A DNA stretch of 64,000 nt. Origin: Escherichia coli. GTDB taxonomy: Bacteria > Pseudomonadota > Gammaproteobacteria > Enterobacterales > Enterobacteriaceae. The notes under the pieces were generated by a model, which saw only the letters and a list, made by a program, of their open reading frames with translations, did no database searches and had not been told where the DNA came from. The stretch lies in NCBI RefSeq assembly GCF_044324875.1, contig NZ_CP172185.1. One strand, given 5' to 3'. The translations under genes and the position numbers were made by a program. Positions 1 through 64,000 of this stretch are shown here, in pieces; positions within the stretch are counted from its first letter, which is position 1, and the number at the start of each line of letters is the position of its first letter.

Positions 1-673
1 TGGCAACATCAACTACGTGTGCTGTTACGCCCGGAGGTGCAACCTGGGTGAGCAGTGTCTTACGAACGGTATCCGCAGCCACTTCATCACTAACAACAAT
101 AATACGGGAGACATTGGTTTCTTTGGTCCAGCGGGTGGCGACCTGACCGTGAATCAGACGGTCGTCGATACGCGCAAGGCCAATAACCATGTAGTCGTTT
201 GGTCCCATTGGTTTTGCCGGAGTTGGAGCCGCTTTTGGTGCTGCGGCAGCGGGTGCTGGCGCGGCTTTTTCAACCGGTTTGGCTTTCAGTGCTTTCACGC
301 CTTCACGGCCTGTTTCTACTGCCAGCGCCACCAGTTCATCAAAGCTTGGGTCATCATCACGGGCCATTAACGTTTCCACGAGCATTGGAATGTTAACGCC
401 TGCAATGACTTCATAATGCTCTTTGTCGACGACAATGCGGCTGGCAGCATTGAACGGGCTGCCTCCCCATGTATCAACGAGAAACAGCACGCCTTTAGTG
501 GTGTCGAGTTTTGCCAACTGAGCGTTGTACTTTTCAATCAGCGTTTCGGCATTTTCACCTGGAACGAAATCGATCCAGCCGACGTTTTCCTGCTCGCCTA
601 ACAGCATTTCTGCGGTTTTAAGCAACTGCTCTGCAGCCCAACCATGTGTGCCTATAACAATAGCAATGGTCAC
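1..673 (-). CDS. manX: PTS mannose transporter subunit EIIAB (ManX), N-terminal part; GTG start at 673-671, gene runs past the window start
   Basis: Reverse-strand translation from 673 reads MTIAIVIGTHGWAAEQLLKTAEMLLGEQENVGWIDFVPGENAETL..., recognised as ManX; RBS-like GGAGG upstream on the minus strand; no stop within the window. Confidence 0.9.
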   Translation of the reverse strand, partial: MTIAIVIGTHGWAAEQLLKTAEMLLGEQENVGWIDFVPGENAETLIEKYNAQLAKLDTTKGVLFLVDTWGGSPFNAASRIVVDKEHYEVIAGVNIPMLVETLMARDDDPSFDELVALAVETGREGVKALKAKPVEKAAPAPAAAAPKAAPTPAKPMGPNDYMVIGLARIDDRLIHGQVATRWTKETNVSRIIVVSDEVAADTVRKTLLTQVAPPGVTAHVVDVA

Positions 674-900
674 TTGCTACCTCCTTTATTATCGTTAACA
701 CCTCAACGTGCCAGATGTATTTTTGAATCGTCGTCCACAATCGAATCGATTCAGATAAGGGCTACAACCAAAAACCCCTGCGTTTCGCGATTTATTTTAG
801 ATATCGAAAAAATTATTTTATGTGATGAAGATCCGTAATTTAACTTTCGATTAGCAGAAATTTCGAAAGGTAAAATATCCTTGTCACATTCGTTTGCAAA
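674..900 (-). promoter_or_regulatory. manX promoter and leader region; AT-rich palindromic element with central CG (ttagatatcgaaaaaatt) resembling a NagC/Mlc-type operator
   Basis: Lies directly upstream of the manX start on the minus strand; AT-rich block at about 790-825 seen in sequence; manX is known to be Mlc- and CRP-controlled. Exact sites not verified. Confidence 0.4.
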
Positions 901-1135
901 GGAAGGTAAATCTTTGCCAAATCAGAGGCGTCTCTGATATGTTTAACTCCCGTTTAACAACCATGGAGTATAGGGCAGTAGCCCGCAGTATGGATCGTCA
1001 CCGACGTCATTTCAGCATCAGGCCTTTTAACGCCTGCCTTTCTGGCACTCTATGCCGCACCTTTCGTTTGCATTTTGTCGTTACGCCTGCATTATTTCTG
1101 GCGTCGAATAGCTATTCCTTAAGCAGGAGCTTGTC

Positions 1136-2692
1136 ATGGAATTCTTAATGGACCCCTCAATTTGGGCGGGGCTACTCACGCTTGTTGTTCTCGAAATTGT
1201 GCTGGGTATCGATAACCTGGTCTTCATCGCCATTCTTGCTGACAAACTGCCGCCAAAACAACGCGATAAAGCGCGTTTGCTGGGATTATCACTGGCGCTG
1301 ATTATGCGTCTGGGGCTGCTGTCGCTGATTTCATGGATGGTCACGCTGACCAAACCGCTATTTACCGTCATGGATTTCTCCTTCTCCGGACGCGACCTGA
1401 TTATGTTGTTCGGGGGGATATTCTTGCTGTTCAAAGCAACAACCGAACTGCATGAACGGCTGGAAAACCGCGATCATGATTCCGGCCACGGTAAAGGCTA
1501 CGCCAGTTTCTGGGTGGTCGTCACACAGATTGTCATCCTTGACGCCGTCTTCTCATTGGATGCGGTAATTACGGCAGTAGGGATGGTTAACCATCTGCCA
1601 GTGATGATGGCGGCGGTAGTGATTGCGATGGCGGTTATGCTGCTGGCATCGAAACCGCTGACGCGATTTGTTAACCAGCATCCCACGGTGGTGGTGCTCT
1701 GTCTGAGCTTCCTGTTAATGATAGGTCTGAGTCTGGTGGCAGAAGGTTTCGGTTTCCACATTCCGAAAGGTTACCTGTATGCCGCGATTGGCTTCTCGAT
1801 CATCATCGAAGTGTTTAACCAGATTGCGCGTCGCAACTTTATTCGTCACCAGTCGACTTTGCCGCTGCGAGCGCGTACTGCCGATGCCATCCTGCGTTTG
1901 ATGGGCGGGAAACGTCAGGCCAATGTTCAGCACGATGCCGATAACCCGATGCCGATGCCGATCCCGGAAGGTGCGTTTGCCGAAGAAGAACGTTACATGA
2001 TTAACGGCGTACTCACGCTGGCGTCGCGTTCTCTGCGCGGGATCATGACGCCGCGCGGTGAAATAAGCTGGGTTGACGCTAATCTCGGGGTCGATGAAAT
2101 CCGCGAGCAGCTGCTCTCCTCACCGCACAGCCTGTTCCCGGTATGTCGCGGTGAACTGGATGAAATCATCGGAATCGTACGTGCTAAAGAACTGCTGGTG
2201 GCGCTGGAAGAGGGCGTTGATGTGGCGGCGATTGCTTCGGCGTCTCCGGCGATTATCGTCCCTGAAACCCTCGATCCGATCAACCTGCTGGGCGTGCTGC
2301 GTCGTGCTCGCGGGAGCTTTGTTATCGTGACCAACGAGTTTGGTGTGGTACAAGGCTTGGTCACGCCGCTGGATGTGCTGGAAGCCATTGCGGGTGAATT
2401 CCCGGACGCTGACGAAACGCCGGAAATCATTACTGATGGTGACGGCTGGCTGGTAAAAGGCGGTACAGATTTGCATGCCTTGCAGCAGGCGCTTGATGTT
2501 GAGCACCTTGCCGATGACGATGATATCGCGACGGTCGCGGGCCTCGTGATCTCGGCAAATGGTCACATTCCCCGTGTGGGCGATGTGATTGATGTAGGGC
2601 CACTGCATATCACCATCATTGAAGCCAATGATTATCGTGTTGATCTGGTTCGCATTGTTAAAGAGCAACCGGTGCACGATGAAGATGAGTAA
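1136..2692 (+). CDS. yoaE: TerC-family membrane protein with C-terminal CBS/CorC domains (YoaE)
   Basis: 518-aa [35 protein letters not shown]..., hydrophobic N-terminal half and soluble C-terminal half; divergent from manX as in K-12. Confidence 0.92.
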
Positions 2693-2695
2693 GCG

Positions 2696-4294
2696 TTAAC
2701 GTAACGGCATAATGGGTGTGATATGTCCATTATGCCGGGCGGGCGGCGGTTGGCTGCCCGCCAGCCATTTGGGAAAATCACATAGTGGCATCGGCTGTGC
2801 GTACAAATACCCTTGCAAAATATGGACGCCATGACGGCGCAAATATTTCGCCTGTTCTTGCGTTTCCACACCCTCCGCCACCAGTTCAATATTCAGTCTT
2901 TGCCCCAGTGCGATGATGATATCGGTCACCGTCGAGTTAACCGCGTCAGAACCTATAGCTGCGGTAAATGACTTATCAATTTTCAGCACGTCAGGACGTA
3001 ATGTTTCAAGCCAGGAAAACGAGCTGTTGCCGGTGCCGAAGTCATCAATCGCCAGTTTGACGTTTTTACGATGCAGCTCGCGGGCAATCCGATAATCAAC
3101 ATCCAGTAAGGCATCGCGTTCGGTGATTTCGAGGATCAGTTGCTGAATCGGGTGAGCGCTAAACCAGTACTGATTGAGATCTTTTATCAGCACACCACGG
3201 CGAAAATGGCTGGGTGCGACGTTAATGCCAACATGAAACTGACTACTCATTGGGAAAACATGCCGCTGACGGATGGTTTCTGCCATCACATAGCGGGTCA
3301 GTGGCACAATTAAATGATGTTCTTCCGCGATAGGAATAAACACATCCGGTGAAATCCAGCCCTGACGTGGATTGTTCCAGCGCAGCAAAATCTCTACACC
3401 AATACATTGCTGGCTGCGCGCATTAAGCAAAGGCTGGCAGAACAATTCGAACTCATGTTGCGCCAGGCCCAGATTGATCTCGCGGGAAAAGCTCATTCGG
3501 TAAGCGGTCGCCAGCCAGGCGATGTAGCCCACCAGTAAACTTAGCAGTACCGCCAGCGGTAATTGTGTTGGAAGATAGTGCCATGCCAGCGCCGTAGCCC
3601 CCGGGCCATTAACGTTAATGGTAAAAGGAAAGCGTTGCGAAGAAACCTGATAGTTTTCATTGTTTTCAGGTTGCGGAAGGGAATCTACCAGCCCATTACC
3701 ATAGAGCAAATGCCGACTGTCCACCGTCAGGCTGGCGCTACTGATTTGCGGCAGTTGTGGCTCAAGCAGCATTGCCGTCAGTAAGTCGATGTTAATCATC
3801 TCCATGACCCCAGCATTGCTACTGCTCGCTGCAGGCGTCCATTGAATCAAAACCGGACTGCCTTTAATCAGGACACGGTCGATCGTCAGGCGTAAAAGTG
3901 GTTGCGGTGCAGGAAGTTCAGCCAGAATGTCCACGACGGGCACATTGCGATAACCAAAAATGCTGGAGCAATAAAGTGTGCCGTCTTGCACCAGGCCAAT
4001 GGATCGCACAGTTTGGAGTTTTGCCGCCTGTTTACGTAATGGCAAATGGGCGACAGAGCAGGGCAGACCAATCAGCGGAAGCAAGACTTCGCTACCTGCC
4101 TGTAGGGGAAGCAGTACTTTATCTAATTCCTCTACAGCGTGATTAGCGAATTGTACTACCCGTTGTTGATTTAAGTTACGCTGTGAAATAAATCGCACGC
4201 TCAGGGTCGAAGCGAGCGTAACGAGTGCGCAAATCGTACAAACAATCATTCGATTACGGCGATAGGTTTTAATGATCCGTTGTGCTTTTTGCAT
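2696..4294 (-). CDS. pdeD: c-di-GMP phosphodiesterase PdeD (YoaD), CSS-motif periplasmic domain plus EAL domain
   Basis: ORF 2696-4324; start placed at the internal Met (MQKAQRIIK...) to give 532 aa; CSS motif (LYCSSIFGY) and EAL-domain region visible in translation. Confidence 0.88.
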   Translation of the reverse strand: MQKAQRIIKTYRRNRMIVCTICALVTLASTLSVRFISQRNLNQQRVVQFANHAVEELDKVLLPLQAGSEVLLPLIGLPCSVAHLPLRKQAAKLQTVRSIGLVQDGTLYCSSIFGYRNVPVVDILAELPAPQPLLRLTIDRVLIKGSPVLIQWTPAASSSNAGVMEMINIDLLTAMLLEPQLPQISSASLTVDSRHLLYGNGLVDSLPQPENNENYQVSSQRFPFTINVNGPGATALAWHYLPTQLPLAVLLSLLVGYIAWLATAYRMSFSREINLGLAQHEFELFCQPLLNARSQQCIGVEILLRWNNPRQGWISPDVFIPIAEEHHLIVPLTRYVMAETIRQRHVFPMSSQFHVGINVAPSHFRRGVLIKDLNQYWFSAHPIQQLILEITERDALLDVDYRIARELHRKNVKLAIDDFGTGNSSFSWLETLRPDVLKIDKSFTAAIGSDAVNSTVTDIIIALGQRLNIELVAEGVETQEQAKYLRRHGVHILQGYLYAQPMPLCDFPKWLAGSQPPPARHNGHITPIMPLR

Positions 4295-4424
4295 GCGGGC
4301 CACCCTGTAAGCGTATGGCGACAAACGCCTGACGCAACAGTGGAAGTGTAGTGGGGAAAATTACAGCAGACGAGAAAGCGGGGATAAATTCGCCCATCCG
4401 TTGCAGATGGGCGAGTAAGAAGTA

Positions 4425-5789
4425 TTAGTCACACTGGACTTTGATTGCCAGACCACCGCGTGAGGTTTCGCGGTATTTGGCGTTCATGTCCTTACCGGTT
4501 TCGTACATCGTTTCGATGACCTTATCCAGCGAGACGCGCGGTGCACTGGTGCGGCGCAGAGCCATCCGTGCGGCGTTAATCGCCTTCACAGAGGCAATGG
4601 CATTACGCTCAATGCACGGCACCTGAACCTGCCCTGCAACCGGGTCGCAGGTTAAACCAAGGTTGTGTTCCATGCCAATTTCCGCCGCCACGCAAACCTG
4701 TTCCGGGCTACCGCCCAGCAGTTCTGCAAGACCCGCAGCAGCCATTGAACAGGCAACACCCACTTCGCCCTGGCAACCAACTTCCGCACCGGAAATAGAG
4801 GCGTTCATTTTATACAATGCACCAATCGCGCCCGCTGCCATAACGTAACGGGTATAGATGTCCGGGCTGACCGATTCAATAAAGTGGTCATAGTAAGCCA
4901 GCACTGCCGGAACGATACCGCAGGCACCGTTGGTTGGCGCAGTTACCACACGACCACCGGCGGCGTTTTCTTCGTTAACTGCCAGCGCAAACATGTTTAC
5001 CCAGTCAATGACATTCATCGGATCGTTAGACAGTTTATCGCTGGAAACCAGCATCCGGCGCAGGGCAGACGCACGACGTGGCACGCGCAGCGGGCCTGGC
5101 AGTACACCTTCGGTGTTCATCCCGCGATCGATACATGCCTGCATGGTTTGCCAGACATGAGCGAAATACTCGTCGATCTCTTTCTTGCTGTGCAGCGCCA
5201 GTTCGTTCTGCATGGCGAGACCAGACAGCGAATAGCCGGTTTCATTACAGTACGCGAGCAGTTCGGTGGCAGATTTGAACGGATACGGCACGCTCACTTC
5301 GTTGGCGGCATCCTGACCAAAGTGTTCTTCATCGACGATAAAACCGCCGCCGATGGAATAATAAGTTTTGCTGTAGACGACTTCATCGCCATTATAGGCG
5401 TGGATTTGCATACCGTTTTCATGCAGCGGCAGGTTGCCGTTATGAAAACGCATCCCGTTGTCGCGCGGGAAATCCACTTCATGCCGTCCCTGTGCCAGCA
5501 GCAGACGTTCGCGCTCTTCTACGTCGCGAATAAAACCGGGAATACTGTCGATATCCACGGTGGCAGGTTCGTTACCTGCAAGACCCATAATAATGGCGAT
5601 ATCGGTGTGGTGGCCTTTACCCGTCAGCGACAGTGAACCATAAACGTCCACGGCAACGCGAGTAACGCTATCCAGTAAGCCTTTTTCGACCAGATCATCG
5701 ACGAACTGTTTACCCGCCTTCATAGGCCCTACGGTATGGGAAGATGAGGGACCAATCCCCACCTTAAACATGTCGAATAGACTAATCAC
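4425..5789 (-). CDS. sdaA: L-serine dehydratase 1 (iron-sulfur dependent)
   Basis: 454-aa [32 protein letters not shown]..., recognised as SdaA. Confidence 0.95.
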
Positions 5790-5972
5790 GATAATACTCC
5801 TGACAAGGTGACTGGACTTCCAGTAACGAACTAATAACAGCGCATAGTGTAAGAGGGAACGCGGCGACTGGCTTAACTATTCACATGAATTAAACTAATC
5901 AAAAACCGCGATTTAACTAATATTGCGATGATTGTCTCAAGTAGTGTTTTGTAGATGTAAAGATAAGTATAG

Positions 5973-6551
5973 TCAGGGTTTCACACCAATTTGCAGCGCC
6001 AGCTCACGAATTATGCCTGCGGTCATTCCCCATACAAAATACTGTTCGTACCAGGACAGCCATACCCGATGTGAATCGCCACGGCGGTAGATATCTAAAG
6101 GGTGATAACGACCCAGATGTAATGCCTGGGCGAGCGGCATTTCAAACACCGCCGAGACTTCATCTTCACTGGCGCGATACGGCAGATCGGGCGGGATAAT
6201 GCCGACCACTGGGGTTACCTGGTAGCCAGTTACGCTATCGACGGGCGGCAGCACGCCGATAACTTCAACGGCGGAAGGCGGTATAGCGACCTCTTCTTCA
6301 GCTTCGCGCAGCGCGGCGGCGATAACTGATGCATCCGTGTCATCGACTGCGCCTCCAGGGAATGCCACTTGTCCAGCGTGTTTACGCAGATGAATTGAAC
6401 GCTGAGTCAGCAACAACCCCGGTTGCGGTCGACGGACGATGGGGATTAACACGGCAGCCTGACGATGATTTAGGGTTTCCCGGTTAATTTGCGGGCGCAA
6501 AAGTTGAAAGCGCGATAAAAAATCATCAAGCGTCAGGCTACGGTATTCCAC
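5973..6551 (-). CDS. nudL: CoA pyrophosphatase, Nudix hydrolase NudL (YeaB)
   Basis: 192-aa ORF with Nudix box region ([22 protein letters not shown]); position between sdaA and pabB. Confidence 0.88.
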
Positions 6552-6554
6552 GTA

Positions 6555-7916
6555 TTACTTCTCCAGTTGGCGTAATATCTTATTAACTTTATCAAAAGTT
6601 TCCTGATATTCCGCTTCTTCCTGGCTATCGGCGACAATTCCACCGCCCGCAGAGCAGTATATTTGTCCGTTAATGGCAGTCAGAGTGCGGATAGTAATGC
6701 TGGTATCCATGTTGCCGCAAAAGCTCAAATAGCCAATGCTGCCGCACCAGGCATTGCGTCGCTGCGGTTCCAGTTCGTCGATAATTTCCATAGCCCGTAC
6801 TTTCGGAGCCCCGGTTATTGAGCCACCAGGAAAAGCTGCGCGCAGCAGATCGCTGGTGTGTAACTGTTCTGGTAGCCGCGCCGTTATGGTGCTGACCAGA
6901 TGATGCACGGCAGGGAAAGGTTCGACCACGAACAGCTCTGGTACTTTTACCGAACCGGCTACGGCAACGCGACCGATATCATTACGCATTAAATCGACAA
7001 TCATCAGATTTTCAGCGCGATCTTTGGGGGAGTTCGCCAGTTTCTCTGCTTGTTTGCTATCTTCCTGAGGATCGGGCAGGCGTGGTAGCGTGCCTTTAAT
7101 CGGGCGGGTCTGGATTTCACTATTATCACAAAGGATAAACCGCTCTGGCGAAAGGCTTAAAATCGCGCCCTGTTCAAGGCGTAAAAAAGCGCTAAACGGC
7201 GCGCGGTTGGCCTGATTAAGCTGAAGGAATGCCTGCCATTCATCGCCAGAATAGGCCGCTTGAAAACGCTGGGCGAGATTCACCTGATAGCAATCACCAC
7301 TGTGCAGATATTCCTGTACCTGGCGAAATTTTTCGCCGTACTGCTCGCGGGTCATATTGGATTGCCAGTCGGAAGTGAGCGCGAAATCTTCCTGAGGGGA
7401 GAATTGCTGGCTTTCCAGCCAGGCCAGACGGGTATTGACATCATTATGACTCAGCAAAGAAACTGTTTGACGCTGGTGGTCAACAACCAGCGCCCAGTCG
7501 TAGATACCCACTGCCATATCAGGCAGAACGATATCTTGCTGCGCAATTTCTGGCAGTGACTCAAAACGGCGGCCCAGATCGTAGCCAAACAACCCCAGTG
7601 CGCCGCCCTGAAATGGCAAATCTTCGTTATGCGTTGGGCGAATGTCTGCGCGATCCAGCACCTGCTGGAGCACCTGTAGCGGGTCATCAGTGGTCGTTGT
7701 GCGTTTTTCGCTTTCACTAACAACGGTTTCTTTACCGAAAGTGGTTAAAGTGCAAATCGGCTCGGCGACCACAATATCAAAGCGGCTATATGGATGATCG
7801 GCATAGCCGGAGTGTAAAAGCATCGCCCACGGCAGGTGGCTTAAGCGGGAGAAATAAAATTCAGCGGCGTCCTGACGCCAGGGTAAAGTAATCACAGCGG
7901 GAGATAACGTCTTCAT
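6555..7916 (-). CDS. pabB: Aminodeoxychorismate synthase component I
   Basis: 453-aa ORF with chorismate-binding enzyme motifs (SPERF, GSITGAPK). Confidence 0.93.
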   Translation of the reverse strand: MKTLSPAVITLPWRQDAAEFYFSRLSHLPWAMLLHSGYADHPYSRFDIVVAEPICTLTTFGKETVVSESEKRTTTTDDPLQVLQQVLDRADIRPTHNEDLPFQGGALGLFGYDLGRRFESLPEIAQQDIVLPDMAVGIYDWALVVDHQRQTVSLLSHNDVNTRLAWLESQQFSPQEDFALTSDWQSNMTREQYGEKFRQVQEYLHSGDCYQVNLAQRFQAAYSGDEWQAFLQLNQANRAPFSAFLRLEQGAILSLSPERFILCDNSEIQTRPIKGTLPRLPDPQEDSKQAEKLANSPKDRAENLMIVDLMRNDIGRVAVAGSVKVPELFVVEPFPAVHHLVSTITARLPEQLHTSDLLRAAFPGGSITGAPKVRAMEIIDELEPQRRNAWCGSIGYLSFCGNMDTSITIRTLTAINGQIYCSAGGGIVADSQEEAEYQETFDKVNKILRQLEK

Positions 7917-7989
7917 CAGTCCTGACTCTACTGGCTATGTGCCGGGTAGCATGAAATAATTAGCGCCAACAATTTAGCAGGAGTTAACA

Positions 7990-8169
7990 ATGTTTGCAGG
8001 TTTACCTTCACTCACCCATGAACAGCAGCAAAAAGCCGTCGAGCGGATCCAGGAACTGATGGCACAAGGGATGAGCAGCGGCCAGGCAATCGCGTTGGTG
8101 GCAGAAGAGCTGCGTGCCAACCATTCCGGCGAGCGAATCGTGGCGCGTTTTGAGGATGAAGACGAGTAA
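7990..8169 (+). CDS. yoaH: UPF0181 small protein YoaH (59 aa)
   Basis: ATG at 7990 preceded by AGGAG; translation [59 protein letters not shown]; below the 60-aa cutoff of the ORF track. Confidence 0.8.
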
Positions 8170-8288
8170 CACACTAACCCGTATCGCTTTCGTTATACAA
8201 GCCGATGGTTATTTGATTGTGAGAAAAAGGACGCTTTTCATATGTGATTAAAAGCGTCCTGACCCATTTATGCTGATGTAAATTTTAC

Positions 8289-8588
8289 TCAGACCAGTGC
8301 TTTTAGTTCTTCCTGCATATATGTTGAAAAGTATTCAGGATTTTTAATCACAGAGCGTTCACCAGACTCCATTTTTTTTGCCCATCCAACCATTTTTTCC
8401 GTGAATCCAGGGTTCCAGCCTTCCTGGTCAGCTCGCGCCGTAATATCAGCGGCACTCGCGGGTACTCCCAGTTCTTTTAAATATTTAAAGATTCCCTTCG
8501 CCGTGCTTTCATTCATCGAACTTGGTGTTGGCGCTGATACATCCATGGCACCAATGAAATCCAGGGCTTTATCTATTACAGCAGGCAT
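8289..8588 (-). CDS. yoaC: DUF1889 family protein YoaC
   Basis: ORF 8289-8648; start placed at internal Met (MPAVIDKALDF...) to give 99 aa as recalled for K-12; the upstream Met at 8648 is an alternative. Confidence 0.75.
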   Translation of the reverse strand: MPAVIDKALDFIGAMDVSAPTPSSMNESTAKGIFKYLKELGVPASAADITARADQEGWNPGFTEKMVGWAKKMESGERSVIKNPEYFSTYMQEELKALV

Positions 8589-9009
8589 ATTCTTATCCTT
8601 AAATTTAACCATGTTATCGATAAGGCTATATATGACCTTAATTTGCATCTAATATCAAAGGGATTATAACGATATGGCACGAGTTAACCTGTTGACATTC
8701 AGGTGTTTTAAAGGTAGCAGCTCATGGTGTGTTATCCAGTAAGAGGGAGAAAATTAACGGTCAGTCCGCACGCTATAACCAGATTGTTCAGCTAAGAAAG
8801 AAAACCAGAGTTGCTAATCAAAGGGCGAACACAACGGCATGGTTATGTTTATTTATATAGCTAGTTTTATAGATGAAATTGAAATTATAAAAATAAATAA
8901 TGAATTAGCAGGAGCATCAACAGTAATAACTTAATCTCTGGTCGATTTATGTAAAACCGACCAGTATTATCGATAAATTATCGTCTGACTTATTTTGCTT
9001 CGATAAAGC

Positions 9010-9354
9010 TTACACCGCAGCCACAATCTTAATTTCAACTTTATACTTCGGGTTCATCAAACCCGCTTGTACCGTGCAGCGCACCGGCGCATGACCCGCG
9101 ACAACCCAGGCATCCCACGCTTTATTCATCGCCGCGAAGTCGTTTTTATCGGCCAGGAAAATGGTGGCATCCAGAATGCTCGATTTATTGCTGCCCTGTT
9201 TTTCCAGCACGGCGTCAATCTGCGCCAGCGTGTTGGCAGTTTGCTCGAAAGCATCGGCGTCGAGGTTTTCCGGTACACCAGTGTAGTAGAGCGTGTTGTT
9301 GTGGATCACCACATCAGACCAGCGGGCTTCAGCATCGATACGAACGATAGTCAT
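9010..9354 (-). CDS. yoaB: RidA/YjgF-family protein YoaB
   Basis: ORF 9010-9402; start placed at MTIVRIDAEARW... to give 114 aa. Confidence 0.85.
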   Translation of the reverse strand: MTIVRIDAEARWSDVVIHNNTLYYTGVPENLDADAFEQTANTLAQIDAVLEKQGSNKSSILDATIFLADKNDFAAMNKAWDAWVVAGHAPVRCTVQAGLMNPKYKVEIKIVAAV

Positions 9355-9485
9355 CATTTTGTCCTCATTATACTTCCATTTTCGTGCTGCAAAGACTGCC
9401 ACAATGTGAGGTCGCCGTCATCACTTCAACTGGCGAAAGCGCCCTCATCCTGACATAATCCCTGTTCAAATCAACAGGGGGTAGT

Positions 9486-11396
9486 GTGACGGACGATTTT
9501 GCACCAGACGGTCAGCTGGCGAAAGCGATACCAGGCTTTAAGCCGCGAGAACCACAGCGACAGATGGCGGTAGCCGTCACCCAGGCGATAGAAAAAGGCC
9601 AGCCGCTGGTGGTGGAAGCCGGAACCGGTACGGGCAAAACCTACGCTTACCTGGCCCCTGCGCTGCGGGCGAAAAAGAAAGTTATTATCTCGACCGGTTC
9701 AAAAGCGTTGCAGGATCAGCTCTACAGCCGCGATTTGCCAACAGTCTCAAAGGCATTGAAATATACGGGCAACGTGGCGCTGCTGAAAGGGCGCTCAAAC
9801 TACCTCTGCCTCGAGCGTCTCGAACAGCAGGCGCTGGCGGGGGGCGATCTGCCGGTACAAATCTTAAGCGATGTGATCCTGCTGCGCTCCTGGTCTAATC
9901 AAACAGTCGATGGTGATATCAGCACCTGCGTCAGCGTGGCGGAAGATTCACAGGCGTGGCCGCTGGTCACCAGCACCAACGACAACTGTCTTGGCAGCGA
10001 CTGCCCGATGTATAAAGATTGCTTTGTGGTCAAAGCACGCAAAAAAGCGATGGACGCCGATGTGGTGGTGGTAAACCATCATCTCTTTCTGGCGGATATG
10101 GTGGTGAAAGAGAGTGGATTTGGCGAACTGATCCCGGAAGCTGACGTGATGATCTTCGACGAAGCCCACCAACTGCCCGACATTGCCAGCCAGTATTTTG
10201 GTCAGTCACTCTCCAGTCGACAACTGCTCGACCTGGCAAAAGACATCACCATCGCCTATCGCACCGAATTAAAAGATACTCAGCAGTTACAAAAGTGCGC
10301 CGACCGCCTTGCCCAGAGCGCGCAGGATTTTCGTCTGCAACTCGGTGAGCCTGGTTATCGTGGCAACCTGCGCGAACTGTTAGCTAATCCGCAAATTCAA
10401 CGGGCGTTTTTACTGCTCGATGACACCCTGGAACTTTGTTATGACGTGGCGAAACTGTCGCTGGGGCGTTCCGCCTTGCTGGATGCGGCATTTGAGCGCG
10501 CCACGTTGTATCGTACGCGGCTGAAACGGCTAAAAGAGATCAATCAGCCGGGCTACAGCTACTGGTACGAATGCACTTCGCGCCATTTTACTCTGGCACT
10601 CACGCCGCTCAGCGTGGCGGATAAATTCAAAGAGTTAATGGCGCAAAAGCCAGGTAGCTGGATTTTTACCTCGGCAACGCTGTCGGTGAATGACGATCTG
10701 CATCATTTCACCTCGCGGCTTGGCATTGAACAGGCAGAGTCGTTGCTGTTACCCAGCCCGTTTGATTACAGCCGCCAGGCGTTACTCTGTGTGCCGCGCA
10801 ACCTGCCGCAAACCAATCAACCGGGCTCCGCAAGGCAACTGGCGGCAATGTTGCGACCGATCATCGAGGCTAACAACGGTCGTTGTTTTATGCTTTGTAC
10901 CTCGCACGCCATGATGCGCGATCTGGCCGAGCAGTTCCGCGCTACCATGACGCTTCCCGTTTTGTTGCAGGGAGAAACCAGCAAAGGGCAACTGTTGCAG
11001 CAATTTGTCAGCGCCGGTAACGCGCTTCTTGTGGCAACCAGTAGTTTCTGGGAGGGGGTGGACGTGCGTGGCGATACATTGTCATTGGTGATTATCGACA
11101 AGTTGCCGTTTACCTCACCGGATGATCCACTATTAAAAGCGCGCATGGAAGATTGCCGTTTGCGTGGTGGTGACCCGTTCGATGAAGTACAGCTGCCGGA
11201 TGCGGTGATTACTCTCAAGCAGGGAGTAGGGCGACTGATTCGCGACGCCGACGATCGCGGCGTGCTGGTGATTTGCGATAATCGGCTGGTGATGCGCCCT
11301 TACGGCGCGACGTTTCTCGCCAGTCTGCCGCCAGCGCCGCGCACCCGTGACATTGCCCGTGCGGTTCGTTTCCTTGCGATACCATCCTCCAGGTAA
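9486..11396 (+). CDS. yoaA: DinG-family ATP-dependent DNA helicase YoaA
   Basis: 636-aa ORF with GTG start; Walker A (AGTGTGKT), DEAH-like box (FDEAHQL) and Fe-S cysteine cluster visible. Confidence 0.9.
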   Translation: MTDDFAPDGQLAKAIPGFKPREPQRQMAVAVTQAIEKGQPLVVEAGTGTGKTYAYLAPALRAKKKVIISTGSKALQDQLYSRDLPTVSKALKYTGNVALLKGRSNYLCLERLEQQALAGGDLPVQILSDVILLRSWSNQTVDGDISTCVSVAEDSQAWPLVTSTNDNCLGSDCPMYKDCFVVKARKKAMDADVVVVNHHLFLADMVVKESGFGELIPEADVMIFDEAHQLPDIASQYFGQSLSSRQLLDLAKDITIAYRTELKDTQQLQKCADRLAQSAQDFRLQLGEPGYRGNLRELLANPQIQRAFLLLDDTLELCYDVAKLSLGRSALLDAAFERATLYRTRLKRLKEINQPGYSYWYECTSRHFTLALTPLSVADKFKELMAQKPGSWIFTSATLSVNDDLHHFTSRLGIEQAESLLLPSPFDYSRQALLCVPRNLPQTNQPGSARQLAAMLRPIIEANNGRCFMLCTSHAMMRDLAEQFRATMTLPVLLQGETSKGQLLQQFVSAGNALLVATSSFWEGVDVRGDTLSLVIIDKLPFTSPDDPLLKARMEDCRLRGGDPFDEVQLPDAVITLKQGVGRLIRDADDRGVLVICDNRLVMRPYGATFLASLPPAPRTRDIARAVRFLAIPSSR

Positions 11397-11453
11397 TTTG
11401 TTACGGAGTATGGTATGATGCGCGCCTTTTTATTGATCTAAGCACGAAGACCC

Positions 11454-12149
11454 ATGCGAATTCTGGCTATCGATACCGCGACAGAGGCCTGCTCTGTCGC
11501 CCTGTGGAACGACGGTACTGTCAACGCTCATTTTGAGCTTTGCCCTCGTGAACATACTCAACGAATCTTACCGATGGTGCAGGATATCCTGACCACCAGC
11601 GGAACTTCCCTGACTGATATTAACGCTCTGGCTTACGGGCGCGGCCCTGGTAGCTTTACCGGCGTGCGCATTGGTATTGGTATTGCGCAGGGGCTGGCGC
11701 TTGGCGCGGATCTGCCGATGATTGGCGTTTCCACGCTCATGACCATGGCGCAAGGGGCGTGGCGCAAAAACGGCGTAACCCGCGTGCTGGCAGCCATTGA
11801 CGCGCGAATGGGGGAAGTTTACTGGGCCGAATATCAGCGCGATGAAAACGGCGTCTGGCACGGCGAAGAAACAGAAGCCGTACTGAAACCAGAACTCGTT
11901 CATGAACGGTTGCAACAGCTTTCCGGCGAATGGGTAACCGTGGGTACGGGCTGGCAAGCCTGGCCGGATCTCGGTAAAGAGAGCGGGTTGGCCCTGCGCG
12001 ATGGCGATGTGTTACTGCCTGCCGCCGAAGATATGCTGCCGATTGCCTGCCAGATGTTTGCCGAGGGAAAAACCGTCGCGGTAGAACATGCCGAACCGGT
12101 TTATTTACGTAACAACGTCGCGTGGAAGAAACTTCCTGGCAAAGAATGA
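11454..12149 (+). CDS. tsaB: tRNA threonylcarbamoyladenosine biosynthesis protein TsaB (YeaZ)
   Basis: 231-aa [21 protein letters not shown]..., recognised as TsaB. Confidence 0.93.
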
Positions 12150-12187
12150 ATCTTAAGAGTATGCCCTGAGAAAAAAGGAGTCGCATC

Positions 12188-12769
12188 ATGGCGGTTCAAA
12201 AGAATGTTATCAAAGGCATACTGGCAGGTACGTTTGCGCTAATGCTGAGCGGTTGTGTTACTGTGCCGGACGCCATTAAAGGCAGCAGTCCCACGCCGCA
12301 ACAAGATTTAGTTCGGGTGATGAGTGCGCCGCAGCTGTACGTTGGTCAGGAGGCTCGCTTTGGTGGCAAAGTGGTTGCGGTACAAAACCAGCAAGGGAAA
12401 ACCCGCCTGGAAATTGCCACCGTACCACTGGACAGCGGAGCCAGACCGACGCTGGGAGAACCTTCTCGCGGTCGCATTTATGCTGATGTGAACGGTTTTC
12501 TGGACCCGGTAGATTTCCGTGGACAACTGGTTACGGTAGTCGGGCCAATCACCGGTGCGATTGACGGCAAAATCGGCAACACGCCCTATAAATTTATGGT
12601 GATGCAGGTAACGGGTTACAAACGTTGGCATTTAACCCAGCAGGTGATTATGCCGCCTCAGCCGATTGATCCATGGTTTTATGGCGGTCGTGGCTGGCCC
12701 TATGGCTACGGCGGATGGGGCTGGTATAATCCCGGCCCCGCGAGAGTACAAACAGTTGTAACTGAATAA
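12188..12769 (+). CDS. yeaY: Slp-family outer-membrane lipoprotein YeaY
   Basis: 193-aa ORF with signal peptide and lipobox (LMLSGC). Confidence 0.88.
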
Positions 12770-12792
12770 TTGCTTGTTTTTAAAGAAAAAGA

Positions 12793-12818
12793 AACAGCGG
12801 CTGGTCCGCTGTTTCTGC
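12793..12818 (+). terminator. Hairpin after yeaY (aaacagcgg ctggt ccgctgttt), possibly doubling as a distal FadR-like box
   Basis: Perfect 9-bp inverted repeat seen in sequence immediately 3' of the yeaY stop. Confidence 0.45.
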
Positions 12819-12884
12819 ATTCTTACGGTAAAGATAAAAATAAATAGTGACGCGCTTCGCAACCTTTTCGTTGGGTAATTATCA

Positions 12885-12901
12885 AGCTGGTATGATGAGT
12901 T
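12885..12901 (+). promoter_or_regulatory. Putative FadR operator in the fadD promoter (AGCTGGTATGATGAGTT)
   Basis: About 12 of 17 matches to the FadR consensus AACTGGTCNGACCTGTT, about 75 bp upstream of the fadD TTG start; fadD is a known FadR target. Confidence 0.45.
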
Positions 12902-12973
12902 AATATTATGTTAACGGCATGTATATCATTTGGGGTTGCGATGACGACGAACACGCATTTTAGAGGTGAAGAA

Positions 12974-14659
12974 TTGAAGAAGGTTTGGCTTAACCGTTAT
13001 CCCGCGGACGTTCCGACGGAGATCAACCCTGACCGTTATCAATCTCTGGTAGATATGTTTGAGCAGTCGGTCGCGCGCTACGCCGATCAGCCTGCGTTTG
13101 TGAATATGGGGGAGGTGATGACCTTCCGCAAGCTGGAAGAACGCAGTCGCGCGTTTGCCGCTTATTTGCAACAAGGGTTGGGGCTGAAGAAAGGCGATCG
13201 CGTTGCGTTGATGATGCCTAATTTATTGCAATATCCGGTGGCGCTGTTTGGCATTTTGCGTGCCGGGATGATTGTCGTAAACGTTAACCCGTTGTATACC
13301 CCGCGTGAACTTGAGCATCAGCTTAACGATAGCGGCGCATCGGCGATTGTTATCGTGTCTAACTTTGCCCACACTCTGGAAAAAGTGGTTGATAAAACCG
13401 CCGTTCAGCACGTAATTCTGACCCGTATGGGCGATCAGCTATCTACGGCAAAAGGCACGGTAGTCAATTTCGTTGTTAAATACATCAAGCGTCTGGTGCC
13501 GAAATACCATCTGCCAGATGCCATTTCATTTCGTAGCGCCCTGCACAACGGCTACCGGATGCAGTACGTCAAACCCGAACTGGTGCCGGAAGATTTAGCT
13601 TTCCTGCAATACACCGGCGGCACCACAGGTGTGGCGAAAGGCGCGATGCTGACTCACCGCAATATGCTGGCGAACCTGGAACAGGTTAACGCGACCTATG
13701 GTCCGCTGTTGCATCCGGGCAAAGAGCTGGTGGTGACGGCGCTGCCGCTGTATCACATTTTTGCACTGACCATTAACTGCCTGCTGTTTATCGAACTGGG
13801 TGGGCAGAACCTGCTTATCACTAACCCGCGCGATATTCCAGGGTTGGTAAAAGAGTTAGCGAAATATCCGTTTACCGCTATCACTGGCGTTAACACCTTG
13901 TTCAATGCGTTGCTGAACAATAAAGAGTTCCAGCAGCTGGATTTCTCCAGTCTGCATCTTTCCGCAGGCGGAGGGATGCCTGTTCAGCAAGTGGTGGCAG
14001 AACGTTGGGTGAAACTGACTGGACAGTATCTGCTGGAAGGTTATGGCCTGACCGAGTGTGCGCCGCTGGTCAGCGTTAACCCGTATGATATTGATTATCA
14101 TAGTGGTAGCATCGGTTTGCCGGTGCCGTCGACGGAAGCCAAACTGGTGGATGACGACGACAACGAAGTACCACCGGGTCAACCGGGTGAGCTTTGTGTC
14201 AAAGGACCGCAGGTGATGCTGGGTTACTGGCAGCGTCCGGATGCTACCGATGAGATCATCAAAAATGGCTGGTTACACACCGGCGACATCGCGGTGATGG
14301 ATGAAGAAGGATTCCTGCGCATTGTCGATCGTAAAAAAGACATGATTCTGGTTTCCGGTTTTAACGTCTATCCCAACGAGATTGAAGATGTCGTCATGCA
14401 GCATCCTGGAGTACAGGAAGTCGCGGCTGTTGGCGTACCTTCCGGCTCCAGTGGTGAAGCGGTGAAAATCTTCGTAGTGAAAAAAGATCCATCGCTTACC
14501 GAAGAGTCACTGGTGACTTTTTGCCGCCGTCAGCTCACGGGCTACAAAGTACCGAAGCTGGTGGAGTTTCGTGATGAGTTACCGAAATCTAACGTCGGAA
14601 AAATTTTGCGACGAGAATTACGTGACGAAGCGCGCGGCAAAGTGGACAATAAAGCCTGA
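12974..14659 (+). CDS. fadD: Long-chain-fatty-acid--CoA ligase (acyl-CoA synthetase)
   Basis: ORF 12908-14659; start assigned to TTG at 12974 ([14 protein letters not shown]...) to give 561 aa; AMP-binding motif ([12 protein letters not shown]) present. Confidence 0.93.
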
Positions 14660-14679
14660 GCGTTAAGTCAGTCGTCAGA

Positions 14680-14704
14680 CGCCGGTTAATCCGGCGTTTT
14701 TTTT
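14680..14704 (+). terminator. Rho-independent terminator of fadD (cgccgg ttaat ccggcg followed by T8)
   Basis: GC stem-loop followed by a run of eight T seen in sequence 20 bp after the fadD stop. Confidence 0.7.
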
Positions 14705-14728
14705 GACGCCCACTAAAGAGAATACAAT

Positions 14729-15856
14729 TTGAATTACCAAATGATTACCACGGACGATGCGCTGGCTTCTTTGTGTGAAGCCGTCCGTGCCTTTCCGGCG
14801 ATAGCCCTGGATACTGAATTTGTTCGTACGCGCACCTATTACCCGCAACTGGGTCTAATTCAACTTTTTGATGGTGAGCATCTGGCGCTAATTGATCCTC
14901 TCGGGATCTCCGACTGGTCACCGCTGAAAGCGATCCTGCGCGATCCGTCCATCACAAAATTTCTCCATGCGGGCAGTGAAGATCTGGAAGTGTTCCTCAA
15001 TGTCTTTGGCGAATTACCACAACCCTTGATTGACACGCAAATCCTTGCTGCCTTCTGCGGACGCCCGATGTCATGGGGTTTCGCTTCCATGGTGGAAGAG
15101 TATTCCGGCGTTACGCTGGACAAGAGTGAATCGCGCACCGACTGGCTGGCCAGACCGCTGACCGAACGTCAGTGTGAATACGCAGCGGCGGATGTCTGGT
15201 ATCTGTTACCGATCACCGCAAAGCTTATGGTAGAAACGGAGGCCTCCGGCTGGCTACCTGCGGCGCTGGATGAATGCCGCCTGATGCAAATGCGTCGTCA
15301 GGAAGTCGTTGCACCGGAAGATGCCTGGCGTGATATCACCAATGCCTGGCAGTTACGCACACGCCAACTGGCCTGTCTGCAACTGTTAGCCGACTGGCGA
15401 CTGCGCAAGGCGCGGGAGCGCGATCTGGCGGTGAACTTTGTCGTGCGTGAAGAGCATTTGTGGTCGGTAGCGCGTTATATGCCGGGAAGTTTAGGCGAAC
15501 TGGACAGCCTGGGCTTATCCGGTAGCGAAATCCGCTTTCACGGTAAAACGCTGCTGGCGCTGGTGGAAAAAGCGCAGACATTGCCGGAAGAGGCCTTACC
15601 GCAGCCGATGCTTAACCTGATGGACATGCCGGGTTATCGTAAAGCGTTTAAAGCGATTAAGTCGCTGATTACTGACGTGAGCGAAACGCACAAGATCAGC
15701 GCCGAATTGCTGGCATCGCGTCGGCAAATCAACCAACTGCTGAACTGGCACTGGAAACTGAAACCGCAGAACAATTTGCCGGAGCTGATTTCCGGCTGGC
15801 GTGGTGAGCTGATGGCGGAAGCATTACACAATTTATTGCAGGAATATCCGCAGTAA
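14729..15856 (+). CDS. rnd: Ribonuclease D
   Basis: 375-aa ORF beginning at TTG 14729 (MNYQMITTDDALASL...); 3'-5' exonuclease and HRDC regions. Confidence 0.92.
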   Translation: MNYQMITTDDALASLCEAVRAFPAIALDTEFVRTRTYYPQLGLIQLFDGEHLALIDPLGISDWSPLKAILRDPSITKFLHAGSEDLEVFLNVFGELPQPLIDTQILAAFCGRPMSWGFASMVEEYSGVTLDKSESRTDWLARPLTERQCEYAAADVWYLLPITAKLMVETEASGWLPAALDECRLMQMRRQEVVAPEDAWRDITNAWQLRTRQLACLQLLADWRLRKARERDLAVNFVVREEHLWSVARYMPGSLGELDSLGLSGSEIRFHGKTLLALVEKAQTLPEEALPQPMLNLMDMPGYRKAFKAIKSLITDVSETHKISAELLASRRQINQLLNWHWKLKPQNNLPELISGWRGELMAEALHNLLQEYPQ

Positions 15857-15862
15857 AATCTT

Positions 15863-15898
15863 CCGAAGCCGGACTGGGCGTGCTCAGTCCGGCTTCGG
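15863..15898. terminator. Bidirectional-type hairpin between convergent rnd and yeaX (ccgaagccggactg / cagtccggcttcgg)
   Basis: 14-bp perfect inverted repeat seen in sequence. Confidence 0.6.
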
Positions 15899-15902
15899 CA
15901 AA

Positions 15903-16868
15903 CTACAAATCCAACACCAGGCGTTTACCTTTCGCACGCGAACAACAGATCAACATACTTTGCTGGCTGGCACGCTCTTCATCGCTAAAATACTGATCCC
16001 GATGGTCAGCTTCACCTTCCAGTATTGCCGTTTCGCAGGTTCCGCATACCCCTTCACGACATAAACATTCCACTTTCGCTGCTTTATTATTTTCAATAAC
16101 CTGCAAAATAGTCATCTCTTCCGGCACCACAAACTCTTTACCGGAACGGGCAAGCACCAGGGTAAATGCATCGCCGGTTTTGTCTTCGATAGCAAATTGC
16201 TCAAAGTGCAGCGTATCGGCGGCGATGTCCAGACGCGCAGCTTCACTTCTTACCGCTTCATTTAGCGCCTCGGGGCCACAGGTATAAACATGTGTGCCAG
16301 GTTCGATATCCGCCAATAATCGCGCTAATTCCAGTCGTGTTCCGGTTGATGAATGATGCAAATGGACTTTCTCAGCCTGCGGATGCTGGACTAGCTCATC
16401 ACGAAATGCGCAACTTTCTGGATTTCGCGTGCAGTAATGTAGCTGCCAGTCGACGTCGCTGTGTTGCAACTCTGCCATGTGCGACAGGAAAGGGGTGATA
16501 CCAATGCCGCCCGCGATAAACAGATGCTTTCTGGCCGAGGGAATTAGCGCAAACAGGTTATTAGGCGTTGAAATCGTTAACCGATCGCCCACTTTTACCT
16601 GCTGATGTAAAAAGCGTGAACCGCCGCGCGAGTTTTCTTCCAGCCGAACGGCAATCTGATAACTAGAGGTGTCATGCGGCGAGCTCAGGAGTGAATAAGC
16701 ATTGCTGTACTGGTTATCACCATCGCTCATCTGCACAATGATGTGACTTCCTCCGGTAAACGCAGGTAATGGTTTGCCATCGGTTGCCACCAGCGTGAAG
16801 CGTTTCACCTGTTCGGTAAGCGGTTCAACCTGGCTCACCTGTACTTCAAACATTTGATAGTCTGACAT
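15903..16868 (-). CDS. yeaX: Carnitine monooxygenase reductase subunit (ferredoxin-NAD reductase with 2Fe-2S domain), YeaX
   Basis: 321-aa ORF; flavin/NAD-binding region plus C-terminal 2Fe-2S ferredoxin cysteines (CREGVCGTCE). Confidence 0.9.
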   Translation of the reverse strand: MSDYQMFEVQVSQVEPLTEQVKRFTLVATDGKPLPAFTGGSHIIVQMSDGDNQYSNAYSLLSSPHDTSSYQIAVRLEENSRGGSRFLHQQVKVGDRLTISTPNNLFALIPSARKHLFIAGGIGITPFLSHMAELQHSDVDWQLHYCTRNPESCAFRDELVQHPQAEKVHLHHSSTGTRLELARLLADIEPGTHVYTCGPEALNEAVRSEAARLDIAADTLHFEQFAIEDKTGDAFTLVLARSGKEFVVPEEMTILQVIENNKAAKVECLCREGVCGTCETAILEGEADHRDQYFSDEERASQQSMLICCSRAKGKRLVLDL

Positions 16869-16923
16869 TGCTGTACTCCATCAAAAATCAGCCCAGCGGC
16901 GGAAAATACCGCCGCCGATGTCA

Positions 16924-18048
16924 TTAGTCCTTAAACACCTGCGCCAGCAGATTATGGAAATGGGCGATACCATGTTCGGAAATTCCGCTACCGCTACTGT
17001 CGGCCATGATGCGCCCCTGACCACGATAGCCACGCGATTTCAGCCCTTTCTGTACGCTTTCAACCAGACGTAAATCTTCCGGACGGAACACATCGCGATA
17101 CCATTCAATCAGCGATTTTTGCTCGTCGGTTAACTCTTCATTGGTGAAGTAAATATCGTAGTTTTGCAGGGTAGTTTCAGAATCCACCGGGAATTCATAA
17201 ATGACCGTCATCATCCCTTTGATTGGGGTGACGTTCAGCATCGTGCACGGCCACAGCCAGAAACCGTGGAATGCCGCATCCGTGCCCTCTTCGAATTTGA
17301 AAGACTGTTCTGACGGTTTGGCGAAACCGTATTGCAGCGTCCAGTTACCGTGCATGGTGTGCCAGTAACGATCAACCTGAACGGAGTCGGAGAAACCTGG
17401 ATGCGCCGGACCACAGTGATAGCACTCGAGATAGTTATCGACAATGTTCTTCCAGTTGGCAGGCGTGCGGGTGGTAAAGCGGGCCGCCAGTTTCAGATCG
17501 TGGACTTCCGGGCAGGCTTCCAGCACTTTCGCGCCCAGACCGGGTAACTGATCTTCTACGCTGGTGGCGTTAGGGTCCATGTTGATGAAGACGAATCCGG
17601 CATATTCTTCCAGACGCACCGGAACCAGTTGCGCTTTGTCGCTATCGAAATTGGCGACGTTTTCGCAGTTACGTGCATGGGCCAGGTTGCCATCGAGTTT
17701 GAATGCCCATGCGTGATACGGGCAGGTAATCACATTTTTCGCTTTCCCTTCGCCGCTCAACAACTGATGACCACGGTGCGGACACACGTTATAGAACGCG
17801 CGCAAAACCTTATCACGACCGCGTACCAGCACAATGCTTTCGCCAATGATCTCACGCGTCACATAATCATTGGCATTCGCCAGTTCGCTGCTGTGAGCGA
17901 CGCAAATCCAGCTTTTGGCGAAGACGTTCTCTTTTTCGTGTTCAAAGGCGTTCTGATCGGTATAAAAACGGGCAGGAATGGTCCACGCCTCTTGCGGGTT
18001 AGCGCAAAAATTTTCGGGTAGTACAAAGTCAGGGCTCAGATTGCTCAT
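16924..18048 (-). CDS. yeaW: Carnitine monooxygenase oxygenase subunit (Rieske 2Fe-2S), YeaW
   Basis: ORF 16924-18168; start placed at MSNLSPDFVLPEN... to give 374 aa and avoid overlap with yeaV; Rieske motif CPHRGHQ...CPYHAW present. Confidence 0.9.
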   Translation of the reverse strand: MSNLSPDFVLPENFCANPQEAWTIPARFYTDQNAFEHEKENVFAKSWICVAHSSELANANDYVTREIIGESIVLVRGRDKVLRAFYNVCPHRGHQLLSGEGKAKNVITCPYHAWAFKLDGNLAHARNCENVANFDSDKAQLVPVRLEEYAGFVFINMDPNATSVEDQLPGLGAKVLEACPEVHDLKLAARFTTRTPANWKNIVDNYLECYHCGPAHPGFSDSVQVDRYWHTMHGNWTLQYGFAKPSEQSFKFEEGTDAAFHGFWLWPCTMLNVTPIKGMMTVIYEFPVDSETTLQNYDIYFTNEELTDEQKSLIEWYRDVFRPEDLRLVESVQKGLKSRGYRGQGRIMADSSGSGISEHGIAHFHNLLAQVFKD

Positions 18049-18079
18049 AGGGATACCTTTATCGTTAGGATGATGGCGC

Positions 18080-19690
18080 TCAGTTGTCGCCTTTGAATAC
18101 GGTTCCCGCAGGGAGCACTGGCGTTTTTTCCAGGACTTCAACCGGTGTCTGCGGGAGATAATGTTCAACTTGATGAGCCGGAATGTCGGCGTAATCCTGT
18201 TTCAGCCAGCGAATAAATCCGCCGACTTTCACCAGTAAAATGACGAGGAACGGAAGGGCTGTGAGTACGACGGTGGTTTTCATCGTTTCCAGCGACGCGC
18301 CAGTGAAAAGAATTGAAAGCGGGATCAGGGTAATTACCACGCACCAGAAAAGACGCAGCCCACGGTCAGGATCGTCACCTTCCTGGAGATTACGCGTACT
18401 GGTTGCCGCCATGGTGTAGGCCACCGCATCCATATGCGAGGCAAGGAAAATAATCATCACGCCCAGGTATGCGGCGAGGAACAATTTACCGGCTGGCAAC
18501 GACATCAGAACTTGCTGCACAGCTGTCTCGCCGCCCAGTGTTTCCAGCACCTGTGGGACGTTGATTACACCATTGATAAACTGGTGAATGGCATAGCTTT
18601 CCATTACGCCGAAGAAGAACCAGCAACCGACGGTGCTGCCGAGGATCAGTCCCCAGATAACTTCTTTAATCTTACGACCGCGGGAAACGCGGGTGACAAA
18701 CATTGCTACGCCAGGCGTGTATGAGATCCACCACAGCCAGTAGAAAACGGTCCAGTTGCGGGTAAATGAACCATCGCCAAGCGGATCGGTGAATAAGCTC
18801 ATTTGCAGGAAGTTTTGCGTGGTCAGGCCGATGGCATTGATGATGCTGTTGGTAATAAATTCGGTTGGACCGACAATCAGCACCAGTAATGGCAGCAGGA
18901 ACGCGCCCCAGCCAACCATTTTGCTCAGACGTTGCAAACCGTTGTTGATACCAATCCACGAGCTTAGGCAAAAAATGCCGCCGGAAAGCAGTATCACAAA
19001 TGCCTGCACGGTGAAGTTATCGGGTAAACCGGTCAGCGCGGAAAGCCCACGAGTAAAGGTTGCTGCGGTAACAACAAGGGAAATGGTCAGCGCACCGACA
19101 GTGGCGATCAGGAACATCAAATCGACCAGTTTTCCCCACGGGCCTTGCGGGCGAACGCCGGTAATCGCGGCAATAATGCCGGAAAGGCTCAGACCTTTGT
19201 TTTTCCGCACATGAAAGTGATAAGCCATGATTAATGAGGCCAGCGTATAAGTTGCCCAGGCGCTGATGCCCCAGTGGAAGAAGGAGTAAGGGACGCTAAA
19301 TTCGAGTGCCTGTTGTGAACGCGGTGCGATATTTAATCCAGGTGTTTGATAATAATAGGCCCATTCAGCAACCCCCCAATAAAGCGTAGAAGAACCTAAA
19401 CCGGCACAAATAAACATAAACAGCCAGGAGAGCGTGCTGTATTCCGGTTTTCCTTCGCCAAGACGAATATTGCCGTATTTACTGGTGGCTAAATAAATCA
19501 CCAGTCCCATTGCCAGCAAAACCAATACCTGTACGGCGGAACCTAACGTACGCGTAACAAAAGTGTATATAGCGTTGGCCGCGTCGGCCGATTGTTGTGG
19601 GAAAAGGCTTAATGCAGCTGCGATGAAAAGAATGGCCACCAGGCTGATGCTTATCAACGGCACATCTTTTTTCTTAACATTGCTCATCAT
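18080..19690 (-). CDS. yeaV: BCCT-family transporter YeaV (betaine/carnitine/choline type)
   Basis: 536-aa ORF, multi-pass membrane protein; the N-terminal region resembles the CaiT N-terminus so the long ORF is kept; a shorter TTG-initiated form (481 aa) is possible. Confidence 0.85.
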
Positions 19691-19892
19691 GAGTCATCTC
19701 CTGGGCATAAAAGCCCGTCTCTGGCTTTTGCCAGTTGTAATTATTTGCAGGGTATGAGTTGTATGTTGTGTTTAACAAATTTATTATTTACATGTTACAT
19801 AAATTAAACAATTAAGAATACGGAAAGCCATAAAACACGAAACGGAAACAATAAAAGGTGAAATGACGCAGGTTATTTACTGCAAAGAACGA

Positions 19893-19920
19893 ATAAAAAA
19901 ACCGCGTCAGTGACGCGGTT
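19893..19920 (-). terminator. Rho-independent terminator of dmlA (hairpin accgcgtcagtgacgcggt with T-run on the minus strand)
   Basis: Stem-loop with flanking A7 on the plus strand, directly 3' of the dmlA stop. Confidence 0.6.
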
Positions 19921-19939
19921 CAAATAAACTGGTTTGACC

Positions 19940-21025
19940 TTAACGCAAAATAATTTTGCAAATCGCGTCGGCAACCTGTGGCGTGGTGGCATTGCCTTTC
20001 ATATCAGGTGTTTTCGGCCCGTGAGCAATCACTTCTTCAATCGCGGCCAGAATACCGTTATGCGCTTGCTGGAAACGCTCATCGCCATTGCCGAGAAAAT
20101 CGAGCATCATTGCACCAGCCCAAATTGTGGCGATAGGGTTAGCAATGTTTTTCCCGTAGATATCCGGCGCGGAACCGTGGACTGGCTCGAAGAGCGACGG
20201 GAAAGTGCGTTCCGGATTCAGGTTGGCGGATGGGGCAATGCCAATGGTGCCGGTGCAGGCCGGGCCAAGATCGGAAAGGATATCGCCAAACAAATTGGAC
20301 GCCACTACCACATCGAAGCGTTCCGGCTGCATCACAAAACGTGCGCAAAGAATGTCAATATGCTGCTTGTCCCAGCGGATCTCCGGGTAATTCTCAGCCA
20401 TTGCTTCCACTCGCTCATCCCAGTACGGCATGCTGATGGCTAAACCGTTCGATTTAGTGGCAGAAGTTAGCGTCTTACGTGGGCGGCTTTGCGCAAGTTC
20501 AAAGGCATAGCGCAAAATGCGATCGACACCACGACGCGTAAATACCGATTCCTGAATGACGACTTCATGCTCTGTACCTTCATTCACTCTGCCGCCGAGC
20601 GAGGAATATTCGCCTTCGGTGTTTTCCCTGACCACGTAAAAATCGATGTCGCCAGGCTGTTTTCCCGCCAGCGGGCAGGGAACGCCAGGAAAGAGACGAA
20701 CCGGGCGCAGGTTGACGTACTGGTCGAATTCACGACGAAATTTCAGCAGCGAACCCCACAACGAAATATGGTCCGGAACGGTATCCGGCCAGCCGACGGC
20801 ACCAAAATAGATGGCGTCGAAACGGCTAAGTTGCTCATGCCAGTCGTCCGGCATCATTTTACCGTGATGGCTGTAATACTCGCAGCTCGCCCACTCCACT
20901 TGCTCAAAACTCAAGGCGAAGCCCCAGCGCTCAGCGGCAGCCTGTAACACGCGAATCCCTTCAGGAAGGACTTCTTTGCCAATCCCGTCTCCCGGGATCG
21001 CAGCAATACGCATCGTTTTCATCAT
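19940..21025 (-). CDS. dmlA: D-malate dehydrogenase (decarboxylating)
   Basis: 361-aa ORF of the isocitrate/isopropylmalate dehydrogenase family (MMKTMRIAAIPGDGIGKEV...). Confidence 0.93.
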   Translation of the reverse strand: MMKTMRIAAIPGDGIGKEVLPEGIRVLQAAAERWGFALSFEQVEWASCEYYSHHGKMMPDDWHEQLSRFDAIYFGAVGWPDTVPDHISLWGSLLKFRREFDQYVNLRPVRLFPGVPCPLAGKQPGDIDFYVVRENTEGEYSSLGGRVNEGTEHEVVIQESVFTRRGVDRILRYAFELAQSRPRKTLTSATKSNGLAISMPYWDERVEAMAENYPEIRWDKQHIDILCARFVMQPERFDVVVASNLFGDILSDLGPACTGTIGIAPSANLNPERTFPSLFEPVHGSAPDIYGKNIANPIATIWAGAMMLDFLGNGDERFQQAHNGILAAIEEVIAHGPKTPDMKGNATTPQVADAICKIILR

Positions 21026-21127
21026 TGGGTTCTCACTTCCTGACCATCAAAATTGACAATACCCTCATCCTATAATTGACTGAAAAGGAATTAATCCCCG
21101 TAACTGGTGAAACATAAAACACGAATC

Positions 21128-22051
21128 ATGAATAATTTACCGCTGCTGAACGATTTGCGCGTCTTTATGCTGGTAGCTCGCCGGGCTGGTTTTGCCGCCG
21201 TGGCGGAAGAACTGGGCGTTTCACCGGCGTTCGTCAGCAAGCGCATCGCCTTGCTGGAGCAAACGCTAAACGTGGTGTTGTTACACCGCACCACCCGCCG
21301 CGTCACCATTACCGAAGAAGGAGAGCGGATTTATGAATGGGCGCAGCGGATTTTGCAGGATGTCGGTCAAATGATGGACGAACTTTCTGACGTGCGTCAG
21401 GTGCCGCAGGGGATGCTGCGTATTATCAGCAGCTTTGGTTTTGGACGACAGGTAGTGGCTCCGGCGTTATCAGCGCTGGTGAAGGCGTATCCGCAACTGG
21501 AATTACGTTTTGATGTGGAAGACCGGTTGGTCGATTTGGTCAATGAAGGTGTCGATCTCGATATTCGCATTGGCGATGATATCGCCCCTAATTTAATCGC
21601 CCGCAAACTGGCGACTAATTACCGCATTCTCTGCGCGTCGCCGGAATTTATTGCGCAACATGGCGCGCCGAAACATTTAACCGATCTTTCTGCATTGCCG
21701 TGCCTGGTCATTAAAGAGCGCGATCATCCTTTTGGTGTCTGGCAATTACGCAATAAAGAAGGCCACCATGCGATTAAAGTTACCGGCCCACTGTCGTCTA
21801 ATCATGGAGAAATTGTCCATCAGTGGTGTCTCGATGGGCAGGGGATTGCTCTGCGCTCCTGGTGGGATGTTAGCGAAAACATTGCCAGTGGTCATTTAGT
21901 ACAAGTGCTACCGGAATATTACCAGCCAGCGAACGTCTGGGCCGTTTATGTTTCAAGGCTGGCGACGTCAGCGAAAGTGCGGATAACGGTAGAATTTTTA
22001 CGCCAGTATTTTGCCGAGCACTACCCGAATTTTTCACTGGAGCATGCCTGA
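21128..22051 (+). CDS. dmlR: LysR-family transcriptional regulator DmlR (YeaT)
   Basis: ORF 21107-22051; start placed at MNNLPLLNDLRVF... to give 307 aa; LysR HTH N-terminus; divergent from dmlA. Confidence 0.9.
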   Translation: MNNLPLLNDLRVFMLVARRAGFAAVAEELGVSPAFVSKRIALLEQTLNVVLLHRTTRRVTITEEGERIYEWAQRILQDVGQMMDELSDVRQVPQGMLRIISSFGFGRQVVAPALSALVKAYPQLELRFDVEDRLVDLVNEGVDLDIRIGDDIAPNLIARKLATNYRILCASPEFIAQHGAPKHLTDLSALPCLVIKERDHPFGVWQLRNKEGHHAIKVTGPLSSNHGEIVHQWCLDGQGIALRSWWDVSENIASGHLVQVLPEYYQPANVWAVYVSRLATSAKVRITVEFLRQYFAEHYPNFSLEHA

Positions 22052-22108
22052 TTAATGATTCAATTATCGGGTTGATATCGGGTTAAAACCTGATTTTCTC
22101 CTTTCTAA

Positions 22109-22816
<708 letters not shown>

Positions 22817-22823
22817 TACTTTC

Positions 22824-22843
22824 AGCCCGCGTTGTCGCGGGCT
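22824..22843 (+). terminator. Possible terminator hairpin after leuE (agcccgcg ttgt cgcgggct)
   Basis: 8-bp inverted repeat seen in sequence; weak T tract. Confidence 0.35.
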
Positions 22844-22898
22844 TCCCATCTGTAATCCTCCCTGATTCTTCTCTGATATGGTGCTAAAAAGTAACCAA

Positions 22899-22922
22899 TA
22901 AATGGTATTTAAAATGCAAATT
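22899..22922 (+). promoter_or_regulatory. yeaR-yoaG promoter region with putative NsrR operator (aaatggtatttaaaatgcaaatta)
   Basis: AT-rich imperfect palindrome about 70 bp upstream of the yeaR ATG; yeaR-yoaG is a known NsrR/NarL-regulated operon; site assignment is an inference. Confidence 0.4.
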
Positions 22923-22988
22923 ATCAGGCGTACCCTGAAACGGCTGGAATAAACCATTTTCAGCGCATTCACCGAAGGAGGGAAAAGG

Positions 22989-23046
22989 ATGCTGCAAATC
23001 CCACAGAATTATATTCATACGCGCTCAACGCCTTTCTGGAATAAAC
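22989..23046 (+). pseudogene. yeaR: yeaR 5' fragment (codons 1-19), interrupted by the IS66-family insertion
   Basis: ATG 22989 with GGAGG RBS; MLQIPQNYIHTRSTPFWNK then the frame runs into the IS; the remainder of yeaR resumes in frame at 25496. Confidence 0.85.
23039..23046. repeat. Target-site duplication GAATAAAC (left copy) of the IS66-family insertion
   Basis: Identical 8-mer flanks both IS ends (23039-23046 and 25489-25496). Confidence 0.85.
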
Positions 23047-23083
23047 GTAAGCGTACAGCGAGGGCCGTATTGACGGGGATGTG

Positions 23084-24622
23084 TTATTCAGCTGGCAGTG
23101 CTATGCGCCACGGAAGCAGTTCGCTGACCCGGTTGACCGGCCAGTCTGCTATGACGCCAAGCACATGGCGAAGGTAGCTTTCTGGATCCACGTCATTCAG
23201 TTTGCACGTCCCTATCAGGCTGTACAGTAGCGCTCCCCGCTCACCACCATGGCCAGAGCCGAAGAACAGGAAGTTTTTACGACCCAGACTTACCGCCCGC
23301 AGGGCATTTTCAGCGATGTTGTTGTCGATTTCCACCCAGCCATCGTTCGCATAGTACGTCAGTGCCGGCCACTGGTTAAGTGCGTACGCGAACGCCTTCG
23401 CCAACTCTGAGTGTCGCGACAGGGTCTTCATCTTTTCACGCAACCAGCTTTCCAGGGATTTCAACAGCGGTTTCGTTTTTCGCTGACGTTCAGCAAGCCG
23501 CTGCTCTGCCGGCATTCCCCTTATATCCGCCTCTATGGCGTACAACTGACCGATCTGCTCCAGGGCTTCTTCCGTCAGTGCTGACGGGATGCGGACGTGC
23601 ACATCGTGGATCTTTCGGCGGGCATGAGCCCAGCAGGCAGCTTCCGTTATCCCACCATTGCGATACAGCTCGTTGAACCCGGCGTACGCATCCGCTTGCA
23701 GCACACCGCTGAAGCAAGCAAGATGAGTCTGCGGATGGATGCCTTTTCTGTCCGGGCTGTAAGCGAACCACACTGCAGGTGCCAACGCTGACCCGGCATT
23801 GCGGTCATCACGAACATACGCCCACAACCGCCCGGTCTTCGTCTTCTTATTACCCGGCATCAGTACCTGGACCGGGGTATCATCGGCATGGAGTTTGCCG
23901 TCAGTCATGACATAGCCATGAAGCGCCTCTTCCAGCGGAGACAGCAGCCGGCAGCATGCATCCACCCAGCCCGACAGCAGTGAACGGCTCAGCTCCACAC
24001 CTTGCCGGCCGTATATTTCTGACTGGCGATACAGCGGGGTGTGCTCTGCATACTTCGAGGTCAGCACGCGGGCCAGCAGCCCCGGTCCGGCGATACCCCG
24101 CTCGATGGGCCGCGAAGGTGCAGGTGCCTGCACGATGGCATCGCACTGAGTACAGGCATGTTTTTCCCGTACCGTCCGGATAACCCGGAAGGCGCTACGC
24201 ATCAACTCCAGCTGTTCGGCGGTATCCTCGCCCAGATAGCTCAGTGAACCGCCGCAGTTCGGGCAGCACGGCGCCGCAGGCAACAGTCGCTTTTCGTCAC
24301 GGGGTAGTGATTCAGGGAACGGCTTACGGATGCGGGTCTGACGCAACGGACGCTGTACTGCCGGGTCATACACCCTACCAGTCAGCGTATCGCTCTCTTT
24401 CTGAAGCTGGTTCAGATCGGCTTCCATTTGTGCGATACGGCGGGAGACTTTTTCGGAACGACTGCCGAAGTTCATCCGGCGGAGTTTATCCAGCTGCGCC
24501 TGCAGATGGTCTATTTCGCGCTCCCGGTTGCTCAGCTTTTCCTGCAGGGCGTGGATCAGCGCTTCCTGTTCGGCCAGGCGCTGTTTCAGCAGGAAGATGT
24601 CGTCAGAAGAGATGTCGTTCAT
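23084..24622 (-). CDS. IS66-family transposase TnpC (orf3)
   Basis: 512-aa ORF with N-terminal coiled-coil/leucine zipper, zinc-finger-like CxxC pair and DDE region typical of IS66 TnpC. Confidence 0.9.
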
Positions 24623-24671
24623 AAGCCCGTATTTTACCGGGCTTATTCTGTGACAACCAGGATAAAGAGAT

Positions 24672-25019
24672 TTACAGCATGGTCAGGGAGGTCAGCAGCC
24701 GCTTAGGCTGTCGCCAGTCGATACCTTCCAGCAGCATCGCCAGCTGCGCCTGTGTAAGGAACACTTTGCCATCACGGGCTGACGGCCAGGCGAAGCGCCC
24801 ACGCTCCAGCCGTTTGGTCAGGAGGCACAGTCCGTCACCGGTGGACCACAGCAGTTTAACCTGACTGCCGCTGCGGCCCCGGAAAATGAAAACATGGCCG
24901 GACATGGGATCGTCTTTCAGCGCCGTCTGTACTTTCGCAGCCAGGCCGTTGAAGCCATTTCTCATATCGGTGATACCGGCAACCAGCCAAATTTTGGTCC
25001 CGGAAGGTAAAGGGATCAT
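24672..25019 (-). CDS. IS66-family accessory protein TnpB (orf2)
   Basis: 115-aa [30 protein letters not shown]...; start overlaps the tnpA stop (ATGA) as is typical. Confidence 0.88.
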
Positions 25020-25417
25020 CGCTTCAGTTCCTGTATCAGCAGAGTCAGGAGCTTTTCGCTGACATTGCCATTGAAGCGGAGCGTCCCGTGCCGGAACGTT
25101 ACCTCACAGCTGATACTGAGGGTTTCCGGGTCCTCTGCGAGCGATTCTGGCTGTTCGGCAGCTGCATCGAGAGTCACAGGAAGTAGCTGGGGGCTCTCTG
25201 AAGAAGGTAATAGCAGCTTTCCCTCGCGCCATTGTTGTCGCCATTTGAACAACAGATTGGCGTTAATGCCATTTTCAAGAGCAAGTTTTGAGATGGATAT
25301 CCCGGGTTCACAGGAGGCAGCAACGAGCTGCTGTTTAAATTCGGGAGGATAATTAGGGCAGCCTTTTCGCCTGCCGGGAGTCACATTTTTCTGCATATCT
25401 GACACTTTGGTTCCCAC
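25016..25417 (-). CDS. IS66-family accessory protein TnpA (orf1)
   Basis: 133-aa ORF upstream of tnpB within the same element. Confidence 0.85.
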   Translation of the reverse strand: MGTKVSDMQKNVTPGRRKGCPNYPPEFKQQLVAASCEPGISISKLALENGINANLLFKWRQQWREGKLLLPSSESPQLLPVTLDAAAEQPESLAEDPETLSISCEVTFRHGTLRFNGNVSEKLLTLLIQELKR

Positions 25418-25488
25418 TACTTATTTGGTGGACACCACTTTGTCTAATTCGTCAGATTCTGACCAGACGGTTCAGGCTGTACGCTTAC

Positions 25489-25496
25489 GAATAAAC
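25489..25496. repeat. Target-site duplication GAATAAAC (right copy) of the IS66-family insertion
   Basis: Identical to 23039-23046. Confidence 0.85.
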
Positions 25497-25798
25497 AAAC
25501 TGCGCCTGCCGGAATATTCGAACGTCATCTTGATAAAGGAACGCGCCCGGGAGTTTACCCACGCCTTTCCGTTATGCATGGGGCGGTCAAATATCTCGGC
25601 TACCCTGATGAACACAGTGCAGAGCCTGATCAAGTGATCCTTATCGAAGCGGGGCAGTTTGCGGTGTTCCCTCCAGAAAAGTGGCACAACATTGAAGCCA
25701 TGACTGACGATACTTATTTCAACATTGACTTCTTCGTTGCTCCTGAAGTCCTGATGGAAGGCGCGCAACAACGGAAAGTCATTCATAACGGGAAATGA
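25496..25798 (+). pseudogene. yeaR: yeaR 3' fragment (codons 20-119, DUF1971 protein), separated from its promoter and start by the IS
   Basis: In frame with the 5' fragment once one TSD copy and the IS are removed; translation QTAPAGIFERHLDKGTRPGVYPRLSVMHGAVKYLGYPDEH...HNGK; reconstituted length 119 aa. Confidence 0.85.
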
Positions 25799-25801
25799 AT
25801 C

Positions 25802-25984
25802 ATGGGCAAAGCAACGTATACCGTGACCGTCACCAATAACAGCAATGGCGTTTCTGTCGATTATGAAACAGAGACGCCGATGACTTTGCTGGTGCCAGAA
25901 GTGGCGGCTGAAGTGATAAAAGATCTGGTGAATACCGTGCGTTCTTATGACACGGAAAACGAACATGATGTTTGTGGTTGGTAA
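25802..25984 (+). CDS. yoaG: DUF1869 small protein YoaG (60 aa)
   Basis: ORF MGKATYTVTVTNNSNGVSVDYETETPMTLLVPEVAAEVIKDLVNTVRSYDTENEHDVCGW starting 4 bp after the yeaR stop. Confidence 0.85.
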   Translation: MGKATYTVTVTNNSNGVSVDYETETPMTLLVPEVAAEVIKDLVNTVRSYDTENEHDVCGW

Positions 25985-26131
25985 TTATCTCTGATCGTTG
26001 ATGGCGCAATTTCTGCGCCATCGCAAAAAAATCCTCCGTGATGCTCGTCACAAATCTTGCCCTCCCGATGTTGTGCTATGCTTTTTATCAGCGACTAACC
26101 CGCTAATGCAAAACAGATAAGTGAGGAAACA

Positions 26132-26380
26132 ATGGGCATTCTGTCATGGATTATTTTTGGGCTTATTGCCGGTATTCTGGCGAAGTGGATCATGCCAGGT
26201 AAAGATGGTGGTGGATTCTTTATGACTATCCTGCTGGGGATAGTCGGTGCCGTAGTCGGCGGATGGATCAGCACGCTGTTTGGCTTTGGTAAAGTCGATG
26301 GCTTCAATTTTGGCAGCTTCGTGGTTGCCGTTATTGGCGCGATTGTCGTGCTGTTTATCTACAGAAAGATTAAAAGTTAA
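26132..26380 (+). CDS. yeaQ: GlsB/YeaQ/YmgE-family small membrane stress protein
   Basis: 82-aa ORF with two hydrophobic helices (MGILSWIIFGLIAGILAKWIMPG...). Confidence 0.9.
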   Translation: MGILSWIIFGLIAGILAKWIMPGKDGGGFFMTILLGIVGAVVGGWISTLFGFGKVDGFNFGSFVVAVIGAIVVLFIYRKIKS

Positions 26381-26394
26381 CGCGTAAATTGCAC

Positions 26395-26426
26395 AAAGGC
26401 TGCACACAGGCAGCCTTTGCTATTTT
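26395..26426. terminator. Hairpin terminator between convergent yeaQ and yoaJ (aaaggctgc acacag gcagccttt, then T-rich)
   Basis: 9-bp inverted repeat plus T-rich tail seen in sequence. Confidence 0.5.
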
Positions 26427-26438
26427 CTAGATGTGACG

Positions 26439-26513
26439 TTACCACCATCCCAGCTCAGTGCCGAGTACGACAATAATAGCCACACCCATCATAATAATCG
26501 TTGTTTTTTTCAT
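26439..26513 (-). CDS. yoaJ: Small membrane protein YoaJ (24 aa)
   Basis: Minus-strand ORF MKKTTIIMMGVAIIVVLGTELGWW; start codon 2 nt after the yoaK stop. Confidence 0.75.
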   Translation of the reverse strand: MKKTTIIMMGVAIIVVLGTELGWW

Positions 26514-26515
26514 CT

Positions 26516-26614
26516 TTATGCTCCCGGGGCAGCATAGCCGCCAATAAAAAACCATGCTAAAAATACGACCGCTGTAATAAAGATTACAACCGGAAAAATA
26601 ATACCGATTCGCAT
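26516..26614 (-). CDS. yoaK: Small membrane protein YoaK (32 aa)
   Basis: Minus-strand ORF MRIGIIFPVVIFITAVVFLAWFFIGGYAAPGA. Confidence 0.75.
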   Translation of the reverse strand: MRIGIIFPVVIFITAVVFLAWFFIGGYAAPGA

Positions 26615-26646
26615 GTTATCACCAATCAAAAGGATGTGAATACGCC

Positions 26647-27672
26647 TCAGGAATGTAGCGCTGGATGCGCGACAAAAGGTGTTTTCTGTTTGTGTTTTTT
26701 CTCCTGATACATCGCGATATCGGCAGCATGCAGGGCACTGTCTGCATCGGTCGTTTCAGGATCGACTTCTACTATGCCAAGACTGGCACCGGGATAATAC
26801 AAATCAACATCACCTAAGTGATATTCTCCGCGTATTTGCTGCTGAATACGTTCTCGCAGAGACGAAATATCCGCATTCTCGTTGTTCAGTGAAACAACCA
26901 AAAACTCATCACCGCCGAGACGACCAATAACTTCGCCATTTTGCTGGAGCGTATTAAGGCGCTCGCCAACCTGAATGAGGAACAAATCACCACTATTATG
27001 ACCAAAACGATCGTTGATTAATTTGAAGTTATCCAGATCGATAAACGCGATCATTATCTTATGGTTAAGATGTCGGGCGAGAGAAAACAGCGTCGTCAGG
27101 TTTTCAAAAATCGCCCGCCGATTCGGTAGCCCGGTTAACGAGTCGGTATACGATTGCGCAATCAGCGCAGCATTGGCTTCGCGCAGCTGTTCAACCAGTG
27201 CCTCTTTTTGAATATATTGTGCAATCAGTCCGGCGAATAACTGTAAAACCTGTTCCGCGCGTTCACTCCACTGGCGCTTCTCACTACTGGCGGCGCAAAG
27301 CGTGCCATAGAATGATCCATCCGGTAAGTGAATTGGCGTGCTCAGAAATGTGGTGATGCCAAGATTGCGTGCCGCAATACAGTCGCCCCAACGGTCAGGG
27401 ACTTCATCGCTGAAAAAGCAGTTTTCATCAATGGCGCGTTTGCATAACGAGTAATCCCACGAGACGGTAAAATTCTCCGGGATGTGCATTTTCTGGCTGT
27501 TACGGGCAAACATAATATGCTGCAGGCGCGCTTCGACATCCACTTTGGTCAGGTAGGTTGATTCCATATCAGTGACCATTTCCAGCATCTCCAGAAGCTG
27601 TCGGACCAGACTTTCCAGTGACTGTTCTTTGGCAAGGGATTGTGAGACGCGGGCGATAATCTGATCTGACAC
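26647..27672 (-). CDS. dgcP: Diguanylate cyclase DgcP (YeaP), GAF plus GGDEF domains
   Basis: ORF 26647-27801; start assigned to GTG at 27672 (MSDQIIARVSQ...) to give 341 aa; GGDEF motif (RLGGDEFLVV) present. Confidence 0.88.
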   Translation of the reverse strand: MSDQIIARVSQSLAKEQSLESLVRQLLEMLEMVTDMESTYLTKVDVEARLQHIMFARNSQKMHIPENFTVSWDYSLCKRAIDENCFFSDEVPDRWGDCIAARNLGITTFLSTPIHLPDGSFYGTLCAASSEKRQWSERAEQVLQLFAGLIAQYIQKEALVEQLREANAALIAQSYTDSLTGLPNRRAIFENLTTLFSLARHLNHKIMIAFIDLDNFKLINDRFGHNSGDLFLIQVGERLNTLQQNGEVIGRLGGDEFLVVSLNNENADISSLRERIQQQIRGEYHLGDVDLYYPGASLGIVEVDPETTDADSALHAADIAMYQEKKHKQKTPFVAHPALHS

Positions 27673-27854
27673 GAAACAACTCCAGGATACGGCGGGTAAA
27701 TGCTGATTATTTAATCTTTGCAGGCATGATAAAACATCATCAACAAAGATGAAACAAGGCGTAATATGATTTGAGTGAATGTAATAAAAATAGTGCTGCA
27801 AAACAAAACGATACCGCGATACTCTAAGTCTGGATAAATATGTGAGATCAATAA

Positions 27855-28109
27855 ATGAAAATTATCAGTTTTGTTCTGCCTTGCTTGCTGGTCCTGGCTG
27901 GTTGTTCAACCCCTTCTCAGCCAGAAGCACCCAAACCGCCGCAGATTGGTATGGCAAATCCGGCGTCGGTCTATTGCCAGCAGAAGGGCGGGACGCTCAT
28001 TCCAGTGCAGACAGCGCAAGGGGTCAGCAACAATTGCAAATTACCGGGCGGTGAAACGATTGATGAATGGGCATTGTGGCGACGGGACCATCCGGCTGGT
28101 GAAAAATAA
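27855..28109 (+). CDS. yoaF: DUF333 lipoprotein YoaF
   Basis: 84-aa ORF with signal peptide and lipobox (LVLAGCSTP). Confidence 0.88.
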   Translation: MKIISFVLPCLLVLAGCSTPSQPEAPKPPQIGMANPASVYCQQKGGTLIPVQTAQGVSNNCKLPGGETIDEWALWRRDHPAGEK

Positions 28110-28130
28110 CCGCCGGATGCTGTACTAAAA

Positions 28131-28478
28131 TCATAAGCTACGTAGCCAGTCGGCCAGCACCAGCGCATGGTTCTGCGTGGTGTTTTTGGCTGAGTAGAGC
28201 AGGGTCAGCGGCTGTTTTTTGGCGATGTCCGCCAGCCGCTTTCCTTCTTGCTCGTGTTGCGCCAGTTCTGCAAGATATTGCTCGCGAAAGGTTGCAAAAT
28301 CGACGACTTCGCCGTGAAAGGCTTTGCGCAGTTCCGTTGACGGCGTGATTTCTTTATCCCACTCATCAAGGGCTAAATCGGTTTTTTTGATACCGCGCGG
28401 CCAGAGGCGGTCGACCAGTACGCGATATCCATCGCTCTGTTCAGCCGGATCATAAACGCGTTTGCACTGAATATTCAT
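28131..28478 (-). CDS. yeaO: DUF488 family protein YeaO
   Basis: ORF 28131-28499; start placed at MNIQCKRVYDP... to give 115 aa. Confidence 0.85.
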   Translation of the reverse strand: MNIQCKRVYDPAEQSDGYRVLVDRLWPRGIKKTDLALDEWDKEITPSTELRKAFHGEVVDFATFREQYLAELAQHEQEGKRLADIAKKQPLTLLYSAKNTTQNHALVLADWLRSL

Positions 28479-28532
28479 CGTGTTTGTTCTCCCTTCCACG
28501 CATGATTGGTCACGTCACTATAGCACCGGATA

Positions 28533-29714
28533 TTAGCGAATTTCTTTGTCTCTCCCGGCGCAAAGTCCGAAAATCGCCATCAGTAGTGAAAGTATGGCAA
28601 CACCCATCAATGGTATGGACCAGTCACCGTTAGTATCGTGTATTTTACCCATCAGCGGCGGCCCACAGGCTGCCAGCAAATACCCGACGGATTGTGCCAT
28701 CCCCGAGAGTGCCGCCGCCTGATGCGCAGAACTTGCCCGAAGACCAATGAACGTCAATCCCAGTATCATTGTTGCGCCGGAACCAAAGCCGAAAAGCAGA
28801 GTCCAGGTGATCGCGTGCGCTGGCATAAAGCAGAGCCCAACCGCGCCCACTGCGCACATCAAGGCAACGAACGCTGCAATACCACGCTGATCTTTCACAT
28901 GATGTAAGAAAAGTGGGATCAGCAAACCGGGAGCTGCTGTGGCTAGTTGCAGCAAACCATGCAGTGAACCCGCCTGTGCTTCGCTATAGCCGTGACTGAT
29001 GAGGATCGCCGGAAGCCAGCCAATAATCACGTAATAGACCAGTGAGTTGATCCCAAGAAACAATGTTACCTGCCAGGCAAGCGGAGAACGCCAGATACCC
29101 CGAGTATGTAAGGCGCGTGAGGTACTCAAATTTTCATGTTGTTGACTTCGCCACTGTGGCAGCCATAAAAAAAGAGCCAGCAGAGGAAAACACATCAGCA
29201 TGAGCAACGCGCCTTGCCAGCCAAAACCGTTCAAAGCCAGCGGCACGACCATAGCCGATCCCAGTGCCGCTGCAGCTCCCATTGTCAGGGAATATGCGCC
29301 GGTAAGTCTGGCGACGGAATGAGGGAAATCGCTTTTAATTAATCCTGGCAGTAAGACATTGCCTAATGCAATCCCACCGCCAATGACCGCTGTACCGCCA
29401 AATAAGAAGTAAGGCGAAGGGAGAGAGCGAATTGCGATGCCAGCACAGATCAAAAGTAACGCGGCAAACAGGCTACGTTCCATACCAAAACGTCGCGCCA
29501 CCGGGGCAGCCAGAGGTGAGATTAGCGCAAAGGCTAATAATGGCAGGGTGGTCAATAAGCCGGTTTGCGCCGTCGTCAGCGAGTAAGCGGAACGAATCGT
29601 ATCCAGTAACGGTGCTGCGCCGGTAAAGGTGACGCGTAATGTTGTGGCAATCATCAGAATACCAGCGATAAGGACAATCCTGTTTTTGCCGCTTAATGAA
29701 GTTGAACAGGTCAT
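28533..29714 (-). CDS. nimT: MFS transporter NimT (YeaN), 2-nitroimidazole exporter
   Basis: 393-aa 12-TM ORF; divergent from the AraC-type regulator gene nimR. Confidence 0.88.
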   Translation of the reverse strand: MTCSTSLSGKNRIVLIAGILMIATTLRVTFTGAAPLLDTIRSAYSLTTAQTGLLTTLPLLAFALISPLAAPVARRFGMERSLFAALLLICAGIAIRSLPSPYFLFGGTAVIGGGIALGNVLLPGLIKSDFPHSVARLTGAYSLTMGAAAALGSAMVVPLALNGFGWQGALLMLMCFPLLALFLWLPQWRSQQHENLSTSRALHTRGIWRSPLAWQVTLFLGINSLVYYVIIGWLPAILISHGYSEAQAGSLHGLLQLATAAPGLLIPLFLHHVKDQRGIAAFVALMCAVGAVGLCFMPAHAITWTLLFGFGSGATMILGLTFIGLRASSAHQAAALSGMAQSVGYLLAACGPPLMGKIHDTNGDWSIPLMGVAILSLLMAIFGLCAGRDKEIR

Positions 29715-29810
29715 ATGCTTCTCATTGTTACAAACGAGGCTGTACCTTACCGTTTTTATTGTTATGTTGAATCAAGCTAAAATGACAAATTATCGCTAAA
29801 TTCGGACAAA

Positions 29811-30632
29811 ATGATGCACAGGTTGAATCTCAATGGCTATGAACCCGACCGACACCATGAAGCCGCGGTCGCATTTTGTATTCACGCCGGAACGGATGAG
29901 TTAACCAGTCCTGTACATCAGCACCGCAAAGGACAGCTGATACTGGCGCTACATGGTGCAATTACCTGTACGGTGGAAAATGCTTTGTGGATGGTGCCAC
30001 CGCAATATGCGGTTTGGATACCGGGCGGGGTGGAACATAGCAATCAAGTGACAGCTAACGCTGAACTCTGTTTTCTGTTTATCGAACCCAGCGCAGTGAC
30101 AATGCCGACAACCTGTTGCACATTGAAAATATCGCCCTTATGCCGGGAATTAATTTTAACCCTGGCAAACAGAACGTCGACTCAGCGTGCTGAGCCGATG
30201 ACCCGCAGATTAATTCAGGTCCTGTTTGATGAACTCCCTCAGCAGCCACAACAACAGCTGCACCTACCCGTTTCTTCTCATCCTAAAATTCGCGCGATGG
30301 TGGAGATGATGGCGAAAGAGCCCGTCGAGTGGGGGTCATTGGGGCAATGGGCTCGCTTTTTTGCGATGAGTGAACGCAATCTTGCCCGACTGATAGTGAA
30401 AGAGACGGGGTTGAGTTTTCGCCAGTGGCGTCAGCAGTTACAGCTGATTATGGCGCTTCAGGGATTAGTGAAAGGCGATACTGTACAGAAAGTTGCTCAT
30501 ACGCTGGGGTATGATTCAACAACGGCCTTTATTACTATGTTTAAGAAAGGCCTGGGGCAAACGCCAGGCCGATATATTGCGGGATTAACTACTGTTTCCC
30601 CACAATCAGCGAAACCAGACCCGCGGCAATAA
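29811..30632 (+). CDS. nimR: AraC-family transcriptional regulator NimR (YeaM)
   Basis: 273-aa ORF with cupin-like N-terminus and C-terminal AraC HTH. Confidence 0.88.
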
Positions 30633-31035
30633 GCGGGCCAACCGGTACGCCGCGAAACAGCGCCACGCCCAAAACAGTGCCCACCAGCAGCCCGGCGACC
30701 AGTTGCGGCTGGCTGCCCATTAACGTCACGCCGCGCCCACCTAGCCAGGAGACAATAACGCCTACTGCAATTGCCACCAGCGATTTCCAGTTCAGAAACG
30801 AGTGAATCAGGGTTGAGGGCGGTAGCGTGCCGCTGGCGATGGGGGCCATAACGCCAATCGTCAGAATGATTATCCCGATACTTAGCCCCTGTTTTTCAAT
30901 CCACGGGAAAAAGGTGCTTAACGGTGTGACGCGGACAATGATTAACACCAGAATTGAAACGGCGACAGTGGTGTTATGACTGATAAAGCCCAGCGCAGCT
31001 AACCCGAGCAGGATCAGCAAAGTGACATCAAACAT
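30589..31035 (-). CDS. yeaL: DUF441/UPF0756 inner-membrane protein YeaL
   Basis: 148-aa hydrophobic ORF; its 3' end overlaps the 3' end of nimR by 44 bp (convergent). Confidence 0.88.
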
Positions 31036-31204
31036 CGTGGTTTCCTTGCCAAAAAATAATAAGCCTGCTTACTTTACGCTTGCTGCAGGAAGGAAGTAGA
31101 AAATCTTTACGTTTTTTGCATAAAAAATCAGGCGAACTGTCATCAAACTGCAATTTGTGCACGCTAACAATAACGTGAAAACAGCTATCTCCCGGGGGCA
31201 TACT

Positions 31205-31309
31205 ATGAACGATCAAATGTTCGTCGAGACACTGATTATCACGTCATCGTTTTTTGCCATTGCTGTTGTGCTGGTTTTGTCCGTTCTTCTTATCGAACGG
31301 ACAGGCTAG
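31205..31309 (+). CDS. yoaI: Small membrane protein YoaI (34 aa)
   Basis: [37 protein letters not shown]; its stop codon abuts the stop of convergent yeaK. Confidence 0.75.
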
Positions 31310-31813
31310 TTACGCAGTGCGGCGGAAATTGACCAGTTCTGGTTGCGCAATGCGCAAATAATCCGCGGTTTTCAAAATAACGGATTTATCCAGCATGCCT
31401 GCATTGAAGGCGATTTCATCAAATCGTTCGAAGAGTAGGGGATCGGCAACCAGTTTGAGTTTTGGATGGAAGCTGAAAGGGGTGATCGCGCCGAAGACAC
31501 AGCCTGTGAGTTCATCGACTTCCGCCGGGCTGGCCAACGAAGCGCGTAATCCGCCTATATGGCTGGCGAGTTGGCTCAGATCGGCCTGTTGATCGGCCGC
31601 GAGGATCGCCAGAACATGTTGATTTACACCATTGCCTTTGACTTTACATACCAGTGCCTTAGCCCCCTGGCCTAAAGCGGTGCCACGAATTTCTGACACC
31701 GCTTCACATTTACCTACCGCTTCATGGGTAACGACGCGGAAGTCAGCACCTTCTTGTGATAATAAAGCGATTAACCGCTGATGCGTCACGCTTCCTTTAG
31801 CCATTTCAGTCAT
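31310..31813 (-). CDS. yeaK: YbaK/ProX-type aminoacyl-tRNA deacylase YeaK
   Basis: 167-aa ORF MTEMAKGSVTHQRLIALLSQEGADFRVVTHEAVGKCEAV.... Confidence 0.88.
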   Translation of the reverse strand: MTEMAKGSVTHQRLIALLSQEGADFRVVTHEAVGKCEAVSEIRGTALGQGAKALVCKVKGNGVNQHVLAILAADQQADLSQLASHIGGLRASLASPAEVDELTGCVFGAITPFSFHPKLKLVADPLLFERFDEIAFNAGMLDKSVILKTADYLRIAQPELVNFRRTA

Positions 31814-31855
31814 TTCATGCTCCTGAGATTACAAGCAAACAACCACAGAAGGTTA

Positions 31856-33346
31856 TCATGAACGGCTGTTTTTGTTCTGCTTATTGACATATAAACGCTC
31901 ATCGGAAGCTTTATACGCATCATGTAACGTATCGTTTTCTTTCATCGCGTAAATACCGGAAGAGAAGCCGATCTCTTTCTGCGGCGCGATATGTTGCAGA
32001 CGTTTTTCGATACGTTCAGGCAGTTGTGCTGCAATTTGCGGCGTCGAATCGACTAGAATGATGCAGAATTCATCGCCACCGAGTCGGATGGCATAATCAC
32101 TTTTACGAATCGACTGTTTAATCGCCTGAGCTAATAACGTAATCGCTAAATCCCCCTCCTGATGACCGAGGGTGTCATTTATTTGCTTTAACTTGTCCAT
32201 GTCAATTGCAATAAACATCACCGAAGAACCGGATTGCACCAGTTTTTGCAACCGCTGCTCCAGTTCAGGGGTTAAAATTTTGCGATTATACAGTCCTGTC
32301 ATCGCATCACTAATATTTTCTCGCGACACATTTTGGTATAAACGGAAGTGCATCCGCACCATATTCAGCAAAATTAACGCCGTCAAAATCCAGAACAGAA
32401 CGCTTTTCCACGAAGACGTGATAAAGTAAAGAATATCAATGGATAACGAGACACGAATACCGCCCGGTAAGTCATGGACGTAACTGACATACTGGAACAG
32501 ATTATCTTCGCTCTGGTTGATGATAATGTCGCGCCCCGAATCGGTATCGGTTAGCGTGACATTGAGAAAACGCCAGAGGAGAGGGCGGTCATGAGTGTAA
32601 AAGATATTCCGCAGATTGTTTTTGTTAATATCCAGCAGCACAATCCCTTTTAGCTGCCCTGCGACATATACCGGCGTCAGCAAACTCATCACGTTCTGTT
32701 TAGTACGCTGATCCTGGTAAATGCTCGATAAAACGGTACGCCCGGTAAATACCTTTTCAATATCTTTGCGATCGATGCCAATACTTCCTGACTGCAGGAA
32801 AGACCAGTTATTCATCGCAAAGTATTCAACATTAACCGGCTCATAAAAATAGACATAGCGGTCATTGAGATCGAGATAATAGTGAAATTTCTCTTCGGCC
32901 ATCCCAAGACCTGAACCGTAATCATCCTGGTGGCGGTTGCCTTCCACTGCCTGATCAAAAGCGGGTAATAGTGCTGCAGCTTCCACAATTGTGTCGCAGT
33001 CAGTGGATGCGGTTTGTAGTGTGCCGCGTAAGCCAGGGTATTTATGGGCAGTCAGGTTTAAGCCATGGGTATTATTGGCAGACTCAAAAGCCTCGCAGAT
33101 GGCGCGCCGCTGTTCTGGCGACACTTCCGACTGCTCAGCAGCGAGAGCGCGCATCACATGCGCGGCAATACTCTGATTCTGATACTTATCATAAAGAAAG
33201 GAGGAGTCTGCTCTCTGCACGATATAGCGCAGATAGGCACTCATTGCTCTGTCACTGGCGACAAGTTCAAAAATAAGGAAGGAAGATGTCAGCACAATGA
33301 CACTTGCGGCGATAAAATGCCGGAGCATTCTATGGTGCAATTTCAT
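31856..33346 (-). CDS. dgcJ: Diguanylate cyclase DgcJ (YeaJ), membrane-anchored periplasmic sensor plus GGDEF
   Basis: ORF 31856-33526; start placed at MKLHHRMLRHF... to give 496 aa; GGDEF motif (RLGGDEFCII) present. Confidence 0.88.
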   Translation of the reverse strand: MKLHHRMLRHFIAASVIVLTSSFLIFELVASDRAMSAYLRYIVQRADSSFLYDKYQNQSIAAHVMRALAAEQSEVSPEQRRAICEAFESANNTHGLNLTAHKYPGLRGTLQTASTDCDTIVEAAALLPAFDQAVEGNRHQDDYGSGLGMAEEKFHYYLDLNDRYVYFYEPVNVEYFAMNNWSFLQSGSIGIDRKDIEKVFTGRTVLSSIYQDQRTKQNVMSLLTPVYVAGQLKGIVLLDINKNNLRNIFYTHDRPLLWRFLNVTLTDTDSGRDIIINQSEDNLFQYVSYVHDLPGGIRVSLSIDILYFITSSWKSVLFWILTALILLNMVRMHFRLYQNVSRENISDAMTGLYNRKILTPELEQRLQKLVQSGSSVMFIAIDMDKLKQINDTLGHQEGDLAITLLAQAIKQSIRKSDYAIRLGGDEFCIILVDSTPQIAAQLPERIEKRLQHIAPQKEIGFSSGIYAMKENDTLHDAYKASDERLYVNKQNKNSRS

Positions 33347-33526
33347 GATAAATGGCACTCCTTCGGTTAGTGAAACGAGAAAACCAGATAAAGTTCGATT
33401 GCGGCCTGGCACAGGGGCGCTAATTATACTCATCTCTGCGCCGCTGGGGAGGGGAAATTTAGGGGTAATAGTAATAAATTGTATGCAAAAGCCACGCAAA
33501 AAGCATGGCTCTGAATATTTTTGCAC

Positions 33527-35002
33527 TTAAATATGATGAATAATCACTTTGTTGCCCCCCTCGCTTTTCGCTTCGCGTAAGGCTTTATCTGCTTCCGTCA
33601 TGACAAGCGAGATATTACGTGTGTCACCCGTTGAAAAAACCGTGCCAATACTGATGGTCATTTGCTCAGGAACATCATATCTGTTACTAAAGCCGGTCAG
33701 GAGTTCGACATTTTTACGCATACGTTCCGCAATGATTTTTGCCTGGGCACTATTCAGTTCGGTAAATAGCAAGCCAAACACCTCACCCTCCAGTCGCGCT
33801 AAAATATCATCGGGGCGGATGCTTTGCTGGATAATATCGACAATTGAAACCAGCACTTTATCACCCACACGATGTCCCCATTGGGCATTGATGCGTTTGA
33901 ACTGATTAATATCAACCAGCATGACACAGAAGTCCTTAACAACAGGTCGCGACAATAATGACTCTACGCTGTTGAAAAAGTAGCGCCGATTATAAATATT
34001 GGTCAGCACATCATGAACTGCCAGTTTGCTGGAGAGTTGCAGTTCCTGAAAAATGTTATAAATCAGAAAAGACACAACAAACAGTTTACTGGAGACTTCA
34101 ATCCCGCGACTGATATACCAGATGGTGTAATTATACTCATCCAGAGTTAGTAGAAGTAAGTTGCAGCATAGCGATGCCAGACATAATAATGCTATTAACG
34201 GCCATAGTTCGCTGGCTAATCGTGTACGCATGATAATAAAGAACAGTAAAAATGCCCACAGACAAACCAATATTTTTGTATAGTTGATTCCCCAGGTCGC
34301 AGTATGGTTGTCCGGACAGTAATCGACGACATACAAAGAATAGTCAGCGTTATAACTGCTCAGATTGTGTGCCAGAAGGGGAAAAACTAAAAAAGGAATC
34401 AGCGCCAGTAACAGAATGCCAGTTTTTTTCTTATTGTTGTCAAGGATGTTGTCTTTCCCATAACAAAAGAGCGCCAGCGAGGTTAAACAAATGAAACTGA
34501 GTTGGCGGAAAATATAGAAAATAGAAACATCATTCGACTTTGTCTGGATCAGTGTACTGCCGTTGATTGGTTTATGGATAATTACAATGGTTTCAACTAA
34601 ATAGATAAGGCCACTTAAAAATGCAAGGCTTAAAATGAGTGTTGGTAAAATTTGTTTGTTAGTGAAATACTTCATTAACATGAAAAGAAAAATGACGGCG
34701 TTAAGGAAAAACAAAGCCACAACAACCATCAGGTAATTCATCTGTGGGATGAGTTTTACATTCGTGTTTTCGTTATATAAGGTAGTAATGCAAAATAAAA
34801 TTAACGTCAGCAATAAGCTGAAAATAAAAAAGCCTTGAGCTTTTAATTTTTGTGTACCCATAGAAGCCATAAAAAGGAGAGCAATGTGAGTGCTGGATTT
34901 TATTGATGGCAGAGATATATAGTTTTGACCAGGATCAATTTTCGTTAACGATAAAAAATATTTAAAGAATAACCCCAGGGAAACACGTGTTGACCGAATC
35001 AT
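33527..35002 (-). CDS. dgcI: GGDEF-domain membrane protein DgcI (YeaI) with degenerate active-site motif EGEVF
   Basis: 491-aa ORF, multiple TM segments, C-terminal GGDEF domain with EGEVF in place of GG(D/E)EF (ARLEGEVFGLLF); very AT-rich coding sequence. Confidence 0.88.
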   Translation of the reverse strand: MIRSTRVSLGLFFKYFLSLTKIDPGQNYISLPSIKSSTHIALLFMASMGTQKLKAQGFFIFSLLLTLILFCITTLYNENTNVKLIPQMNYLMVVVALFFLNAVIFLFMLMKYFTNKQILPTLILSLAFLSGLIYLVETIVIIHKPINGSTLIQTKSNDVSIFYIFRQLSFICLTSLALFCYGKDNILDNNKKKTGILLLALIPFLVFPLLAHNLSSYNADYSLYVVDYCPDNHTATWGINYTKILVCLWAFLLFFIIMRTRLASELWPLIALLCLASLCCNLLLLTLDEYNYTIWYISRGIEVSSKLFVVSFLIYNIFQELQLSSKLAVHDVLTNIYNRRYFFNSVESLLSRPVVKDFCVMLVDINQFKRINAQWGHRVGDKVLVSIVDIIQQSIRPDDILARLEGEVFGLLFTELNSAQAKIIAERMRKNVELLTGFSNRYDVPEQMTISIGTVFSTGDTRNISLVMTEADKALREAKSEGGNKVIIHHI

Positions 35003-35148
35003 TTTTCCGAATGATTGTTTTCTGGAACTAAATTGTGTAAAGGTTATGCTGTCATATTTAAAGCGATTGTAAGCTAATGTATGTAATAAATGAGATAATT
35101 TACAGTGAGCTAAAAATCAGCCAGGCGATAATGACCCGGCTGATAGTT

Positions 35149-36444
<1,296 letters not shown>

Positions 36445-36544
36445 CTACATTTGCCAACTGTATGCTACGCCTGTGTTGCCGCTTCTCTGGCCCACGGTTC
36501 GCTGTCGTTGTAGGCCCGGTAGCATGTGTACCGGGCCAGGGTTG

Positions 36545-38479
36545 TTAAGACGATTTACGTACGCGCAAATACCATTCGCACAGTAAACGCACCTGTTTAC
36601 GGGTGTAGCCTTTTTCCATCATACGGTCGACAAAATCGTCGTGTTTCTTCTGCTCGTCGGTTGACGTTTTGGCGTTAAACGAAATAACCGGCAACAGCTC
36701 CTCGGTATTGGAGAACATTTTCTTCTCAATAACCGTGCGCAGTTTTTCATAGCTGGTCCAGTTAGGATTGCGTCCGCTGTTATTCGCTCTGGCGCGCAGT
36801 ACGAAGTTAACAATCTCGTTGCGGAAATCTTTTGGATTACTGATCCCCGCCGGTTTCTCGATTTTCTCCAGCTCGGCGTTAAGAGACTCGCGGTCAAACA
36901 ACTGCCCGGTATCCGGATCGCGATACTCCTGATCCTGAATCCAGAAATCCGCGTAGGTAACATAACGGTCGAAAATGTTTTGCCCATATTCGGAATAGGA
37001 TTCAAGGTAGGCCGTCTGGATCTCTTTGCCGATAAACTCGGCATATTTCGGGATCAGATAACCTTTCAGGAACTCCAGATAGCGTTCTGCCTGCTCTTGC
37101 GGGAACTGCTCGCGCTCGATCTGCTGTTCCAGGACGTAGAACAGATGGACCGGGTTTGCCGCCACTTCTACATGATCGAAGTTGAACACGCGGGAGAGGA
37201 TCTTAAACGCAAAACGCGTCGACAGACCGTTCATCCCTTCATCGACACCGGCGTAGTCACGATATTCCTGATACGACTTGGCTTTGGGATCTGTGTCTTT
37301 CAGACTTTCGCCATCATAAACCCGCATCTTTGAATAAATGCTGGAGTTTTCTGGCTCTTTAAGGCGCGAAAGAATGGAAAAACGTGACAGCGTTTCCAGC
37401 GTGCCAGGGGCGCAGGGGGCGTGAGTCAATTCACTGTGATTAAGCAATTTCTCGTAGATTTTGATCTCTTCGGAAATGCGCAAGCAATACGGCACCTTCA
37501 CGATGTATACACGATCGAGGAAGGCTTCGTTGTTTTTGTTATTACGGAAAGTGACCCATTCGGATTCGTTCGAGTGGGCGAGAATAATCCCGTTGAACGG
37601 CAGGGCGGAGATACCTTCCGTCCCGTTGTAGTTACCTTCCTGAGTGGCGGTTAGCAAGGGATGCAGCACTTTAATCGGTGCTTTAAACATCTCAACGAAT
37701 TCCATGATCCCCTGATTGGCGCGGCACAGCGCACCGGAATAGCCGTAGGCGTCCGGGTCATTCTGCGCGTAGTGTTCGAGTTTACGAATATCGACTTTCC
37801 CAACCAGCGCGGAGATGTCCTGGTTGTTCTCATCACCGGGTTCCGTTTTGGCGATAGCAATTTGTTGCAGAATTGACGGCCAGACCTTCACTACCCGGAA
37901 CTTAGTGATATCGCCACCAAATTCATGCAGGCGTTTTGCCGCCCACGGCGACATGATGGTGCCGAGATAACGGCGAGGAATGCCATACTCTTTTTCCAGA
38001 ATCTGCGCATCTTCCTGCGGATTGAAAAGACAGAACGGATGATCGTTGACCGGGCTACGCTCACCGTTGGCGCTCAATACATAAATCGGTACGAGCTGCA
38101 TTAATGATTTCAGTCGCTCAGCAAGCGATGATTTACCCCCACCCACAGGCCCCAGCAGATACAGGATTTGTTTCTTCTCTTCCAGCCCCTGAGCCGCGTG
38201 TTTCAGATAAGAGACAATCTGTTCAATCGCGTCTTCCATGCCGTAAAACTCTTCAAATGCCGGATAACGTGCAATGACCCGGTTAGAAAAGAGTCGAGAA
38301 AGTCTGGGTTCCTGGGCTGTATCGACCATGACAGGCTCACCGATAGCCATCAATAGCCGCTCAGCCGCGTTGGCATAAGCACTGCGATCTTGCCGACAAG
38401 TGGTAAGAAACTCCTGCAGTGTGAACTCTTCGTCCTTGGCAGCTTCATATCGCTGGCGATAGTGATCGAATATATTCAT
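36545..38479 (-). CDS. yeaG: PrkA-family serine protein kinase YeaG
   Basis: 644-aa ORF with Walker A (GPVGGGKSS) and PrkA-type kinase region. Confidence 0.92.
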   Translation of the reverse strand: MNIFDHYRQRYEAAKDEEFTLQEFLTTCRQDRSAYANAAERLLMAIGEPVMVDTAQEPRLSRLFSNRVIARYPAFEEFYGMEDAIEQIVSYLKHAAQGLEEKKQILYLLGPVGGGKSSLAERLKSLMQLVPIYVLSANGERSPVNDHPFCLFNPQEDAQILEKEYGIPRRYLGTIMSPWAAKRLHEFGGDITKFRVVKVWPSILQQIAIAKTEPGDENNQDISALVGKVDIRKLEHYAQNDPDAYGYSGALCRANQGIMEFVEMFKAPIKVLHPLLTATQEGNYNGTEGISALPFNGIILAHSNESEWVTFRNNKNNEAFLDRVYIVKVPYCLRISEEIKIYEKLLNHSELTHAPCAPGTLETLSRFSILSRLKEPENSSIYSKMRVYDGESLKDTDPKAKSYQEYRDYAGVDEGMNGLSTRFAFKILSRVFNFDHVEVAANPVHLFYVLEQQIEREQFPQEQAERYLEFLKGYLIPKYAEFIGKEIQTAYLESYSEYGQNIFDRYVTYADFWIQDQEYRDPDTGQLFDRESLNAELEKIEKPAGISNPKDFRNEIVNFVLRARANNSGRNPNWTSYEKLRTVIEKKMFSNTEELLPVISFNAKTSTDEQKKHDDFVDRMMEKGYTRKQVRLLCEWYLRVRKSS

Positions 38480-38582
38480 GGTATGCCGTCCTTTCGTTTT
38501 TTAGCACAGGTTAAGAGCCGTTCATATGAATAGTAGAGGCTCCCGGAAGAGGTAAACTGAACGACGTCTCTTGCTAAAACAC

Positions 38583-38598
38583 AGCAACTCTCATGCCA
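38583..38598 (-). promoter_or_regulatory. Putative sigma54 (-24/-12) promoter of yeaG-yeaH: minus-strand TGGCAT-N5-TTGCT
   Basis: Minus-strand sequence TGGCATGAGAGTTGCT matches TGGCAC-N5-TTGCW spacing and core GG/GC, about 105 bp upstream of the yeaG start; yeaGH is reported to be NtrC/nitrogen-starvation induced. Confidence 0.5.
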
Positions 38599-38914
38599 TT
38601 TTATCGACGATGAGAACAACGTGCCCGGTGATACACCTTCAAAATTAAGCGTAGATGGCAAATGGAAAACTTGCCTGCACGGCTTTCTTAATTTCAATGG
38701 CATATCAACAACTCATCCATAAATTTTGCATAATTAATGTAAAGACCAGGGTCGCCAGTAACGCTAAATTCATTTGGCTGTAAGCGCGGTGTCATCCGCG
38801 TCAGGAAAATTAAACAGTTACTTTAAAAAATGAAAACGTAAAAAGGTTGGGTTTCGATGTATTGACGGGTAAACTTTGTCGCCCGCTAAACATTTGTTTA
38901 AGGAATGATTAATT

Positions 38915-39661
38915 GTGACCAAACTCAAACTTCTGGCACTTGGAGTGCTTATCGCAACGTCTGCAGGCGTAGCGCACGCTGAAGGTAAATTTTCCCTGGG
39001 CGCAGGCGTAGGTGTCGTTGAACACCCATATAAAGATTACGATACCGATGTTTACCCAGTACCGGTAATCAACTATGAAGGCGATAACTTCTGGTTCCGT
39101 GGCTTAGGTGGTGGTTACTACCTGTGGAATGACGCAACGGACAAACTTTCAATTACCGCTTACTGGTCGCCGCTTTACTTCAAAGCTAAAGACAGTGGCG
39201 ATCACCAAATGCGTCACCTGGATGACCGTAAGAGCACCATGATGGCTGGTCTGTCTTATGCTCACTTTACCCAGTACGGTTACCTGCGTACCACCCTGGC
39301 TGGCGATACCCTGGATAACAGCAACGGCATTGTCTGGGATATGGCCTGGTTGTATCGTTACACCAACGGCGGCCTGACCGTGACTCCGGGTATTGGTGTG
39401 CAGTGGAACAGCGAAAACCAGAACGAATACTATTATGGCGTATCGCGCAAAGAGTCCGCTCGCAGCGGTCTGCGTGGCTATAACCCGAACGACAGCTGGA
39501 GCCCTTACCTGGAGCTGAGCGCCAGCTACAACTTCCTCGGCGACTGGAGTGTTTACGGTACCGCGCGCTACACCCGTCTGTCTGATGAAGTTACTGACAG
39601 CCCGATGGTGGATAAATCCTGGACTGGCCTGATTTCTACCGGGATCACCTACAAATTCTGA
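38915..39661 (+). CDS. mipA: MltA-interacting outer-membrane protein MipA
   Basis: 248-aa ORF with signal peptide (MTKLKLLALGVLIATSAGVAHA) and C-terminal aromatic residue typical of outer-membrane beta-barrels. Confidence 0.9.
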   Translation: MTKLKLLALGVLIATSAGVAHAEGKFSLGAGVGVVEHPYKDYDTDVYPVPVINYEGDNFWFRGLGGGYYLWNDATDKLSITAYWSPLYFKAKDSGDHQMRHLDDRKSTMMAGLSYAHFTQYGYLRTTLAGDTLDNSNGIVWDMAWLYRYTNGGLTVTPGIGVQWNSENQNEYYYGVSRKESARSGLRGYNPNDSWSPYLELSASYNFLGDWSVYGTARYTRLSDEVTDSPMVDKSWTGLISTGITYKF

Positions 39662-39692
39662 TAATGCATCTTTCCAGGGCATTTTGTGCATA

Positions 39693-39718
39693 AAAACAGG
39701 GCGTCACGCCCTGTTTTG
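39693..39718 (+). terminator. Rho-independent terminator of mipA (aaaacagggcgtcacgccctgtttt)
   Basis: Perfect GC-rich hairpin flanked by A and T runs. Confidence 0.6.
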
Positions 39719-39750
39719 CATTACGGTGGTGCAATACCTGGGAGGAAACA

Positions 39751-40039
39751 ATGCAACAAAAAATGATTCAATTTAGTGGCGATGTCTCACTGCCAGCCAT
39801 AGGGCAGGGAACATGGTATATGGGCGAAGATGCCAGTCAGCGCAAAACAGAAGTAGCTGCACTACGCGCGGGCATTGAACTCGGTTTAACCCTCATTGAT
39901 ACCGCCGAAATGTATGCCGATGGTGGTGCCGAAAAGGTGGTTGGGGAAGCATTAACCGGTCTGCGAGAGAAGGTCTTTCTCGTCTCTAAAGTCTATCCGT
40001 GGAATGCTGGCGGGCAAAAAGCGATAAATGCATGCGAAG
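39751..40039 (+). pseudogene. yeaE: yeaE 5' fragment (aldo-keto reductase, codons 1-96), interrupted by the IS21-family insertion
   Basis: ATG 39751 (MQQKMIQFSGDVSLPAIGQGTWYMGED...NAGGQKAINACE) then IS sequence; the reading frame resumes at 42683 with ASLRRLNTDYLDLYLLHW.... Confidence 0.85.
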
Positions 40040-40165
40040 TGCAAAATGGCATCTGAATCGATCGCAGTTTGGCATTCGAATCGATCATGATTTGGCATCC
40101 ATCTCCGATCACAGTTTGGCATCACAATCGATCACGATTTGGCATGCTTCCGATCATTGATTGGC
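40040..40165 (+). repeat. Left-end multiple terminal repeats of the IS21-family element (5-6 tandem copies of about 22 bp, each with a GATC)
   Basis: Tandem units gatcgcagtttggcattc / gatcatgatttggcatcc / gatcacagtttggcatca / gatcacgatttggcatgc / gatcattgattggcatcc seen in sequence. Confidence 0.65.
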
Positions 40166-40241
40166 ATCCTGCCAGTCACTCCGGGAATTAACTCTTTTCA
40201 CCACAGTCTCCATTGCCGTGTTTAAACCAGTGGAGACGTCA

Positions 40242-41807
40242 ATGTCCAGAAAGAGAAAATCCAGGAGCACTATGGAAACCTGTTTTAAGATCCTTCAGCT
40301 CAAGTTCGACAAGAAGCTGACTAACCGTTGTATCGGACTGACGTTACACATCAGCGCCTCAACCGTTTTTGAGGTTCTTGCCCGCTTCAAAGCCTCTTCT
40401 CTGTCATGGCCATTACCTGCTGATATATCCCATGACACGCTGGAGAAACTCATTTTTCCGCCCAAAGACACCTTTGCATCAGAGCTTGTAATGCCTGACA
40501 TGTTGTACTTCGATACGGAAATGAGAAAACCAGGTGTGACGCGGCAACTGTTGTGGATGGAATACAAGGCACAGGCGGGTAACAAAGCGATGGGATACTC
40601 GCACTTCTGCCGTTGCTACCGGGAGTGGAAAAAAACGCGACGTCTCTCCATGCGCCAGGAGCATCGTGCCGGCGAAAAGCTTTTTATCGACTTCTGTGGT
40701 CCTACGGTTCCTGTTATTAATCCGGACACCGGTGAGATACGCCGCGTGGCAATCTTCGTGGCCGTAATGGGGGCGTCCAACTATACCTACGTTGAAGCGT
40801 GCGAAGGTCAGGACATGATGTCATGGTTAAATGCCCACAGCCGTTGCCTGACCTTCCTGGGCGGCGTACCGAAGCTGCTCATCCCCGATAACCTCAGAAG
40901 CGCAGTGAAAAAGGCCGATCGATATGAGCCTGTCATCAACGACAGTTATCAGGCACTGGCTGAGCACTATGGCACGGTTATCATCCCGGCCCGACCACGC
41001 AAACCTAAAGATAAACCAAAAGCAGAAAACGGCGTCCTCATCGTTGAACGATGGCTTCTTGCCCGCATCCGTAATGAAACCTTCCACACGCTCAGGGCGC
41101 TGAATGCGCGCCTTAGGGAGTTACTGACAGACATGAATAACCGGCCAATGAAGGGGTACGGCAATCAAACCCGTGCAGAACGCTTCCGCATACTGGATGC
41201 GCCAGCACTCTCTCCGCTGCCTCTGGCACCTTATGAATACACGGAATACAAAGCTGTGAAGGTTGGCCCTGACTACCACGTTGAATATGCCCGTCACTGG
41301 TACTCCGTTCCACACGAACTGGTCGGTCAGCGTCTGTCACTGAAGGCGGGGCAGTCGGTGGTACAGCTCTGGCACAAGGGGCAGTGTGTGGCGCAACATC
41401 CGCGCAGCACACATGAATATAAACACACAACCAATCCGCTTCACATGCCAGAGCGCCACCGGCAGCACGGGACATGGACACCGGAACGCCTGATCGAGCA
41501 GGGAAAACGTACGGGCCCGTCCACAGGCCGGGTGGTTGAATCCATGCTGAAGGCAAAACCCCATCCGGAACTGGCTTATCGTGCAGTTCTGGGGCTGCTG
41601 GCACTTCAGAAAAAATACGGCCCGGAACGGCTGGAAAAGGCCTGTTACGTTGCCCTGCACTATAACGCCCCTGACAGACGCTTTATCGACAATCTGCTGC
41701 GTCACCATCGGGAGAACCTGGAGCTTCCATTATCCCGCCAGGGCGAACAACATCCGGCATATGCTTCAGAGCATGAAAACCTGCGTGGTCCGGGCTACTA
41801 CCACTGA
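40242..41807 (+). CDS. istA: IS21-family transposase IstA
   Basis: ORF 40161-41807; start placed at MSRKRKSRSTMETCFKILQLK... (HTH N-terminus followed by a DDE integrase core). Confidence 0.88.
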   Translation: MSRKRKSRSTMETCFKILQLKFDKKLTNRCIGLTLHISASTVFEVLARFKASSLSWPLPADISHDTLEKLIFPPKDTFASELVMPDMLYFDTEMRKPGVTRQLLWMEYKAQAGNKAMGYSHFCRCYREWKKTRRLSMRQEHRAGEKLFIDFCGPTVPVINPDTGEIRRVAIFVAVMGASNYTYVEACEGQDMMSWLNAHSRCLTFLGGVPKLLIPDNLRSAVKKADRYEPVINDSYQALAEHYGTVIIPARPRKPKDKPKAENGVLIVERWLLARIRNETFHTLRALNARLRELLTDMNNRPMKGYGNQTRAERFRILDAPALSPLPLAPYEYTEYKAVKVGPDYHVEYARHWYSVPHELVGQRLSLKAGQSVVQLWHKGQCVAQHPRSTHEYKHTTNPLHMPERHRQHGTWTPERLIEQGKRTGPSTGRVVESMLKAKPHPELAYRAVLGLLALQKKYGPERLEKACYVALHYNAPDRRFIDNLLRHHRENLELPLSRQGEQHPAYASEHENLRGPGYYH

Positions 41808-41823
41808 CAGAAGGAACAACAGT

Positions 41824-42579
41824 ATGAGTGATAACCTGTTAAACAAACTGACCCAACTGAAACTCCCGGCGATGGCCGGGAGCCTGATACGGCAGCGGGA
41901 AACGCCTCAGACCTACGACGAACTGTCGTTCGAGGAAAGGCTGACGCTGCTGGTTGATGACGAGCTTCTGAGCAGGGAAAACAGCCGTGTGGCACGGTTG
42001 AGAAAAAATGCCGGCCTGAAATACCAGGCAACACCGGAAGGGCTGCGCTATCCGGCCTCAAGAGGTCTGCGGGCTGAACAGATGAGAGAACTGCTGAACG
42101 GCCACTACATAACCCACAGGAAAAACCTGCTGATAACCGGTCCGACAGGATGTGGCAAGAGCTGGATAGCCAATGCGCTGGGCGAACAGGCATGTCGACA
42201 GAAACACAGCGTCCGGTACTGTAGAACCGGGCGATTACTGGAACAACTGGCTCAGGGACGTGTTGATGGCAGCTGGCTGAAATATCTGAAACAGTTGCAA
42301 AAAATACAGGTTCTAATCCTGGACGATCTGGGGCTGGAACAGTTAAGTAACGCCCAGTGTAATGACCTTCTGGAGCTCATAGAGGATCGTTACGGACAAA
42401 GCAGCACGATAGTGGTAAGCCAGTTCCCGGTAGATAAATGGCATGGTCTGATGGAGAACCCAACAACAGCAGATGCCATCCTGGACAGACTGGTACATAA
42501 CTCACACCGAGTGGTCCTTCAGGGAGAGTCACTGAGGAAAAATCCCCCGGTAGTGGAAAGCAGCGAAAAAACGCGTTAA
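41824..42579 (+). CDS. istB: IS21-family ATP-binding helper protein IstB
   Basis: Start ATG 41824 (MSDNLLNKLTQLKLPAM...) after an AGGAA-type RBS; Walker A (GPTGCGKS) and Walker B (LILDDLG). Confidence 0.88.
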   Translation: MSDNLLNKLTQLKLPAMAGSLIRQRETPQTYDELSFEERLTLLVDDELLSRENSRVARLRKNAGLKYQATPEGLRYPASRGLRAEQMRELLNGHYITHRKNLLITGPTGCGKSWIANALGEQACRQKHSVRYCRTGRLLEQLAQGRVDGSWLKYLKQLQKIQVLILDDLGLEQLSNAQCNDLLELIEDRYGQSSTIVVSQFPVDKWHGLMENPTTADAILDRLVHNSHRVVLQGESLRKNPPVVESSEKTR

Positions 42580-42678
42580 AAAGCGGTAGAAAAAGTTAAG
42601 TTCCCGGTTGATCGAATGGATGCGAATCGCTGATCGGACTTCGATGCCAATCCGTGATCGAATAGAGCGGAATACGCA

Positions 42679-43249
42679 CGAAGCCAGTTTACGCCGTCTC
42701 AATACTGATTATCTCGATCTCTACTTATTACACTGGTCTGGCAGTTTCGCTCTCGAAGAGACTGTCGCAGCGATGGAAAAATTGATCGCCCAGGGCAAAA
42801 TCCGCCGCTGGGGCGTTTCTAACCTTGATTATGCCGATATGCAGGAACTCTGGCAGCTGCCGGGGGGGAATCAGTGTGCCACTAATCAGGTGCTTTACCA
42901 TCTCGGTTCACGAGGGATTGAGTACGATCTACTTCCCTGGTGCCAGAAACAGCAGATGCCGGTGATGGCTTACAGTCCGTTAGCTCAGGCCGGGCGGTTG
43001 CGCAATGGGCTGCTAAAAAACGCAGTAGTCAACGAAATTGCACATGCTCACAATATCAGCGCGGCACAAGTATTGTTAGCGTGGGTAATCAGCCATCAGG
43101 GTGTGATGGCGATTCCAAAAGCGGCCACGATTGCCCATGTCCAACAAAATGCGGCTGTGCTTGAGGTTGAATTTTCGTCAGCGGAATTAGCTATGCTGGA
43201 TAAGGCATATCCGGCACCAAAAGGAAAAACTGCGCTGGATATGGTGTGA
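42679..43249 (+). pseudogene. yeaE: yeaE 3' fragment (aldo-keto reductase C-terminal part)
   Basis: In-frame continuation ASLRRLNTDYLDLYLLHWSGSFALEETVAAMEKLIAQGKIRRWGVSNL... ending at 43249. Confidence 0.85.
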
Positions 43250-43299
43250 TATTGATACGTGCCGGATGCATCGCACCCGGCACACAACATTAACGCAAA

Positions 43300-44184
43300 T
43301 TAACGTTTCGCAACGCGAATGGATTGCGCCAGATGTGCAGGTTTTTCTTTGGTCACTTTTTGCGTTTCTGAAGCGTAAGCCGTTTCTACACAAACAAAGG
43401 TTTTGTAGCCATCGTCCGGCATATCGCCCATGCTAACTGAAAGCGCCGGTCCTGGGTTCCAGCCAACGACGTTCAGATGATGCTGGTGGCCTACGGCGAT
43501 AATACGATTCAACGCTTCGTCATTAATCACGCTGCAATCTTGCGGATTCAGATACACGCGATCGGTACGGTCAGGGAAGGTCTGAATACCGTCGGTCAGT
43601 ACATCTTCTTTCGCGTCATTCACTTTATCAATGAAGCGATCGCCCAGTCCACTGACGCTTACCTTAGTGATATCACCCACGTTAAAGTAGGTATGCAGGG
43701 CAGAGGTGGTTTCAAATTCGCCGTGTGCTTCAAGATCGATTTCACAGGCTTTACCCACGCGGAAATGCGCTAATAGCGTAAAGTCGTGCGGCCAGAATTT
43801 TTTCGTCTCTTCGCTTTGTGTCAATTCAAAAGTCAGCGCTACGCCATCAGCATCTTCACGATGTGATTTCAGCGTCCACGGCAGGTTGCGGGCAAAACCG
43901 TGCGCAGGCAGACCTTGTTGTGCAGCCGGACCAAACCACGGCCAGCAAACCGGTACGCCACCGCGAATAGCGACGCCATTTTTGAACGGTGTGTTATTGC
44001 TCAACCACAGAACTTCTTCTTCACCTGCAGGTTTCCATGAGAGAAGGTGTGCGCCCTGTAATGCAAAAGAGGCTTTTACCTGGGGATGATCGACCACAAT
44101 GAGGTCCAGTTCATCCAGTTTACGACGGGAGAGGACAGGGGAGATTTGTTCGATGACCGGAAGGGCAAAAATTTTCTTAATCAT
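43300..44184 (-). CDS. yeaD: Putative glucose-6-phosphate 1-epimerase (aldose 1-epimerase family) YeaD
   Basis: ORF 43300-44205; start placed at MIKKIFALPVIEQ... to give 294 aa. Confidence 0.9.
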   Translation of the reverse strand: MIKKIFALPVIEQISPVLSRRKLDELDLIVVDHPQVKASFALQGAHLLSWKPAGEEEVLWLSNNTPFKNGVAIRGGVPVCWPWFGPAAQQGLPAHGFARNLPWTLKSHREDADGVALTFELTQSEETKKFWPHDFTLLAHFRVGKACEIDLEAHGEFETTSALHTYFNVGDITKVSVSGLGDRFIDKVNDAKEDVLTDGIQTFPDRTDRVYLNPQDCSVINDEALNRIIAVGHQHHLNVVGWNPGPALSVSMGDMPDDGYKTFVCVETAYASETQKVTKEKPAHLAQSIRVAKR

Positions 44185-44235
44185 GACGCAGTCCTTTAAC
44201 TTCATTTTATCAGGTAAAAAAAAGAGCGACCGAAG

Positions 44236-44267
44236 TCGCTCTTTTTAGATCACAGTGTCATCTCAAC
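44236..44267 (-). terminator. Rho-independent terminator of gapA (agagcgac cgaa gtcgctct flanked by A8/T5)
   Basis: Perfect 8-bp stem with U-tract on the minus strand, directly after the gapA stop. Confidence 0.65.
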
Positions 44268-45275
<1,008 letters not shown>

Positions 45276-45604
45276 CTATTTGTTAGTGAATAAAAGGTTG
45301 CCTGTAAAATTACAAAAACCTTACGCAGCGTCAAGCGGAATCGTGTCAATCATTGCGACAAATCAATCCTGTGCCTAAGCATTACGCGACTGACTCGCCT
45401 CACTCTTCCTTTGGGCTTGAGACCACATGGGGTCGGCGTCCCGAATTTTAAAGGGCAATTACGATAAAAATGTGACTTTCATCACGATTTAGGTGCAGCC
45501 ATTTCGTCGAGATCAAGTTTAGGACAAAATTTTGCCAGTTGGTGTTAATGTTTTGTTAGAATCAGTCACGTAATGTGAGCACGATTAAAGTGAGATGTGA
45601 GCAA

Positions 45605-46018
45605 ATGGCTAATAAACCTTCGGCAGAAGAACTGAAAAAAAATTTGTCCGAGATGCAGTTCTACGTGACGCAGAATCATGGGACAGAGCCGCCATTTACG
45701 GGTCGTTTACTGCATAACAAGCGTGACGGCGTATATCACTGTTTGATCTGCGATGCCCCGCTGTTTCATTCCCAAACCAAGTATGATTCCGGCTGTGGCT
45801 GGCCCAGTTTCTACGAACCGGTGAGTGAAGAATCCATTCGTTATATCAAAGACTTGTCACATGGAATGCAGCGCATAGAAATTCGTTGCGGTAACTGTGA
45901 TGCCCATCTGGGGCATGTCTTCCCCGACGGGCCGCAGCCAACGGGTGAACGTTATTGTGTTAACTCTGCCTCTTTACGCTTTGCCGATGGCGAAAACGGC
46001 GAAGAAATCAACGGTTGA
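45605..46018 (+). CDS. msrB: Peptide methionine (R)-S-oxide reductase MsrB
   Basis: ORF 45575-46018; start at [12 protein letters not shown]... to give 137 aa; two CxxC zinc motifs and the catalytic Cys region present. Confidence 0.9.
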
Positions 46019-46059
46019 AAAAACGATTCAGCAACTTATTCCACAGGAGCGGAAAAATT

Positions 46060-46332
46060 ATGAATCTTGATGACATTATCAACAGCATGACGCCTGAGGT
46101 ATACCAGCGTTTGTCGACCGCCGTTGAATTGGGGAAATGGCCTGATGGCGTTGCGTTGACCGAGGAACAAAAAGAGAACTGCCTGCAACTGGTGATGCTG
46201 TGGCAAGCCCGCAATAATACCGAAGCACAGCATATGACAATTGACACAAATGGTCAGATGGTCATGAAGAGCAAACAACAGTTAAAAGAAGACTTTGGTA
46301 TCTCAGCAAAGCCTATTGCCATGTTTAAGTAA
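46060..46332 (+). CDS. yeaC: DUF1315 family protein YeaC
   Basis: ORF 46015-46332; start at MNLDDIINSMTPEVYQRL... to give 90 aa. Confidence 0.85.
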   Translation: MNLDDIINSMTPEVYQRLSTAVELGKWPDGVALTEEQKENCLQLVMLWQARNNTEAQHMTIDTNGQMVMKSKQQLKEDFGISAKPIAMFK

Positions 46333-46700
46333 GTGGTTTGTCCCCTTTTTGCCGCGGTTATAAAGGGGATAGCCAACAATAACCCACGACTCATCTCAAT
46401 TATCTCGTCACGACCAGGCTAAGTCCCAGCCCGGTCTCTTGCAGTCGCGTTCACGCCTGAATGACTTCTCCTGAACTTAAGTCTCAGACCTATTTGGCCG
46501 GTAATCCCTCTCAAATTTGCTCATTTTGCGTTCCGCCTTCCATCAACCTGTAACAGATCCAGCCATTTTCTGCGTAATTGTGATCTGAGTTGTAAAACGC
46601 AGATCATTATCTGTGTTCTACAGATTTAATGTTGACCTCAAAAATCATGTGGGTAAGTATGATGACCATCTAAGCAAAACAAAACACAGAGGATGACGCA

Positions 46701-47777
46701 ATGAAAGCACTGGCTCGGTTTGGCAAAGCCTTTGGCGGCTACAAGATGATCGATGTCCCACAACCCATTTGTGGCCCGGAAGATGTAGTGATTGAAATTA
46801 AAGCCGCGGCAATCTGCGGCGCAGACATGAAGCACTACAATGTCGATAGCGGTTCTGATGAGTTTAACTCTATCCGCGGCCATGAGTTCGCAGGTTGTAT
46901 TGCGCAGGTTGGTGAAAAAGTCAAAGACTGGAAAGTGGGGCAACGCGTCGTGTCGGATAACAGCGGTCACGTCTGCGGCGTTTGTCCGGCCTGTGAACAA
47001 GGTGATTTTCTGTGTTGTACAGAAAAAGTAAACCTTGGTCTGGATAACAATACCTGGGGCGGTGGTTTTTCCAAATATTGTCTTGTTCCTGGTGAAATTC
47101 TCAAAATTCATCGTCATGCGTTGTGGGAAATCCCTGATGGTGTTGATTATGAGGACGCAGCCGTACTTGACCCTATCTGTAATGCCTACAAATCCATCGC
47201 GCAGCAATCGAAATTCCTTCCTGGTCAGGATGTGGTCGTCATCGGCACTGGCCCACTCGGGCTGTTCTCCGTACAAATGGCGCGGATTATGGGGGCGGTA
47301 AATATCGTCGTCGTTGGTCTGCAAGAAGATGTGGCGGTCAGCTTTCCGGTTGCAAAAGAACTGGGTGCGACGACTGTAGTAAATGGTTCTACCGAAGATG
47401 TGGTGGCGCGCTGCCAGCAAATTTGTGGCAAAGACAATCTGGGACTGGTGATTGAATGCTCCGGTGCCAATATCGCACTGAAACAAGCCATCGAAATGCT
47501 CCGTCCGAACGGGGAAGTGGTACGCGTTGGAATGGGCTTCAAACCTCTTGATTTCTCGATTAATGACATTACCGCCTGGAACAAAAGCATCATTGGGCAT
47601 ATGGCCTATGACTCCACCTCATGGCGTAACGCTCTCCGGCTATTAGCCAGCGGCGCTATCAACGTCAAACCGATGATCACGCATCGTATCGGCCTGTCGC
47701 AATGGCGCGAAGGGTTTGATGCGATGGTCGATAAAACCGCAATCAAAGTGATCATGACTTACGACTTTGATGAATAA
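46701..47777 (+). CDS. ydjL: Zinc-dependent alcohol/polyol dehydrogenase YdjL (MDR family)
   Basis: 358-aa ORF with zinc-binding Cys/His pattern (GHEFAG; CGVCPACEQGD) and Rossmann GxGxxG. Confidence 0.88.
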   Translation: MKALARFGKAFGGYKMIDVPQPICGPEDVVIEIKAAAICGADMKHYNVDSGSDEFNSIRGHEFAGCIAQVGEKVKDWKVGQRVVSDNSGHVCGVCPACEQGDFLCCTEKVNLGLDNNTWGGGFSKYCLVPGEILKIHRHALWEIPDGVDYEDAAVLDPICNAYKSIAQQSKFLPGQDVVVIGTGPLGLFSVQMARIMGAVNIVVVGLQEDVAVSFPVAKELGATTVVNGSTEDVVARCQQICGKDNLGLVIECSGANIALKQAIEMLRPNGEVVRVGMGFKPLDFSINDITAWNKSIIGHMAYDSTSWRNALRLLASGAINVKPMITHRIGLSQWREGFDAMVDKTAIKVIMTYDFDE

Positions 47778-47803
47778 CTACTCTCCTGAAGGAACGTTAT
47801 CGC

Positions 47804-49183
47804 ATGGAACAGATAACAAAACCGCATTGTGGTGCACGGCTGGATCGCTTACCGGATTGCCGCTGGCATTCGTCAATGTTTGCCATCGTCGCGTTTGGCT
47901 TGCTTGTCTGCTGGAGTAATGCCGTTGGTGGCTTGATCCTCGCGCAGCTGAAAGAGTTGGGCTGGACAGATAATTCCACCACTGCCACATTCTCAGCAAT
48001 CACGACCGCCGGAATGTTTCTCGGTGCGCTGGTTGGCGGCATCATCGGTGACAAAACCGGTCGCAGAAATGCGTTCATCCTCTATGAGGCCATTCATATT
48101 GCCTCGATGGTGGTCGGTGCTTTTTCACCGAATATGGATTTCCTTATTGCCTGCCGTTTTGTGATGGGCGTTGGGCTGGGAGCTTTACTGGTGACGCTGT
48201 TTGCTGGTTTCACCGAATATATGCCCGGTAGAAATCGCGGAACGTGGTCCAGTCGGGTTTCTTTTATTGGCAACTGGTCATATCCGCTCTGTTCATTGAT
48301 TGCGATGGGACTCACGCCGCTGATTAGTGCAGAGTGGAACTGGCGGGTACAACTGCTTATCCCTGCAATATTGTCGCTTATCGCTACGGCGCTGGCCTGG
48401 CGCTACTTTCCTGAATCCCCGCGCTGGCTGGAATCGCGCGGACGGTATCAGGAAGCCGAGAAAGTCATGCGGAGTATAGAAGAAGGCGTCATACGCCAGA
48501 CGGGAAAACCTTTGCCGCCCGTGGTTATTGCTGATGACGGTAAAGCGCCACAAGCGGTGCCGTATTCAGCCTTACTGACAGGAGTATTACTGAAACGCGT
48601 GATATTAGGTTCTTGTGTGCTGATTGCCATGAACGTTGTGCAGTACACACTAATTAACTGGTTGCCAACAATATTCATGACCCAGGGGATTAATTTAAAA
48701 GACTCGATTGTTTTAAATACCATGAGTATGTTTGGTGCGCCATTTGGTATTTTTATTGCCATGCTGGTGATGGATAAAATTCCGCGTAAAACAATGGGTG
48801 TGGGGCTATTAATCCTGATTGCGGTGCTCGGATATATCTATTCACTGCAAACCAGTATGTTGCTCATAACGCTGATTGGTTTCTTCCTGATTACTTTCGT
48901 CTATATGTACGTTTGCTATGCCTCGGCAGTGTATGTCCCTGAGATCTGGCCGACAGAGGCCAAATTACGTGGCTCCGGTCTGGCGAATGCGGTAGGGCGA
49001 ATCAGTGGTATTGCCGCACCTTATGCCGTTGCAGTGCTGCTCAGTAGTTATGGCGTAACGGGAGTCTTTATTCTTCTGGGGGCTGTTTCAATTATTGTCG
49101 CAATTGCTATCGCCACCATTGGAATTGAAACTAAAGGTGTCTCCGTTGAAAGTTTAAGTATTGATGCAGTAGTCAATAAATAA
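47804..49183 (+). CDS. ydjK: MFS transporter YdjK
   Basis: 459-aa 12-TM ORF with MFS signature (GDKTGRR). Confidence 0.88.
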   Translation: MEQITKPHCGARLDRLPDCRWHSSMFAIVAFGLLVCWSNAVGGLILAQLKELGWTDNSTTATFSAITTAGMFLGALVGGIIGDKTGRRNAFILYEAIHIASMVVGAFSPNMDFLIACRFVMGVGLGALLVTLFAGFTEYMPGRNRGTWSSRVSFIGNWSYPLCSLIAMGLTPLISAEWNWRVQLLIPAILSLIATALAWRYFPESPRWLESRGRYQEAEKVMRSIEEGVIRQTGKPLPPVVIADDGKAPQAVPYSALLTGVLLKRVILGSCVLIAMNVVQYTLINWLPTIFMTQGINLKDSIVLNTMSMFGAPFGIFIAMLVMDKIPRKTMGVGLLILIAVLGYIYSLQTSMLLITLIGFFLITFVYMYVCYASAVYVPEIWPTEAKLRGSGLANAVGRISGIAAPYAVAVLLSSYGVTGVFILLGAVSIIVAIAIATIGIETKGVSVESLSIDAVVNK

Positions 49184-49199
49184 TACTGGTGGATTCAAA

Positions 49200-50243
49200 A
49201 TGAAAAATTCAAAAGCAATATTGCAGGTGCCGGGCATAATGAAAATTATTTCAGCAGAAATACCTGTGCCTAAAGAAGATGAAGTTTTGATTAAAGTGGA
49301 ATATGTCGGTATTTGTGGTTCAGATGTACATGGTTTTGAATCAGGCCCGTTTATTCCGCCTAAAGACCCAAATCAAGAAATTGGCCTGGGACATGAATGC
49401 GCCGGGACGGTTGTGGCTGTGGGAAGCCGTGTGCGCAAATTTAAAGCGGGGGATCGGGTAAATATCGAACCTGGCGTTCCTTGCGGTCACTGTCGTTACT
49501 GTCTGGAAGGCAAATATAACATCTGCCCGGACGTTGATTTTATGGCGACACAACCTAACTACCGCGGCGCATTAACGCACTATCTGTGTCATCCGGAGAG
49601 CTTTACTTACAAACTGCCCGACAATATGGACACGATGGAAGGGGCGCTGGTGGAGCCTGCCGCAGTCGGGATGCATGCCGCGATGCTGGCAGATGTTAAA
49701 CCGGGTAAGAAGATAATTATTCTGGGAGCGGGTTGTATTGGTTTGATGACGTTGCAAGCGTGCAAATGCCTGGGAGCTACGGATATTGCCGTCGTTGATG
49801 TACTGGAAAAACGTCTGACAATGGCGGAACAGCTCGGCGCGACAGTGGTTATTAACGGCGCAAAAGAAGACACTATTGCACGCTGTCAGCAATTTACCGA
49901 AGAAATGGGCGCAGATATTGTTTTCGAAACAGCGGGTTCTGCGGTCACCGTTAAACAGGCACCTTATCTGGTAATGCGCGGCGGTAAAATTATGATTGTT
50001 GGTACTGTACCGGGCGATTCGGCAATCAATTTCCTCAAAATCAATCGCGAAGTCACTATTCAGACAGTATTCCGCTATGCCAATCGTTATCCGGTCACGA
50101 TTGAAGCTATTTCCTCAGGGCGATTCGATGTGAAATCGATGGTGACACATATTTACGATTATCAGGATGTACAACAGGCATTTGAAGAGTCGGTTAACAA
50201 CAAACGCGACATTATTAAAGGCGTTATTAAAATTAGCGATTAA
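49200..50243 (+). CDS. ydjJ: Zinc-dependent alcohol/polyol dehydrogenase YdjJ (MDR family)
   Basis: 347-aa ORF with zinc ligands (GHECAG; CGHCRYCLEG) and GAGCIG nucleotide-binding motif. Confidence 0.88.
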   Translation: MKNSKAILQVPGIMKIISAEIPVPKEDEVLIKVEYVGICGSDVHGFESGPFIPPKDPNQEIGLGHECAGTVVAVGSRVRKFKAGDRVNIEPGVPCGHCRYCLEGKYNICPDVDFMATQPNYRGALTHYLCHPESFTYKLPDNMDTMEGALVEPAAVGMHAAMLADVKPGKKIIILGAGCIGLMTLQACKCLGATDIAVVDVLEKRLTMAEQLGATVVINGAKEDTIARCQQFTEEMGADIVFETAGSAVTVKQAPYLVMRGGKIMIVGTVPGDSAINFLKINREVTIQTVFRYANRYPVTIEAISSGRFDVKSMVTHIYDYQDVQQAFEESVNNKRDIIKGVIKISD

Positions 50244-50263
50244 TTAATACGGGAGAACAGAAT

Positions 50264-51100
50264 ATGCTCGCAGATATCAGATATTGGGAAAACGATGCTA
50301 CAAATAAACATTATGCAATTGCCCATTTTAACGTATGGAATGCAGAAATGTTGATGGGCGTTATCGACGCAGCCGAAGAAGCGAAATCACCGGTTATTAT
50401 TTCTTTTGGTACAGGTTTTGTCGGGAACACCTCATTTGAAGATTTCTCTCACATGATGGTATCAATGGCAAAAAAAGCAACGGTGCCGGTAATAACTCAT
50501 TGGGATCATGGTCGGAGTATGGAAATTATTCATAACGCCTGGACTCATGGTATGAATTCATTAATGCGTGATGCTTCCGCATTTGATTTCGAAGAAAATA
50601 TTCGTTTAACCAAAGAGGCTGTTGATTTCTTCCATCCGCTGGGTATTCCGGTAGAGGCAGAATTAGGGCATGTCGGCAATGAAACCGTTTATGAAGAAGC
50701 GCTGGCGGGCTATCACTATACCGATCCTGACCAGGCGGCTGAATTTGTTGAACGTACGGGCTGTGACTCATTGGCTGTCGCCATCGGCAACCAGCATGGG
50801 GTTTATACGTCAGAGCCACAATTGAACTTTGAGGTCGTCAAACGCGTACGCGATGCTGTTTCTGTTCCGCTGGTTTTGCACGGCGCATCGGGGATCAGTG
50901 ATACCGACATTAAAACTGCAATTTCGTTGGGTATCGCGAAAATCAACATTCATACGGAGCTCTGTCAGGCCGCAATGGTAGCAGTGAAAGAAAACCAGGA
51001 TCAGCCTTTCCTGCATTTAGAACGTGAAGTACGTAAAGCTGTAAAAGAACGGGCATTGGAAAAAATTAAACTGTTCGGTTCTGATGGCAAAGCGGAATAA
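50264..51100 (+). CDS. ydjI: Class II (zinc) ketose-bisphosphate aldolase YdjI
   Basis: 278-aa ORF of the FbaA/GatY/KbaY-like aldolase family. Confidence 0.9.
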   Translation: MLADIRYWENDATNKHYAIAHFNVWNAEMLMGVIDAAEEAKSPVIISFGTGFVGNTSFEDFSHMMVSMAKKATVPVITHWDHGRSMEIIHNAWTHGMNSLMRDASAFDFEENIRLTKEAVDFFHPLGIPVEAELGHVGNETVYEEALAGYHYTDPDQAAEFVERTGCDSLAVAIGNQHGVYTSEPQLNFEVVKRVRDAVSVPLVLHGASGISDTDIKTAISLGIAKINIHTELCQAAMVAVKENQDQPFLHLEREVRKAVKERALEKIKLFGSDGKAE

Positions 51101-51104
51101 TGAT

Positions 51105-52052
51105 ATGGATAATCTCGACGTTATTTGTATAGGTGCCGCTATTGTTGATATTCCATTGCAACCGGTCAGTAAAAATATCTTTGATGTGGATTCTTATCCT
51201 CTTGAAAGAATCGCAATGACCACCGGGGGTGATGCAATAAATGAAGCAACAATTATTTCTCGTCTGGGCCATCGCACAGCATTAATGAGTCGTGTTGGTA
51301 AAGATGCCGCAGGACAATTTATTCTCGACCATTGCCGCAAAGAGAATATTGATATTCAAAGCCTGAAGCAGGACGTCAGCATAGATACCTCTATTAACGT
51401 TGGACTGGTGACGGAGGATGGCGAGCGGACGTTTGTCACAAACCGTAACGGCAGTCTGTGGAAATTGAATATTGACGATGTTGATTTTGCGCGGTTTTCT
51501 CAGGCGAAATTATTATCACTGGCCAGTATTTTCAACAGTCCTCTATTGGATGGTAAAGCGCTAACAGAAATTTTTACGCAAGCTAAAGCCCGGCAGATGA
51601 TTATCTGTGCCGATATGATCAAACCACGGTTGAATGAAACGCTGGATGATATTTGCGAAGCATTGAGTTTTGTCGATTATCTATTTCCTAATTTTGCCGA
51701 GGCAAAATTACTCACCGGGAAAGAGACACTGGATGAAATTGCTGACTGCTTTCTTGCGTGCGGCGTAAAAACGGTGGTGATTAAAACGGGTAAAGACGGC
51801 TGCTTTATCAAGCGTGGTGACATGACGATGAAGGTGCCGGCGGTCGCAGGAATAACCGCCATCGACACCATTGGCGCGGGCGATAACTTTGCTTCAGGTT
51901 TTATTGCGGCACTGTTAGAAGGCAAAAATCTGCGTGAATGCGCACGCTTTGCCAATGCAACGGCGGCTATCTCGGTTCTAAGCGTCGGTGCCACCACCGG
52001 CGTAAAAAACAGAAAGCTGGTCGAACAATTGCTGGAAGAATACGAAGGATAA
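51105..52052 (+). CDS. ydjH: PfkB-family sugar kinase YdjH
   Basis: ORF 51084-52052; start at MDNLDVICIGAAIVD... to give 315 aa; ribokinase-like GAGD motif near the C-terminus. Confidence 0.88.
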   Translation: MDNLDVICIGAAIVDIPLQPVSKNIFDVDSYPLERIAMTTGGDAINEATIISRLGHRTALMSRVGKDAAGQFILDHCRKENIDIQSLKQDVSIDTSINVGLVTEDGERTFVTNRNGSLWKLNIDDVDFARFSQAKLLSLASIFNSPLLDGKALTEIFTQAKARQMIICADMIKPRLNETLDDICEALSFVDYLFPNFAEAKLLTGKETLDEIADCFLACGVKTVVIKTGKDGCFIKRGDMTMKVPAVAGITAIDTIGAGDNFASGFIAALLEGKNLRECARFANATAAISVLSVGATTGVKNRKLVEQLLEEYEG

Positions 52053-52061
52053 TGAAGGCAA

Positions 52062-53042
52062 ATGAAAAAGATACCTTTAGGCACAACGGATATTACGCTT
52101 TCGCGAATGGGGTTGGGGACATGGGCCATTGGCGGCGGTCCTGCATGGAATGGCGATCTCGATCAGCAAATATGTATTGATACGATTCTTGAAGCCCATC
52201 GTTGTGGCATTAATCTGATTGATACTGCGCCAGGATATAACTTTGGCAATAGTGAAGTTATCGTCGGTCAGGCGTTAAAAAAACTGCCCCGTGAACAGGT
52301 TGTAGTAGAAACCAAATGCGGCATTGTCTGGGAACGAAAAGGAAGTTTATTCAACAAAGTTGGCGATCGGCAGTTGTATAAAAACCTTTCCCCGGAATCT
52401 ATCCGCGAAGAGGTAGAAGCCAGCTTGCAACGTCTGGGTATTGATTACATCGATATCTACATGACGCACTGGCAGTCGGTGCCGCCATTTTTTACGCCGA
52501 TCGCTGAAACTGTCGCAGTGCTCAATGAGTTAAAGGCCGAAGGGAAAATTCGCGCTATAGGCGCTGCTAACGTCGATGCTGACCATATCCGCGAGTATCT
52601 GCAATATGGTGAACTGGATATTATTCAGGCGAAATACAGTATCCTCGACCGGGCAATGGAAAGCGAACTGCTGCCGCTATGTCGTGATAATGGCATTGTG
52701 GTACAGGTTTATTCCCCGTTAGAGCAGGGATTGTTGACCGGTACCATCACTCGTGATTACGTCCCGGGCGGCGCTCGGGCAAATAAAGTCTGGTTCCAGC
52801 GTGAAAACATGCTGAAAGTGATTGATATGCTTGAACAGTGGCAGCCACTCTGTGCTCGTTATCAGTGCACAATTCCCACTCTGGCACTGGCGTGGATATT
52901 AAAACAGAGTGATTTAATCTCCATTCTTAGTGGGGCTACTGCACCGGAACAGGTACGCGAAAATGTCGCGGCATTGAATATCAACTTATCGGATGCAGAC
53001 GCAACATTGATGAGGGAAATGGCAGAGGCCCTGGAGCGTTAA
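52062..53042 (+). CDS. ydjG: Aldo-keto reductase YdjG
   Basis: 326-aa ORF MKKIPLGTTDITLSRMGLGTWAIGG... with AKR catalytic tetrad context. Confidence 0.9.
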   Translation: MKKIPLGTTDITLSRMGLGTWAIGGGPAWNGDLDQQICIDTILEAHRCGINLIDTAPGYNFGNSEVIVGQALKKLPREQVVVETKCGIVWERKGSLFNKVGDRQLYKNLSPESIREEVEASLQRLGIDYIDIYMTHWQSVPPFFTPIAETVAVLNELKAEGKIRAIGAANVDADHIREYLQYGELDIIQAKYSILDRAMESELLPLCRDNGIVVQVYSPLEQGLLTGTITRDYVPGGARANKVWFQRENMLKVIDMLEQWQPLCARYQCTIPTLALAWILKQSDLISILSGATAPEQVRENVAALNINLSDADATLMREMAEALER

Positions 53043-53178
53043 ATACTCAACACGATTCACCTCTGTTTCTGTGAAAACTGTGATGAAAATCTGTGATTCA
53101 AACAGGTTATTTTGAAAGTAAACATCAATTATGCGATAATCGCGCTAATGTGATGTAAAAAGATACAGGGGTGTAATC

Positions 53179-53937
53179 GTGGCGGCAAAAGACAGGATTC
53201 AGGCAATTAAGCAAATGGTTGCCAACGATAAAAAGGTGACAGTCTCAAATTTGAGTGGGATTTTTCAGGTAACCGAAGAAACCATTCGCCGCGATCTTGA
53301 GAAGCTGGAAGATGAAGGCTTTTTGACCAGAACCTATGGTGGTGCTGTTTTAAATACAGCGATGTTGACGGAGAATATCCATTTTTATAAGCGCGCTTCA
53401 TCGTTTTATGAAGAGAAGCAGCTTATTGCACGCAAGGCACTACCCTTTATCGACAATAAAACCACCATGGCAGCCGATTCCAGTAGTACCGTAATGGAAT
53501 TGCTCAAATTGTTACAGGACCGTAGTGACCTGACGTTGCTAACCAACTCGGCGGAAGCGATTCATGTTCTGGCTCAGTCAGAAATTAAAGTCGTTTCAAC
53601 GGGTGGGGAACTAAACAAAAATACACTTTCCCTGCAAGGAAGAATTACTAAAGAGATCATCAGCCGCTACCATGTCGATATCATGGTAATGAGTTGTAAA
53701 GGTCTAGATATTAACAGTGGCGCGCTGGACTCTAACGAAGCGGAAGCTGAAATCAAAAAGACAATGATCCGTCAGGCGACAGAGGTTGCGTTATTGGTTG
53801 ATCACTCTAAGTTTGATCGCAAAGCTTTTGTCCAGTTAGCTGACTTTAGTCATATTAATTACATAATAACTGATAAATCACCGGGTGCAGAGTGGATAGC
53901 ATTTTGCAAAGACAATAATATCCAGCTGGTGTGGTAA
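53179..53937 (+). CDS. ydjF: DeoR-family transcriptional regulator YdjF
   Basis: 252-aa ORF with GTG start; N-terminal HTH and C-terminal sugar-phosphate-binding (DeoR C) domain. Confidence 0.88.
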   Translation: MAAKDRIQAIKQMVANDKKVTVSNLSGIFQVTEETIRRDLEKLEDEGFLTRTYGGAVLNTAMLTENIHFYKRASSFYEEKQLIARKALPFIDNKTTMAADSSSTVMELLKLLQDRSDLTLLTNSAEAIHVLAQSEIKVVSTGGELNKNTLSLQGRITKEIISRYHVDIMVMSCKGLDINSGALDSNEAEAEIKKTMIRQATEVALLVDHSKFDRKAFVQLADFSHINYIITDKSPGAEWIAFCKDNNIQLVW

Positions 53938-54054
53938 TTTAAGCACACGTTGTCAATATTATTTGTTCCTGCGCCTGGAAAATAAAATGATGGTAAAGAT
54001 GCGGCAAGTGAATTTGCCGCAATTGCTACCTTTTTAGCAAATCCGAGGCACCTA

Positions 54055-55413
54055 ATGGAACAATATGATCAAATTGGCGCAAGACTGGACCGCTTGCCTT
54101 TGGCCCGGTTTCATTATCGTATATTTGGTATTATAAGCTTTAGTCTGTTATTAACGGGTTTTTTGAGTTATTCAGGCAATGTTGTTTTAGCAAAGCTGGT
54201 AAGCAATGGATGGTCAAATAATTTCCTCAATGCCGCCTTTACCTCGGCATTAATGTTTGGTTATTTCATCGGCTCTCTTACCGGTGGGTTCATCGGTGAT
54301 TATTTTGGGCGGCGCAGGGCTTTTCGCATAAATCTTCTCATCGTCGGTATTGCGGCAACAGGGGCCGCTTTTGTCCCTGATATGTACTGGTTCATCTTCT
54401 TTCGCTTCCTGATGGGCACAGGAATGGGGGCGCTGATTATGGTTGGCTATGCTTCGTTTACGGAGTTTATCCCCGCGACGGTGCGTGGAAAATGGTCCGC
54501 GCGACTCTCATTTGTCGGTAACTGGTCGCCCATGTTGTCTGCGGCGATAGGCGTGGTGGTTATCGCTTTTTTTAGTTGGCGGATAATGTTTCTGCTGGGT
54601 GGTATTGGCATACTGTTAGCCTGGTTTCTCTCAGGTAAATACTTTATTGAGTCGCCTCGATGGTTGGCGGGGAAAGGACAAATCGCAGGTGCAGAAAGCC
54701 AACTTCGTGAAGTAGAGCAGCAAATTGAAAGAGAGAAGAGTGTTCGTTTACCCCCGCTTACTTTGAATCAGAGCAACAGCAAGGCTAACGTAATCAATGG
54801 TACTTTCTGGCTGCTGTTTAAAGGGGAAATGTTACGACGTACATTAGTCGCGATTACTGTTTTAATTGCAATGAATATTTCACTTTATACCATCACCGTA
54901 TGGATACCGACCATATTTGTTAACTCCGGCATTGATGTCGATAAATCAATATTAATGACTGCTGTTATTATGATTGGCGCTCCGGTAGGAATATTTATTG
55001 CGGCATTAATTATTGATCATTTTCCTCGTCGATTATTTGGCTCCGCCTTACTTATTATTATTGCCGTGTTAGGCTATATCTATTCAATTCAGACTACAGA
55101 GTGGGCGATTTTAATCTATGGCCTGGTGATGATCTTCTTTTTATACATGTATGTTTGCTTCGCGTCGGCGGTTTATATCCCGGAGCTCTGGCCAACGCAT
55201 TTACGCTTGCGCGGTTCGGGTTTCGTTAATGCCGTCGGACGGATCGTCGCGGTCTTCACGCCTTATGGCGTTGCGGCACTATTAACGCATTATGGGTCAA
55301 TTACGGTGTTTATAGTGCTTGGCGTGATGTTAGTGCTCTGTGCGCTGGTTCTCTCCATTTTTGGCATCGAAACGCGGAAGGTGTCATTGGAAGAGATTTC
55401 TGAGGTGAATTAA
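54055..55413 (+). CDS. ydjE: MFS transporter YdjE
   Basis: 452-aa 12-TM ORF with MFS signature (GDYFGRRR); paralogous to YdjK. Confidence 0.88.
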   Translation: MEQYDQIGARLDRLPLARFHYRIFGIISFSLLLTGFLSYSGNVVLAKLVSNGWSNNFLNAAFTSALMFGYFIGSLTGGFIGDYFGRRRAFRINLLIVGIAATGAAFVPDMYWFIFFRFLMGTGMGALIMVGYASFTEFIPATVRGKWSARLSFVGNWSPMLSAAIGVVVIAFFSWRIMFLLGGIGILLAWFLSGKYFIESPRWLAGKGQIAGAESQLREVEQQIEREKSVRLPPLTLNQSNSKANVINGTFWLLFKGEMLRRTLVAITVLIAMNISLYTITVWIPTIFVNSGIDVDKSILMTAVIMIGAPVGIFIAALIIDHFPRRLFGSALLIIIAVLGYIYSIQTTEWAILIYGLVMIFFLYMYVCFASAVYIPELWPTHLRLRGSGFVNAVGRIVAVFTPYGVAALLTHYGSITVFIVLGVMLVLCALVLSIFGIETRKVSLEEISEVN

Positions 55414-55464
55414 ATCTTTCGTTGATGGCGTCAATTGCCAGATGTACCACTGACGTGTTTTATC

Positions 55465-55498
55465 TGGCCTACAATGGCAGTACAGAATTGTAGGCCAG
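55465..55498. terminator. Hairpin between convergent ydjE and pncA (ctggcctacaat ... attgtaggccag)
   Basis: 12-bp inverted repeat seen in sequence. Confidence 0.4.
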
Positions 55499-55505
55499 CA
55501 TAAAA

Positions 55506-56147
55506 TTACTCCTGCGTCTCTTCCCAGTCTGCCAGCGTATATAGCGTTGCCCCAGCTGCTGACATCTCCATAAACGCGTGCGCACTGTCCTGTGGCTGGA
55601 TATTCACACCACGACAACCATCGGTAATCACATTAACCTTATAACCTAACTGTAACGCGTCCAGTACGGTAAACTTCACGCAATAGTCAGTAGCCAGGCC
55701 CATAATGATCAATTCATCGATTTCATGATCGCGTAACCAGTCATCGAGCGTGGTTTTCTGCCGACGGCCGTTATCAAAAAAGGCACTGTAACTGTCAACT
55801 AAAGGATTTTCGCCTTTATGGAACACCGCTGCGATCGCTTTTTGGTTCAGTAACGGATGTAATTGTGCGCCTTCACTGTTCTGCACACAGTGATCTGGCC
55901 AGAAGGTTTGTGGCAAACCGTCGAGTTGGCCTGGCGTATAAGGCTCTACACCGTGCTGACTGGCAAAACTGCCGTGATTCGCCGGGTGCCAGTCCTGACT
56001 GGCGATAACCGCTTCTCCGCGCGACTGGCACCAGTCAATCAGGCGGTTAGCGACATCCACCGTACTGTCACCTTCCGGCACGGCGAGCGCGCCACCAGCA
56101 CAGAAATCATTTTGTAAATCGACCAGTAACAGGGCGCGAGGGGGCAT
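55506..56147 (-). CDS. pncA: Nicotinamidase/pyrazinamidase PncA
   Basis: ORF 55506-56165; start at MPPRALLLVDLQNDFCAGG... to give 213 aa. Confidence 0.9.
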   Translation of the reverse strand: MPPRALLLVDLQNDFCAGGALAVPEGDSTVDVANRLIDWCQSRGEAVIASQDWHPANHGSFASQHGVEPYTPGQLDGLPQTFWPDHCVQNSEGAQLHPLLNQKAIAAVFHKGENPLVDSYSAFFDNGRRQKTTLDDWLRDHEIDELIIMGLATDYCVKFTVLDALQLGYKVNVITDGCRGVNIQPQDSAHAFMEMSAAGATLYTLADWEETQE

Positions 56148-56157
56148 TGCAGTCTCC

Positions 56158-57174
56158 TTAATCATCCGGCGTCAGTTCGCCGCGCAGGTTTTGGCTCATG
56201 GCCTTGCGAATGGTTTCAGTATCCAGTTCCTGGCTAAGCAGGTAATGCAGTTTGGTTAGTGTGGCTTCTACAGTCATATCTGCACCGCCAATAACGCCGG
56301 CATGGGCGAGGGCGTTACCGGTGGCATAACCACCCATGTTCACTTTACCGGACATACATTGTGTCAGGTTGACCACCACAATACCGCGATCGCTGGCTTC
56401 TTGTAATTCCTGCAGGAAGGCTTTGTTTTGTGGCGCATTACCCACGCCATAGGAGCGCAGAATCAATGCTTTCACCGGTTGGCGCAGAAAATTGCGCACG
56501 ACGTCAGCAGAAATCCCTGGATAAATCGTCACTACGCCAATCGGTTGTGGGGTGATTGGATGAACGATCAATTCCCCTTCACCGTGCGGGGCGGGTGGCG
56601 TATTCAAACGACGAATATGGATACCTGCTTCCAGTAACGGAGGAAGGTTTGGAGAGGCAAACGCATCAAAACCATCGGCATGGGCTTTGGTGGTACGGTT
56701 GCCACGATAAAGTCGATTATTAAAAAAGAGAGTTACTTCGTTGATAGGATAATTCGCCGCAACGTACAACGCATTCAGCAGATTAATTTGTCCGTCAGAG
56801 CGTAACTCAGCTAGCGGGATTTGTGACCCTGTCACAATAACCGGTTTACCGAGATTCTCGAGCATGAACGACAGCGCAGAGGCGGTATACGCCATCGTGT
56901 CGGTACCGTGCAGAATGACAAAACCATCATAGTCGTCATAATGCACTTTAATATCTTCAGCAATATGCTGCCAGTCTTCTGGCGTCATATCTGAAGAGTC
57001 CATCAGCGGCGTATATTCATGAATGGTGAAATCTGGCATCTCCGGGCGATGGAATTCCGGCATCAGCGCCAGTTGGCGCTGTAGATGACCTGACACCGGA
57101 ATATAACCCTGCTCGGAACGCTGCATCCCGATGGTCCCGCCCGTGTAGGCGACGTAAATTGATTTCTTTTGCAT
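56158..57174 (-). CDS. ansA: Cytoplasmic L-asparaginase 1
   Basis: ORF 56158-57327; start at MQKKSIYVAYTGGTIGM... to give 338 aa; asparaginase threonine motif TGGTIG present. Confidence 0.93.
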   Translation of the reverse strand: MQKKSIYVAYTGGTIGMQRSEQGYIPVSGHLQRQLALMPEFHRPEMPDFTIHEYTPLMDSSDMTPEDWQHIAEDIKVHYDDYDGFVILHGTDTMAYTASALSFMLENLGKPVIVTGSQIPLAELRSDGQINLLNALYVAANYPINEVTLFFNNRLYRGNRTTKAHADGFDAFASPNLPPLLEAGIHIRRLNTPPAPHGEGELIVHPITPQPIGVVTIYPGISADVVRNFLRQPVKALILRSYGVGNAPQNKAFLQELQEASDRGIVVVNLTQCMSGKVNMGGYATGNALAHAGVIGGADMTVEATLTKLHYLLSQELDTETIRKAMSQNLRGELTPDD

Positions 57175-57339
57175 GATATTGATATGAATGATATCGAAAG
57201 AGCAAAAGTATATACGTGAGGCAGGGGGAGCGCACCTGATACTATGCGGATAAGGAAATATGGGGCGAGACAGCGGGAAGAGGATTCGTCGAGGTAAAAA
57301 AAATGTGGCCGACGATCTGTCGGCCACTCAGTACAAGAC

Positions 57340-59196
57340 TTAACGCACGTTGGCGCAGGTCAGGCAAAACGCATAACGGTTTTGTGGGTCGTTAAACGCT
57401 GCCAGCTTGTCGCTTTCACTTTTAACGGTAGAGGCTACCGAGGCCAGCGGTGCAGGTAACATGGCCTGGAACGCATCTGGCAACATTGCCCGGACAGAAC
57501 CAGACATGTTGTCCATCACTTTGTCGAAGAAGGTCGGTTCATCAACGTAGTATTCCAGATGCCACTGTTTCACTTTTGCCAGCTCTGCTGCTTTGGCGAC
57601 CGCATCATCGAAATCACCGAGACTATCGACCAGCCCGTTAGCTTTTGCATCCTGACCGGTCCAGACGTGGCCCTGGGCGATTTTATCAATCTGCTCCGGC
57701 GTCGAATGACGCGCATCAGCAACCAGCGTGATAAAGCGTTTATAGCCATTCTCAATGCTTAACTGCATCATCTGCTGCGCTTCCGGCGGCAGTGCCCTGG
57801 TGATGGAAATATCTGCCAGCGGTGAAGTTGAGACGCCATCGGTATGAACACCAATCGAATCCAGACTATTTTCTACGGTAGTGATCACGCCGAAGATACC
57901 GATAGAACCGGTCAGGGTGCTGGGGTTAGCCACAATGTAATTAGCTGGTGTGGAAATCCAGTAACCACCAGATGCCGCCATGCCGCCCATCGATACAACC
58001 ACAGGCTTACCCGCTGCCCGGGCTGCTGCCAGTTCAGCGCGAATCACTTCAGACGCGGTAACGCTGCCGCCTGGGCTATTAACACGCAGGACAATCGCTT
58101 TCACTTTCGGGTCAAGGCGAGCGTCGCGGATTTGTGCCGCAGTGGTATCACCGCCAACATTCCCCTGAGTTTCCTCGCCATCCATAATTGCGCCATTAGC
58201 GAAGACGACACCGATGCTGTCACCGGTATCTGCCGGCGTTTTCAATGCGTAATCGTAATAACTGATGGCGCGATAATTTTTATCAGTCTTGCTCCAGCCG
58301 AACTCTTTGGTCAGAGTTTTTTCGATTTCCGCACTCGATGCCAGTGCATCGACCAGCTTGTTTTCCAGCGCATATTTCGCGGTATCGCCACCGGTTTTGG
58401 TTAAACCCTCAAGCACCCCTTGCGCGCCAGGGAATACCTGCTGAGCAGGGATCTGCCGGTTAGCGGCAACAGTATTCAGATAGTTTTGCCACAGCTCACC
58501 AATCCAGCGGCTGTCAGCTTCGCGGGCTGCCGGTGACATATCATCACGAATAAACGGTTCAACGGCAGATTTATACGTACCCACGCGGAACACATGGGTG
58601 GAAACTTTCAGCTTATCCAGTAACGATTTGTAGTACAGACCGTTGGTGGCAAAGCCGTGCAGATCAACCACGCCTTGCGGAGACAGCCAAATTTTATTGG
58701 CGAAACTGGCGAGATAATATTGCCCCTGGCTGTAGTTCTCGCCTATGGCATAAACTGGTTTCCCGCTGTCACGAAACTCTTTCAGGGCTTTGCCGATGTA
58801 CTGCATAGACGGCTGGTCGCCGCCTGCGAAGTTTTTCAGATCCATCACGATACCGGTGATATTGCGGTCGTCCTTCGCCTGGCGAATGGTGTTGACGATA
58901 TCAAACAGTGAGTTTTCCTGCAGACGATCGGAACTGGCACCAAGTAGTTGGCGGCTTAATTTACTAAACCGCTGAGAACTTTCGGGTTTATCGACGATCA
59001 CACCAGATATGTCCAGCAGCAGCGCGCCACGACTGGCCGTTTCTTTCGAATCACCACCACTGACCTGCATCCAGATCCCCACACCAACCAGCACGAGAAA
59101 AATAAAGAACAGGTTAAGTACCATTTCACGGACGAAATTCAGCAGACGCCACGTCCATTTAAAAAATCCGGCAATAAATCGCCAAAGGGTTCGCAT
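57340..59196 (-). CDS. sppA: Signal peptide peptidase A (protease IV)
   Basis: ORF 57340-59340; start at [14 protein letters not shown]... to give 618 aa; tandem ClpP/crotonase-like S49 domains. Confidence 0.92.
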
Positions 59197-59356
59197 GTAT
59201 TCTCCCAACTTAAGGTCACACCTGTCACAGGCGCAATAGATGTGGTTATCGTAATGACCCAACCGGCACTTGTCAGCAGGAATTGCGGACTGTGCTGTAA
59301 CAAAATCCACTCTCGTGTTAATTTTGTGAATAAATATCATGACAGGAGTTAATCAA

Positions 59357-59908
59357 ATGGATGCACTCGAACTATTGATCAATCGCCGTAGCGCCTCCCG
59401 CCTGGCTGAACCTGCGCCAACGGGTGAACAACTGCAAAACATACTGCGAGCGGGTATGCGTGCGCCGGACCATAAGTCCATGCAACCGTGGCATTTTTTT
59501 GTGATTGAAGGGGAAGGACGCGAGCGTTTCAGCGCATTATTGGAACAGGGGGCCATTGCTGCCGGTAGTGATGACAAAGCTATCGACAAAGCGCGTAATG
59601 CGCCGTTCCGCGCACCGCTCATCATAACGGTGGTGGCAAAATGCGAAGAAAATCATAAAGTCCCGCGCTGGGAACAGGAAATGTCTGCGGGATGCGCGGT
59701 CATGGCGATGCAAATGGCAGCCGTTGCCCAGGGATTTGGCGGCATCTGGCGCAGTGGCGCATTAACTGAAAGTCCGGTAGTGCGTGAAGCATTCGGTTGC
59801 CGTGAGCAGGATAAAATTGTCGGTTTTCTCTACCTTGGTACGCCGCAGCTGAAAGCATCTACGTCGATAAACGTCCCGGACCCGACGCCGTTTGTCACTT
59901 ATTTCTGA
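59357..59908 (+). CDS. ydjA: Nitroreductase-family protein YdjA
   Basis: ORF 59339-59908; start at [19 protein letters not shown]... to give 183 aa. Confidence 0.9.
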
Positions 59909-60024
59909 TAATTGTCGCGAAACTGTCTGGATTGTGAGCAAAGGCGCAGGAATTCAGACACTCTCACTTATCACTTCACGGAATGAGGGTTACCATACCC
60001 GGATTGCATTGACAGGAGATGTCC

Positions 60025-61068
60025 ATGAGCGAGAACTCGATTCGTTTGACCCAATACAGCCACGGAGCTGGTTGCGGCTGTAAAATTTCCCCAAAAGTGT
60101 TGGAAACCATCCTGCACAGTGAGCAGGCGAAGTTTGTTGATCCGAATTTGCTTGTGGGTAATGAAACCCGCGACGATGCGGCGGTGTACGATCTGGGCAA
60201 TGGCACCAGCGTTATCAGTACCACCGACTTCTTTATGCCGATCGTTGATAATCCTTTCGATTTTGGCCGCATTGCGGCGACTAACGCCATCAGTGATATC
60301 TTCGCGATGGGTGGCAAACCGATTATGGCGATTGCGATCCTCGGCTGGCCTATTAACAAACTATCCCCTGAAATTGCCCGCGAAGTAACCGAAGGTGGAC
60401 GCTATGCATGCCGTCAGGCGGGTATTGCGCTGGCTGGCGGTCACTCCATCGATGCGCCGGAGCCGATTTTTGGTCTGGCGGTAACGGGGATCGTACCGAC
60501 CGAGCGGGTGAAGAAAAACAGTACCGCACAAGCCGGATGCAAACTGTTCCTGACGAAACCGCTGGGGATCGGCGTTCTTACCACGGCTGAGAAAAAATCA
60601 CTGCTGAAACCAGAACATCAGGGACTGGCGACGGAAGTGATGTGCCGGATGAACATCGCAGGCGCGTCCTTTGCCAACATCGAAGGCGTAAAAGCGATGA
60701 CCGACGTTACGGGCTTTGGTCTGCTGGGGCATTTAAGCGAAATGTGTCAGGGTGCTGGTGTGCAGGCGCGCGTCGACTATGAAGCGATCCCGAAACTGCC
60801 GGGGGTTGAAGAGTACATTAAGTTGGGCGCAGTGCCTGGCGGCACCGAACGTAACTTTGCCAGCTACGGTCATCTGATGGGTGAAATGCCGCGTGAAGTG
60901 CGCGATCTGCTGTGCGATCCGCAAACTTCTGGCGGTTTGCTGCTTGCGGTCATGCCGGAAGCAGAAAATGAGGTCAAAGCTACAGCCGCCGAGTTTGGCA
61001 TTGAACTGACGGCGATTGGCGAACTGGTGCCAGCGCGCGGCGGTCGTGCCATGGTTGAGATCCGTTAA
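60025..61068 (+). CDS. selD: Selenide, water dikinase (selenophosphate synthetase), Cys-type
   Basis: ORF 60019-61068; start at [24 protein letters not shown]... to give 347 aa; the active site is encoded by a Cys codon, not an in-frame TGA. Confidence 0.93.
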
Positions 61069-61072
61069 TTCA

Positions 61073-63028
61073 ATGCGGTTGTTTATTGCCGAAAAACCGA
61101 GTCTGGCGCGCGCCATTGCTGATGTCCTGCCCAAACCGCACCGGAAAGGCGATGGCTTTATCGAGTGCGGTAATGGTCAGGTGGTGACCTGGTGTATCGG
61201 TCACCTGCTTGAGCAGGCGCAGCCAGACGCCTACGACAGCCGCTATGCGCGCTGGAATCTTGCTGATTTGCCGATTGTCCCGGAAAAGTGGCAATTACAG
61301 CCCCGACCCTCCGTGACCAAACAACTTAATGTCATCAAACGCTTCCTGCATGAAGCCAGCGAAATCGTTCACGCCGGTGACCCGGATCGCGAAGGGCAAT
61401 TACTGGTGGATGAAGTGCTGGACTATCTGCAACTGGCACCGGAAAAGCGCCAGCAGGTGCAGCGTTGCTTGATAAACGACCTGAACCCGCAGGCGGTTGA
61501 GCGGGCGATCGACCGTCTTCGTTCCAACAGTGAGTTTGTGCCGTTGTGCGTTTCTGCACTGGCGCGAGCCCGAGCCGACTGGCTGTACGGCATCAATATG
61601 ACCCGTGCGTATACTATTCTCGGTCGCAATGCCGGTTATCAGGGCGTACTTTCCGTGGGACGCGTGCAGACGCCCGTGCTCGGGCTGGTAGTGCGCCGCG
61701 ACGAAGAGATTGAAAACTTCGTGGCGAAAGATTTCTTTGAAGTCAAAGCGCATATCGTGACACCTGCCGATGAGCGGTTTACCGCTATCTGGCAACCGAG
61801 CGAAGCGTGTGAACCTTATCAGGATGAAGAAGGGCGCTTGTTACATCGTCCGCTGGCGGAGCATGTGGTCAACCGCATCAGCGGCCAACCGGCTATTGTC
61901 ACCAGCTATAACGATAAACGGGAATCAGAATCCGCACCGCTGCCGTTTTCGCTTTCGGCGTTGCAGATTGAAGCGGCAAAACGCTTTGGTCTGAGTGCGC
62001 AGAACGTGCTTGATATCTGCCAGAAGTTGTACGAAACGCACAAGCTAATCACTTATCCGCGTTCCGATTGTCGCTATCTGCCGGAAGAGCATTTTGCCGG
62101 ACGCCACGCAGTGATGAATGCCATCAGCGTTCATGCACCGGACTTGTTACCGCAGCCAGTGGTCGATCCAGATATACGCAACCGCTGCTGGGATGACAAA
62201 AAGGTCGATGCGCACCACGCCATCATCCCGACCGCACGGAGTTCTGCGATCAACCTGACGGAGAACGAAGCGAAGGTCTATAACCTGATTGCCCGTCAGT
62301 ATTTGATGCAGTTCTGCCCGGATGCGGTGTTCCGCAAGTGTGTTATCGAACTGGACATTGCCAAAGGCAAATTTGTCGCTAAAGCCCGTTTTCTTGCTGA
62401 AGCAGGCTGGCGCACACTGTTAGGCAGCAAAGAGCGCGATGAAGAAAACGACGGCACGCCGCTGCCTGTGGTGGCGAAAGGCGATGAGTTGCTGTGTGAA
62501 AAAGGTGAAGTGGTAGAGCGGCAAACCCAGCCGCCGCGCCATTTTACCGATGCAACACTGCTTTCGGCGATGACCGGGATCGCGCGCTTTGTGCAGGACA
62601 AAGATCTGAAAAAGATCCTTCGTGCGACCGATGGCCTGGGGACAGAAGCAACCCGTGCCGGGATTATTGAACTGCTGTTCAAGCGAGGCTTCCTGACCAA
62701 AAAAGGGCGCTATATCCACTCCACCGACGCCGGAAAAGCGCTATTCCATTCGCTGCCAGAAATGGCGACGCGACCGGACATGACCGCGCACTGGGAATCG
62801 GTGCTGACGCAAATCAGTGAAAAGCAGTGTCGCTATCAGGACTTTATGCAGCCGCTGGTGGGGACATTGTACCAGTTGATTGATCAGGCAAAGCGCACGT
62901 CGGTAAGGCAGTTTCGGGGAATAATGGCTCCCGGCGGTGGAGAAGGGAAGAAAAAGGATTCGCCACGCAAGAGAGCGCCGAAAAAAAGCCCGCCATCAGA
63001 AGAGGCGGGCAATGGAGTGATAACATAA
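61073..63028 (+). CDS. topB: DNA topoisomerase III
   Basis: ORF 61016-63028; start at [19 protein letters not shown]... 5 bp after the selD stop; Toprim and topoisomerase IA domains with a basic C-terminal tail. Confidence 0.93.
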
Positions 63029-63062
63029 AGGTTCTTTCAACCATCTGATACTGAAGATTTTT

Positions 63063-63081
63063 ATGGCCGGATAAGGCGTTT
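63063..63081. repeat. Half of a REP palindromic unit (GGCCGGATAAGGCGTT) interrupted by the IS3-family element
   Basis: The sequence immediately 5' of the IS end matches the reverse complement of the 3' half of the E. coli REP consensus (...GAACGCCTTATCCGGCC); the other half would lie beyond the window. Confidence 0.45.

Positions 63082-64000
<919 letters not shown>

What the first reader, a model, noticed from the sequence alone, without database searches (positions are those of the whole stretch)
26647..35002. Cluster of c-di-GMP signalling genes, including a degenerate GGDEF protein
Within 8.4 kb are dgcP (GAF-GGDEF), dgcJ (sensor-GGDEF) and dgcI, and the EAL phosphodiesterase pdeD lies at 2696-4294. 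dgcJ and dgcI are adjacent, strongly AT-rich paralogues on the same strand, which suggests duplication or horizontal origin. DgcI carries EGEVF instead of GG(D/E)EF, so it is probably catalytically impaired and may act as a receptor or scaffold.
Basis: partly seen in the sequence, partly recalled or inferred. Interest (0 to 1): 0.4.

Follow-up and report, generated by a model that had tools for sequence, protein, structure and literature searches.

The report
Known E. coli c-di-GMP gene neighbourhood
This is the ordinary, well-studied yeaI–yeaJ–yeaP stretch of the E. coli core chromosome. The "degenerate GGDEF protein" is CdgI (YeaI), already published as an inactive cyclase that binds c-di-GMP, so the finding is correct in substance but not new.

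Summary
The window is E. coli chromosome, and the region is present in 5421 of 5426 complete genomes.

Three corrections:
- **Name.** The EGEVF gene is cdgI (yeaI), not dgcI. DgcI is YliF, encoded elsewhere.
- **Paralogy.** CdgI and DgcJ share only the GGDEF domain, at 28% identity. That is no closer than either is to DgcP, so this is not a tandem duplication. CdgI's nearest full-length relatives are MASE4-GGDEF proteins with a GGEEF motif, 40-46% identical; the literature names DgcT and DgcX as its family.
- **Composition.** Only cdgI is strongly AT-rich (39% GC, lowest of 47 genes); dgcJ is not an outlier. The AT-richness is equally present in E. albertii and Citrobacter orthologues, so it is old.

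The receptor idea is already published. Sarenko 2017 reported a degenerate A-site, an intact I-site, c-di-GMP binding by the purified domain and contacts with other GGDEF domains.

Added here:
- Syntenic Citrobacter orthologues still carry GGEEF. Escherichia carries E/D-G-x-x-F with drifting positions 3-4, an invariant RPDD, and dN/dS of 0.07-0.10.
- The annotated first 47 codons evolve like non-coding DNA and contain a conserved FNR box (known from ChIP) plus a -10 element.

Verdict: already known, low interest.

The parts
2696..4294 (-). pdeD (yoaD): CSS-motif periplasmic domain plus EAL phosphodiesterase domain; EIL(L)R motif at 3380-3394
   Evidence: Pfam CSS-motif 7.6e-42 and EAL 2.7e-58; translation; motif coordinates
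26647..27672 (-). dgcP (yeaP): cytoplasmic GAF-GGDEF diguanylate cyclase, GTG start; A-site GGDEF at 26902-26916; no RxxD I-site (QNGE at that position)
   Evidence: Pfam GAF_2 1.4e-10 and GGDEF 5.6e-41; alignment; 1 amino-acid difference from K-12; annotated dgcP in 042, K-12 and WP8-S18
31856..33346 (-). dgcJ (yeaJ): GAPES1 periplasmic sensor plus GGDEF cyclase; I-site RKSD at 32096-32107; A-site GGDEF at 32066-32080
   Evidence: Pfam GAPES1 7e-151 and GGDEF 3.4e-40; 1 amino-acid difference from K-12; motif coordinates. The 556-aa ORF is a mechanical upstream extension.
33347..33526 (-). cdgI-dgcJ spacer, 180 nt, identical to K-12. It is stop-free and in frame with both genes in E. coli only
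   Evidence: Not in frame in E. albertii, and interrupted by stops in the Citrobacter-like loci, so treated as coincidence. No terminator-like site found in it.
33527..35002 (-). cdgI (yeaI, b1785) as annotated (491 aa): MASE4 membrane domain plus degenerate GGDEF domain.
   Evidence: Pfam MASE4 1.6e-48 and GGDEF 9.1e-45; annotated cdgI; present at >=80% coverage in 5408 of 5426 complete E. coli genomes
33527..34861 (-). Probable real cdgI coding sequence (444 aa, start at M48, MGTQKLK...)
   Evidence: This is the only ATG conserved in all 10 orthologous loci. Upstream of it, variable sites fall 24/24/22 by codon position with 10 gap columns; downstream they fall 97/54/278 with 0 gaps. Upstream of M48 the frame stays open for only 13 codons in E. 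albertii and Escherichia sp. SCPM, and in-frame stops lie just upstream of the start in the Citrobacter-like loci.
33776..33790 (-). Degenerate A-site EGEVF (residues 405-409 of the 491-aa numbering), in place of GG(D/E)EF
   Evidence: It aligns to GGEEF of solved cyclases. Variants DGEVF, EGDVF, EGNVF, EGEEF and EGKRF occur in other Escherichia-like orthologues; GGEEF in Citrobacter orthologues.
33806..33817 (-). Intact I-site RPDD (RxxD), five residues before the A-site
   Evidence: invariant in all Escherichia orthologues; c-di-GMP binding by the purified domain reported in PMC5635695
34925..34938 (-). FNR-type box TTGATCCTGGTCAA, lying inside the annotated cdgI ORF (codons 22-27)
   Evidence: 1 mismatch; not significant on its own. 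All 9 half-site positions are invariant in 10 loci while the spacer varies, and the box is a perfect consensus in the two Citrobacter-like loci. The same 14-mer is listed as an FNR site with a ChIP peak in Myers 2013 Tables S5 and S6.
34897..34902 (-). Conserved -10-like hexamer TAAAAT (TAGAAT in E. albertii and Citrobacter), 22 nt after the FNR box. This puts the box centre near -41.5 of a predicted start site at about 34890.
   Evidence: 5 of 6 positions invariant. The start site is inferred, not measured.
35116..35144 (-). Intrinsic terminator-like hairpin plus T-run after yeaH, separating yeaH from cdgI
   Evidence: 11-bp stem, 6 GC pairs; hairpin arms conserved in the alignment

Best explanation
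The region is the conserved yeaG-yeaH-cdgI-dgcJ-yeaK...dgcP segment of the E. coli core chromosome. It holds separately encoded c-di-GMP genes, not one operon or module.

The active enzymes. DgcP (GAF-GGDEF) and DgcJ (GAPES1-GGDEF) are canonical diguanylate cyclases. PdeD, about 22 kb away, is a CSS-EAL phosphodiesterase.

CdgI. The third GGDEF gene is cdgI (yeaI). It encodes a membrane protein with a MASE4 domain and a GGDEF domain that descended from an active MASE4-GGEEF cyclase. In the Escherichia lineage the active-site loop changed to E/D-G-x-x-F, which should abolish GTP condensation. The RxxD inhibitory site was kept, so the domain still binds c-di-GMP.

Most likely mechanism. CdgI acts as a c-di-GMP-sensing, non-catalytic partner that contacts the GGDEF domains of other proteins.

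Expression. It is probably made only under special conditions. Its promoter region carries an FNR box that is bound in vivo. Published work also implicates AppY, RstA and CsrA.

What is shown and what is inferred:
- Shown here: the gene identities, domains and motifs, the composition, the synteny, the evolutionary pattern of the motif, and purifying selection.
- Taken from the literature: c-di-GMP binding, GGDEF-GGDEF contacts, lack of expression in aerobic laboratory culture, and FNR ChIP binding.
- Inferred: loss of catalysis, the regulatory role of the contacts, the FNR-dependent promoter geometry, and the M48 start.
For: Identity: 99.7% to E. coli 042 over 8.4 kb; present in 5421 of 5426 genomes; annotated dgcP, dgcJ and cdgI.

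Domains and motifs.

Descent from an active cyclase:
- Syntenic orthologues in Citrobacter sp. Awk 4, NCU1 and SRR11412819 (57-61% identical) carry GGEEF.
- MASE4 relatives at 40-46% identity also carry GGEEF.
- All Escherichia-like orthologues carry E or D at position 1, with E/D/N/K at position 3 and V/E/R at position 4.
- RPDD is invariant in every Escherichia-genus locus examined; the unassigned 64% homologue P0018 has RPED, still RxxD.

Still functional:
- dN/dS is 0.07-0.10 in both the MASE4 and GGDEF halves across five Escherichia species.
- The gene is present at >=80% coverage in 5408 of 5426 complete genomes.

Published biochemistry (PMC5635695): degenerate A-site, intact I-site, purified GGDEF(CdgI) binds c-di-GMP, strong heteromeric GGDEF contacts, not detectable under standard conditions, toxic when overproduced. 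PMC10459773 calls it 'catalytically non-functional'.

Not one operon: the genes are separated by unrelated genes on both strands, and a terminator follows yeaH.

FNR: the conserved box plus -10 element, and the Myers 2013 ChIP peak and predicted site.
Against: Some literature treats YeaI as an active cyclase.
- Spurbeck 2012 lists it among proteins with 'verified diguanylate cyclase activity'. In no-salt LB the yeaI biofilm defect was complemented by the cyclase WspR, although in glycerol medium it was not.
- PMC6824119 cites Sanchez-Torres 2011 for YeaI raising c-di-GMP in BW25113. I could not read that paper.
- Among the papers I could read, none reports an in vitro cyclase assay of CdgI.

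FNR binding did not give an FNR-dependent expression change in anaerobic glucose minimal medium (Myers 2013 Table S9).

The sigma-70 peak nearest the gene start in that study maps about 80 nt upstream of the annotated ATG. That is roughly 190 nt upstream of my predicted start site (my coordinate conversion), so it does not sit on the promoter I predict.

The physiological partners and output of CdgI are unknown.
Confidence: 0.85

Rival explanations
1. CdgI is a weak or conditionally active diguanylate cyclase despite the EGEVF motif, and its phenotypes come from c-di-GMP it synthesises.
For: Spurbeck 2012 counts YeaI among verified cyclases, and WspR complemented the yeaI biofilm defect in no-salt LB. 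PMC6824119 cites Sanchez-Torres 2011 for a YeaI-dependent rise in c-di-GMP. Other substrate-binding positions are kept in the alignment to solved cyclases: the first Asp of the DxD-type motif, the Asn of FKxIN and the GD motif.
Against: Position 1 of the motif is never Gly in any Escherichia orthologue. Positions 3 and 4 vary freely (E/D/N/K and V/E/R), and these carry the metal-binding and catalytic acidic residues in active enzymes (the residue roles are established GGDEF knowledge, not tested here). WspR did not complement in glycerol medium. The Hengge and Romling groups class it as inactive. In vivo changes in c-di-GMP could be indirect, through its contacts with active cyclases.
Confidence: 0.08
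2. cdgI and dgcJ arose by tandem duplication, or arrived together by recent horizontal transfer, as their adjacency and AT-richness suggested to the first reader.
For: The genes are adjacent and on the same strand. cdgI is the most AT-rich gene of the window. The yeaH-dgcJ junction is variable among Enterobacteriaceae: empty, or filled with unrelated genes. cdgI is found there only in Escherichia and a few Citrobacter.
Against: The two share only 28% identity, in the GGDEF domain alone, and have different sensor domains. dgcJ is not a compositional outlier. Synteny with cdgI is kept in a Citrobacter lineage at 57-61% protein identity, with the same low GC of 0.37-0.38, so the gene has been at this locus since before the Escherichia species diverged. 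It is core in E. coli. CdgI's closest full-length relatives are MASE4-GGDEF proteins.
Confidence: 0.05
3. cdgI is a decaying pseudogene-like remnant with no function of its own.
For: The motif is degenerate. The protein is undetectable in laboratory culture. Truncated alleles (281-345 aa) form sizeable sequence clusters. The gene is deleted in Shigella flexneri 2457T. dN/dS is 2-3 times higher than for dgcJ.
Against: dN/dS of 0.07-0.10 in both domains indicates clear purifying selection. There are no gaps in the coding alignment of seven Escherichia sequences, and third-position periodicity is strong. RPDD is invariant. The gene is present at >=80% coverage in 99.7% of complete genomes. The purified domain binds c-di-GMP.
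Confidence: 0.04
4. The four genes form a functional c-di-GMP module, kept together because they act in one pathway.
For: Clustering is mildly unlikely by chance (P about 0.02-0.03). The cdgI-dgcJ...dgcP arrangement is conserved in Escherichia and one Citrobacter lineage. The CdgI GGDEF domain contacts several other GGDEF domains.
Against: The genes are separated by unrelated genes on both strands (nimR/nimT, yeaK, yeaL, yeaO, yoaF). Many genera have dgcJ without cdgI, or neither. Known outputs differ: DgcJ acts locally on NfrB. The statistical test is post hoc.
Confidence: 0.1

Closest known systems
CdgI (YeaI, b1785) of E. coli K-12
   Same: Same gene and same locus. 1476 nt with 25 nucleotide and 5 amino-acid differences, all within the first 57 annotated codons. 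Same EGEVF and RPDD motifs.
   Different: Nothing of substance. This window's allele is identical to that of strains 042 and WP8-S18-ESBL-07.
DgcT (YcdT) and DgcX, the active MASE4-GGDEF cyclases of E. coli
   Same: Same MASE4 + GGDEF architecture. The literature names them as CdgI's family. MASE4-GGDEF homologues of 40-46% identity in the search all carry GGEEF and RxxD.
   Different: They keep GGEEF and are active. CdgI has EGEVF. I did not identify which of the 40-46% hits are DgcT or DgcX themselves.
Syntenic CdgI orthologues of Citrobacter sp. Awk 4, NCU1 and SRR11412819
   Same: Same position between yeaH and dgcJ, same domains, the same low GC (0.37-0.38), and the same FNR box and -10 element upstream.
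   Different: Canonical GGEEF A-site and the LDIDHFK/IND motifs, so they are probably still active cyclases. 57-61% identity.
Degenerate GGDEF proteins that bind c-di-GMP at the I-site, such as PopA of Caulobacter and PelD of Pseudomonas (recalled from general knowledge)
   Same: A non-canonical A-site with a retained RxxD that binds c-di-GMP. CdgI binding is reported in PMC5635695.
   Different: Different partner domains and outputs. CdgI's output is unknown. No sequence or structure comparison with these proteins was made here.
DgcI (YliF)
   Same: Also a GGDEF protein of E. coli that is poorly expressed and toxic when overproduced.
   Different: A different gene at another locus, with an intact GGDEF motif (signature table).

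Membership tests
GGDEF-domain proteins (Pfam PF00990) | Significant match to the GGDEF domain model over its full length | tested here: met
   DgcP 5.6e-41, DgcJ 3.4e-40, CdgI 9.1e-45; each covers about 160 of 161 model positions. The CdgI domain aligns end to end with solved cyclases including PleD.
Catalytically competent diguanylate cyclases | GG(D/E)EF active-site motif | tested here: not met
   This verdict is for CdgI only, which has EGEVF with E or D at position 1 in all Escherichia orthologues. DgcP and DgcJ both meet this feature with GGDEF.
Catalytically competent diguanylate cyclases | c-di-GMP synthesis from GTP in vitro | not testable with these tools
   Among the papers I could read, none reports an in vitro assay of CdgI. 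In vivo reports conflict.
I-site (RxxD) c-di-GMP-binding GGDEF domains | RxxD five residues upstream of the A-site | tested here: met
   CdgI RPDD and DgcJ RKSD. DgcP lacks it, with QNGE at that position. Conserved in all CdgI orthologues.
I-site (RxxD) c-di-GMP-binding GGDEF domains | Direct binding of c-di-GMP | not testable with these tools
   Reported for the purified GGDEF domain of CdgI in PMC5635695, Fig. S4B.
MASE4-GGDEF family (DgcT, DgcX, CdgI) | N-terminal MASE4 integral-membrane domain followed by GGDEF | tested here: met
   Pfam MASE4 1.6e-48 at residues 88-319 and GGDEF at 328-485. Full-length homologues all have PF17158 + PF00990.
CdgI (YeaI) orthologue group | Near-identity to K-12 b1785 and the position between yeaH and dgcJ | tested here: met
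   98.3% nucleotide identity with 5 amino-acid differences; same neighbours.
   28% identity over about 150 residues of GGDEF only, and different sensor domains. CdgI's closest full-length relatives are MASE4 proteins.
Class II FNR-dependent promoter (upstream of cdgI) | TTGAT-N4-ATCAA box centred near -41.5 of the transcription start | tested here: inconclusive
   The box matches 9 of 10 consensus positions in E. coli and 10 of 10 in the Citrobacter-like loci. A conserved -10 element lies 22 nt downstream, which gives -40.5 to -41.5. The start site itself is predicted, not measured.
Class II FNR-dependent promoter (upstream of cdgI) | FNR occupancy in vivo and FNR-dependent transcription | not testable with these tools
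   The literature shows a ChIP peak and a predicted site (Myers 2013 Tables S5, S6). The gene is nevertheless listed among peaks without an FNR-dependent expression change (Table S9).

The most novel reading that the evidence does not exclude
CdgI may be an anaerobically expressed, c-di-GMP-gated decoy GGDEF protein. On this reading it evolved from an active MASE4 cyclase within the Escherichia lineage. Its real promoter, an FNR class II type, lies inside the mis-annotated first 47 codons. When made, for example in the gut, it would dampen or redirect neighbouring DgcJ and other cyclases through GGDEF-GGDEF heteromers in response to c-di-GMP. This would name the 'still unknown conditions' for its expression and give the protein a defined role.
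Probability: 0.12. Interest if true: 0.45.

Novelty: already known. Interest (0 to 1): 0.15.

Why it matters
It matters little as a discovery, because the genes, the degenerate motif and the receptor idea are all in the literature and in RefSeq annotation.

The useful residue is practical:
1. The gene should be called cdgI, not dgcI.
2. The annotated E. coli start codon is very probably 47 codons too far upstream. This places an experimentally bound FNR site in the promoter rather than 'within yeaI'.
3. Citrobacter orthologues with GGEEF offer a natural active/inactive pair for testing how a cyclase becomes a receptor.

Together these give a concrete and cheap hypothesis, anaerobic FNR-linked expression, for a protein whose inducing conditions are reported as unknown.

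Tried and rejected
1. Stop-codon read-through or fusion of cdgI into dgcJ. The TAA of cdgI is in frame with dgcJ, and the 180-nt spacer is stop-free in E. coli. However, the frame differs in E. albertii and stops occur in the Citrobacter-like loci. Rejected as coincidence.
2. H-NS silencing as the reason for AT-richness and lack of expression. 'yeaI' does not occur in the H-NS peak table of Myers 2013, and the site is flagged 'None' for H-NS. Not supported.
3. The FNR box as significant within the window alone. There are 5 one-mismatch matches against 3.5 expected. Not significant by itself, so only the comparative and ChIP evidence counts.
4. Remnants of cdgI in Citrobacter species with 1-2 kb between yeaH and dgcJ. 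The gap holds other, unrelated ORFs that I did not identify, with no MASE4 remnant.
5. Reading Sanchez-Torres 2011 (PMC3158426) for the YeaI activity claim. The paper is not held. A full-text search for 'EGEVF' found nothing.
6. Recent transfer of cdgI between Escherichia and Citrobacter. Rejected because CdgI divergence (57-61%) matches that of the neighbouring DgcJ (63%).


Full report
**What is there**

The window is Escherichia coli chromosome.
- The 8.4-kb stretch 26647-35002 matches 5421 of 5426 complete E. coli genomes. The best match is 99.7%, to strain 042.
- RefSeq annotation of the matching regions gives this gene order: dgcP, yoaF, yeaO, nimT, nimR, yeaL, yoaI, yeaK, dgcJ, cdgI, yeaH, yeaG. 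The sources are strains 042, K-12 MG1655 and WP8-S18-ESBL-07.

Pfam scans confirm the architectures on the minus strand:

| Gene | Window coordinates | Domains |
|---|---|---|
| dgcP | 26647-27672 | GAF + GGDEF |
| dgcJ | 31856-33346 | GAPES1 + GGDEF |
| EGEVF gene | 33527-35002 | MASE4 + GGDEF |
| pdeD | 2696-4294 | CSS-motif + EAL |

Alignment of the three GGDEF domains gave these motifs:

| Protein | I-site | A-site |
|---|---|---|
| DgcP | none (QNGE) | GGDEF |
| DgcJ | RKSD | GGDEF |
| third protein | RPDD | EGEVF (residues 405-409, window 33776-33790) |

The proteins are almost identical to those of K-12, with 1, 1 and 5 amino-acid differences respectively.

**Correction of the name**

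The EGEVF gene is cdgI (formerly yeaI, b1785), not dgcI. K-12 RefSeq calls it 'putative c-di-GMP binding protein CdgI'. Sarenko et al. 2017 state that DgcI and CdgI were 'previously yliF and yeaI, respectively' (PMC5635695). The Shigella paper that studies 'dgcI' concerns yliF, and it lists cdgI (yeaI) as deleted in S. flexneri 2457T (PMC11327459).

The genes are adjacent and on the same strand. The rest of the claim needs qualifying.
- DgcJ and CdgI align only over the GGDEF domain, at 28% identity. That equals DgcP-DgcJ (28%) and is below DgcP-CdgI (31%).
- Their sensor domains belong to different families.
- CdgI's full-length relatives are MASE4-GGDEF proteins. The literature names DgcT and DgcX as its family.

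Tandem duplication is therefore not supported.

On composition, cdgI is a real outlier. It has GC 0.390, the lowest of 47 genes in the window (z = -3.1). It also has the lowest GC at codon positions 1+2. Its GC3 lies 4.3 standard errors below the value expected from its amino-acid content, rank 1 of 47. dgcJ is not an outlier, with GC 0.457 and rank 13 of 47.

**Horizontal origin**

The yeaG-yeaH-cdgI-dgcJ-yeaK...dgcP arrangement is also found outside E. coli.
- It occurs in E. albertii.
- With one extra gene (a GATase-domain ORF between nimT and yeaO), it also occurs in Citrobacter sp. Awk 4 and a related assembly.
- In the Citrobacter-like loci CdgI is 57-61% and DgcJ 63% identical to the E. 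coli proteins.
- cdgI is just as AT-rich in those genomes: 0.374, 0.383 and 0.380, against locus averages of 0.47-0.50.

A scan of 80 Enterobacteriaceae species around yeaH showed how the junction varies.
- cdgI sits between yeaH and dgcJ only in Escherichia species. The few Citrobacter carriers came from the separate look-ups, not from this scan.
- Most Citrobacter and Kluyvera species have yeaH followed directly by dgcJ, with a gap of 136-160 bp.
- In several other species the gap holds unrelated ORFs.
- Many genera lack both genes.

So cdgI occupies a variable junction and may well have been acquired once. That event predates the divergence of the Escherichia species. The low GC has persisted and is not a mark of recent transfer. 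Within E. coli the gene is core, at >=80% coverage in 5408 of 5426 genomes.

**The degenerate motif**

- Properties of the protein: Sarenko et al. 2017 describe a degenerate A-site and an intact I-site. They showed that the purified GGDEF domain binds c-di-GMP. They also found strong heteromeric contacts with several other GGDEF domains.
- Expression: the protein is undetectable under standard conditions, and the isolated domain is toxic when overproduced.

Cimdins-Ahne et al. 2023 call it 'catalytically non-functional'.

My comparative analysis adds the following motif pattern.

| Orthologue group | A-site | I-site |
|---|---|---|
| Syntenic Citrobacter orthologues | GGEEF (with LDIDHFK/IND motifs) | RSED / RSDD |
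| MASE4 relatives at 40-46% identity | GGEEF | RxxD |
| Escherichia and Escherichia-like orthologues | EGEVF, DGEVF, EGDVF, EGNVF, EGEEF, EGKRF | RPDD (RPED in the unassigned 64% homologue P0018) |

- Position 1 is never Gly in the Escherichia-like group. Positions 3 and 4 drift; in active enzymes these carry the acidic residues (established GGDEF knowledge, not tested here).
- The gene is nevertheless under purifying selection. dN/dS is 0.07-0.10 in both halves across five Escherichia species. The comparison values are 0.02-0.04 for dgcJ, 0.04-0.05 for dgcP and 0.01 for yeaH.

This is the pattern expected for an enzyme that lost catalysis and kept another function.

**Contrary evidence**

- Spurbeck et al. 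2012 list YeaI among cyclases with 'verified' activity. They complemented one yeaI phenotype with the cyclase WspR, although not the phenotype in glycerol medium.
- Another paper cites Sanchez-Torres 2011 for a YeaI-dependent rise in c-di-GMP. I could not read the primary paper.
- Such in vivo effects could be indirect, through CdgI's contacts with active cyclases.
- Among the papers I could read, none reports an in vitro assay.

**Is it a 'cluster'?**

Placing 29 GGDEF/EAL genes at random on a 4.64-Mb circle gives the following probabilities.

| Event | Probability |
|---|---|
| Some three genes within 7.5 kb | 2.7% |
| Some four genes within 31 kb | 2.2% |
| Some adjacent pair | 26% |

The clustering is therefore mildly unusual, but the test is post hoc. 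The genes are separated by unrelated genes on both strands, and yeaH ends in a good terminator. The known outputs also differ. DgcJ acts locally on the NfrB exopolysaccharide synthase needed for phage N4 infection (PMC8669469). I treat the region as a neighbourhood, not a module.

**By-products: the cdgI start codon**

In an alignment of ten orthologous loci, the only ATG conserved in all is M48 of the annotated 491-aa ORF (window 34861).

| Region (7 Escherichia sequences) | Variable sites at codon positions 1/2/3 | Test against uniform | Gap columns |
|---|---|---|---|
| Annotated codons 1-47 | 24 / 24 / 22 | p = 0.94 | 10 |
| From M48 onward | 97 / 54 / 278 | p = 1e-43 | 0 |

- E. albertii, Escherichia sp. 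SCPM and the Citrobacter-like loci have stops or frame changes upstream of M48.
- All five amino-acid differences from K-12 lie in the first 57 annotated codons.

The annotated N-terminus therefore behaves as non-coding DNA.

**By-products: the FNR box**

- Inside the annotated N-terminus lies TTGATCCTGGTCAA (34925-34938).
- All nine half-site positions are invariant across the ten loci, while the central positions vary. The box is a perfect FNR consensus in the two Citrobacter-like loci.
- A conserved TAAAAT/TAGAAT lies 22 nt downstream. Conservation of this block against the rest of the spacer gives Fisher p = 1.5e-4.
- That spacing puts the box centre at about -41.5 of a predicted start near 34890. 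This is the class II FNR geometry, which I take from established knowledge.

A one-mismatch box is not significant in the window on its own. However, Myers et al. 2013 list exactly this 14-mer as a predicted FNR site 'Within yeaI' with a ChIP peak. They also report higher anaerobic sigma-70 occupancy at two yeaI positions. They found no FNR-dependent change in yeaI expression in anaerobic glucose minimal medium (Tables S2, S5, S6 and S9).

Other published inputs:
- AppY overproduction induces cdgI 11-fold and gives a ChIP peak inside the gene.
- RstA binds the yeaI promoter in EHEC.
- CsrA repression is cited.

So FNR binding is known. The promoter geometry, the start-codon reassignment and anaerobic induction are my inferences.

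**Verdict**

- The receptor interpretation is right but already published.
- The duplication and horizontal-transfer interpretation is not supported.
- Nothing here is a new kind of system. Interest is low.

Noticed in passing
window 34862-35002 (minus strand): The first 47 codons of the annotated 491-aa cdgI ORF evolve like non-coding DNA. Variable sites fall 24/24/22 by codon position with 10 gap columns, against 97/54/278 and no gaps downstream. The only start conserved across ten loci is M48 at 34861, so the E. coli start annotation is probably 141 nt too long.
   Followed up: yes
window 34897-34938 (minus strand): A conserved FNR-type box, TTGATCCTGGTCAA, with a -10-like TAAAAT 22 nt downstream, giving class II geometry. 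The same 14-mer carries an FNR ChIP peak in Myers 2013, but without an FNR-dependent expression change there. It suggests anaerobic control of a gene whose inducing conditions are reported as unknown.
   Followed up: partly
window about 34110-34160 (inside cdgI): By my coordinate conversion (v2 + about 1976 nt), a sigma-70 ChIP peak that rises 26-fold anaerobically ('within yeaI', Myers 2013 Table S2) falls within about 45 nt of the published AppY ChIP peak (v3 1871229). This may be an internal or antisense promoter, or an anaerobic promoter for dgcJ.
   Followed up: no
window 33347-33529: The cdgI TAA stop is in frame with dgcJ, and the 180-nt spacer has no stop codon. The spacer is identical in K-12. 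The arrangement is not conserved in E. albertii or the Citrobacter-like loci, so it is probably coincidence.
   Followed up: yes
proteins P0026, P0035, P0013, P0019, P0023: Rare E. coli alleles fuse the N-terminal part of cdgI in frame to dgcJ (532 and 560 aa). Truncated cdgI products of 281-345 aa that lack the GGDEF domain form clusters of 249-934 member sequences. I did not check whether these are lineage-specific pseudogenes or assembly artefacts.
   Followed up: no
window about 23000-25420: An IS66-family element (three ORFs: HTH_Tnp_1, TnpB_IS66 and the DDE_Tnp_IS66 transposase) is inserted between leuE and yeaR. It is absent from strains 042, K-12 and WP8-S18-ESBL-07 at this site.
   Followed up: partly
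loci L014-L063, yeaH-dgcJ junction: The junction downstream of yeaH varies across Enterobacteriaceae. It is empty (136-160 bp), holds cdgI, or holds other ORFs I did not identify (a recurring 256-aa plus 136-aa ORF pair in several Citrobacter). Many genera lack dgcJ as well.
   Followed up: partly
window 46701-55413 (plus strand): A run of genes with low GC (0.43-0.49), low GC3 and strong positive GC skew corresponds to the ydjL-ydjE sugar-catabolism cluster. Its synonymous AT bias is comparable to that of cdgI.
   Followed up: no
locus L007 (E. albertii) 11834-12725; loci L003 and L004: E. albertii lacks nimR-nimT between yeaL and yeaO. The Citrobacter-like loci carry an extra GATase-domain gene between nimT and yeaO.
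   Followed up: no
window 8001-9000: A 1-kb bin with GC 0.412 lies in a stretch where no ORF of 150 aa or more was kept. Not examined.
   Followed up: no

Follow-up and report, generated by a model that had tools for sequence, protein, structure and literature searches.

Convergent coding overlap of nimR and yeaL in Escherichia coli, very likely a neutral by-product of stop-codon loss in nimR

The genes nimR (yeaM) and yeaL of Escherichia coli converge without any spacer and share the final 44 bp of their coding sequences. Both are real genes, and we consider it very likely that yeaL sets the sequence of the shared segment and that the overlap itself is a neutral by-product of the loss of a stop codon in nimR. 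In the window, which is the whole stretch of 64,000 nt of E. coli DNA analyzed here, nimR occupies positions 29811..30632 on the plus strand and encodes an AraC-family repressor of nimT (273 aa; ORF list, Pfam, RefSeq), while yeaL occupies positions 30589..31035 on the minus strand and encodes a DUF441 inner-membrane protein (148 aa; ORF list, Pfam DUF441, orthologues). The 44 bp common to both strands (30589..30632), which the initial annotation had already assigned to the two genes, were recovered exactly from the ORF coordinates and the sequence, and agree with RefSeq. On the nimR side, the overlap extends from two of the three bases of T260 through Q273 and the stop codon, on the yeaL side from two of the three bases of codon 135 through Q148 and the stop codon. 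As read from the sequence, the nimR stop (TAA, 30630-32) falls in yeaL codon 135/136 and the yeaL stop (TAG, complement at 30589-91) in nimR codons 260/261, such that each gene terminates inside the coding sequence of its partner. The two frames are phased with position 3 of yeaL codons opposite position 2 of nimR codons, position 2 opposite position 3, and position 1 opposite position 1; a change that is silent in one gene therefore always replaces an amino acid in the other.

The overlap as such is known: the identical pair with the identical overlap is annotated by RefSeq in strain 7/2 and likewise in K-12 MG1655 (yeaL, 1874352..1874798; nimR, 1874755..1875576), from which the 44-bp sequence shows no difference, and overlap at the transcript level has been published. 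Our search for literature on yeaL and yeaM jointly returned gene lists only. The nimR/yeaL locus was found in 5406 of 5426 complete E. coli genomes. The length of the overlap is statistically unremarkable; in the antisense phase of yeaL, stops occur at a frequency of 0.072 per codon, and the probability of encountering 13 open codons is about 0.38, compared with 0.51 for random sequence.

Pfam matches and homologue counts identify both genes as protein-coding. The DUF441 match of YeaL comprises residues 7-145 and profile positions 1-139 of 139 (E-value 3e-44), and since it spans the whole profile, the YeaL end is typical for the family; the search with YeaL retrieved 464 YeaL-encoding stretches. 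NimR matches HTH_18 (residues 180-255; E-value 3e-19), HTH_AraC (224-256) and AraC_binding (22-148), and the protein search yielded 1399 homologues; most NimR orthologues are 262-264 aa in length. The shorter length of most NimR orthologues is what could be expected if the overlap were an artefact of annotation or ORF calling and one of the two genes truly shorter in E. coli. We regard this as extremely improbable, as there is no in-frame nimR stop before position 30630, the yeaL stop at 30589-91 is family-typical, and the occurrence of the identical sequence in K-12 and thousands of genomes excludes a sequencing error. The initial annotation had linked an earlier end of one gene in orthologues with such an artefact; NimR is indeed shorter in other genera, but this is caused by a real stop-codon difference and not by a mis-called ORF.

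This difference became evident upon comparison between species, for which YeaL was used as query, one genome per species was considered (80 loci), and each ORF was walked to its first stop. An adjacent convergent nimR was present in 56 of 81 sequences (56 species), with overlaps ranging from -5 to 45 bp and, between genera, lengths of 44, 21, 20, 17, 6, 0, -1 and -5 bp. The 44-bp form, combined with a NimR of 273 aa, occurs only in E. coli and in members of the Citrobacter freundii group (13 Citrobacter-group loci). In 27 loci from Klebsiella, Raoultella, Enterobacter, Kluyvera, Leclercia, Lelliottia and others, NimR has 263-264 aa and the overlap is reduced to 17 bp; the NimR orthologues of most genera (264 aa) are 9 codons shorter than that of E. 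coli. A divergent minority lineage within E. coli also carries a 264-aa NimR and the 17-bp overlap (strain E69, L004; cluster P0004, 46 members). The overlap amounts to 20 bp in C. amalonaticus, 6 bp in Trabulsiella, -1 bp in Cedecea and -5 bp in Buttiauxella; in Salmonella it is 21 bp (S. diarizonae) or 0 bp (S. arizonae), with the NimR tail in a different frame after a 1-nt indel. YeaL, by comparison, has 148 aa and a near-constant C-terminus (ending in …/R-Q/S) in the loci of all of the approximately 80 species, including the 25 species in which no intact nimR adjoins yeaL, where length and C-terminal motif are unchanged. The end of YeaL is the family-typical end of the DUF441 domain, irrespective of nimR adjacency.

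The loci without an intact nimR are diverse. Several Escherichia lineages (L003, L005-L008; Escherichia sp., E. whittamii, E. albertii) have no nimR downstream of yeaL; in L003, an internal deletion that starts within the hairpin sequence described below has left only about 48 N-terminal nimR codons. In E. coli ZH142 (L002, locus 3112..4542), an IS1 insertion cuts nimR after about 58 codons, and yeaL, yoaI, yeaK and part of dgcJ are lost. In nimR-less loci of Kosakonia, Phytobacter and others (L031, L035, L037-L043, L045, L053), a different convergent ORF, apparently for a membrane protein, seems to end a few bases from the yeaL stop, and the yeaL 3' end would therefore be tightly packed there too.

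The length of the overlap can be traced to a single base. Position 30603 is the first base of both nimR codon 265 (CAA, Gln; 30603..30605, plus strand), where most other genera have a TAA or TGA stop, and yeaL codon 145 (GTG, Val; 30601-30603, minus strand). At the 17-bp loci, YeaL invariably has Ile145 (ATx) and nimR codon 265 is TAA or TGA (27 of 27); all 44-bp loci combine YeaL Val145 (GTx) with CAA or CGA at nimR codon 265, and reading continues to 30632 in E. coli. In C. amalonaticus, a synonymous change at yeaL Leu143 creates TAA at nimR codon 266. A yeaL change that is conservative, or does not alter YeaL at all, therefore shifts the NimR end by 8-9 residues. On grounds of parsimony, the ancestor probably had the 17-bp overlap, from which the 44-bp form would have been derived. 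We favor a scheme according to which the functional part of nimR would end at Tyr255, beyond which the ORF would simply continue until the antisense of yeaL chances on a stop. In most Enterobacteriaceae, this chance stop would be the one at nimR codon 265, resulting in the 17-bp overlap. An Ile145-to-Val exchange in YeaL (base 30603, A to G as read on the yeaL strand) would have turned TAA into CAA in E. coli and the C. freundii group, thereby adding 9 residues to NimR and enlarging the overlap from 17 to 44 bp. The shared sequence would be dictated by yeaL, whose final codons encode the conserved DUF441 terminus.

A different view would be that selection maintains the 44 bp for dual coding, the two C-terminal peptides being required and the DNA tuned for both. 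Such selection would be in line with the retention of the 44-bp form in nearly all E. coli and in the Citrobacter-group loci, as well as with the slightly lower position-3 diversity of yeaL codons 144-148 under nimR. Purifying selection was evident in one of the two frames only. Among 81 sequences, yeaL diversity at codon positions 1/2/3 was 0.116/0.038/0.491 in codons 1-134 versus 0.096/0.000/0.544 in codons 135-143; for the 44-bp group, the position-3 value was 0.360 both in codons 135-143 and gene-wide, and it was similar with or without an adjacent nimR. As diversity at position 3 is the same inside this segment and gene-wide, there is no detectable constraint on yeaL from the NimR tail, and the segment evolves as yeaL-only coding DNA. 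The synonymous sites of yeaL codons 135-143 are free to vary despite each change altering a NimR residue, and both E. coli and Citrobacter include natural NimR variants cut short at 264 or 265 aa. Together with a NimR tail that differs in length, sequence and, in Salmonella, frame between genera, these findings make dual coding very improbable. For the last five yeaL codons (the 17-bp core), position-3 diversity was 0.16-0.23 under nimR versus 0.50 without nimR, a comparison that covers 5 codons only and groups differing in amino-acid composition; we take this as a hint that NimR residues 260-264 may exert some constraint on yeaL.

The NimR side of the overlap lies in a part of the protein that would also fit a neutral origin. 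The C-terminal tail (residues 256-273; 30576..30629, plus strand) lies beyond the HTH domain, whose last residue is Tyr255, and varies in length and sequence; the overlapping codons (T260-Q273) all fall past the last Pfam domain. In an AlphaFold2 model of NimR built from 25 orthologues (mean pLDDT 82.8), the final helix comprises residues 252-260 and residues 261-273 have pLDDT values below 50, such that the tail is predicted to be disordered from residue 261 onward. The tail may well be dispensable, and the final 9 to 13 residues of NimR, described as a single-target regulator (repressor) of nimR/nimT (PMC5934670), should not be read as functionally informative in annotations. The initial annotation had proposed that the overlap constrains the C-termini of both proteins, along with a conservation check in orthologues. 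That check, carried out here, found the YeaL end conserved and the NimR end not, leaving the proposed constraint without support on the NimR side. Apart from the C-terminus, we noted an E. coli NimR variant of 292 aa (P0001) with a 19-residue internal tandem duplication in the cupin domain and an unaltered C-terminus.

Another feature of the locus is a hairpin upstream of the overlap on the plus strand, which on the minus strand would be positioned to terminate yeaL transcription. The terminator scan identified GGCCUGG-N8-CCAGGCC (30549..30570, minus strand) as the putative stem of an intrinsic yeaL terminator, followed by the U-rich tract UUUCUUAAAC (30539..30548, minus strand), the complement of nimR codons F244-K245-K246. 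The hairpin starts 18 nt past the yeaL stop, is embedded in nimR codons G247-R254, and has the architecture of an intrinsic terminator, with a 7-bp stem (6 GC pairs), an 8-nt loop and the U-rich tail. Its MFE is -14.1 kcal/mol; the folding z-score is modest (-1.65), and the tract contains just 5 U in 8. Three of the seven stem pairs are fixed by amino acids and the other four rest on wobble bases (G247 GGC, L248 CTG, P252 CCA, G253 GGC). Among 22 Escherichia/Citrobacter/Salmonella sequences, these four wobble sites have pi values of 0.09 or less, compared with a mean of 0.53, and are the four lowest-pi sites of the 66 fourfold sites with invariant amino acid in nimR (chance 1/C(66,4) = 1.4e-6), while the wobble sites of the loop vary freely (pi of 0.69 and 0.76). 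A terminator-like structure is found in 20 of 22 Escherichia/Citrobacter/Salmonella species versus 6 of 34 other genera. As the stem does not vary among members of the clade, the support consists in synonymous-site conservation and not in covariation. This pattern supports the notion that selection, acting on the RNA or DNA, preserves the hairpin, which would most simply be the yeaL terminator. It would then illustrate that a terminator can persist within the coding sequence of a neighboring gene via codon choice alone. The Term-seq supplements of Adams et al. 2021 (eLife 62438), as far as their text could be searched, have no entry for yeaL, nimR or yeaM.

The same hairpin does not qualify as a bidirectional terminator: it is located 60 nt upstream of the nimR stop and is therefore unable to act as nimR's own terminator, the plus-strand sequence beyond the stem (GATATATT) is not a U-tract, and the plus-strand terminator scan gave no site. 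For nimR, the consensus scan detected no terminator on the plus strand at all, and a relaxed scan gave just a weak site at about 31337. Among known RNA families, the only match was a sub-threshold Rfam hit to JUMPstart on the plus strand antisense to yeaL (30800..30829; 24.8 bits versus a gathering score of 35, E = 0.018); it lacks a visible ops motif and is probably due to chance.

With regard to the transcripts, the initial annotation had argued that overlapping 3' ends are forced by the gene arrangement. This holds, as full-length mRNAs must overlap, and yeaL-nimR is among the 165 convergent excludons of MG1655 listed by ExcludonFinder (NAR 2025, PMC12288877, Table 1), belonging to the core excludome of this strain (at least 50% of 58 transcriptomes; PMC12288877). 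Full-length nimR mRNA must extend to 30632, and a yeaL mRNA terminated in the U-tract would have its end at about 30541, which would give the two mRNAs a complementary stretch of roughly 90 nt or more (~30541 to 30632). The neighboring pairs yeaK-yoaI and yeaO-yoaF are likewise on the excludon list (PMC12288877). As a side observation, yoaI (31205..31309, plus strand) and yeaK (31310..31813, minus strand) converge with stops that abut without spacer (K-12, 1874078..1874182 and 1873574..1874077), and three consecutive convergent junctions (yeaL-nimR, yoaI-yeaK and yeaO-yoaF) are all tightly packed.

The excludon status raises the question of whether the close packing has been kept for a function, namely because antisense overlap allows mutual repression by transcriptional interference or RNase III cleavage, with the coding overlap being secondary. 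Membership in the core excludome is in line with this idea, as is the maintenance of the convergent arrangement, with overlap or near-contact, in 56 species; moreover, since no intrinsic nimR terminator is found on the plus strand before about 31337, nimR transcription probably enters yeaL in antisense orientation. We nevertheless consider a functional excludon unlikely: in many lineages, nimR is absent, deleted or replaced beside yeaL with yeaL itself unaltered, and ExcludonFinder classifies pairs by read coverage only, by which overlapping coding sequences necessarily score as overlapping. Even more speculative, and in our view quite improbable, is the combination of this idea with the hairpin. 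In this case, the yeaL terminator of the clade would be built into the codons of a conserved AraC-family motif in the C-terminal part of NimR (K-G-L-G-Q-T-P-G-R) and held there via the four wobble bases, nimR would have no terminator of its own, and the pair would be a true excludon in which nimR derepression silences yeaL by antisense transcription. If true, the DUF441 membrane protein YeaL would be tied to the nitroimidazole response.

Compared with known systems, the putative yeaL terminator resembles the intrinsic and bidirectional terminators of convergent genes (SEnd-seq; Wang et al., bioRxiv 10.1101/2022.10.23.513370) in having a GC-rich stem-loop and a U-tract at the junction. It differs from the bidirectional ones in being embedded among nimR codons ahead of the stop of that gene, with no U-tract on the plus strand, and would thus be unidirectional at best. 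Among the convergent excludons of MG1655 (PMC12288877), to which it belongs, the yeaL-nimR pair overlaps in the coding sequences, whereas most listed excludons overlap in their UTRs only, with a mean intergenic distance of 95 nt. Convergent overlaps account for about 7% of the overlaps between well-characterized genes and are typically kept only in close species (Pallejà et al. 2008, PMC2478687). Returning to our preferred reading, the stop-codon loss dictated by yeaL, we see in nimR/yeaL a standard and ordinary case of this kind, with little significance beyond bookkeeping. It can serve as a worked example of how a conservative Ile/Val or a synonymous change in one gene shifts the stop of its partner, and of selection on just one of two overlapping frames. 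Like the convergent overlaps described as arising by stop loss and 3' extension (Rogozin et al. 2002; Pallejà et al. 2008, PMC2478687), it consists of two real genes with shared 3' ends; like the members of the stop-loss class (PMC2478687), it would have originated from a point mutation at the stop and is conserved among close relatives only. There is no essential difference from this class, except that for nimR/yeaL the causal base can be named and the change in the partner is a conservative Ile/Val exchange.

Follow-up and report, generated by a model that had tools for sequence, protein, structure and literature searches.

The yoaI and yeaK genes of Escherichia coli converge and end on neighbouring bases, and this arrangement raises the question of whether their transcripts overlap and, if so, whether the overlap affects the expression of either gene. 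A preliminary description of the locus proposed that the two transcripts must overlap in their 3' ends, giving scope for antisense interference. We addressed this question by combining an analysis of a 64,000-nucleotide stretch of E. coli DNA (contig NZ_CP172185.1; hereafter the window, to which positions refer unless stated otherwise) with a comparison across species and with published transcriptomic data. The results identify yeaK and yoaI as a genuine overlapping convergent pair that is already catalogued as such; the evidence for a regulatory effect of the overlap is weak, and its role appears to be modest at most.

The stop codons of yoaI and yeaK abut

In the window, yoaI occupies positions 31205-31309 on the + strand, with its ATG at 31205 and 34 codons followed by a TAG at 31307-31309, and encodes the small inner-membrane protein YoaI (34 aa). 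The yeaK coding sequence lies at 31310-31813 on the - strand, comprises 167 codons plus TAA and encodes a mischarged aminoacyl-tRNA deacylase; in the list of open reading frames it runs on the - strand from 31813 to 31310, its TAA being the reverse complement of 31310-31312. Read directly from the window, the junction is gaa cgg aca ggc TAG/TTA cgc agt, with the two stop codons on neighbouring bases (31307-31312) and a gap of 0 nt. The next gene after yeaK is the co-directional yeaL (30589-31035, - strand). YoaI matches the NCBIfam equivalog NF041475 with 79.8 bits (cut-off 45), and YeaK matches Pfam tRNA_edit (PF04073) with 95.5 bits.

RefSeq annotation places the two genes in the same abutting positions in MG1655, with yeaK at 1873574-1874077 (+) and yoaI at 1874078-1874182 (-), and in an E. 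coli genome of 99.9% identity; MG1655 coordinates equal 1905387 minus the window coordinate, with strands flipped. The segment is present in 5411 of 5426 complete genomes, and the window is E. coli. Sequence, open reading frames and RefSeq annotation thus bear out the preliminary observation that the yoaI TAG directly adjoins the yeaK stop codon on the opposite strand.

Tight convergence is conserved across species and exact abutment is not

The MG1655 region that corresponds to the window contains 11 convergent CDS pairs, and four of these present gaps of 3 nt or less: yeaL/nimR (-44 nt), nudG/ynjH (-35 nt), yeaK/yoaI (0 nt) and pdeD/yoaE (3 nt). The yeaO/yoaF pair follows with 21 nt, and the six remaining pairs are separated by 47, 53, 58, 92, 116 and 119 nt. 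The gap is too short for any terminator in 4 of the 11 pairs, and the abutment of yoaI and yeaK is no more than chance expectation and not special.

Using YeaK as query, we gathered 80 loci from different species. Of these, 41 have a yoaI homolog downstream of yeaK, and in 39 of the 41 the two genes are directly tail-to-tail, with a CDS gap that ranges from -4 to +30 nt across the 39 enterobacterial species. Stop codons overlap (gap -4 nt) in eight species, and in seven the gap is 0 nt, these being all six other Escherichia species and, beyond the genus, only Cedecea davisae. A further 11 species present gaps of 1-14 nt, and the remaining 13, mostly Enterobacter and Lelliottia, gaps of 20-30 nt. 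Tight convergence of yoaI and yeaK is therefore conserved, but a gap of exactly 0 nt is not and reflects a detail of particular lineages.

In the other two species a TonB-dependent copper receptor gene of 2.2 kb sits between yoaI and yeaK, and yoaI is missing from many genera in the 80-locus set. Where the yeaK-yeaL spacer was long and no tblastn match was obtained (Kluyvera and others), a search for a divergent yoaI returned no plausible small hydrophobic ORF. The intervening gene in two species and the existence of genera lacking yoaI together indicate that the coupling of yoaI to yeaK is dispensable.

yoaI is a coding gene under PhoB control

In almost all species examined, yeaK and yeaL lie next to each other in the same direction. 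The spacer between them measures 60-186 nt if yoaI is missing and approximately 250-330 nt if it is present. The difference in spacer length indicates that yoaI and its promoter form a module of approximately 170-200 nt that occupies the yeaK-yeaL spacer on the strand opposite to those two genes. Among 40 distinct yoaI orthologs, mean pairwise differences by codon position are 9.7, 4.5 and 16.3, a coding-type pattern in which changes fall mostly on the third position.

All 40 loci present a Pho-box-like site with two TGTCA half-sites located 43-58 nt upstream of the yoaI start codon. In the window, the Pho box spans 31137-31155 on the + strand, with two TGTCA-type half-sites, and corresponds to the PhoB ChIP-seq site TGTCATCAAACTGCCATT upstream of yoaI/yeaL from which PhoB-dependent yoaI transcription is driven. 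At position 31152 of the Pho box, the window has A rather than C. Published ChIP-seq data establish yoaI as a direct PhoB target with PhoB-dependent RNAP and sigma-70 occupancy, and normalised yoaI reads amount to approximately 12,000 in the wild type versus 28 in the delta-phoB strain (log2 8.8, or approximately 450-fold; PMC10294691). Array data from EHEC likewise report induction of yoaI under phosphate limitation. With a Pho box at promoter distance and PhoB-dependent transcription, yoaI belongs to the Pho regulon.

At the protein level, YoaI has been detected as a YoaI-SPA fusion, and binds and activates EnvZ, acting as a connector from PhoR-PhoB to EnvZ-OmpR. Its level rises post-transcriptionally at low Mg2+, as measured with a chromosomal yoaI-SPA fusion, and its overexpression impairs growth. 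The PhoB-driven reads and the YoaI-SPA protein leave no room for the objection, raised in advance in the preliminary description, that yoaI might not be expressed at all.

yeaK-strand transcription extends across the whole of yoaI

A consensus scan of the window for intrinsic terminators identified no terminator-like site around the junction, whether on the + or the - strand. Under one uniform terminator rule, none of the 39 tight loci presented a terminator within 170 nt downstream of yoaI (0/39), and an intrinsic terminator for yeaK was found in only six of the 39, all of the Enterobacter group and with a gap of approximately 20 nt. In these six loci the hairpin fills the gap, and its U-tract is the antisense of the last yoaI codons.

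Strand-specific counts for wild-type total RNA (Huang 2020 Table S1c) give 45.36 RPM for yeaK sense, 2.35 and 13.36 RPM for yoaI sense and antisense, respectively, and 4.54 RPM for yeaL sense. Per kilobase, these values correspond on the yeaK strand to approximately 90 RPM over yeaK, 127 across yoaI and 10 over yeaL. The yeaK-strand RNA thus crosses all of yoaI undiminished and drops before yeaL. On the opposite strand, yoaI sense RNA amounts to approximately 22 RPM/kb, so that in replete cells antisense RNA exceeds sense RNA over yoaI 5.7-fold.

The position of this drop is in keeping with a Rho termination region on the yeaK strand reported from DirectRNA-seq with and without bicyclomycin (BCM; score 2.8, p = 1.0e-5; Adams 2021). 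The best-scoring position of this region, mapped coarsely in 800-nt windows, is MG1655 1874225 (+), or position 31162 here (Adams 2021 Supplementary file 2), which by coordinate conversion falls 148 nt past the yeaK stop codon and 43 nt beyond the yoaI ATG. Reads upstream and downstream of the region number 73 and 36 in untreated cells and 120 and 166 with BCM (Adams 2021). The tables of the same study list no curated Term-seq 3' end between MG1655 18736xx and 18744xx. The C/G ratio downstream of the stop codons is unremarkable, at 0.7-1.4 over yoaI antisense and rising only deep within yeaK antisense, and rut-like C-rich composition speaks neither for nor against Rho action. An Rfam scan of positions 29500-33500 returned just a sub-threshold JUMPstart match located elsewhere.

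The Rho region and the coverage delimit a yeaK 3' UTR, or read-through RNA, at 31162-31309 on the - strand, which is antisense to the entire yoaI ORF, its SD and its 5' UTR. The continuity of the coverage suggests that this antisense RNA is yeaK read-through and not an independent transcript from an antisense promoter within or downstream of yeaK. With no terminator between the genes and yeaK-strand reads across yoaI, the possibility that both transcripts stop before meeting does not hold.

RNase III-type double-stranded RNA covers the yoaI ribosome-binding site

Table S3 of Huang 2020 compiles perfectly paired 21-22-nt duplexes bearing the signature of RNase III that were obtained by in vivo p19 capture. 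One of them, a 22-nt duplex assigned to yoaI, is formed by the strands UCGUUCAUAGCAUGCCCCCGGG (166 reads) and CGGGGGCAUGCUAUGAACGAUC (210 reads), which pair perfectly with 2-nt overhangs. The duplex maps to 31191-31214, covering the yoaI SD (GGGGG, 31194-31198), the ATG and codons 2-4, and its sequence is that of the window except for a known SNP at 31202. In all six p19 datasets, dsRNA density per kilobase is 6-11 times higher over yoaI than over yeaK (Huang 2020). The p19-captured duplexes are pervasive, however, numbering thousands genome-wide (Huang 2020), and for this reason one duplex at yoaI does not imply regulation.

The pair is also listed among 165 MG1655 convergent excludons in Table 1 of the ExcludonFinder study (NAR 2025, PMC12288877), in which each excludon was present in at least 50% of 58 RNA-seq samples. 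From the region of the window, ExcludonFinder lists the five pairs with a gap of 21 nt or less and no others, and for such short-gap pairs the excludon call follows almost automatically from the gap. In sum, yeaK and yoaI are tail-to-tail neighbours that overlap at the RNA level and yield RNase III-type dsRNA within the overlap, as convergent excludons do. The coverage, the Rho region, the dsRNA and the ExcludonFinder listing uphold the proposal that the transcripts overlap; its further notion of an overlap confined to 3' ends needs correction, since all of yoaI, including its ribosome-binding site, is antisense to the yeaK 3' UTR.

Any effect of the overlap on expression is probably small

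The phosphate data provide a view of yeaK when yoaI is strongly transcribed. In directional ScriptSeq libraries with two replicates, yeaK reads were 389 and 413 in the wild type versus 709 and 655 in the delta-phoB strain (PMC10294691), so that yeaK is down 1.7-fold (log2 -0.8, q = 0.0115) when yoaI is induced approximately 450-fold. This change falls short of both thresholds used by the authors of that study (q < 0.01 and 2-fold), and shifts of this size are seen for hundreds of genes in the same comparison. The dgcJ gene, upstream of yeaK, shows no fall (210 and 176 reads in the wild type versus 158 and 143 in delta-phoB; PMC10294691). The drop in yeaK has the direction expected from interference by the yoaI promoter, but its size is modest and PhoB acts indirectly in many ways, making this a thin indication.

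For the reverse effect, yoaI sense RNA changes from 2.35 RPM in the wild type to 2.21 and 1.86 RPM in two rnc mutants (Huang 2020). The lack of any rise argues against strong RNase III-mediated repression of yoaI. The geometry therefore provides the scope for antisense interference that had been anticipated, but beyond that scope the data offer just the 1.7-fold drop in yeaK and no rise of yoaI in rnc mutants.

An ordinary convergent excludon is the likely explanation

Taken jointly, these observations are probably best read as an ordinary convergent excludon that arose from genome compaction and has small regulatory consequences. Under this explanation, the PhoB-activated yoaI and its Pho-box promoter occupy the spacer between yeaK and yeaL on the other strand, and in Escherichia neither spacer nor intrinsic terminator is left between yoaI and yeaK. 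Transcription on the yeaK strand passes the yeaK stop codon and covers the yoaI ORF, ribosome-binding site and 5' UTR until stopped by Rho approximately 150 nt on, before yeaL, and yoaI transcripts would run, antisense, into the 3' part of yeaK. Both the read-through of yeaK and the run-in of yoaI would follow from the missing spacer and the missing terminator. The two RNAs form a duplex that is cut by RNase III. In phosphate-replete cells, the basal expression of yoaI would probably be somewhat damped, and when PhoB fires the stronger yoaI promoter, yeaK would probably be reduced by less than 2-fold. The reach of yoaI RNA into yeaK and a causal effect of the overlap on the expression of either gene are expectations of this model.

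Alternative readings of the overlap

The same overlap could be a selected switch, with PhoB-driven yoaI transcription repressing yeaK through polymerase collision and/or RNase III, and yeaK read-through silencing yoaI, so that expression of the two genes would be mutually exclusive. We regard such a functional excludon as unlikely. Its appeal lies in the recurrence of the arrangement, with 39 of 41 species that have yoaI downstream of yeaK keeping the two gene ends within -4 to +30 nt, and yoaI never presenting a terminator of its own. The expression data point the same way insofar as yeaK is 1.7-fold down at approximately 450-fold yoaI induction with no fall in the upstream dgcJ, antisense RNA is 5.7-fold above sense over yoaI in replete cells, RNase III-signature dsRNA lies over the yoaI ribosome-binding site and the pair is listed by ExcludonFinder. 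The effect on yeaK, however, is small and statistically marginal, and rnc mutants do not de-repress yoaI RNA. Furthermore, a tRNA deacylase has no evident functional connection to phosphate/EnvZ signalling, the yeaK terminator of the Enterobacter clade would limit the overlap to the last yoaI codons, and the coupling is dispensable, with a 2.2-kb gene inserted in two species and many genera devoid of yoaI.

A more specific proposal is that the Rho-limited yeaK 3' UTR acts as a cis-antisense gate on YoaI translation by pairing with the SD and AUG, which would explain the rise in YoaI at low Mg2+, and that, conversely, PhoB-driven yoaI lowers YeaK in phosphate starvation. We consider this proposal doubtful. 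In the chromosomal fusion with which the low-Mg2+ rise was recorded, the SPA tag cassette would separate yoaI from yeaK read-through, and this speaks against a need for the antisense RNA in that response. If true, gating by the yeaK 3' UTR would tie the transcription of a tRNA-editing gene, or the efficiency of Rho termination, to the cross-talk between PhoRB and EnvZ/OmpR.

The junction also invites the model of Ju 2019 and Wang-Liu, under which an inverted repeat at 31278-31303 would pause both polymerases and generate defined, Rho-independent 3' ends with a short overlap. The element in question is a 9-bp perfect inverted repeat, TGTCCGTTC and GAACGGACA separated by an 8-nt loop, located within the last yoaI codons and 6 nt from the yeaK stop codon. 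It folds in both transcripts, and the model was made for convergent E. coli pairs without canonical terminators. A collision-type bidirectional terminator is nonetheless very improbable here: yeaK-strand coverage over yoaI matches the level in yeaK, with no drop past the hairpin, and termination on that strand is BCM-sensitive, and hence Rho-dependent, and takes place approximately 120 nt past it. No curated Term-seq 3' end is listed at the hairpin (Adams 2021), and the model presupposes two well-expressed genes, which is at odds with the near-silence of yoaI in the absence of PhoB. Considered separately as a conserved element, the inverted repeat was rejected: it has no U-tract in either direction, it ranks no better than 5.8% among local background windows, the median percentile over the 39 loci is 0.47, and Salmonella, Enterobacter and several Escherichia species use other codons that break the repeat.

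We deem it equally improbable that yeaK and yeaL share one mRNA spanning the antisense yoaI, in a noncontiguous operon coupling all three genes. The two genes are co-directional in almost every species, with yoaI between them on the other strand, and BCM increases read-through past the Rho region. In the wild type, however, coverage falls about 9-12-fold from the yoaI-antisense segment to yeaL, a Rho termination region lies between the two, and yeaK-yeaL is not among the three E. coli cases of noncontiguous operon reported by ExcludonFinder (PMC12288877).

Lastly, a type I toxin-antitoxin system was tried and rejected, as a scan for promoter-like sites at 30500-32100 returned none on either strand (a weak negative, the scan covering the sigma-70 consensus only), the antisense coverage fits yeaK read-through and YoaI is described as a signalling connector.

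Significance and comparison with known systems

In biological terms, the ordinary convergent excludon that we favour is one more catalogued case of the convergent overlaps that pervade E. coli, and would be of interest only if its cis effect proved sizeable. Its main value is practical. Since the yeaK 3' UTR runs antisense to the whole of yoaI and the stop codons touch, edits at either gene change the 3' region of the other, so that a deletion, tag or cassette at yoaI or yeaK alters the 3' UTR and termination region of its partner. With the usual cassette design, for instance, read-through from a cassette replacing yeaK would run antisense over yoaI. Phenotypes ascribed to yoaI or yeaK should accordingly be checked for cis effects.

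Several known systems share features with this locus. In type I toxin-antitoxin systems such as hok/Sok, ibs/Sib and tisB/IstR, a small hydrophobic membrane protein is encoded by an mRNA whose ribosome-binding site is paired by an antisense RNA, with cleavage by RNase III. The likeness extends to the small hydrophobic YoaI, the antisense RNA covering its ribosome-binding site, RNase III cleavage and the harm to growth on overexpression. Here, however, the antisense appears to be the 3' UTR of the neighbouring yeaK, with no dedicated sRNA promoter evident, YoaI is an activator of EnvZ, and yoaI RNA is unchanged in rnc mutants.

The noncontiguous operons of the menE-menC-MW1733-ytkD type in S. 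aureus resemble the locus in that yeaK and yeaL are split by an opposite, fully overlapped yoaI, but differ from it in that here Rho halts most yeaK-strand transcription before yeaL is reached. Collision-driven bidirectional terminators (Ju et al. 2019; Wang et al., bioRxiv 2022.10.23.513370) likewise involve convergent pairs without canonical terminators and a hairpin at the boundary, whereas here termination on the yeaK strand is Rho-dependent and takes place past a hairpin that is not conserved, and yoaI is normally silent. Parallels are also offered by the convergent excludons of Listeria and S. aureus and those mapped in E. coli (PMC12288877), with which the yeaK-yoaI pair shares opposite-strand neighbours, overlapping transcripts and RNase III-type dsRNA. 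It differs from them in presenting only a marginal, 1.7-fold change in expression, and in the asymmetry of the overlap, with the small yoaI wholly covered by the yeaK 3' UTR.

Divergence of the yoaI promoter and of the yoaI-yeaK junction

The yoaI upstream region of the strain studied here differs from that of MG1655 at two positions. The yoaI Pho box of this strain reads TGCAAT in its second half-site (window 31152), whereas MG1655 carries TGCCAT and every other Escherichia locus presents GCCAT there. Induction of yoaI by PhoB may be weaker in this strain. The second substitution (window 31202) is a single base located between the yoaI Shine-Dalgarno sequence and its ATG.

Application of a uniform rule to the 39 species in which yoaI lies directly tail-to-tail with yeaK identified an intrinsic terminator of yeaK in six species, and in no locus with an intergenic gap of 14 nt or less. 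In Enterobacter-group loci, a canonical yeaK intrinsic terminator (3509-3538 in locus L046; 1173-1211 in locus L034) sits in the approximately 20-nt gap between both genes, with its U-tract specified by the antisense of the last yoaI codons (E-R-K-G). In Enterobacter asburiae and Huaxiibacter chinensis, yoaI and yeaK are separated by a gene encoding a TonB-dependent copper receptor (TIGR01778, 811 bits; 3518-5560 in locus L030 and 3520-5589 in locus L028). This gene shares the orientation of yoaI, with its start 174 nt downstream, and may hence constitute a yoaI-linked unit driven by the Pho box.

Transcription of the genes flanking yeaK

In published PhoB RNA-seq data (PMC10294691), mean yeaL (window 30589-31035) expression was 35.6 in the wild-type and 67.2 in the delta-phoB strain (log2 -0.9), a non-significant trend (q = 0.28). 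A block of yeaK-strand read-through into yeaL, whether by binding of PhoB or by firing of yoaI, would be expected to shift yeaL expression this way. A sub-threshold match to the Rfam JUMPstart family (24.8 bits against a gathering threshold of 35; E = 0.025), antisense within yeaL (window 30800-30829, + strand), is probably due to chance. Upstream of yeaK, Adams et al. (Supplementary file 2) report a further Rho termination region within dgcJ (MG1655 1872252, + strand; window ~33135, - strand), which suggests premature termination within this diguanylate cyclase gene.

Comparison with other convergent gene pairs

Open reading frames and annotation reveal a 44-bp tail-to-tail overlap between the yeaL (-) and nimR (+) coding sequences (window 30589-30632), a tighter convergence than that of yoaI and yeaK. 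The 64-kb span of the window also encompasses two further, very closely spaced convergent pairs: pdeD/yoaE, separated by a 3-nt gap (MG1655 1900025-1900029), and nudG/ynjH, overlapping by 35 bp (MG1655 1841863-1841897). Like yeaK-yoaI, all three pairs are included in the ExcludonFinder list of MG1655 convergent excludons (PMC12288877).

Follow-up and report, generated by a model that had tools for sequence, protein, structure and literature searches.

An ISSso4-like IS21-family insertion sequence interrupts the methylglyoxal reductase gene yeaE in Escherichia coli

The window analyzed here is a 64,000-nucleotide stretch of Escherichia coli DNA (NCBI RefSeq assembly GCF_044324875.1, contig NZ_CP172185.1). 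Its yeaE locus, at 39751–43249 on the + strand, was found to be interrupted by a 2639-bp element at 40040–42678. We are almost certain that ISSso4, an element of the IS21 family, transposed into this chromosomal methylglyoxal-reductase gene and that the copy is intact and recently active, its activity being judged from its sequence. The components of the interrupted locus are as follows:

39751–40039, + strand: yeaE 5′ fragment, codons 1–96 (39751–40038) and base 1 of codon 97, with length and register as in K-12 b1781
40035–40039: left 5-bp copy of the CGAAG target-site duplication, where the K-12 site holds a single CGAAG
40040–42678, + strand: complete 2639-bp insertion sequence of the IS21 family, putatively ISSso4 or a close isoform, 5′-TG...CA-3′, with 100% full-length matches and ends shared by independent insertions
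40040–40168, + strand: left terminal region, with the terminal inverted repeat and six direct repeats with a TGGCAT core (putative IstA binding sites)
40242–41807, + strand: istA, DDE transposase, 521 aa (start ATG 40242) or 511 aa (start ATG 40272)
41824–42579, + strand: istB, AAA+ helper ATPase, 251 aa, with Walker A GPTGCGKS (residues 106–113) and Walker B LILDD (residues 164–168)
42608–42678, + strand: right terminal region, with the terminal inverted repeat, two clear repeats in inverted orientation (42643–42660 and 42619–42636), and a degenerate terminal copy
42679–42683: right 5-bp copy of the CGAAG target-site duplication
42684–43249, + strand: yeaE 3′ fragment, codon 97 onward to the stop codon

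Both junctions were read directly from the sequence. At the left junction, yeaE sequence ending in GCATGCGAAG is followed by the element starting with TGCAAAATGG, and at the right junction the element ends in GGAATACGCA and is followed by CGAAGCCAGTT. The 30-mer GCATGCGAAGTGCAAAATGGCATCTGAATC represents the junction of this yeaE/IS allele. The duplication is exactly 5 bp long because the bases bordering the two CGAAG copies differ (G versus A on the left, T versus C on the right). Codon 97 of yeaE (GCC) is cut after its first base and continues at 42683/42684. When 39751–40039 was joined to 42684–43249, a contiguous gene of 855 nt (284 codons and the stop codon) was restored. The uninterrupted K-12 yeaE (b1781) encodes methylglyoxal reductase, a member of the aldo-keto reductase superfamily. 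The reconstituted gene equals it in length and shows 22 nucleotide and 4 amino acid differences (97.4% and 98.6% identity, respectively, with 280 of the 284 residues identical), and no indels; the gene described here differs in being split by the IS at codon 96/97. The neighborhood mipA-yeaE-yeaD-gapA is arranged as in K-12, and the collinearity of the flanks with K-12 reaches both junctions, with the BLAST blocks overlapping by 5 bp only, at K-12 positions 1865348–1865352. Judged by this sequence identity and synteny, the interrupted gene is the yeaE (b1781) orthologue. The 3-kb empty site was contiguous in 5413 of the 5426 complete E. coli genomes. A chance origin of this arrangement is excluded by far, because the entire 2639 bp matches other genomes at 100% and the flanks are K-12-collinear up to the junctions. 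The first-pass annotation had described an element of roughly 2.64 kb inserted after codon 96, with TG...CA termini, a 5-bp CGAAG duplication, and istAB in the orientation of yeaE, and had concluded that the reading frame resumes exactly and that the gene is inactivated by insertion only; each of these points was borne out by the junctions, by the + strand position of all three genes, and by the comparison with intact yeaE.

The ends of the element resemble published IS21 ends in having terminal inverted repeats, TG...CA termini, and multiple repeats about 23 bp apart. In the left end, the TGGCAT cores start at 40047, 40070, 40093, 40117, 40140, and 40162, with a spacing of 22–24 bp. Target-site duplications in the IS21 family are 4–8 bp long according to the ISfinder description, and the 5-bp duplication at yeaE falls within the short duplications typical of the family. 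Eight independent copies found elsewhere share identical termini, and each is flanked by its own duplication (4, 5, 5, 6, 6, 6, 7, and 7 bp); the copy on plasmid pCT has a 6-bp duplication. The assigned termini are the true ends of the element because these eight copies stop at the same bases. Several partial junction matches ran a few bases past the IS end, and an end lying further out was considered on this account; the eight copies ruled it out. End repeats with 23-bp spacing have been reported for IS21 ends, and this spacing together with a 3′-CA end and a 5-bp duplication for the family member IS5376 (PMC10122671).

The gene content of the element was examined using family models and solved structures. 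IstA scored 284.6 bits against NF033546 (curated NCBIfam cut-off 160), and IstB scored 257.8 bits against NF038214 (curated cut-off 200) and matched PF01695 (IstB_IS21) at 1.2e-60. The start of istA is ambiguous between ATG 40242 (521 aa) and ATG 40272 (511 aa), and RefSeq copies are annotated with the second; the gap between istA and istB is 16 nt. Pfam reported the domains rve and Mu-transpos_C_2 in IstA. In the phmmer alignment of IstA to IS5376 IstA (PDB 8q4d/8b4h), residues D150, D216, and E262 (521-aa numbering) match the D, D, and E columns, making them candidates for the catalytic DDE triad of the family. IstB aligned to IS5376 IstB (PDB 8q3w/5bq5) with the Walker motifs conserved. Thus, the IS21-family assignment and the IstA-plus-IstB content proposed in the first-pass annotation hold, since both proteins exceed the curated IS21 cut-offs and NCBIfam, Pfam, and IS5376 homology agree; the description of IstB as a Walker A/B ATPase is likewise matched by its two motifs. 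For IstA, the proposed "HTH plus DDE" architecture stands in its DDE part. Pfam reported no HTH domain in IstA, and an N-terminal HTH is suggested by the coverage of NF033546, which spans residues 19–327. An HTH-type IS66 TnpA model matched residues 16–80 under its cut-off, and the alignment to the solved IstA begins only at residue 85.

The element has several features in common with IS5376 and the IS21 prototype: istA and istB as its two genes, a DDE core with a beta-barrel of the Mu-transposase type after it, an AAA+ IstB, TG...CA termini, repeats spaced by about 23 bp in the ends, and target duplications of short length. The relationship to IS5376 is distant (phmmer E ~1e-13 for IstA and ~1e-24 for IstB). 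IstA is longer here, with 511–521 aa compared with 400 aa in IS5376, and carries a C-terminal extension of ~120 aa to which Pfam assigned no domain. Six repeat cores are present in the left end and two or three in the right, whereas prototypical members are drawn with two per end (PMC10122671).

Sequence matches to a published annotation and to RefSeq allow the element to be called ISSso4 or one of its close isoforms. Over 2639 bp, it is 99.7% identical, with 7 mismatches and no gaps, to the one IS21-type element that plasmid pCT carries, and we found no structural difference between the two. By ISfinder convention, ~95% or more nucleotide identity denotes the same element or an isoform. The IstB proteins of this element and of the pCT copy are identical; RefSeq lists the latter as WP_001282653.1, "IS21-like element ISSso4 family helper ATPase IstB", and IstA differs from its pCT counterpart by the single residue change N104D (511-aa numbering). 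ISSso4 belongs to the IS21 family, and its ISfinder entry originally took its name from Shigella sonnei. The pCT element is listed as ISSso4 (PMC6361801); papers mentioning ISSso4 gave neither its sequence nor its length, so that the name is linked indirectly through pCT. Copies covering at least 80% of the element were present in 225 genomes, and a single genome had as many as 23 matching places, full and partial ones counted together. Full-length copies with 100% identity were found on both chromosomes and plasmids, mostly on conjugative plasmids and often from poultry-associated E. coli. This complete identity points to recent activity of ISSso4 in the genome.

Insertion by transposition is supported by the complete ends, the complete istA and istB, the 5-bp duplication, and the exact restoration of yeaE, and no evidence contradicting it was found. 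By the IS21 mechanism (PMC10122671, PMC11208146), IstA would bind to the repeats at each end and bring the two ends together, and ATP-bound IstB would assemble on the target DNA and activate IstA. IstA would then cleave at the terminal 3′-CA and join the ends to target cuts staggered by 5 bp, and repair of the resulting 5-nt gaps would yield the CGAAG duplication (PMC10122671, PMC11208146). This is a well-known element, putatively still active, and an ordinary insertion event.

The insertion is a simple knock-out of yeaE, which is not an essential gene in E. coli. The open reading frame of the 5′ fragment encodes 101 aa, of which 96 codons belong to yeaE and 5 to the element. It holds the putative aldo-keto reductase residues D50, Y55, and K80, and the putative catalytic H113 lies in the 3′ fragment, which has no start codon. 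As predicted from these positions, any product of the 3′ fragment would lack three of the four putative catalytic residues. The loss of yeaE is probably near-neutral, given that methylglyoxal and glyoxal are also substrates of several further aldo-keto reductases in E. coli (PMC5297802, review). No operon polarity is expected, since the next gene, yeaD, is convergent. Consequently for annotation, yeaE is a pseudogene in this strain, and the value of the observation lies mainly in annotation and strain typing, with the rare, clone-specific IS junction as a possible PCR or typing marker; the yeaE insertion raises no open biological question.

It had been suggested that the 3′ fragment could be transcribed from promoters within or upstream of the IS. 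In a simple, crude scan of 39600–43400 for sigma-70 and terminator-like sites, 1 site was found compared with 3.3 expected from shuffling. There was no sigma-70 consensus site on the + strand of this region, and neither the element nor the 3′ fragment of yeaE contained a + strand terminator-like site. The count, being below the shuffled expectation, does not argue for a promoter inside the IS or directed outward from it, although with so crude a scan a promoter could still be present; the lack of a terminator-like site from istB to the yeaE stop codon makes read-through from istB possible. Transcription of the 3′ fragment is speculation. A further reading is that the IS drives expression of the fragment, by istB read-through or an outward promoter, and that an IS-YeaE product retains or gains function. 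A 213-aa open reading frame (42608–43249) does begin within the right end of the IS, at TTG 42608, and places 25 IS-encoded codons in frame with YeaE residues 97–284, and a −35 box has been reported in the IS21 right end (PMC10122671). However, an open reading frame from a mechanical list is no evidence of a gene, no sigma-70-like + strand site was seen across the scanned region, and the product would be missing D50, Y55, and K80 of the tetrad together with about one third of the barrel, which makes catalysis implausible for an enzyme of this family. We therefore regard a functional fusion as very unlikely. It is similarly improbable that the insertion is non-neutral in any form, whether through selected loss of yeaE, through transcription leaving the IS antisense into the convergent yeaD-gapA, or through an active IS-YeaE fusion.

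Simple knock-out by transposition also has to be weighed against misassembly, in which a repeated IS would have been misplaced in yeaE. IS elements are a classical cause of such errors, and a search with the 401-bp left junction returned no record covering at least 80% of it among the 5426 complete E. coli genomes. Against this, a perfect 5-bp duplication with exact gene reconstitution is the signature of real transposition, and an independent short-read contig (Logan SRR31072984) matches window positions 35751–40066 at 100% identity, crossing the left junction. The contig stops 27 bases into the IS, and the gene called on it gives the same 101-aa truncated product. An assembly artefact is thus extremely unlikely. 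The public short-read contig with the junction was seen in three samples, which is compatible with a small clone carrying the allele and uninformative on selection.

The idea that the assigned termini lie inside a larger mobile element (a composite transposon or island), making the insertion longer than 2.64 kb, found no support and has practically no probability left, because a single copy of the element is present in the window, both flanks return to K-12 collinearity at the immediately following base and share no more than the 5-bp overlap, and the eight independent copies, each with its own duplication, end exactly at TGCAAAATGG and GGAATACGCA. Two other IS elements are present in the window, in unrelated genes and at distances of 14.5 kb and 20 kb; the types represented are IS1397 and ISEc8. 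The ISSso4 name and the density of IS elements may hint at Shigella as the origin of the window. Its best match was E. coli O158:H23, at 99.8%.

The + strand open reading frame (ORF) starting at 39751 encodes residues 1-96 of the aldo-keto reductase YeaE, followed by five codons of foreign sequence and a stop at 40056 (sequence read and ORF listing over 39751-43249). The foreign sequence is an insert whose left junction joins GCATGCGAAG to TGCAAAATGG and whose right junction joins GGAATACGCA to CGAAGCCAGTT. The features of the locus are as follows.

40035-40039 and 42679-42683: CGAAG direct repeat, either side of the insert
40040-42678: insert of 2639 bp, ends 5'-TG and CA-3'
40047, 40070, 40093, 40117, 40140, 40162: six TGGCAT cores of the left end (40040-40168), spaced 22-24 bp apart
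40242 or 40272 to 41807, + strand: istA, 521 aa from the first ATG, 511 aa from the second
41824-42579, + strand: istB, 251 aa, starting 16 nt past the istA stop
42643-42660 and 42619-42636: two clear right-end repeats (right end, 42608-42678), in inverted orientation, with one further degenerate terminal repeat

The TG...CA termini and the 5-bp CGAAG duplication proposed in the first-pass annotation were both seen at these junctions. Because the bases adjacent to the repeat are unlike on the two sides, the duplication is exactly 5 bp. Joining 39751-40039 to 42684-43249 gave 855 nt (284 codons and a stop), equal in length and register to E. coli K-12 yeaE (b1781) and free of indels against it; the two differ at 22 nucleotides and 4 amino acids. 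Excision thus restores a contiguous yeaE, as had been claimed. CGAAG is single at the corresponding K-12 site. When the full window was compared by BLAST with K-12 1,840,000-1,912,000, collinearity extended as far as 40039 and resumed at 42679, and the two blocks flanking the insert share 5 bp on the K-12 side. The reconstituted 3-kb empty site (mipA-yeaE-yeaD) aligned in a single piece in 5413 of the 5426 complete E. coli genomes, at 99.8% identity at best. The best match was an O158:H23 strain (99.8%), and identity over this reconstituted site (flanks from window 38540-44183) reached at least 99% in just 8/5426 genomes. The host lineage is thinly represented among these genomes. Window identity to K-12 was 97.6-98.5%.

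The yeaE junction itself was found in none of the 5426 complete E. coli genomes searched. However, a Logan contig of SRR31072984 (seen in 3 samples), which supports the left junction independently, argues against an insertion created by misassembly. This contig contains the exact 101-aa truncated product, including the five IS-encoded residues, and 4316 bp of it are 100% identical to window 35751-40066, stopping 27 bases inside the IS. A second alternative, that the termini lie inside a larger element, was ruled out by eight copies of the element from different genes. All start with TGCAAAATGG and finish with GGAATACGCA, and each lies between direct repeats of its own, 4-7 bp long (CCCGG, GTCAAT, GTAAA, CGCAGAC, AGGA, TTACCTG, GACTGG and GTATCC).

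The element belongs to the IS21 family, as first proposed: IstA, the transposase, scored 284.6 bits against a cut-off of 160, and IstB, the helper ATPase, 257.8 bits against a cut-off of 200 (NCBI curated IS21 models). Pfam identified an rve integrase core and a Mu-transposase C-terminal barrel in IstA, and IstB_IS21 (1.2e-60) in IstB. A C-terminal extension of ~120 aa on IstA has no Pfam match; it is a general property of the element, not of the yeaE locus. Both proteins align to their solved counterparts from the IS21-family system IS5376 (IstA, 8q4d/8b4h; IstB, 8q3w/8q4d/5bq5). D150, D216 and E262 of IstA align with the D, D and E of IS5376 IstA, and IstB contains Walker A (GPTGCGKS, residues 106-113) and Walker B (LILDD, residues 164-168) motifs. 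The description of IstA as "HTH plus DDE" held for the DDE part, whereas Pfam found no N-terminal HTH; only family-model coverage and the published IstA structure (PMC10122671) suggest one. The two istA ATGs (40242 and 40272) are in frame, 30 nt apart, each preceded by a Shine-Dalgarno-like sequence. ATG 40272, with AGGAG 7 nt upstream, is the start in the RefSeq annotation of identical copies. IS21 is reported to produce a full-length transposase and, via an internal start, a slightly shorter "cointegrase" (PMC10122671), and the two ATGs may serve as such starts.

IS21-family ends consist of multiple direct repeats 23 bp apart, to which IstA must bind; in IS5376 the terminal 3'-CA is reactive and target duplications are 5 bp long (PMC10122671). 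The present ends are asymmetric (six left versus two clear and one degenerate right) and carry more repeats than prototypical IS21 members, which are drawn with two per end; this is likewise general to the element, not to the yeaE locus. Under the IS21 model (PMC10122671, PMC11208146), an IstA tetramer would pair both repeat-bearing ends, IstB-ATP would assemble on the target DNA and activate IstA, the 3'-CA ends would attack target positions separated by 5 bp, and filling of the gaps would leave CGAAG on both sides of the element.

IstB of identical copies is RefSeq WP_001282653.1, "IS21-like element ISSso4 family helper ATPase IstB". Plasmid pCT (NC_014477.1), whose IS elements include ISSso4 (PMC6361801), carries exactly one IS21-type element, which is 99.7% identical to the window element (7 mismatches, 0 gaps). 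The pCT copy has an identical IstB, differs by one substitution in IstA, and is flanked by a 6-bp duplication, AAGTAT. From the RefSeq name and this near-identity, rather than an ISfinder reference alignment, the sequence is assigned to ISSso4 or a close isoform. In each of the 30 best records the full 2639 bp matched at 99.8-100%. Copies with 80% coverage of the element or more occurred in 225/5426 E. coli genomes, and one genome held 23 matching places, full or partial. Plasmid matches (506 records; Escherichia 427, Salmonella 31, Shigella 22, Klebsiella 13) were mostly on conjugative plasmids, and many 100%-identical copies came from poultry isolates. Since the window copy is identical to others and its genes and ends are intact, it appears to be an active element that inserted recently.

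yeaE is inactivated by the insertion. The presumed aldo-keto reductase tetrad (D50, Y55, K80 and H113) is divided between the two yeaE fragments. Read-through from the element into the 3' fragment is possible, if speculative: scanning from istB to the yeaE stop showed no + strand terminator-like site, and an ORF of 213 aa, starting at TTG 42608 and ending at 43249, joins the right end of the IS in frame to residues 97-284 of YeaE. However, the scan also showed no + strand sigma-70-like site, and the fusion product would lack three of the four presumed catalytic residues; little consequence would be expected. According to a review (PMC5297802), E. coli possesses nine aldo-keto reductases, and five of these act on glyoxal or methylglyoxal. 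In addition, ydjG, a further methylglyoxal reductase gene, lies within the K-12 interval covered by the window. Given these other enzymes, losing yeaE is probably close to neutral. The neighbouring yeaD and gapA converge on yeaE, and operon polarity is accordingly not expected. Overall, the first reading of an IS21 insertion in yeaE was confirmed as an observation and supported in its interpretation: the event is a textbook one, in which a catalogued IS has landed in a dispensable gene.

A second IS, of the IS66 family (ISEc8 type), occupies 23047-25488 (2442 bp), with its genes on the - strand.

25016-25417, - strand: tnpA
24672-25019, - strand: tnpB
23084-24622, - strand: tnpC

It has inverted ends (GTAAGCGTACAGC...) and an 8-bp duplication (GAATAAAC), and lies at K-12 position 1879891-1879898, inside yeaR, which is thus disrupted as well. 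A copy of IS1397 (IS3 family; window ~63058-64000) starts ~30 bp past the topB stop (63028) and exits the window. Collinearity with K-12, which has ynjI there, stops at 63003, and IS1397 likewise adjoins topB in three complete genomes (97-99% identity). Three different IS families inside 64 kb suggest an IS-rich strain. Window 19563-19785 comprises 223 bp missing from K-12 at 1883151, immediately before the start annotated for yeaV in K-12, and in the window the minus-strand frame extends through it to an upstream ATG at ~19690. As this segment is found in 2925/5426 complete genomes, it is a common polymorphism, K-12 having the short form.

Follow-up and report, generated by a model that had tools for sequence, protein, structure and literature searches.

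The array of GATC-bearing direct repeats at 40040-40165 forms the left end of an intact, already catalogued ISSso4-type insertion sequence of the IS21 family, which interrupts the yeaE gene in the analysed window, i.e., the whole 64-kb stretch of E. coli DNA. The array very probably represents the multiple terminal repeats of this element, serving as binding sites for its transposase, IstA. Repeated ends of this kind are a known feature of a known element and are ordinary for the IS21 family. For annotation purposes the outcome is routine: an evidently active ISSso4-type element in yeaE, with the ends expected of its family. The comparison of related elements presented below adds the observation that the end architecture of the IS408/ISSso4 branch is very regular, with a period of about 23 bp (21-25 bp).

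Element Boundaries and Insertion Site

The element starts with TGCAAAA and ends with ACGCA, and the pentanucleotide CGAAG stands on both of its sides (Table 1); hence, the TG...CA termini and the target duplication (TSD) of 4-8 bp that characterize IS21-family insertions are both present. When the flanks were joined through a single CGAAG, the rebuilt empty site (401 nt) was 100% identical to intact yeaE of some E. coli genomes, and it was found in 5,420 of 5,426 E. coli genomes. The 5-bp TSD and the 100%-identical empty site establish that the repeats are DNA of the element and not of the host, and they leave no room for an insertion boundary lying elsewhere, which the first-pass annotation had still allowed for. 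Its placement of the repeats inside an IS21-family element is borne out by the same two observations and by the NCBIfam matches of the IstA and IstB proteins. Several hallmarks of the family were recovered: IstA, the adjacent IstB, TG...CA ends, a short TSD, and multiple direct repeats of approximately 23 bp. The host gene yeaE, encoding methylglyoxal reductase, is split by the element into two parts (39751-40039 and 42679-43249), and its function in this strain is presumably lost. A search of the element and its flanks against Rfam (E <= 1) gave zero matches.

Although five direct repeats of about 22 bp with GATC superficially resemble iterons, the notion that they are plasmid-type iterons, belong to the host or replicon in some other way, or arose by chance can be set aside with near certainty, as it is contradicted by the TSD and the empty site: the repeats begin at the first base past the TSD, are absent from the empty yeaE site of 5,420 genomes, accompany the element wherever it sits among many unrelated locations, and have inverted copies at the opposite end.

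Many E. coli chromosomes and plasmids harbour full-length copies with 99.8-100% identity, whose alignments end at query position 2639-2641. In 225 genomes, some place matches 80% or more of the element's length; up to 23 places per genome match it, many of them with 100% identity. The IstB of the 100%-identical copies bears the NCBI name "ISSso4 family", and copies with 96-98% identity have an IstA called "ISSso4 family transposase"; the ISSso4 assignment used here follows these annotation names. Because of the 99.8-100% identical copies, the ISSso4 annotation, and the presence of up to 23 places per genome, the element is considered catalogued and evidently active at present.

Architecture of the Two Ends

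The left array extends from 40040 to 40167 and consists of the half-unit TGCAAAATGGCAT followed by five units of the form CGATC-N4-(T/A)TTGGCAT (equivalent to GATC-N5-TTGGCAT), set apart by 5-7 variable bases. The unit had originally been described as GATC-N6-TTTGGCAT, with five to six copies on the left; the GATC-bearing unit stands, the spacing has to be corrected to N5, and the count resolves into five full units, a half-unit, and a degenerate sixth block with AGTC in place of GATC. GATC is kept at the position of this degenerate block (40173-40192) in the Yersinia ruckeri homologue. Scanning of the 64-kb window with the pattern GATCNNNNNTTGGCAT, allowing at most one mismatch, returned seven matches, every one in the two element ends. 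Chance expectation was 1.72 matches, and seven were reached in 0 of 100 shuffles, which confirms the presence of the array. The five exact matches on the plus strand, at 40060, 40083, 40107, 40130, and 40152, are spaced by 23, 24, 23, and 22 bp, while the two on the minus strand are located at 42620-42635 (one mismatch) and 42644-42659. Tandem Repeats Finder reported a period of 23 and 4.3 copies for the left array, and a repeat finder recovered inverted repeats between left-end and right-end units. When a weight matrix was derived from the seven units, they scored 22.7-30.2 bits, a circular result as these are its source sequences; elsewhere in the window the score did not exceed 12.7 bits, showing that the window is without further copies.

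The right end (42595-42678) has a 13-bp terminus, followed inward by two full inverted units and a third block with GATC; the "one to two" inverted copies noted previously were thus correct in orientation and too low in number. In an alternative register, TTGGCAT-N5-7-CGATC, six left units and three right units may be counted. Eight of the 13 GATC sites of the element lie in the approximately 200 bp that make up the two ends, and five of these end sites fall within 100 bp at a phasing of 22-24 bp. A second inverted-repeat block, CCGGGAATTAAC / CCGGGAACTTAAC, was noticed at 40181-40192 and 42595-42606; it is conserved in the homologues with 82-96% identity and could be an accessory protein site. 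Inspection of the units and the inner block by eye for sigma-54 and IHF consensus sequences gave nothing convincing.

Table 1. Positions of the insertion sequence, its terminal repeats, and its genes in the window.
Feature	Coordinates	Strand	Basis
Complete IS21-family (ISSso4-type) insertion sequence, 2,639 bp, 5'-TG...CA-3' termini	40040-42678	+	100%-identical full-length copies, TSD, empty site
Left TSD copy CGAAG, yeaE sequence	40035-40039	.	Identical 5-mer at 42679-42683
Right TSD copy CGAAG	42679-42683	.	
Left terminal half-unit TGCAAAATGGCAT: cleaved terminus and first TGGCAT block	40040-40052	+	Relatives begin TGC(A/G)TATTCCGG there
Left repeat unit 1, CGATCGCAGTTTGGCAT	40059-40075	+	Pattern scan, weight matrix
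Left repeat unit 2, CGATCATGATTTGGCAT	40082-40098	+	Pattern scan, weight matrix
Left repeat unit 3, CGATCACAGTTTGGCAT	40106-40122	+	Pattern scan, weight matrix
Left repeat unit 4, CGATCACGATTTGGCAT	40129-40145	+	Pattern scan, weight matrix
Left repeat unit 5, CGATCATTGATTGGCAT	40151-40167	+	Pattern scan, weight matrix
Degenerate sixth, innermost left block CAGTCACTCCGGGAATTAAC, AGTC replacing GATC	40173-40192	+	Inverted match to right inner block
RNA hairpin, 3' arm bears the istA GGAG Shine-Dalgarno	40206-40237	+	-24.4 kcal/mol, z -2.4
istA transposase gene, 521 aa from ATG 40242	40242-41807	+	NF033546, Pfam, IS5376 IstA homology
istB helper AAA+ ATPase gene, 251 aa	41824-42579	+	NF038214
Right inner block, minus-strand CGATCAACCGGGAACTTAAC, third right-end GATC	42595-42614	-	Conserved in L001 and L002
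Right repeat unit 2, minus-strand CGATCAGCGATTCGCAT, one mismatch	42620-42636	-	Pattern scan, weight matrix
Right repeat unit 1, minus-strand CGATCACGGATTGGCAT	42644-42660	-	Pattern scan, weight matrix
Right terminal half-unit, minus-strand TGCGTATTCCGCT	42666-42678	-	Matches clade-wide terminus TGCGTATTCCGG

Transposition Genes and the istA Leader

The IstA protein matches the NCBIfam model NF033546 (transpos_IS21) with 284.6 bits, at a cut-off of 160, and contains the Pfam domains rve and Mu-transpos_C_2. Database IstA proteins are 511 aa long and start at the ATG at 40272. Residues 85-383 align to IstA of IS5376 (structures 8b4h and 8q4d; E 8e-14); since the alignment is confined to this segment, the first helix-turn-helix (HTH) domain is assigned only via the NCBIfam IS21 model, which spans residues 19-327. 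The start of istB lies 17 bp past the istA stop, and its product matches NF038214 (IS21_help_AAA) with 257.8 bits, at a cut-off of 200.

The hairpin preceding istA has the arms GTCTCCATTGCC...CCAGTGGAGAC, which are conserved in the homologues L001-L003, with consistent base changes in those from Enterobacter and Yersinia. Sequestration of the Shine-Dalgarno sequence by a hairpin is a device used by other insertion sequences against read-through expression. The function of the hairpin described here is inferred, and it may likewise block the translation of read-through transcripts.

Conservation of the Ends among Relatives

Three close homologues of the element are a copy on an E. albertii plasmid (96% DNA identity), a copy on an Enterobacter plasmid (82%), and a fragment from Yersinia ruckeri (82%). 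All three keep the CGATC and TTGGCA blocks unchanged but vary in the spacers and in the four bases between the blocks, and the number of units is 4 to 5. About 100 IstA relatives with an overall identity of 35-90% were collected, including 80 genome loci (43-53%), eight intermediate loci (52-73%), and 17 plasmid loci (37-52%), the latter taking in IS408, ISBmu3, ISEc12, ISAs29, and IS1491. A direct array with a period of about 23 bp was present in all of the relatives retaining enough upstream sequence (about 100 examined). The units start 21-25 bp apart, most commonly exactly 23, some at 24 and a few at 21-22, and the left end has about 3-9 direct units, against 1-3 inverted ones at the opposite end. 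The elements mostly span 2.5-2.7 kb (two are of approximately 3.0 and 3.1 kb), and their terminus is TGC(A/G)TATTCCGG-like. Hence, the units are conserved well beyond the identical copies, a point on which the first-pass annotation had made its reading depend. The largest array in this set, with nine consecutive GATC units on the left, belongs to an element from a Citrobacter freundii complex contig (L086, approximately 1250-1470; 56% IstA identity).

In overall end architecture, terminus, and length (about 2.5-2.7 kb) the window element resembles the IS408/ISEc12/IS1491/ISAs29/ISSoEn3 group, whose IstA proteins have about 510-520 aa, and it shares the GATC in each unit with IS408, ISBmu3, and ISEc12. 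It differs from the IS408 group in the second block, which in the ISSso4 lineage is TTTGGCAT, changed from an ATTCCGG-like sequence. Many relatives (L009, L023, L097, L099, and others) carry 1-4 inverted units between the direct left array and istA, in contrast to the window element, which has none there.

The recognition-core tetramer is uniform within an element but differs between lineages, with at least eight cores observed: GATC, GAAC, GACC, GGCC, GGAC, TGCC, GGGC, and GAGC. Two Vibrio sister elements, L005 and L011 (100% bootstrap on the IstA tree), have GATC versus GAAC in every unit, the inverted ones included. Such concerted switching of core bases between close relatives provides a convenient natural series for studying the co-evolution of IstA specificity with its sites.

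Proposed Role of the Repeats in Transposition

The terminal inverted repeats of IS21-family elements are composed of the direct repeats L1/L2 and R1/R2 bound by IstA (PMC10122671), and the excess of left over right units found here matches these published ends, in keeping with the original description of the asymmetric multiple-repeat layout as typical of the family. Integration of IS5376 requires two complete repeats per end; an IstA tetramer joins the two ends, its catalytic subunits occupying the outer repeat and its structural subunits the second one (PMC10122671). In the cryo-EM structure each repeat is bound by one IstA, whose HTH-2 and HTH-1 domains read the blocks CS1 and CS2 in the major groove, and the 23-bp spacing of the repeats suits a negatively supercoiled synapse (PMC10122671).

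For the window element, the binding of IstA, the number of protomers involved, and the function of the additional units are inferred by analogy with this system. The unit of about 23 bp comprises two conserved blocks, CGATC(A) and TTGGCAT, about one helical turn apart. As suggested by the homology to IS5376 IstA, the two N-terminal HTH domains of one IstA protomer would read both blocks via the major groove. A tetramer of IstA would then synapse the outermost two units of each of the two ends, with cleavage at the terminal CA; IstB would next deliver the target, and integration would generate the 5-bp duplication. The inner left units, L3 to L6, would be accessory sites, most likely raising local IstA occupancy, marking left versus right, or holding IstA inactive or repressing istA, a role which may be likened to that of the multiple sites at Mu and Tn7 ends.

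The likeness to IS21 and IS5376, with their L1/L2(/L3) and R1/R2 repeats, extends to the presence of both IstA and IstB, the TG...CA termini, the 5-bp duplication, and direct repeats at about 23-bp spacing in each end, with two blocks one turn apart and more units on the istA-proximal left side. The block sequences, CGATC and TTGGCAT, are different from those of IS21 and IS5376, and IstA is about 120 aa longer than that of IS5376 (521 versus approximately 400 aa). The numbers also differ, as there are five to six left and three right units here and two per end in the IS5376 structure; the sufficiency of two repeats per end in IS5376 does not account for five to six on the left of the window element. 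Several transposase sites per end, unequal left and right ends, and an AAA+ helper (MuB, TnsC) are likewise found in phage Mu and Tn7, where only the outer sites bound by MuA or TnsB enter the core synaptic tetramer, as proposed here. Nevertheless, Mu and Tn7 represent other families with other site sequences and spacing, and Mu adds an enhancer and host factors.

The placement of the extra units solely on the left is compatible with left/right discrimination, an increased local concentration of IstA, or autoregulation, as far as the arrangement of the sites can tell. The inner units L3 to L6 could also be chiefly an operator, through which IstA represses its own transcription or translation or autoinhibits the end, rather than taking part in synapsis. 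We consider this possible, though rather unlikely. Across the whole clade the extra units are restricted to the end from which transcription of istA proceeds, just upstream of the istA start (3-9 left versus 1-3 right), and inverted units have been added between the array and istA in many relatives. Moreover, IS5376 needs only two repeats per end, and multiple repeats have been suggested to help in autoinhibiting IstA until IstB arrives (PMC11208146). On the other hand, the window element is devoid of inverted inner units, and no promoter that could be occluded was detected in the left end: the search for sigma-70 promoters revealed none at the consensus threshold in the left end (39950-40350), nor in the right end. 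As there is no recognisable sigma-70 istA promoter in or near the array, a regulatory role of the inner units is conjectural.

It had also been proposed that such ends can form reactive junctions in tandem elements, and this received no support. Among 5,426 complete E. coli genomes there was no abutted right-left junction (the query was covered at a single place, of 542 bp and not abutted), and no sigma-70 promoter was recognised at the consensus threshold across modelled right-left junctions with 0-8 bp spacers, the best match being 7/12. The absence of junctions from the genomes carries little weight, because such junctions are expected to be transient.

GATC Sites and Dam Methylation

As an addition to the reading of the repeats as IstA sites, the occurrence of GATC in the recognition block of every unit raised the question, marked as speculative in the first-pass annotation, of whether Dam methylation modulates IstA binding. 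Transposition might be promoted or prevented while the DNA just behind the replication fork is still hemimethylated, as in IS10 and IS50, or alternatively, SeqA might sequester the phased cluster of hemimethylated GATCs. We regard modulation by Dam as a tentative and rather unlikely proposition. Methylation could matter, because N6-methyl groups project into the major groove, by way of which the homologous transposase contacts the block holding the GATCs (PMC10122671). The number and phasing of the GATCs in the two ends described above are in line with this idea, and so is the invariance of GATC down to about 55% IstA identity (L086 and L087), at which the other block has drifted from TTTGGCAT to ATTCCG(A/G)T. 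Precedents are provided by Tn10 and Tn5. IS10 (Tn10) and IS50 (Tn5) resemble the window element in having GATC inside a transposase-binding end (predicted here) and a host that methylates this sequence. Their dependence on dam has been shown experimentally and involves one or two GATCs, one of them over the -10 of the transposase promoter; by contrast, there are eight GATCs here, none in a recognisable promoter, and the link to Dam is hypothetical.

The distribution of cores among hosts is ambiguous in this respect. In the first 91 loci, GATC cores appeared exclusive to hosts of the Dam clade, the Dam/SeqA/MutH orders (12/8 versus 1/36 genus-by-core entries, GATC/other), an impression overturned by the sampling of isolate plasmids, which revealed GATC cores in IS408, ISBmu3, a Ralstonia element, Legionella, and ISEc12. 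Among isolates, GATC cores account for 11/19 entries in Dam-clade orders versus 3/24 elsewhere (genus-by-core; Fisher p = 0.003, uncorrected for phylogeny), and Legionella, one of the three GATC entries outside the Dam clade, also methylates GATC; in Legionella longbeachae 97-99.5% of GATCs are methylated. However, GATC is only one of at least eight lineage-specific cores. It is equally kept in every unit of IS408, ISBmu3 (Burkholderia), and a Ralstonia element, and in the methylome papers on the Burkholderia cepacia complex and R. solanacearum, which report no methylation of GATC, the motif comes up solely for comparison with E. coli. Conversely, relatives with other cores reside in Dam-clade hosts (Vibrio L011, Photobacterium L006/L007, Aeromonas, Citrobacter, Klebsiella, and Yokenella), and the Vibrio sisters L005 and L011 switched between GATC and GAAC in all units. 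The GATC state changes 10-12 times on the neighbour-joining IstA tree. The independent origins in identified hosts (about three methylating versus one non-methylating) are too few for a test. No GATC overlaps a recognisable istA promoter, and the element is evidently active in Dam+ E. coli. Since GATC is present in the IS408-group elements of Burkholderia and Ralstonia and the cores are so varied, the comparison does not demonstrate Dam control, and the conservation of GATC in every unit is explicable without Dam-related selection. Within the literature library that was searched, no paper connecting IS21-family elements with Dam or GATC was found.

A more specific proposal, that in GATC-methylating hosts the phased array couples the element to the replication fork, with either IstA binding productively in one methylation state only or SeqA transiently sequestering the hemimethylated sites, is doubtful. 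If true, the element would provide the first case of methylation gating in the IS21 family, and the recurrence of GATC in Enterobacterales/Vibrionales/Alteromonadales, ISEc12/Algibacillus, and Legionella would reflect selection. If binding were gated by Dam or SeqA, replication-coupled control of transposition would reach into a family by which rearrangements of resistance plasmids are spread among Enterobacterales.

Variant and Residual Element Tips

Two further observations concern the extreme tips. On the Enterobacter plasmid CP057783 (L002), 6-7 tandem copies of the terminal 8 bp, GTGCAAAA/GTACAAAA, adjoin the left terminus of the element with 82% identity (approximately 420-475); this terminus reads TA, not TG, and the repeats represent a micro-expansion of the IS tip. 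E. coli F-type plasmids (hits H39-H45) carry lone, unannotated pieces of 33-57 bp, each matching the outermost left or right tip of the window element with 100% identity; they are probably leftovers of truncated copies.
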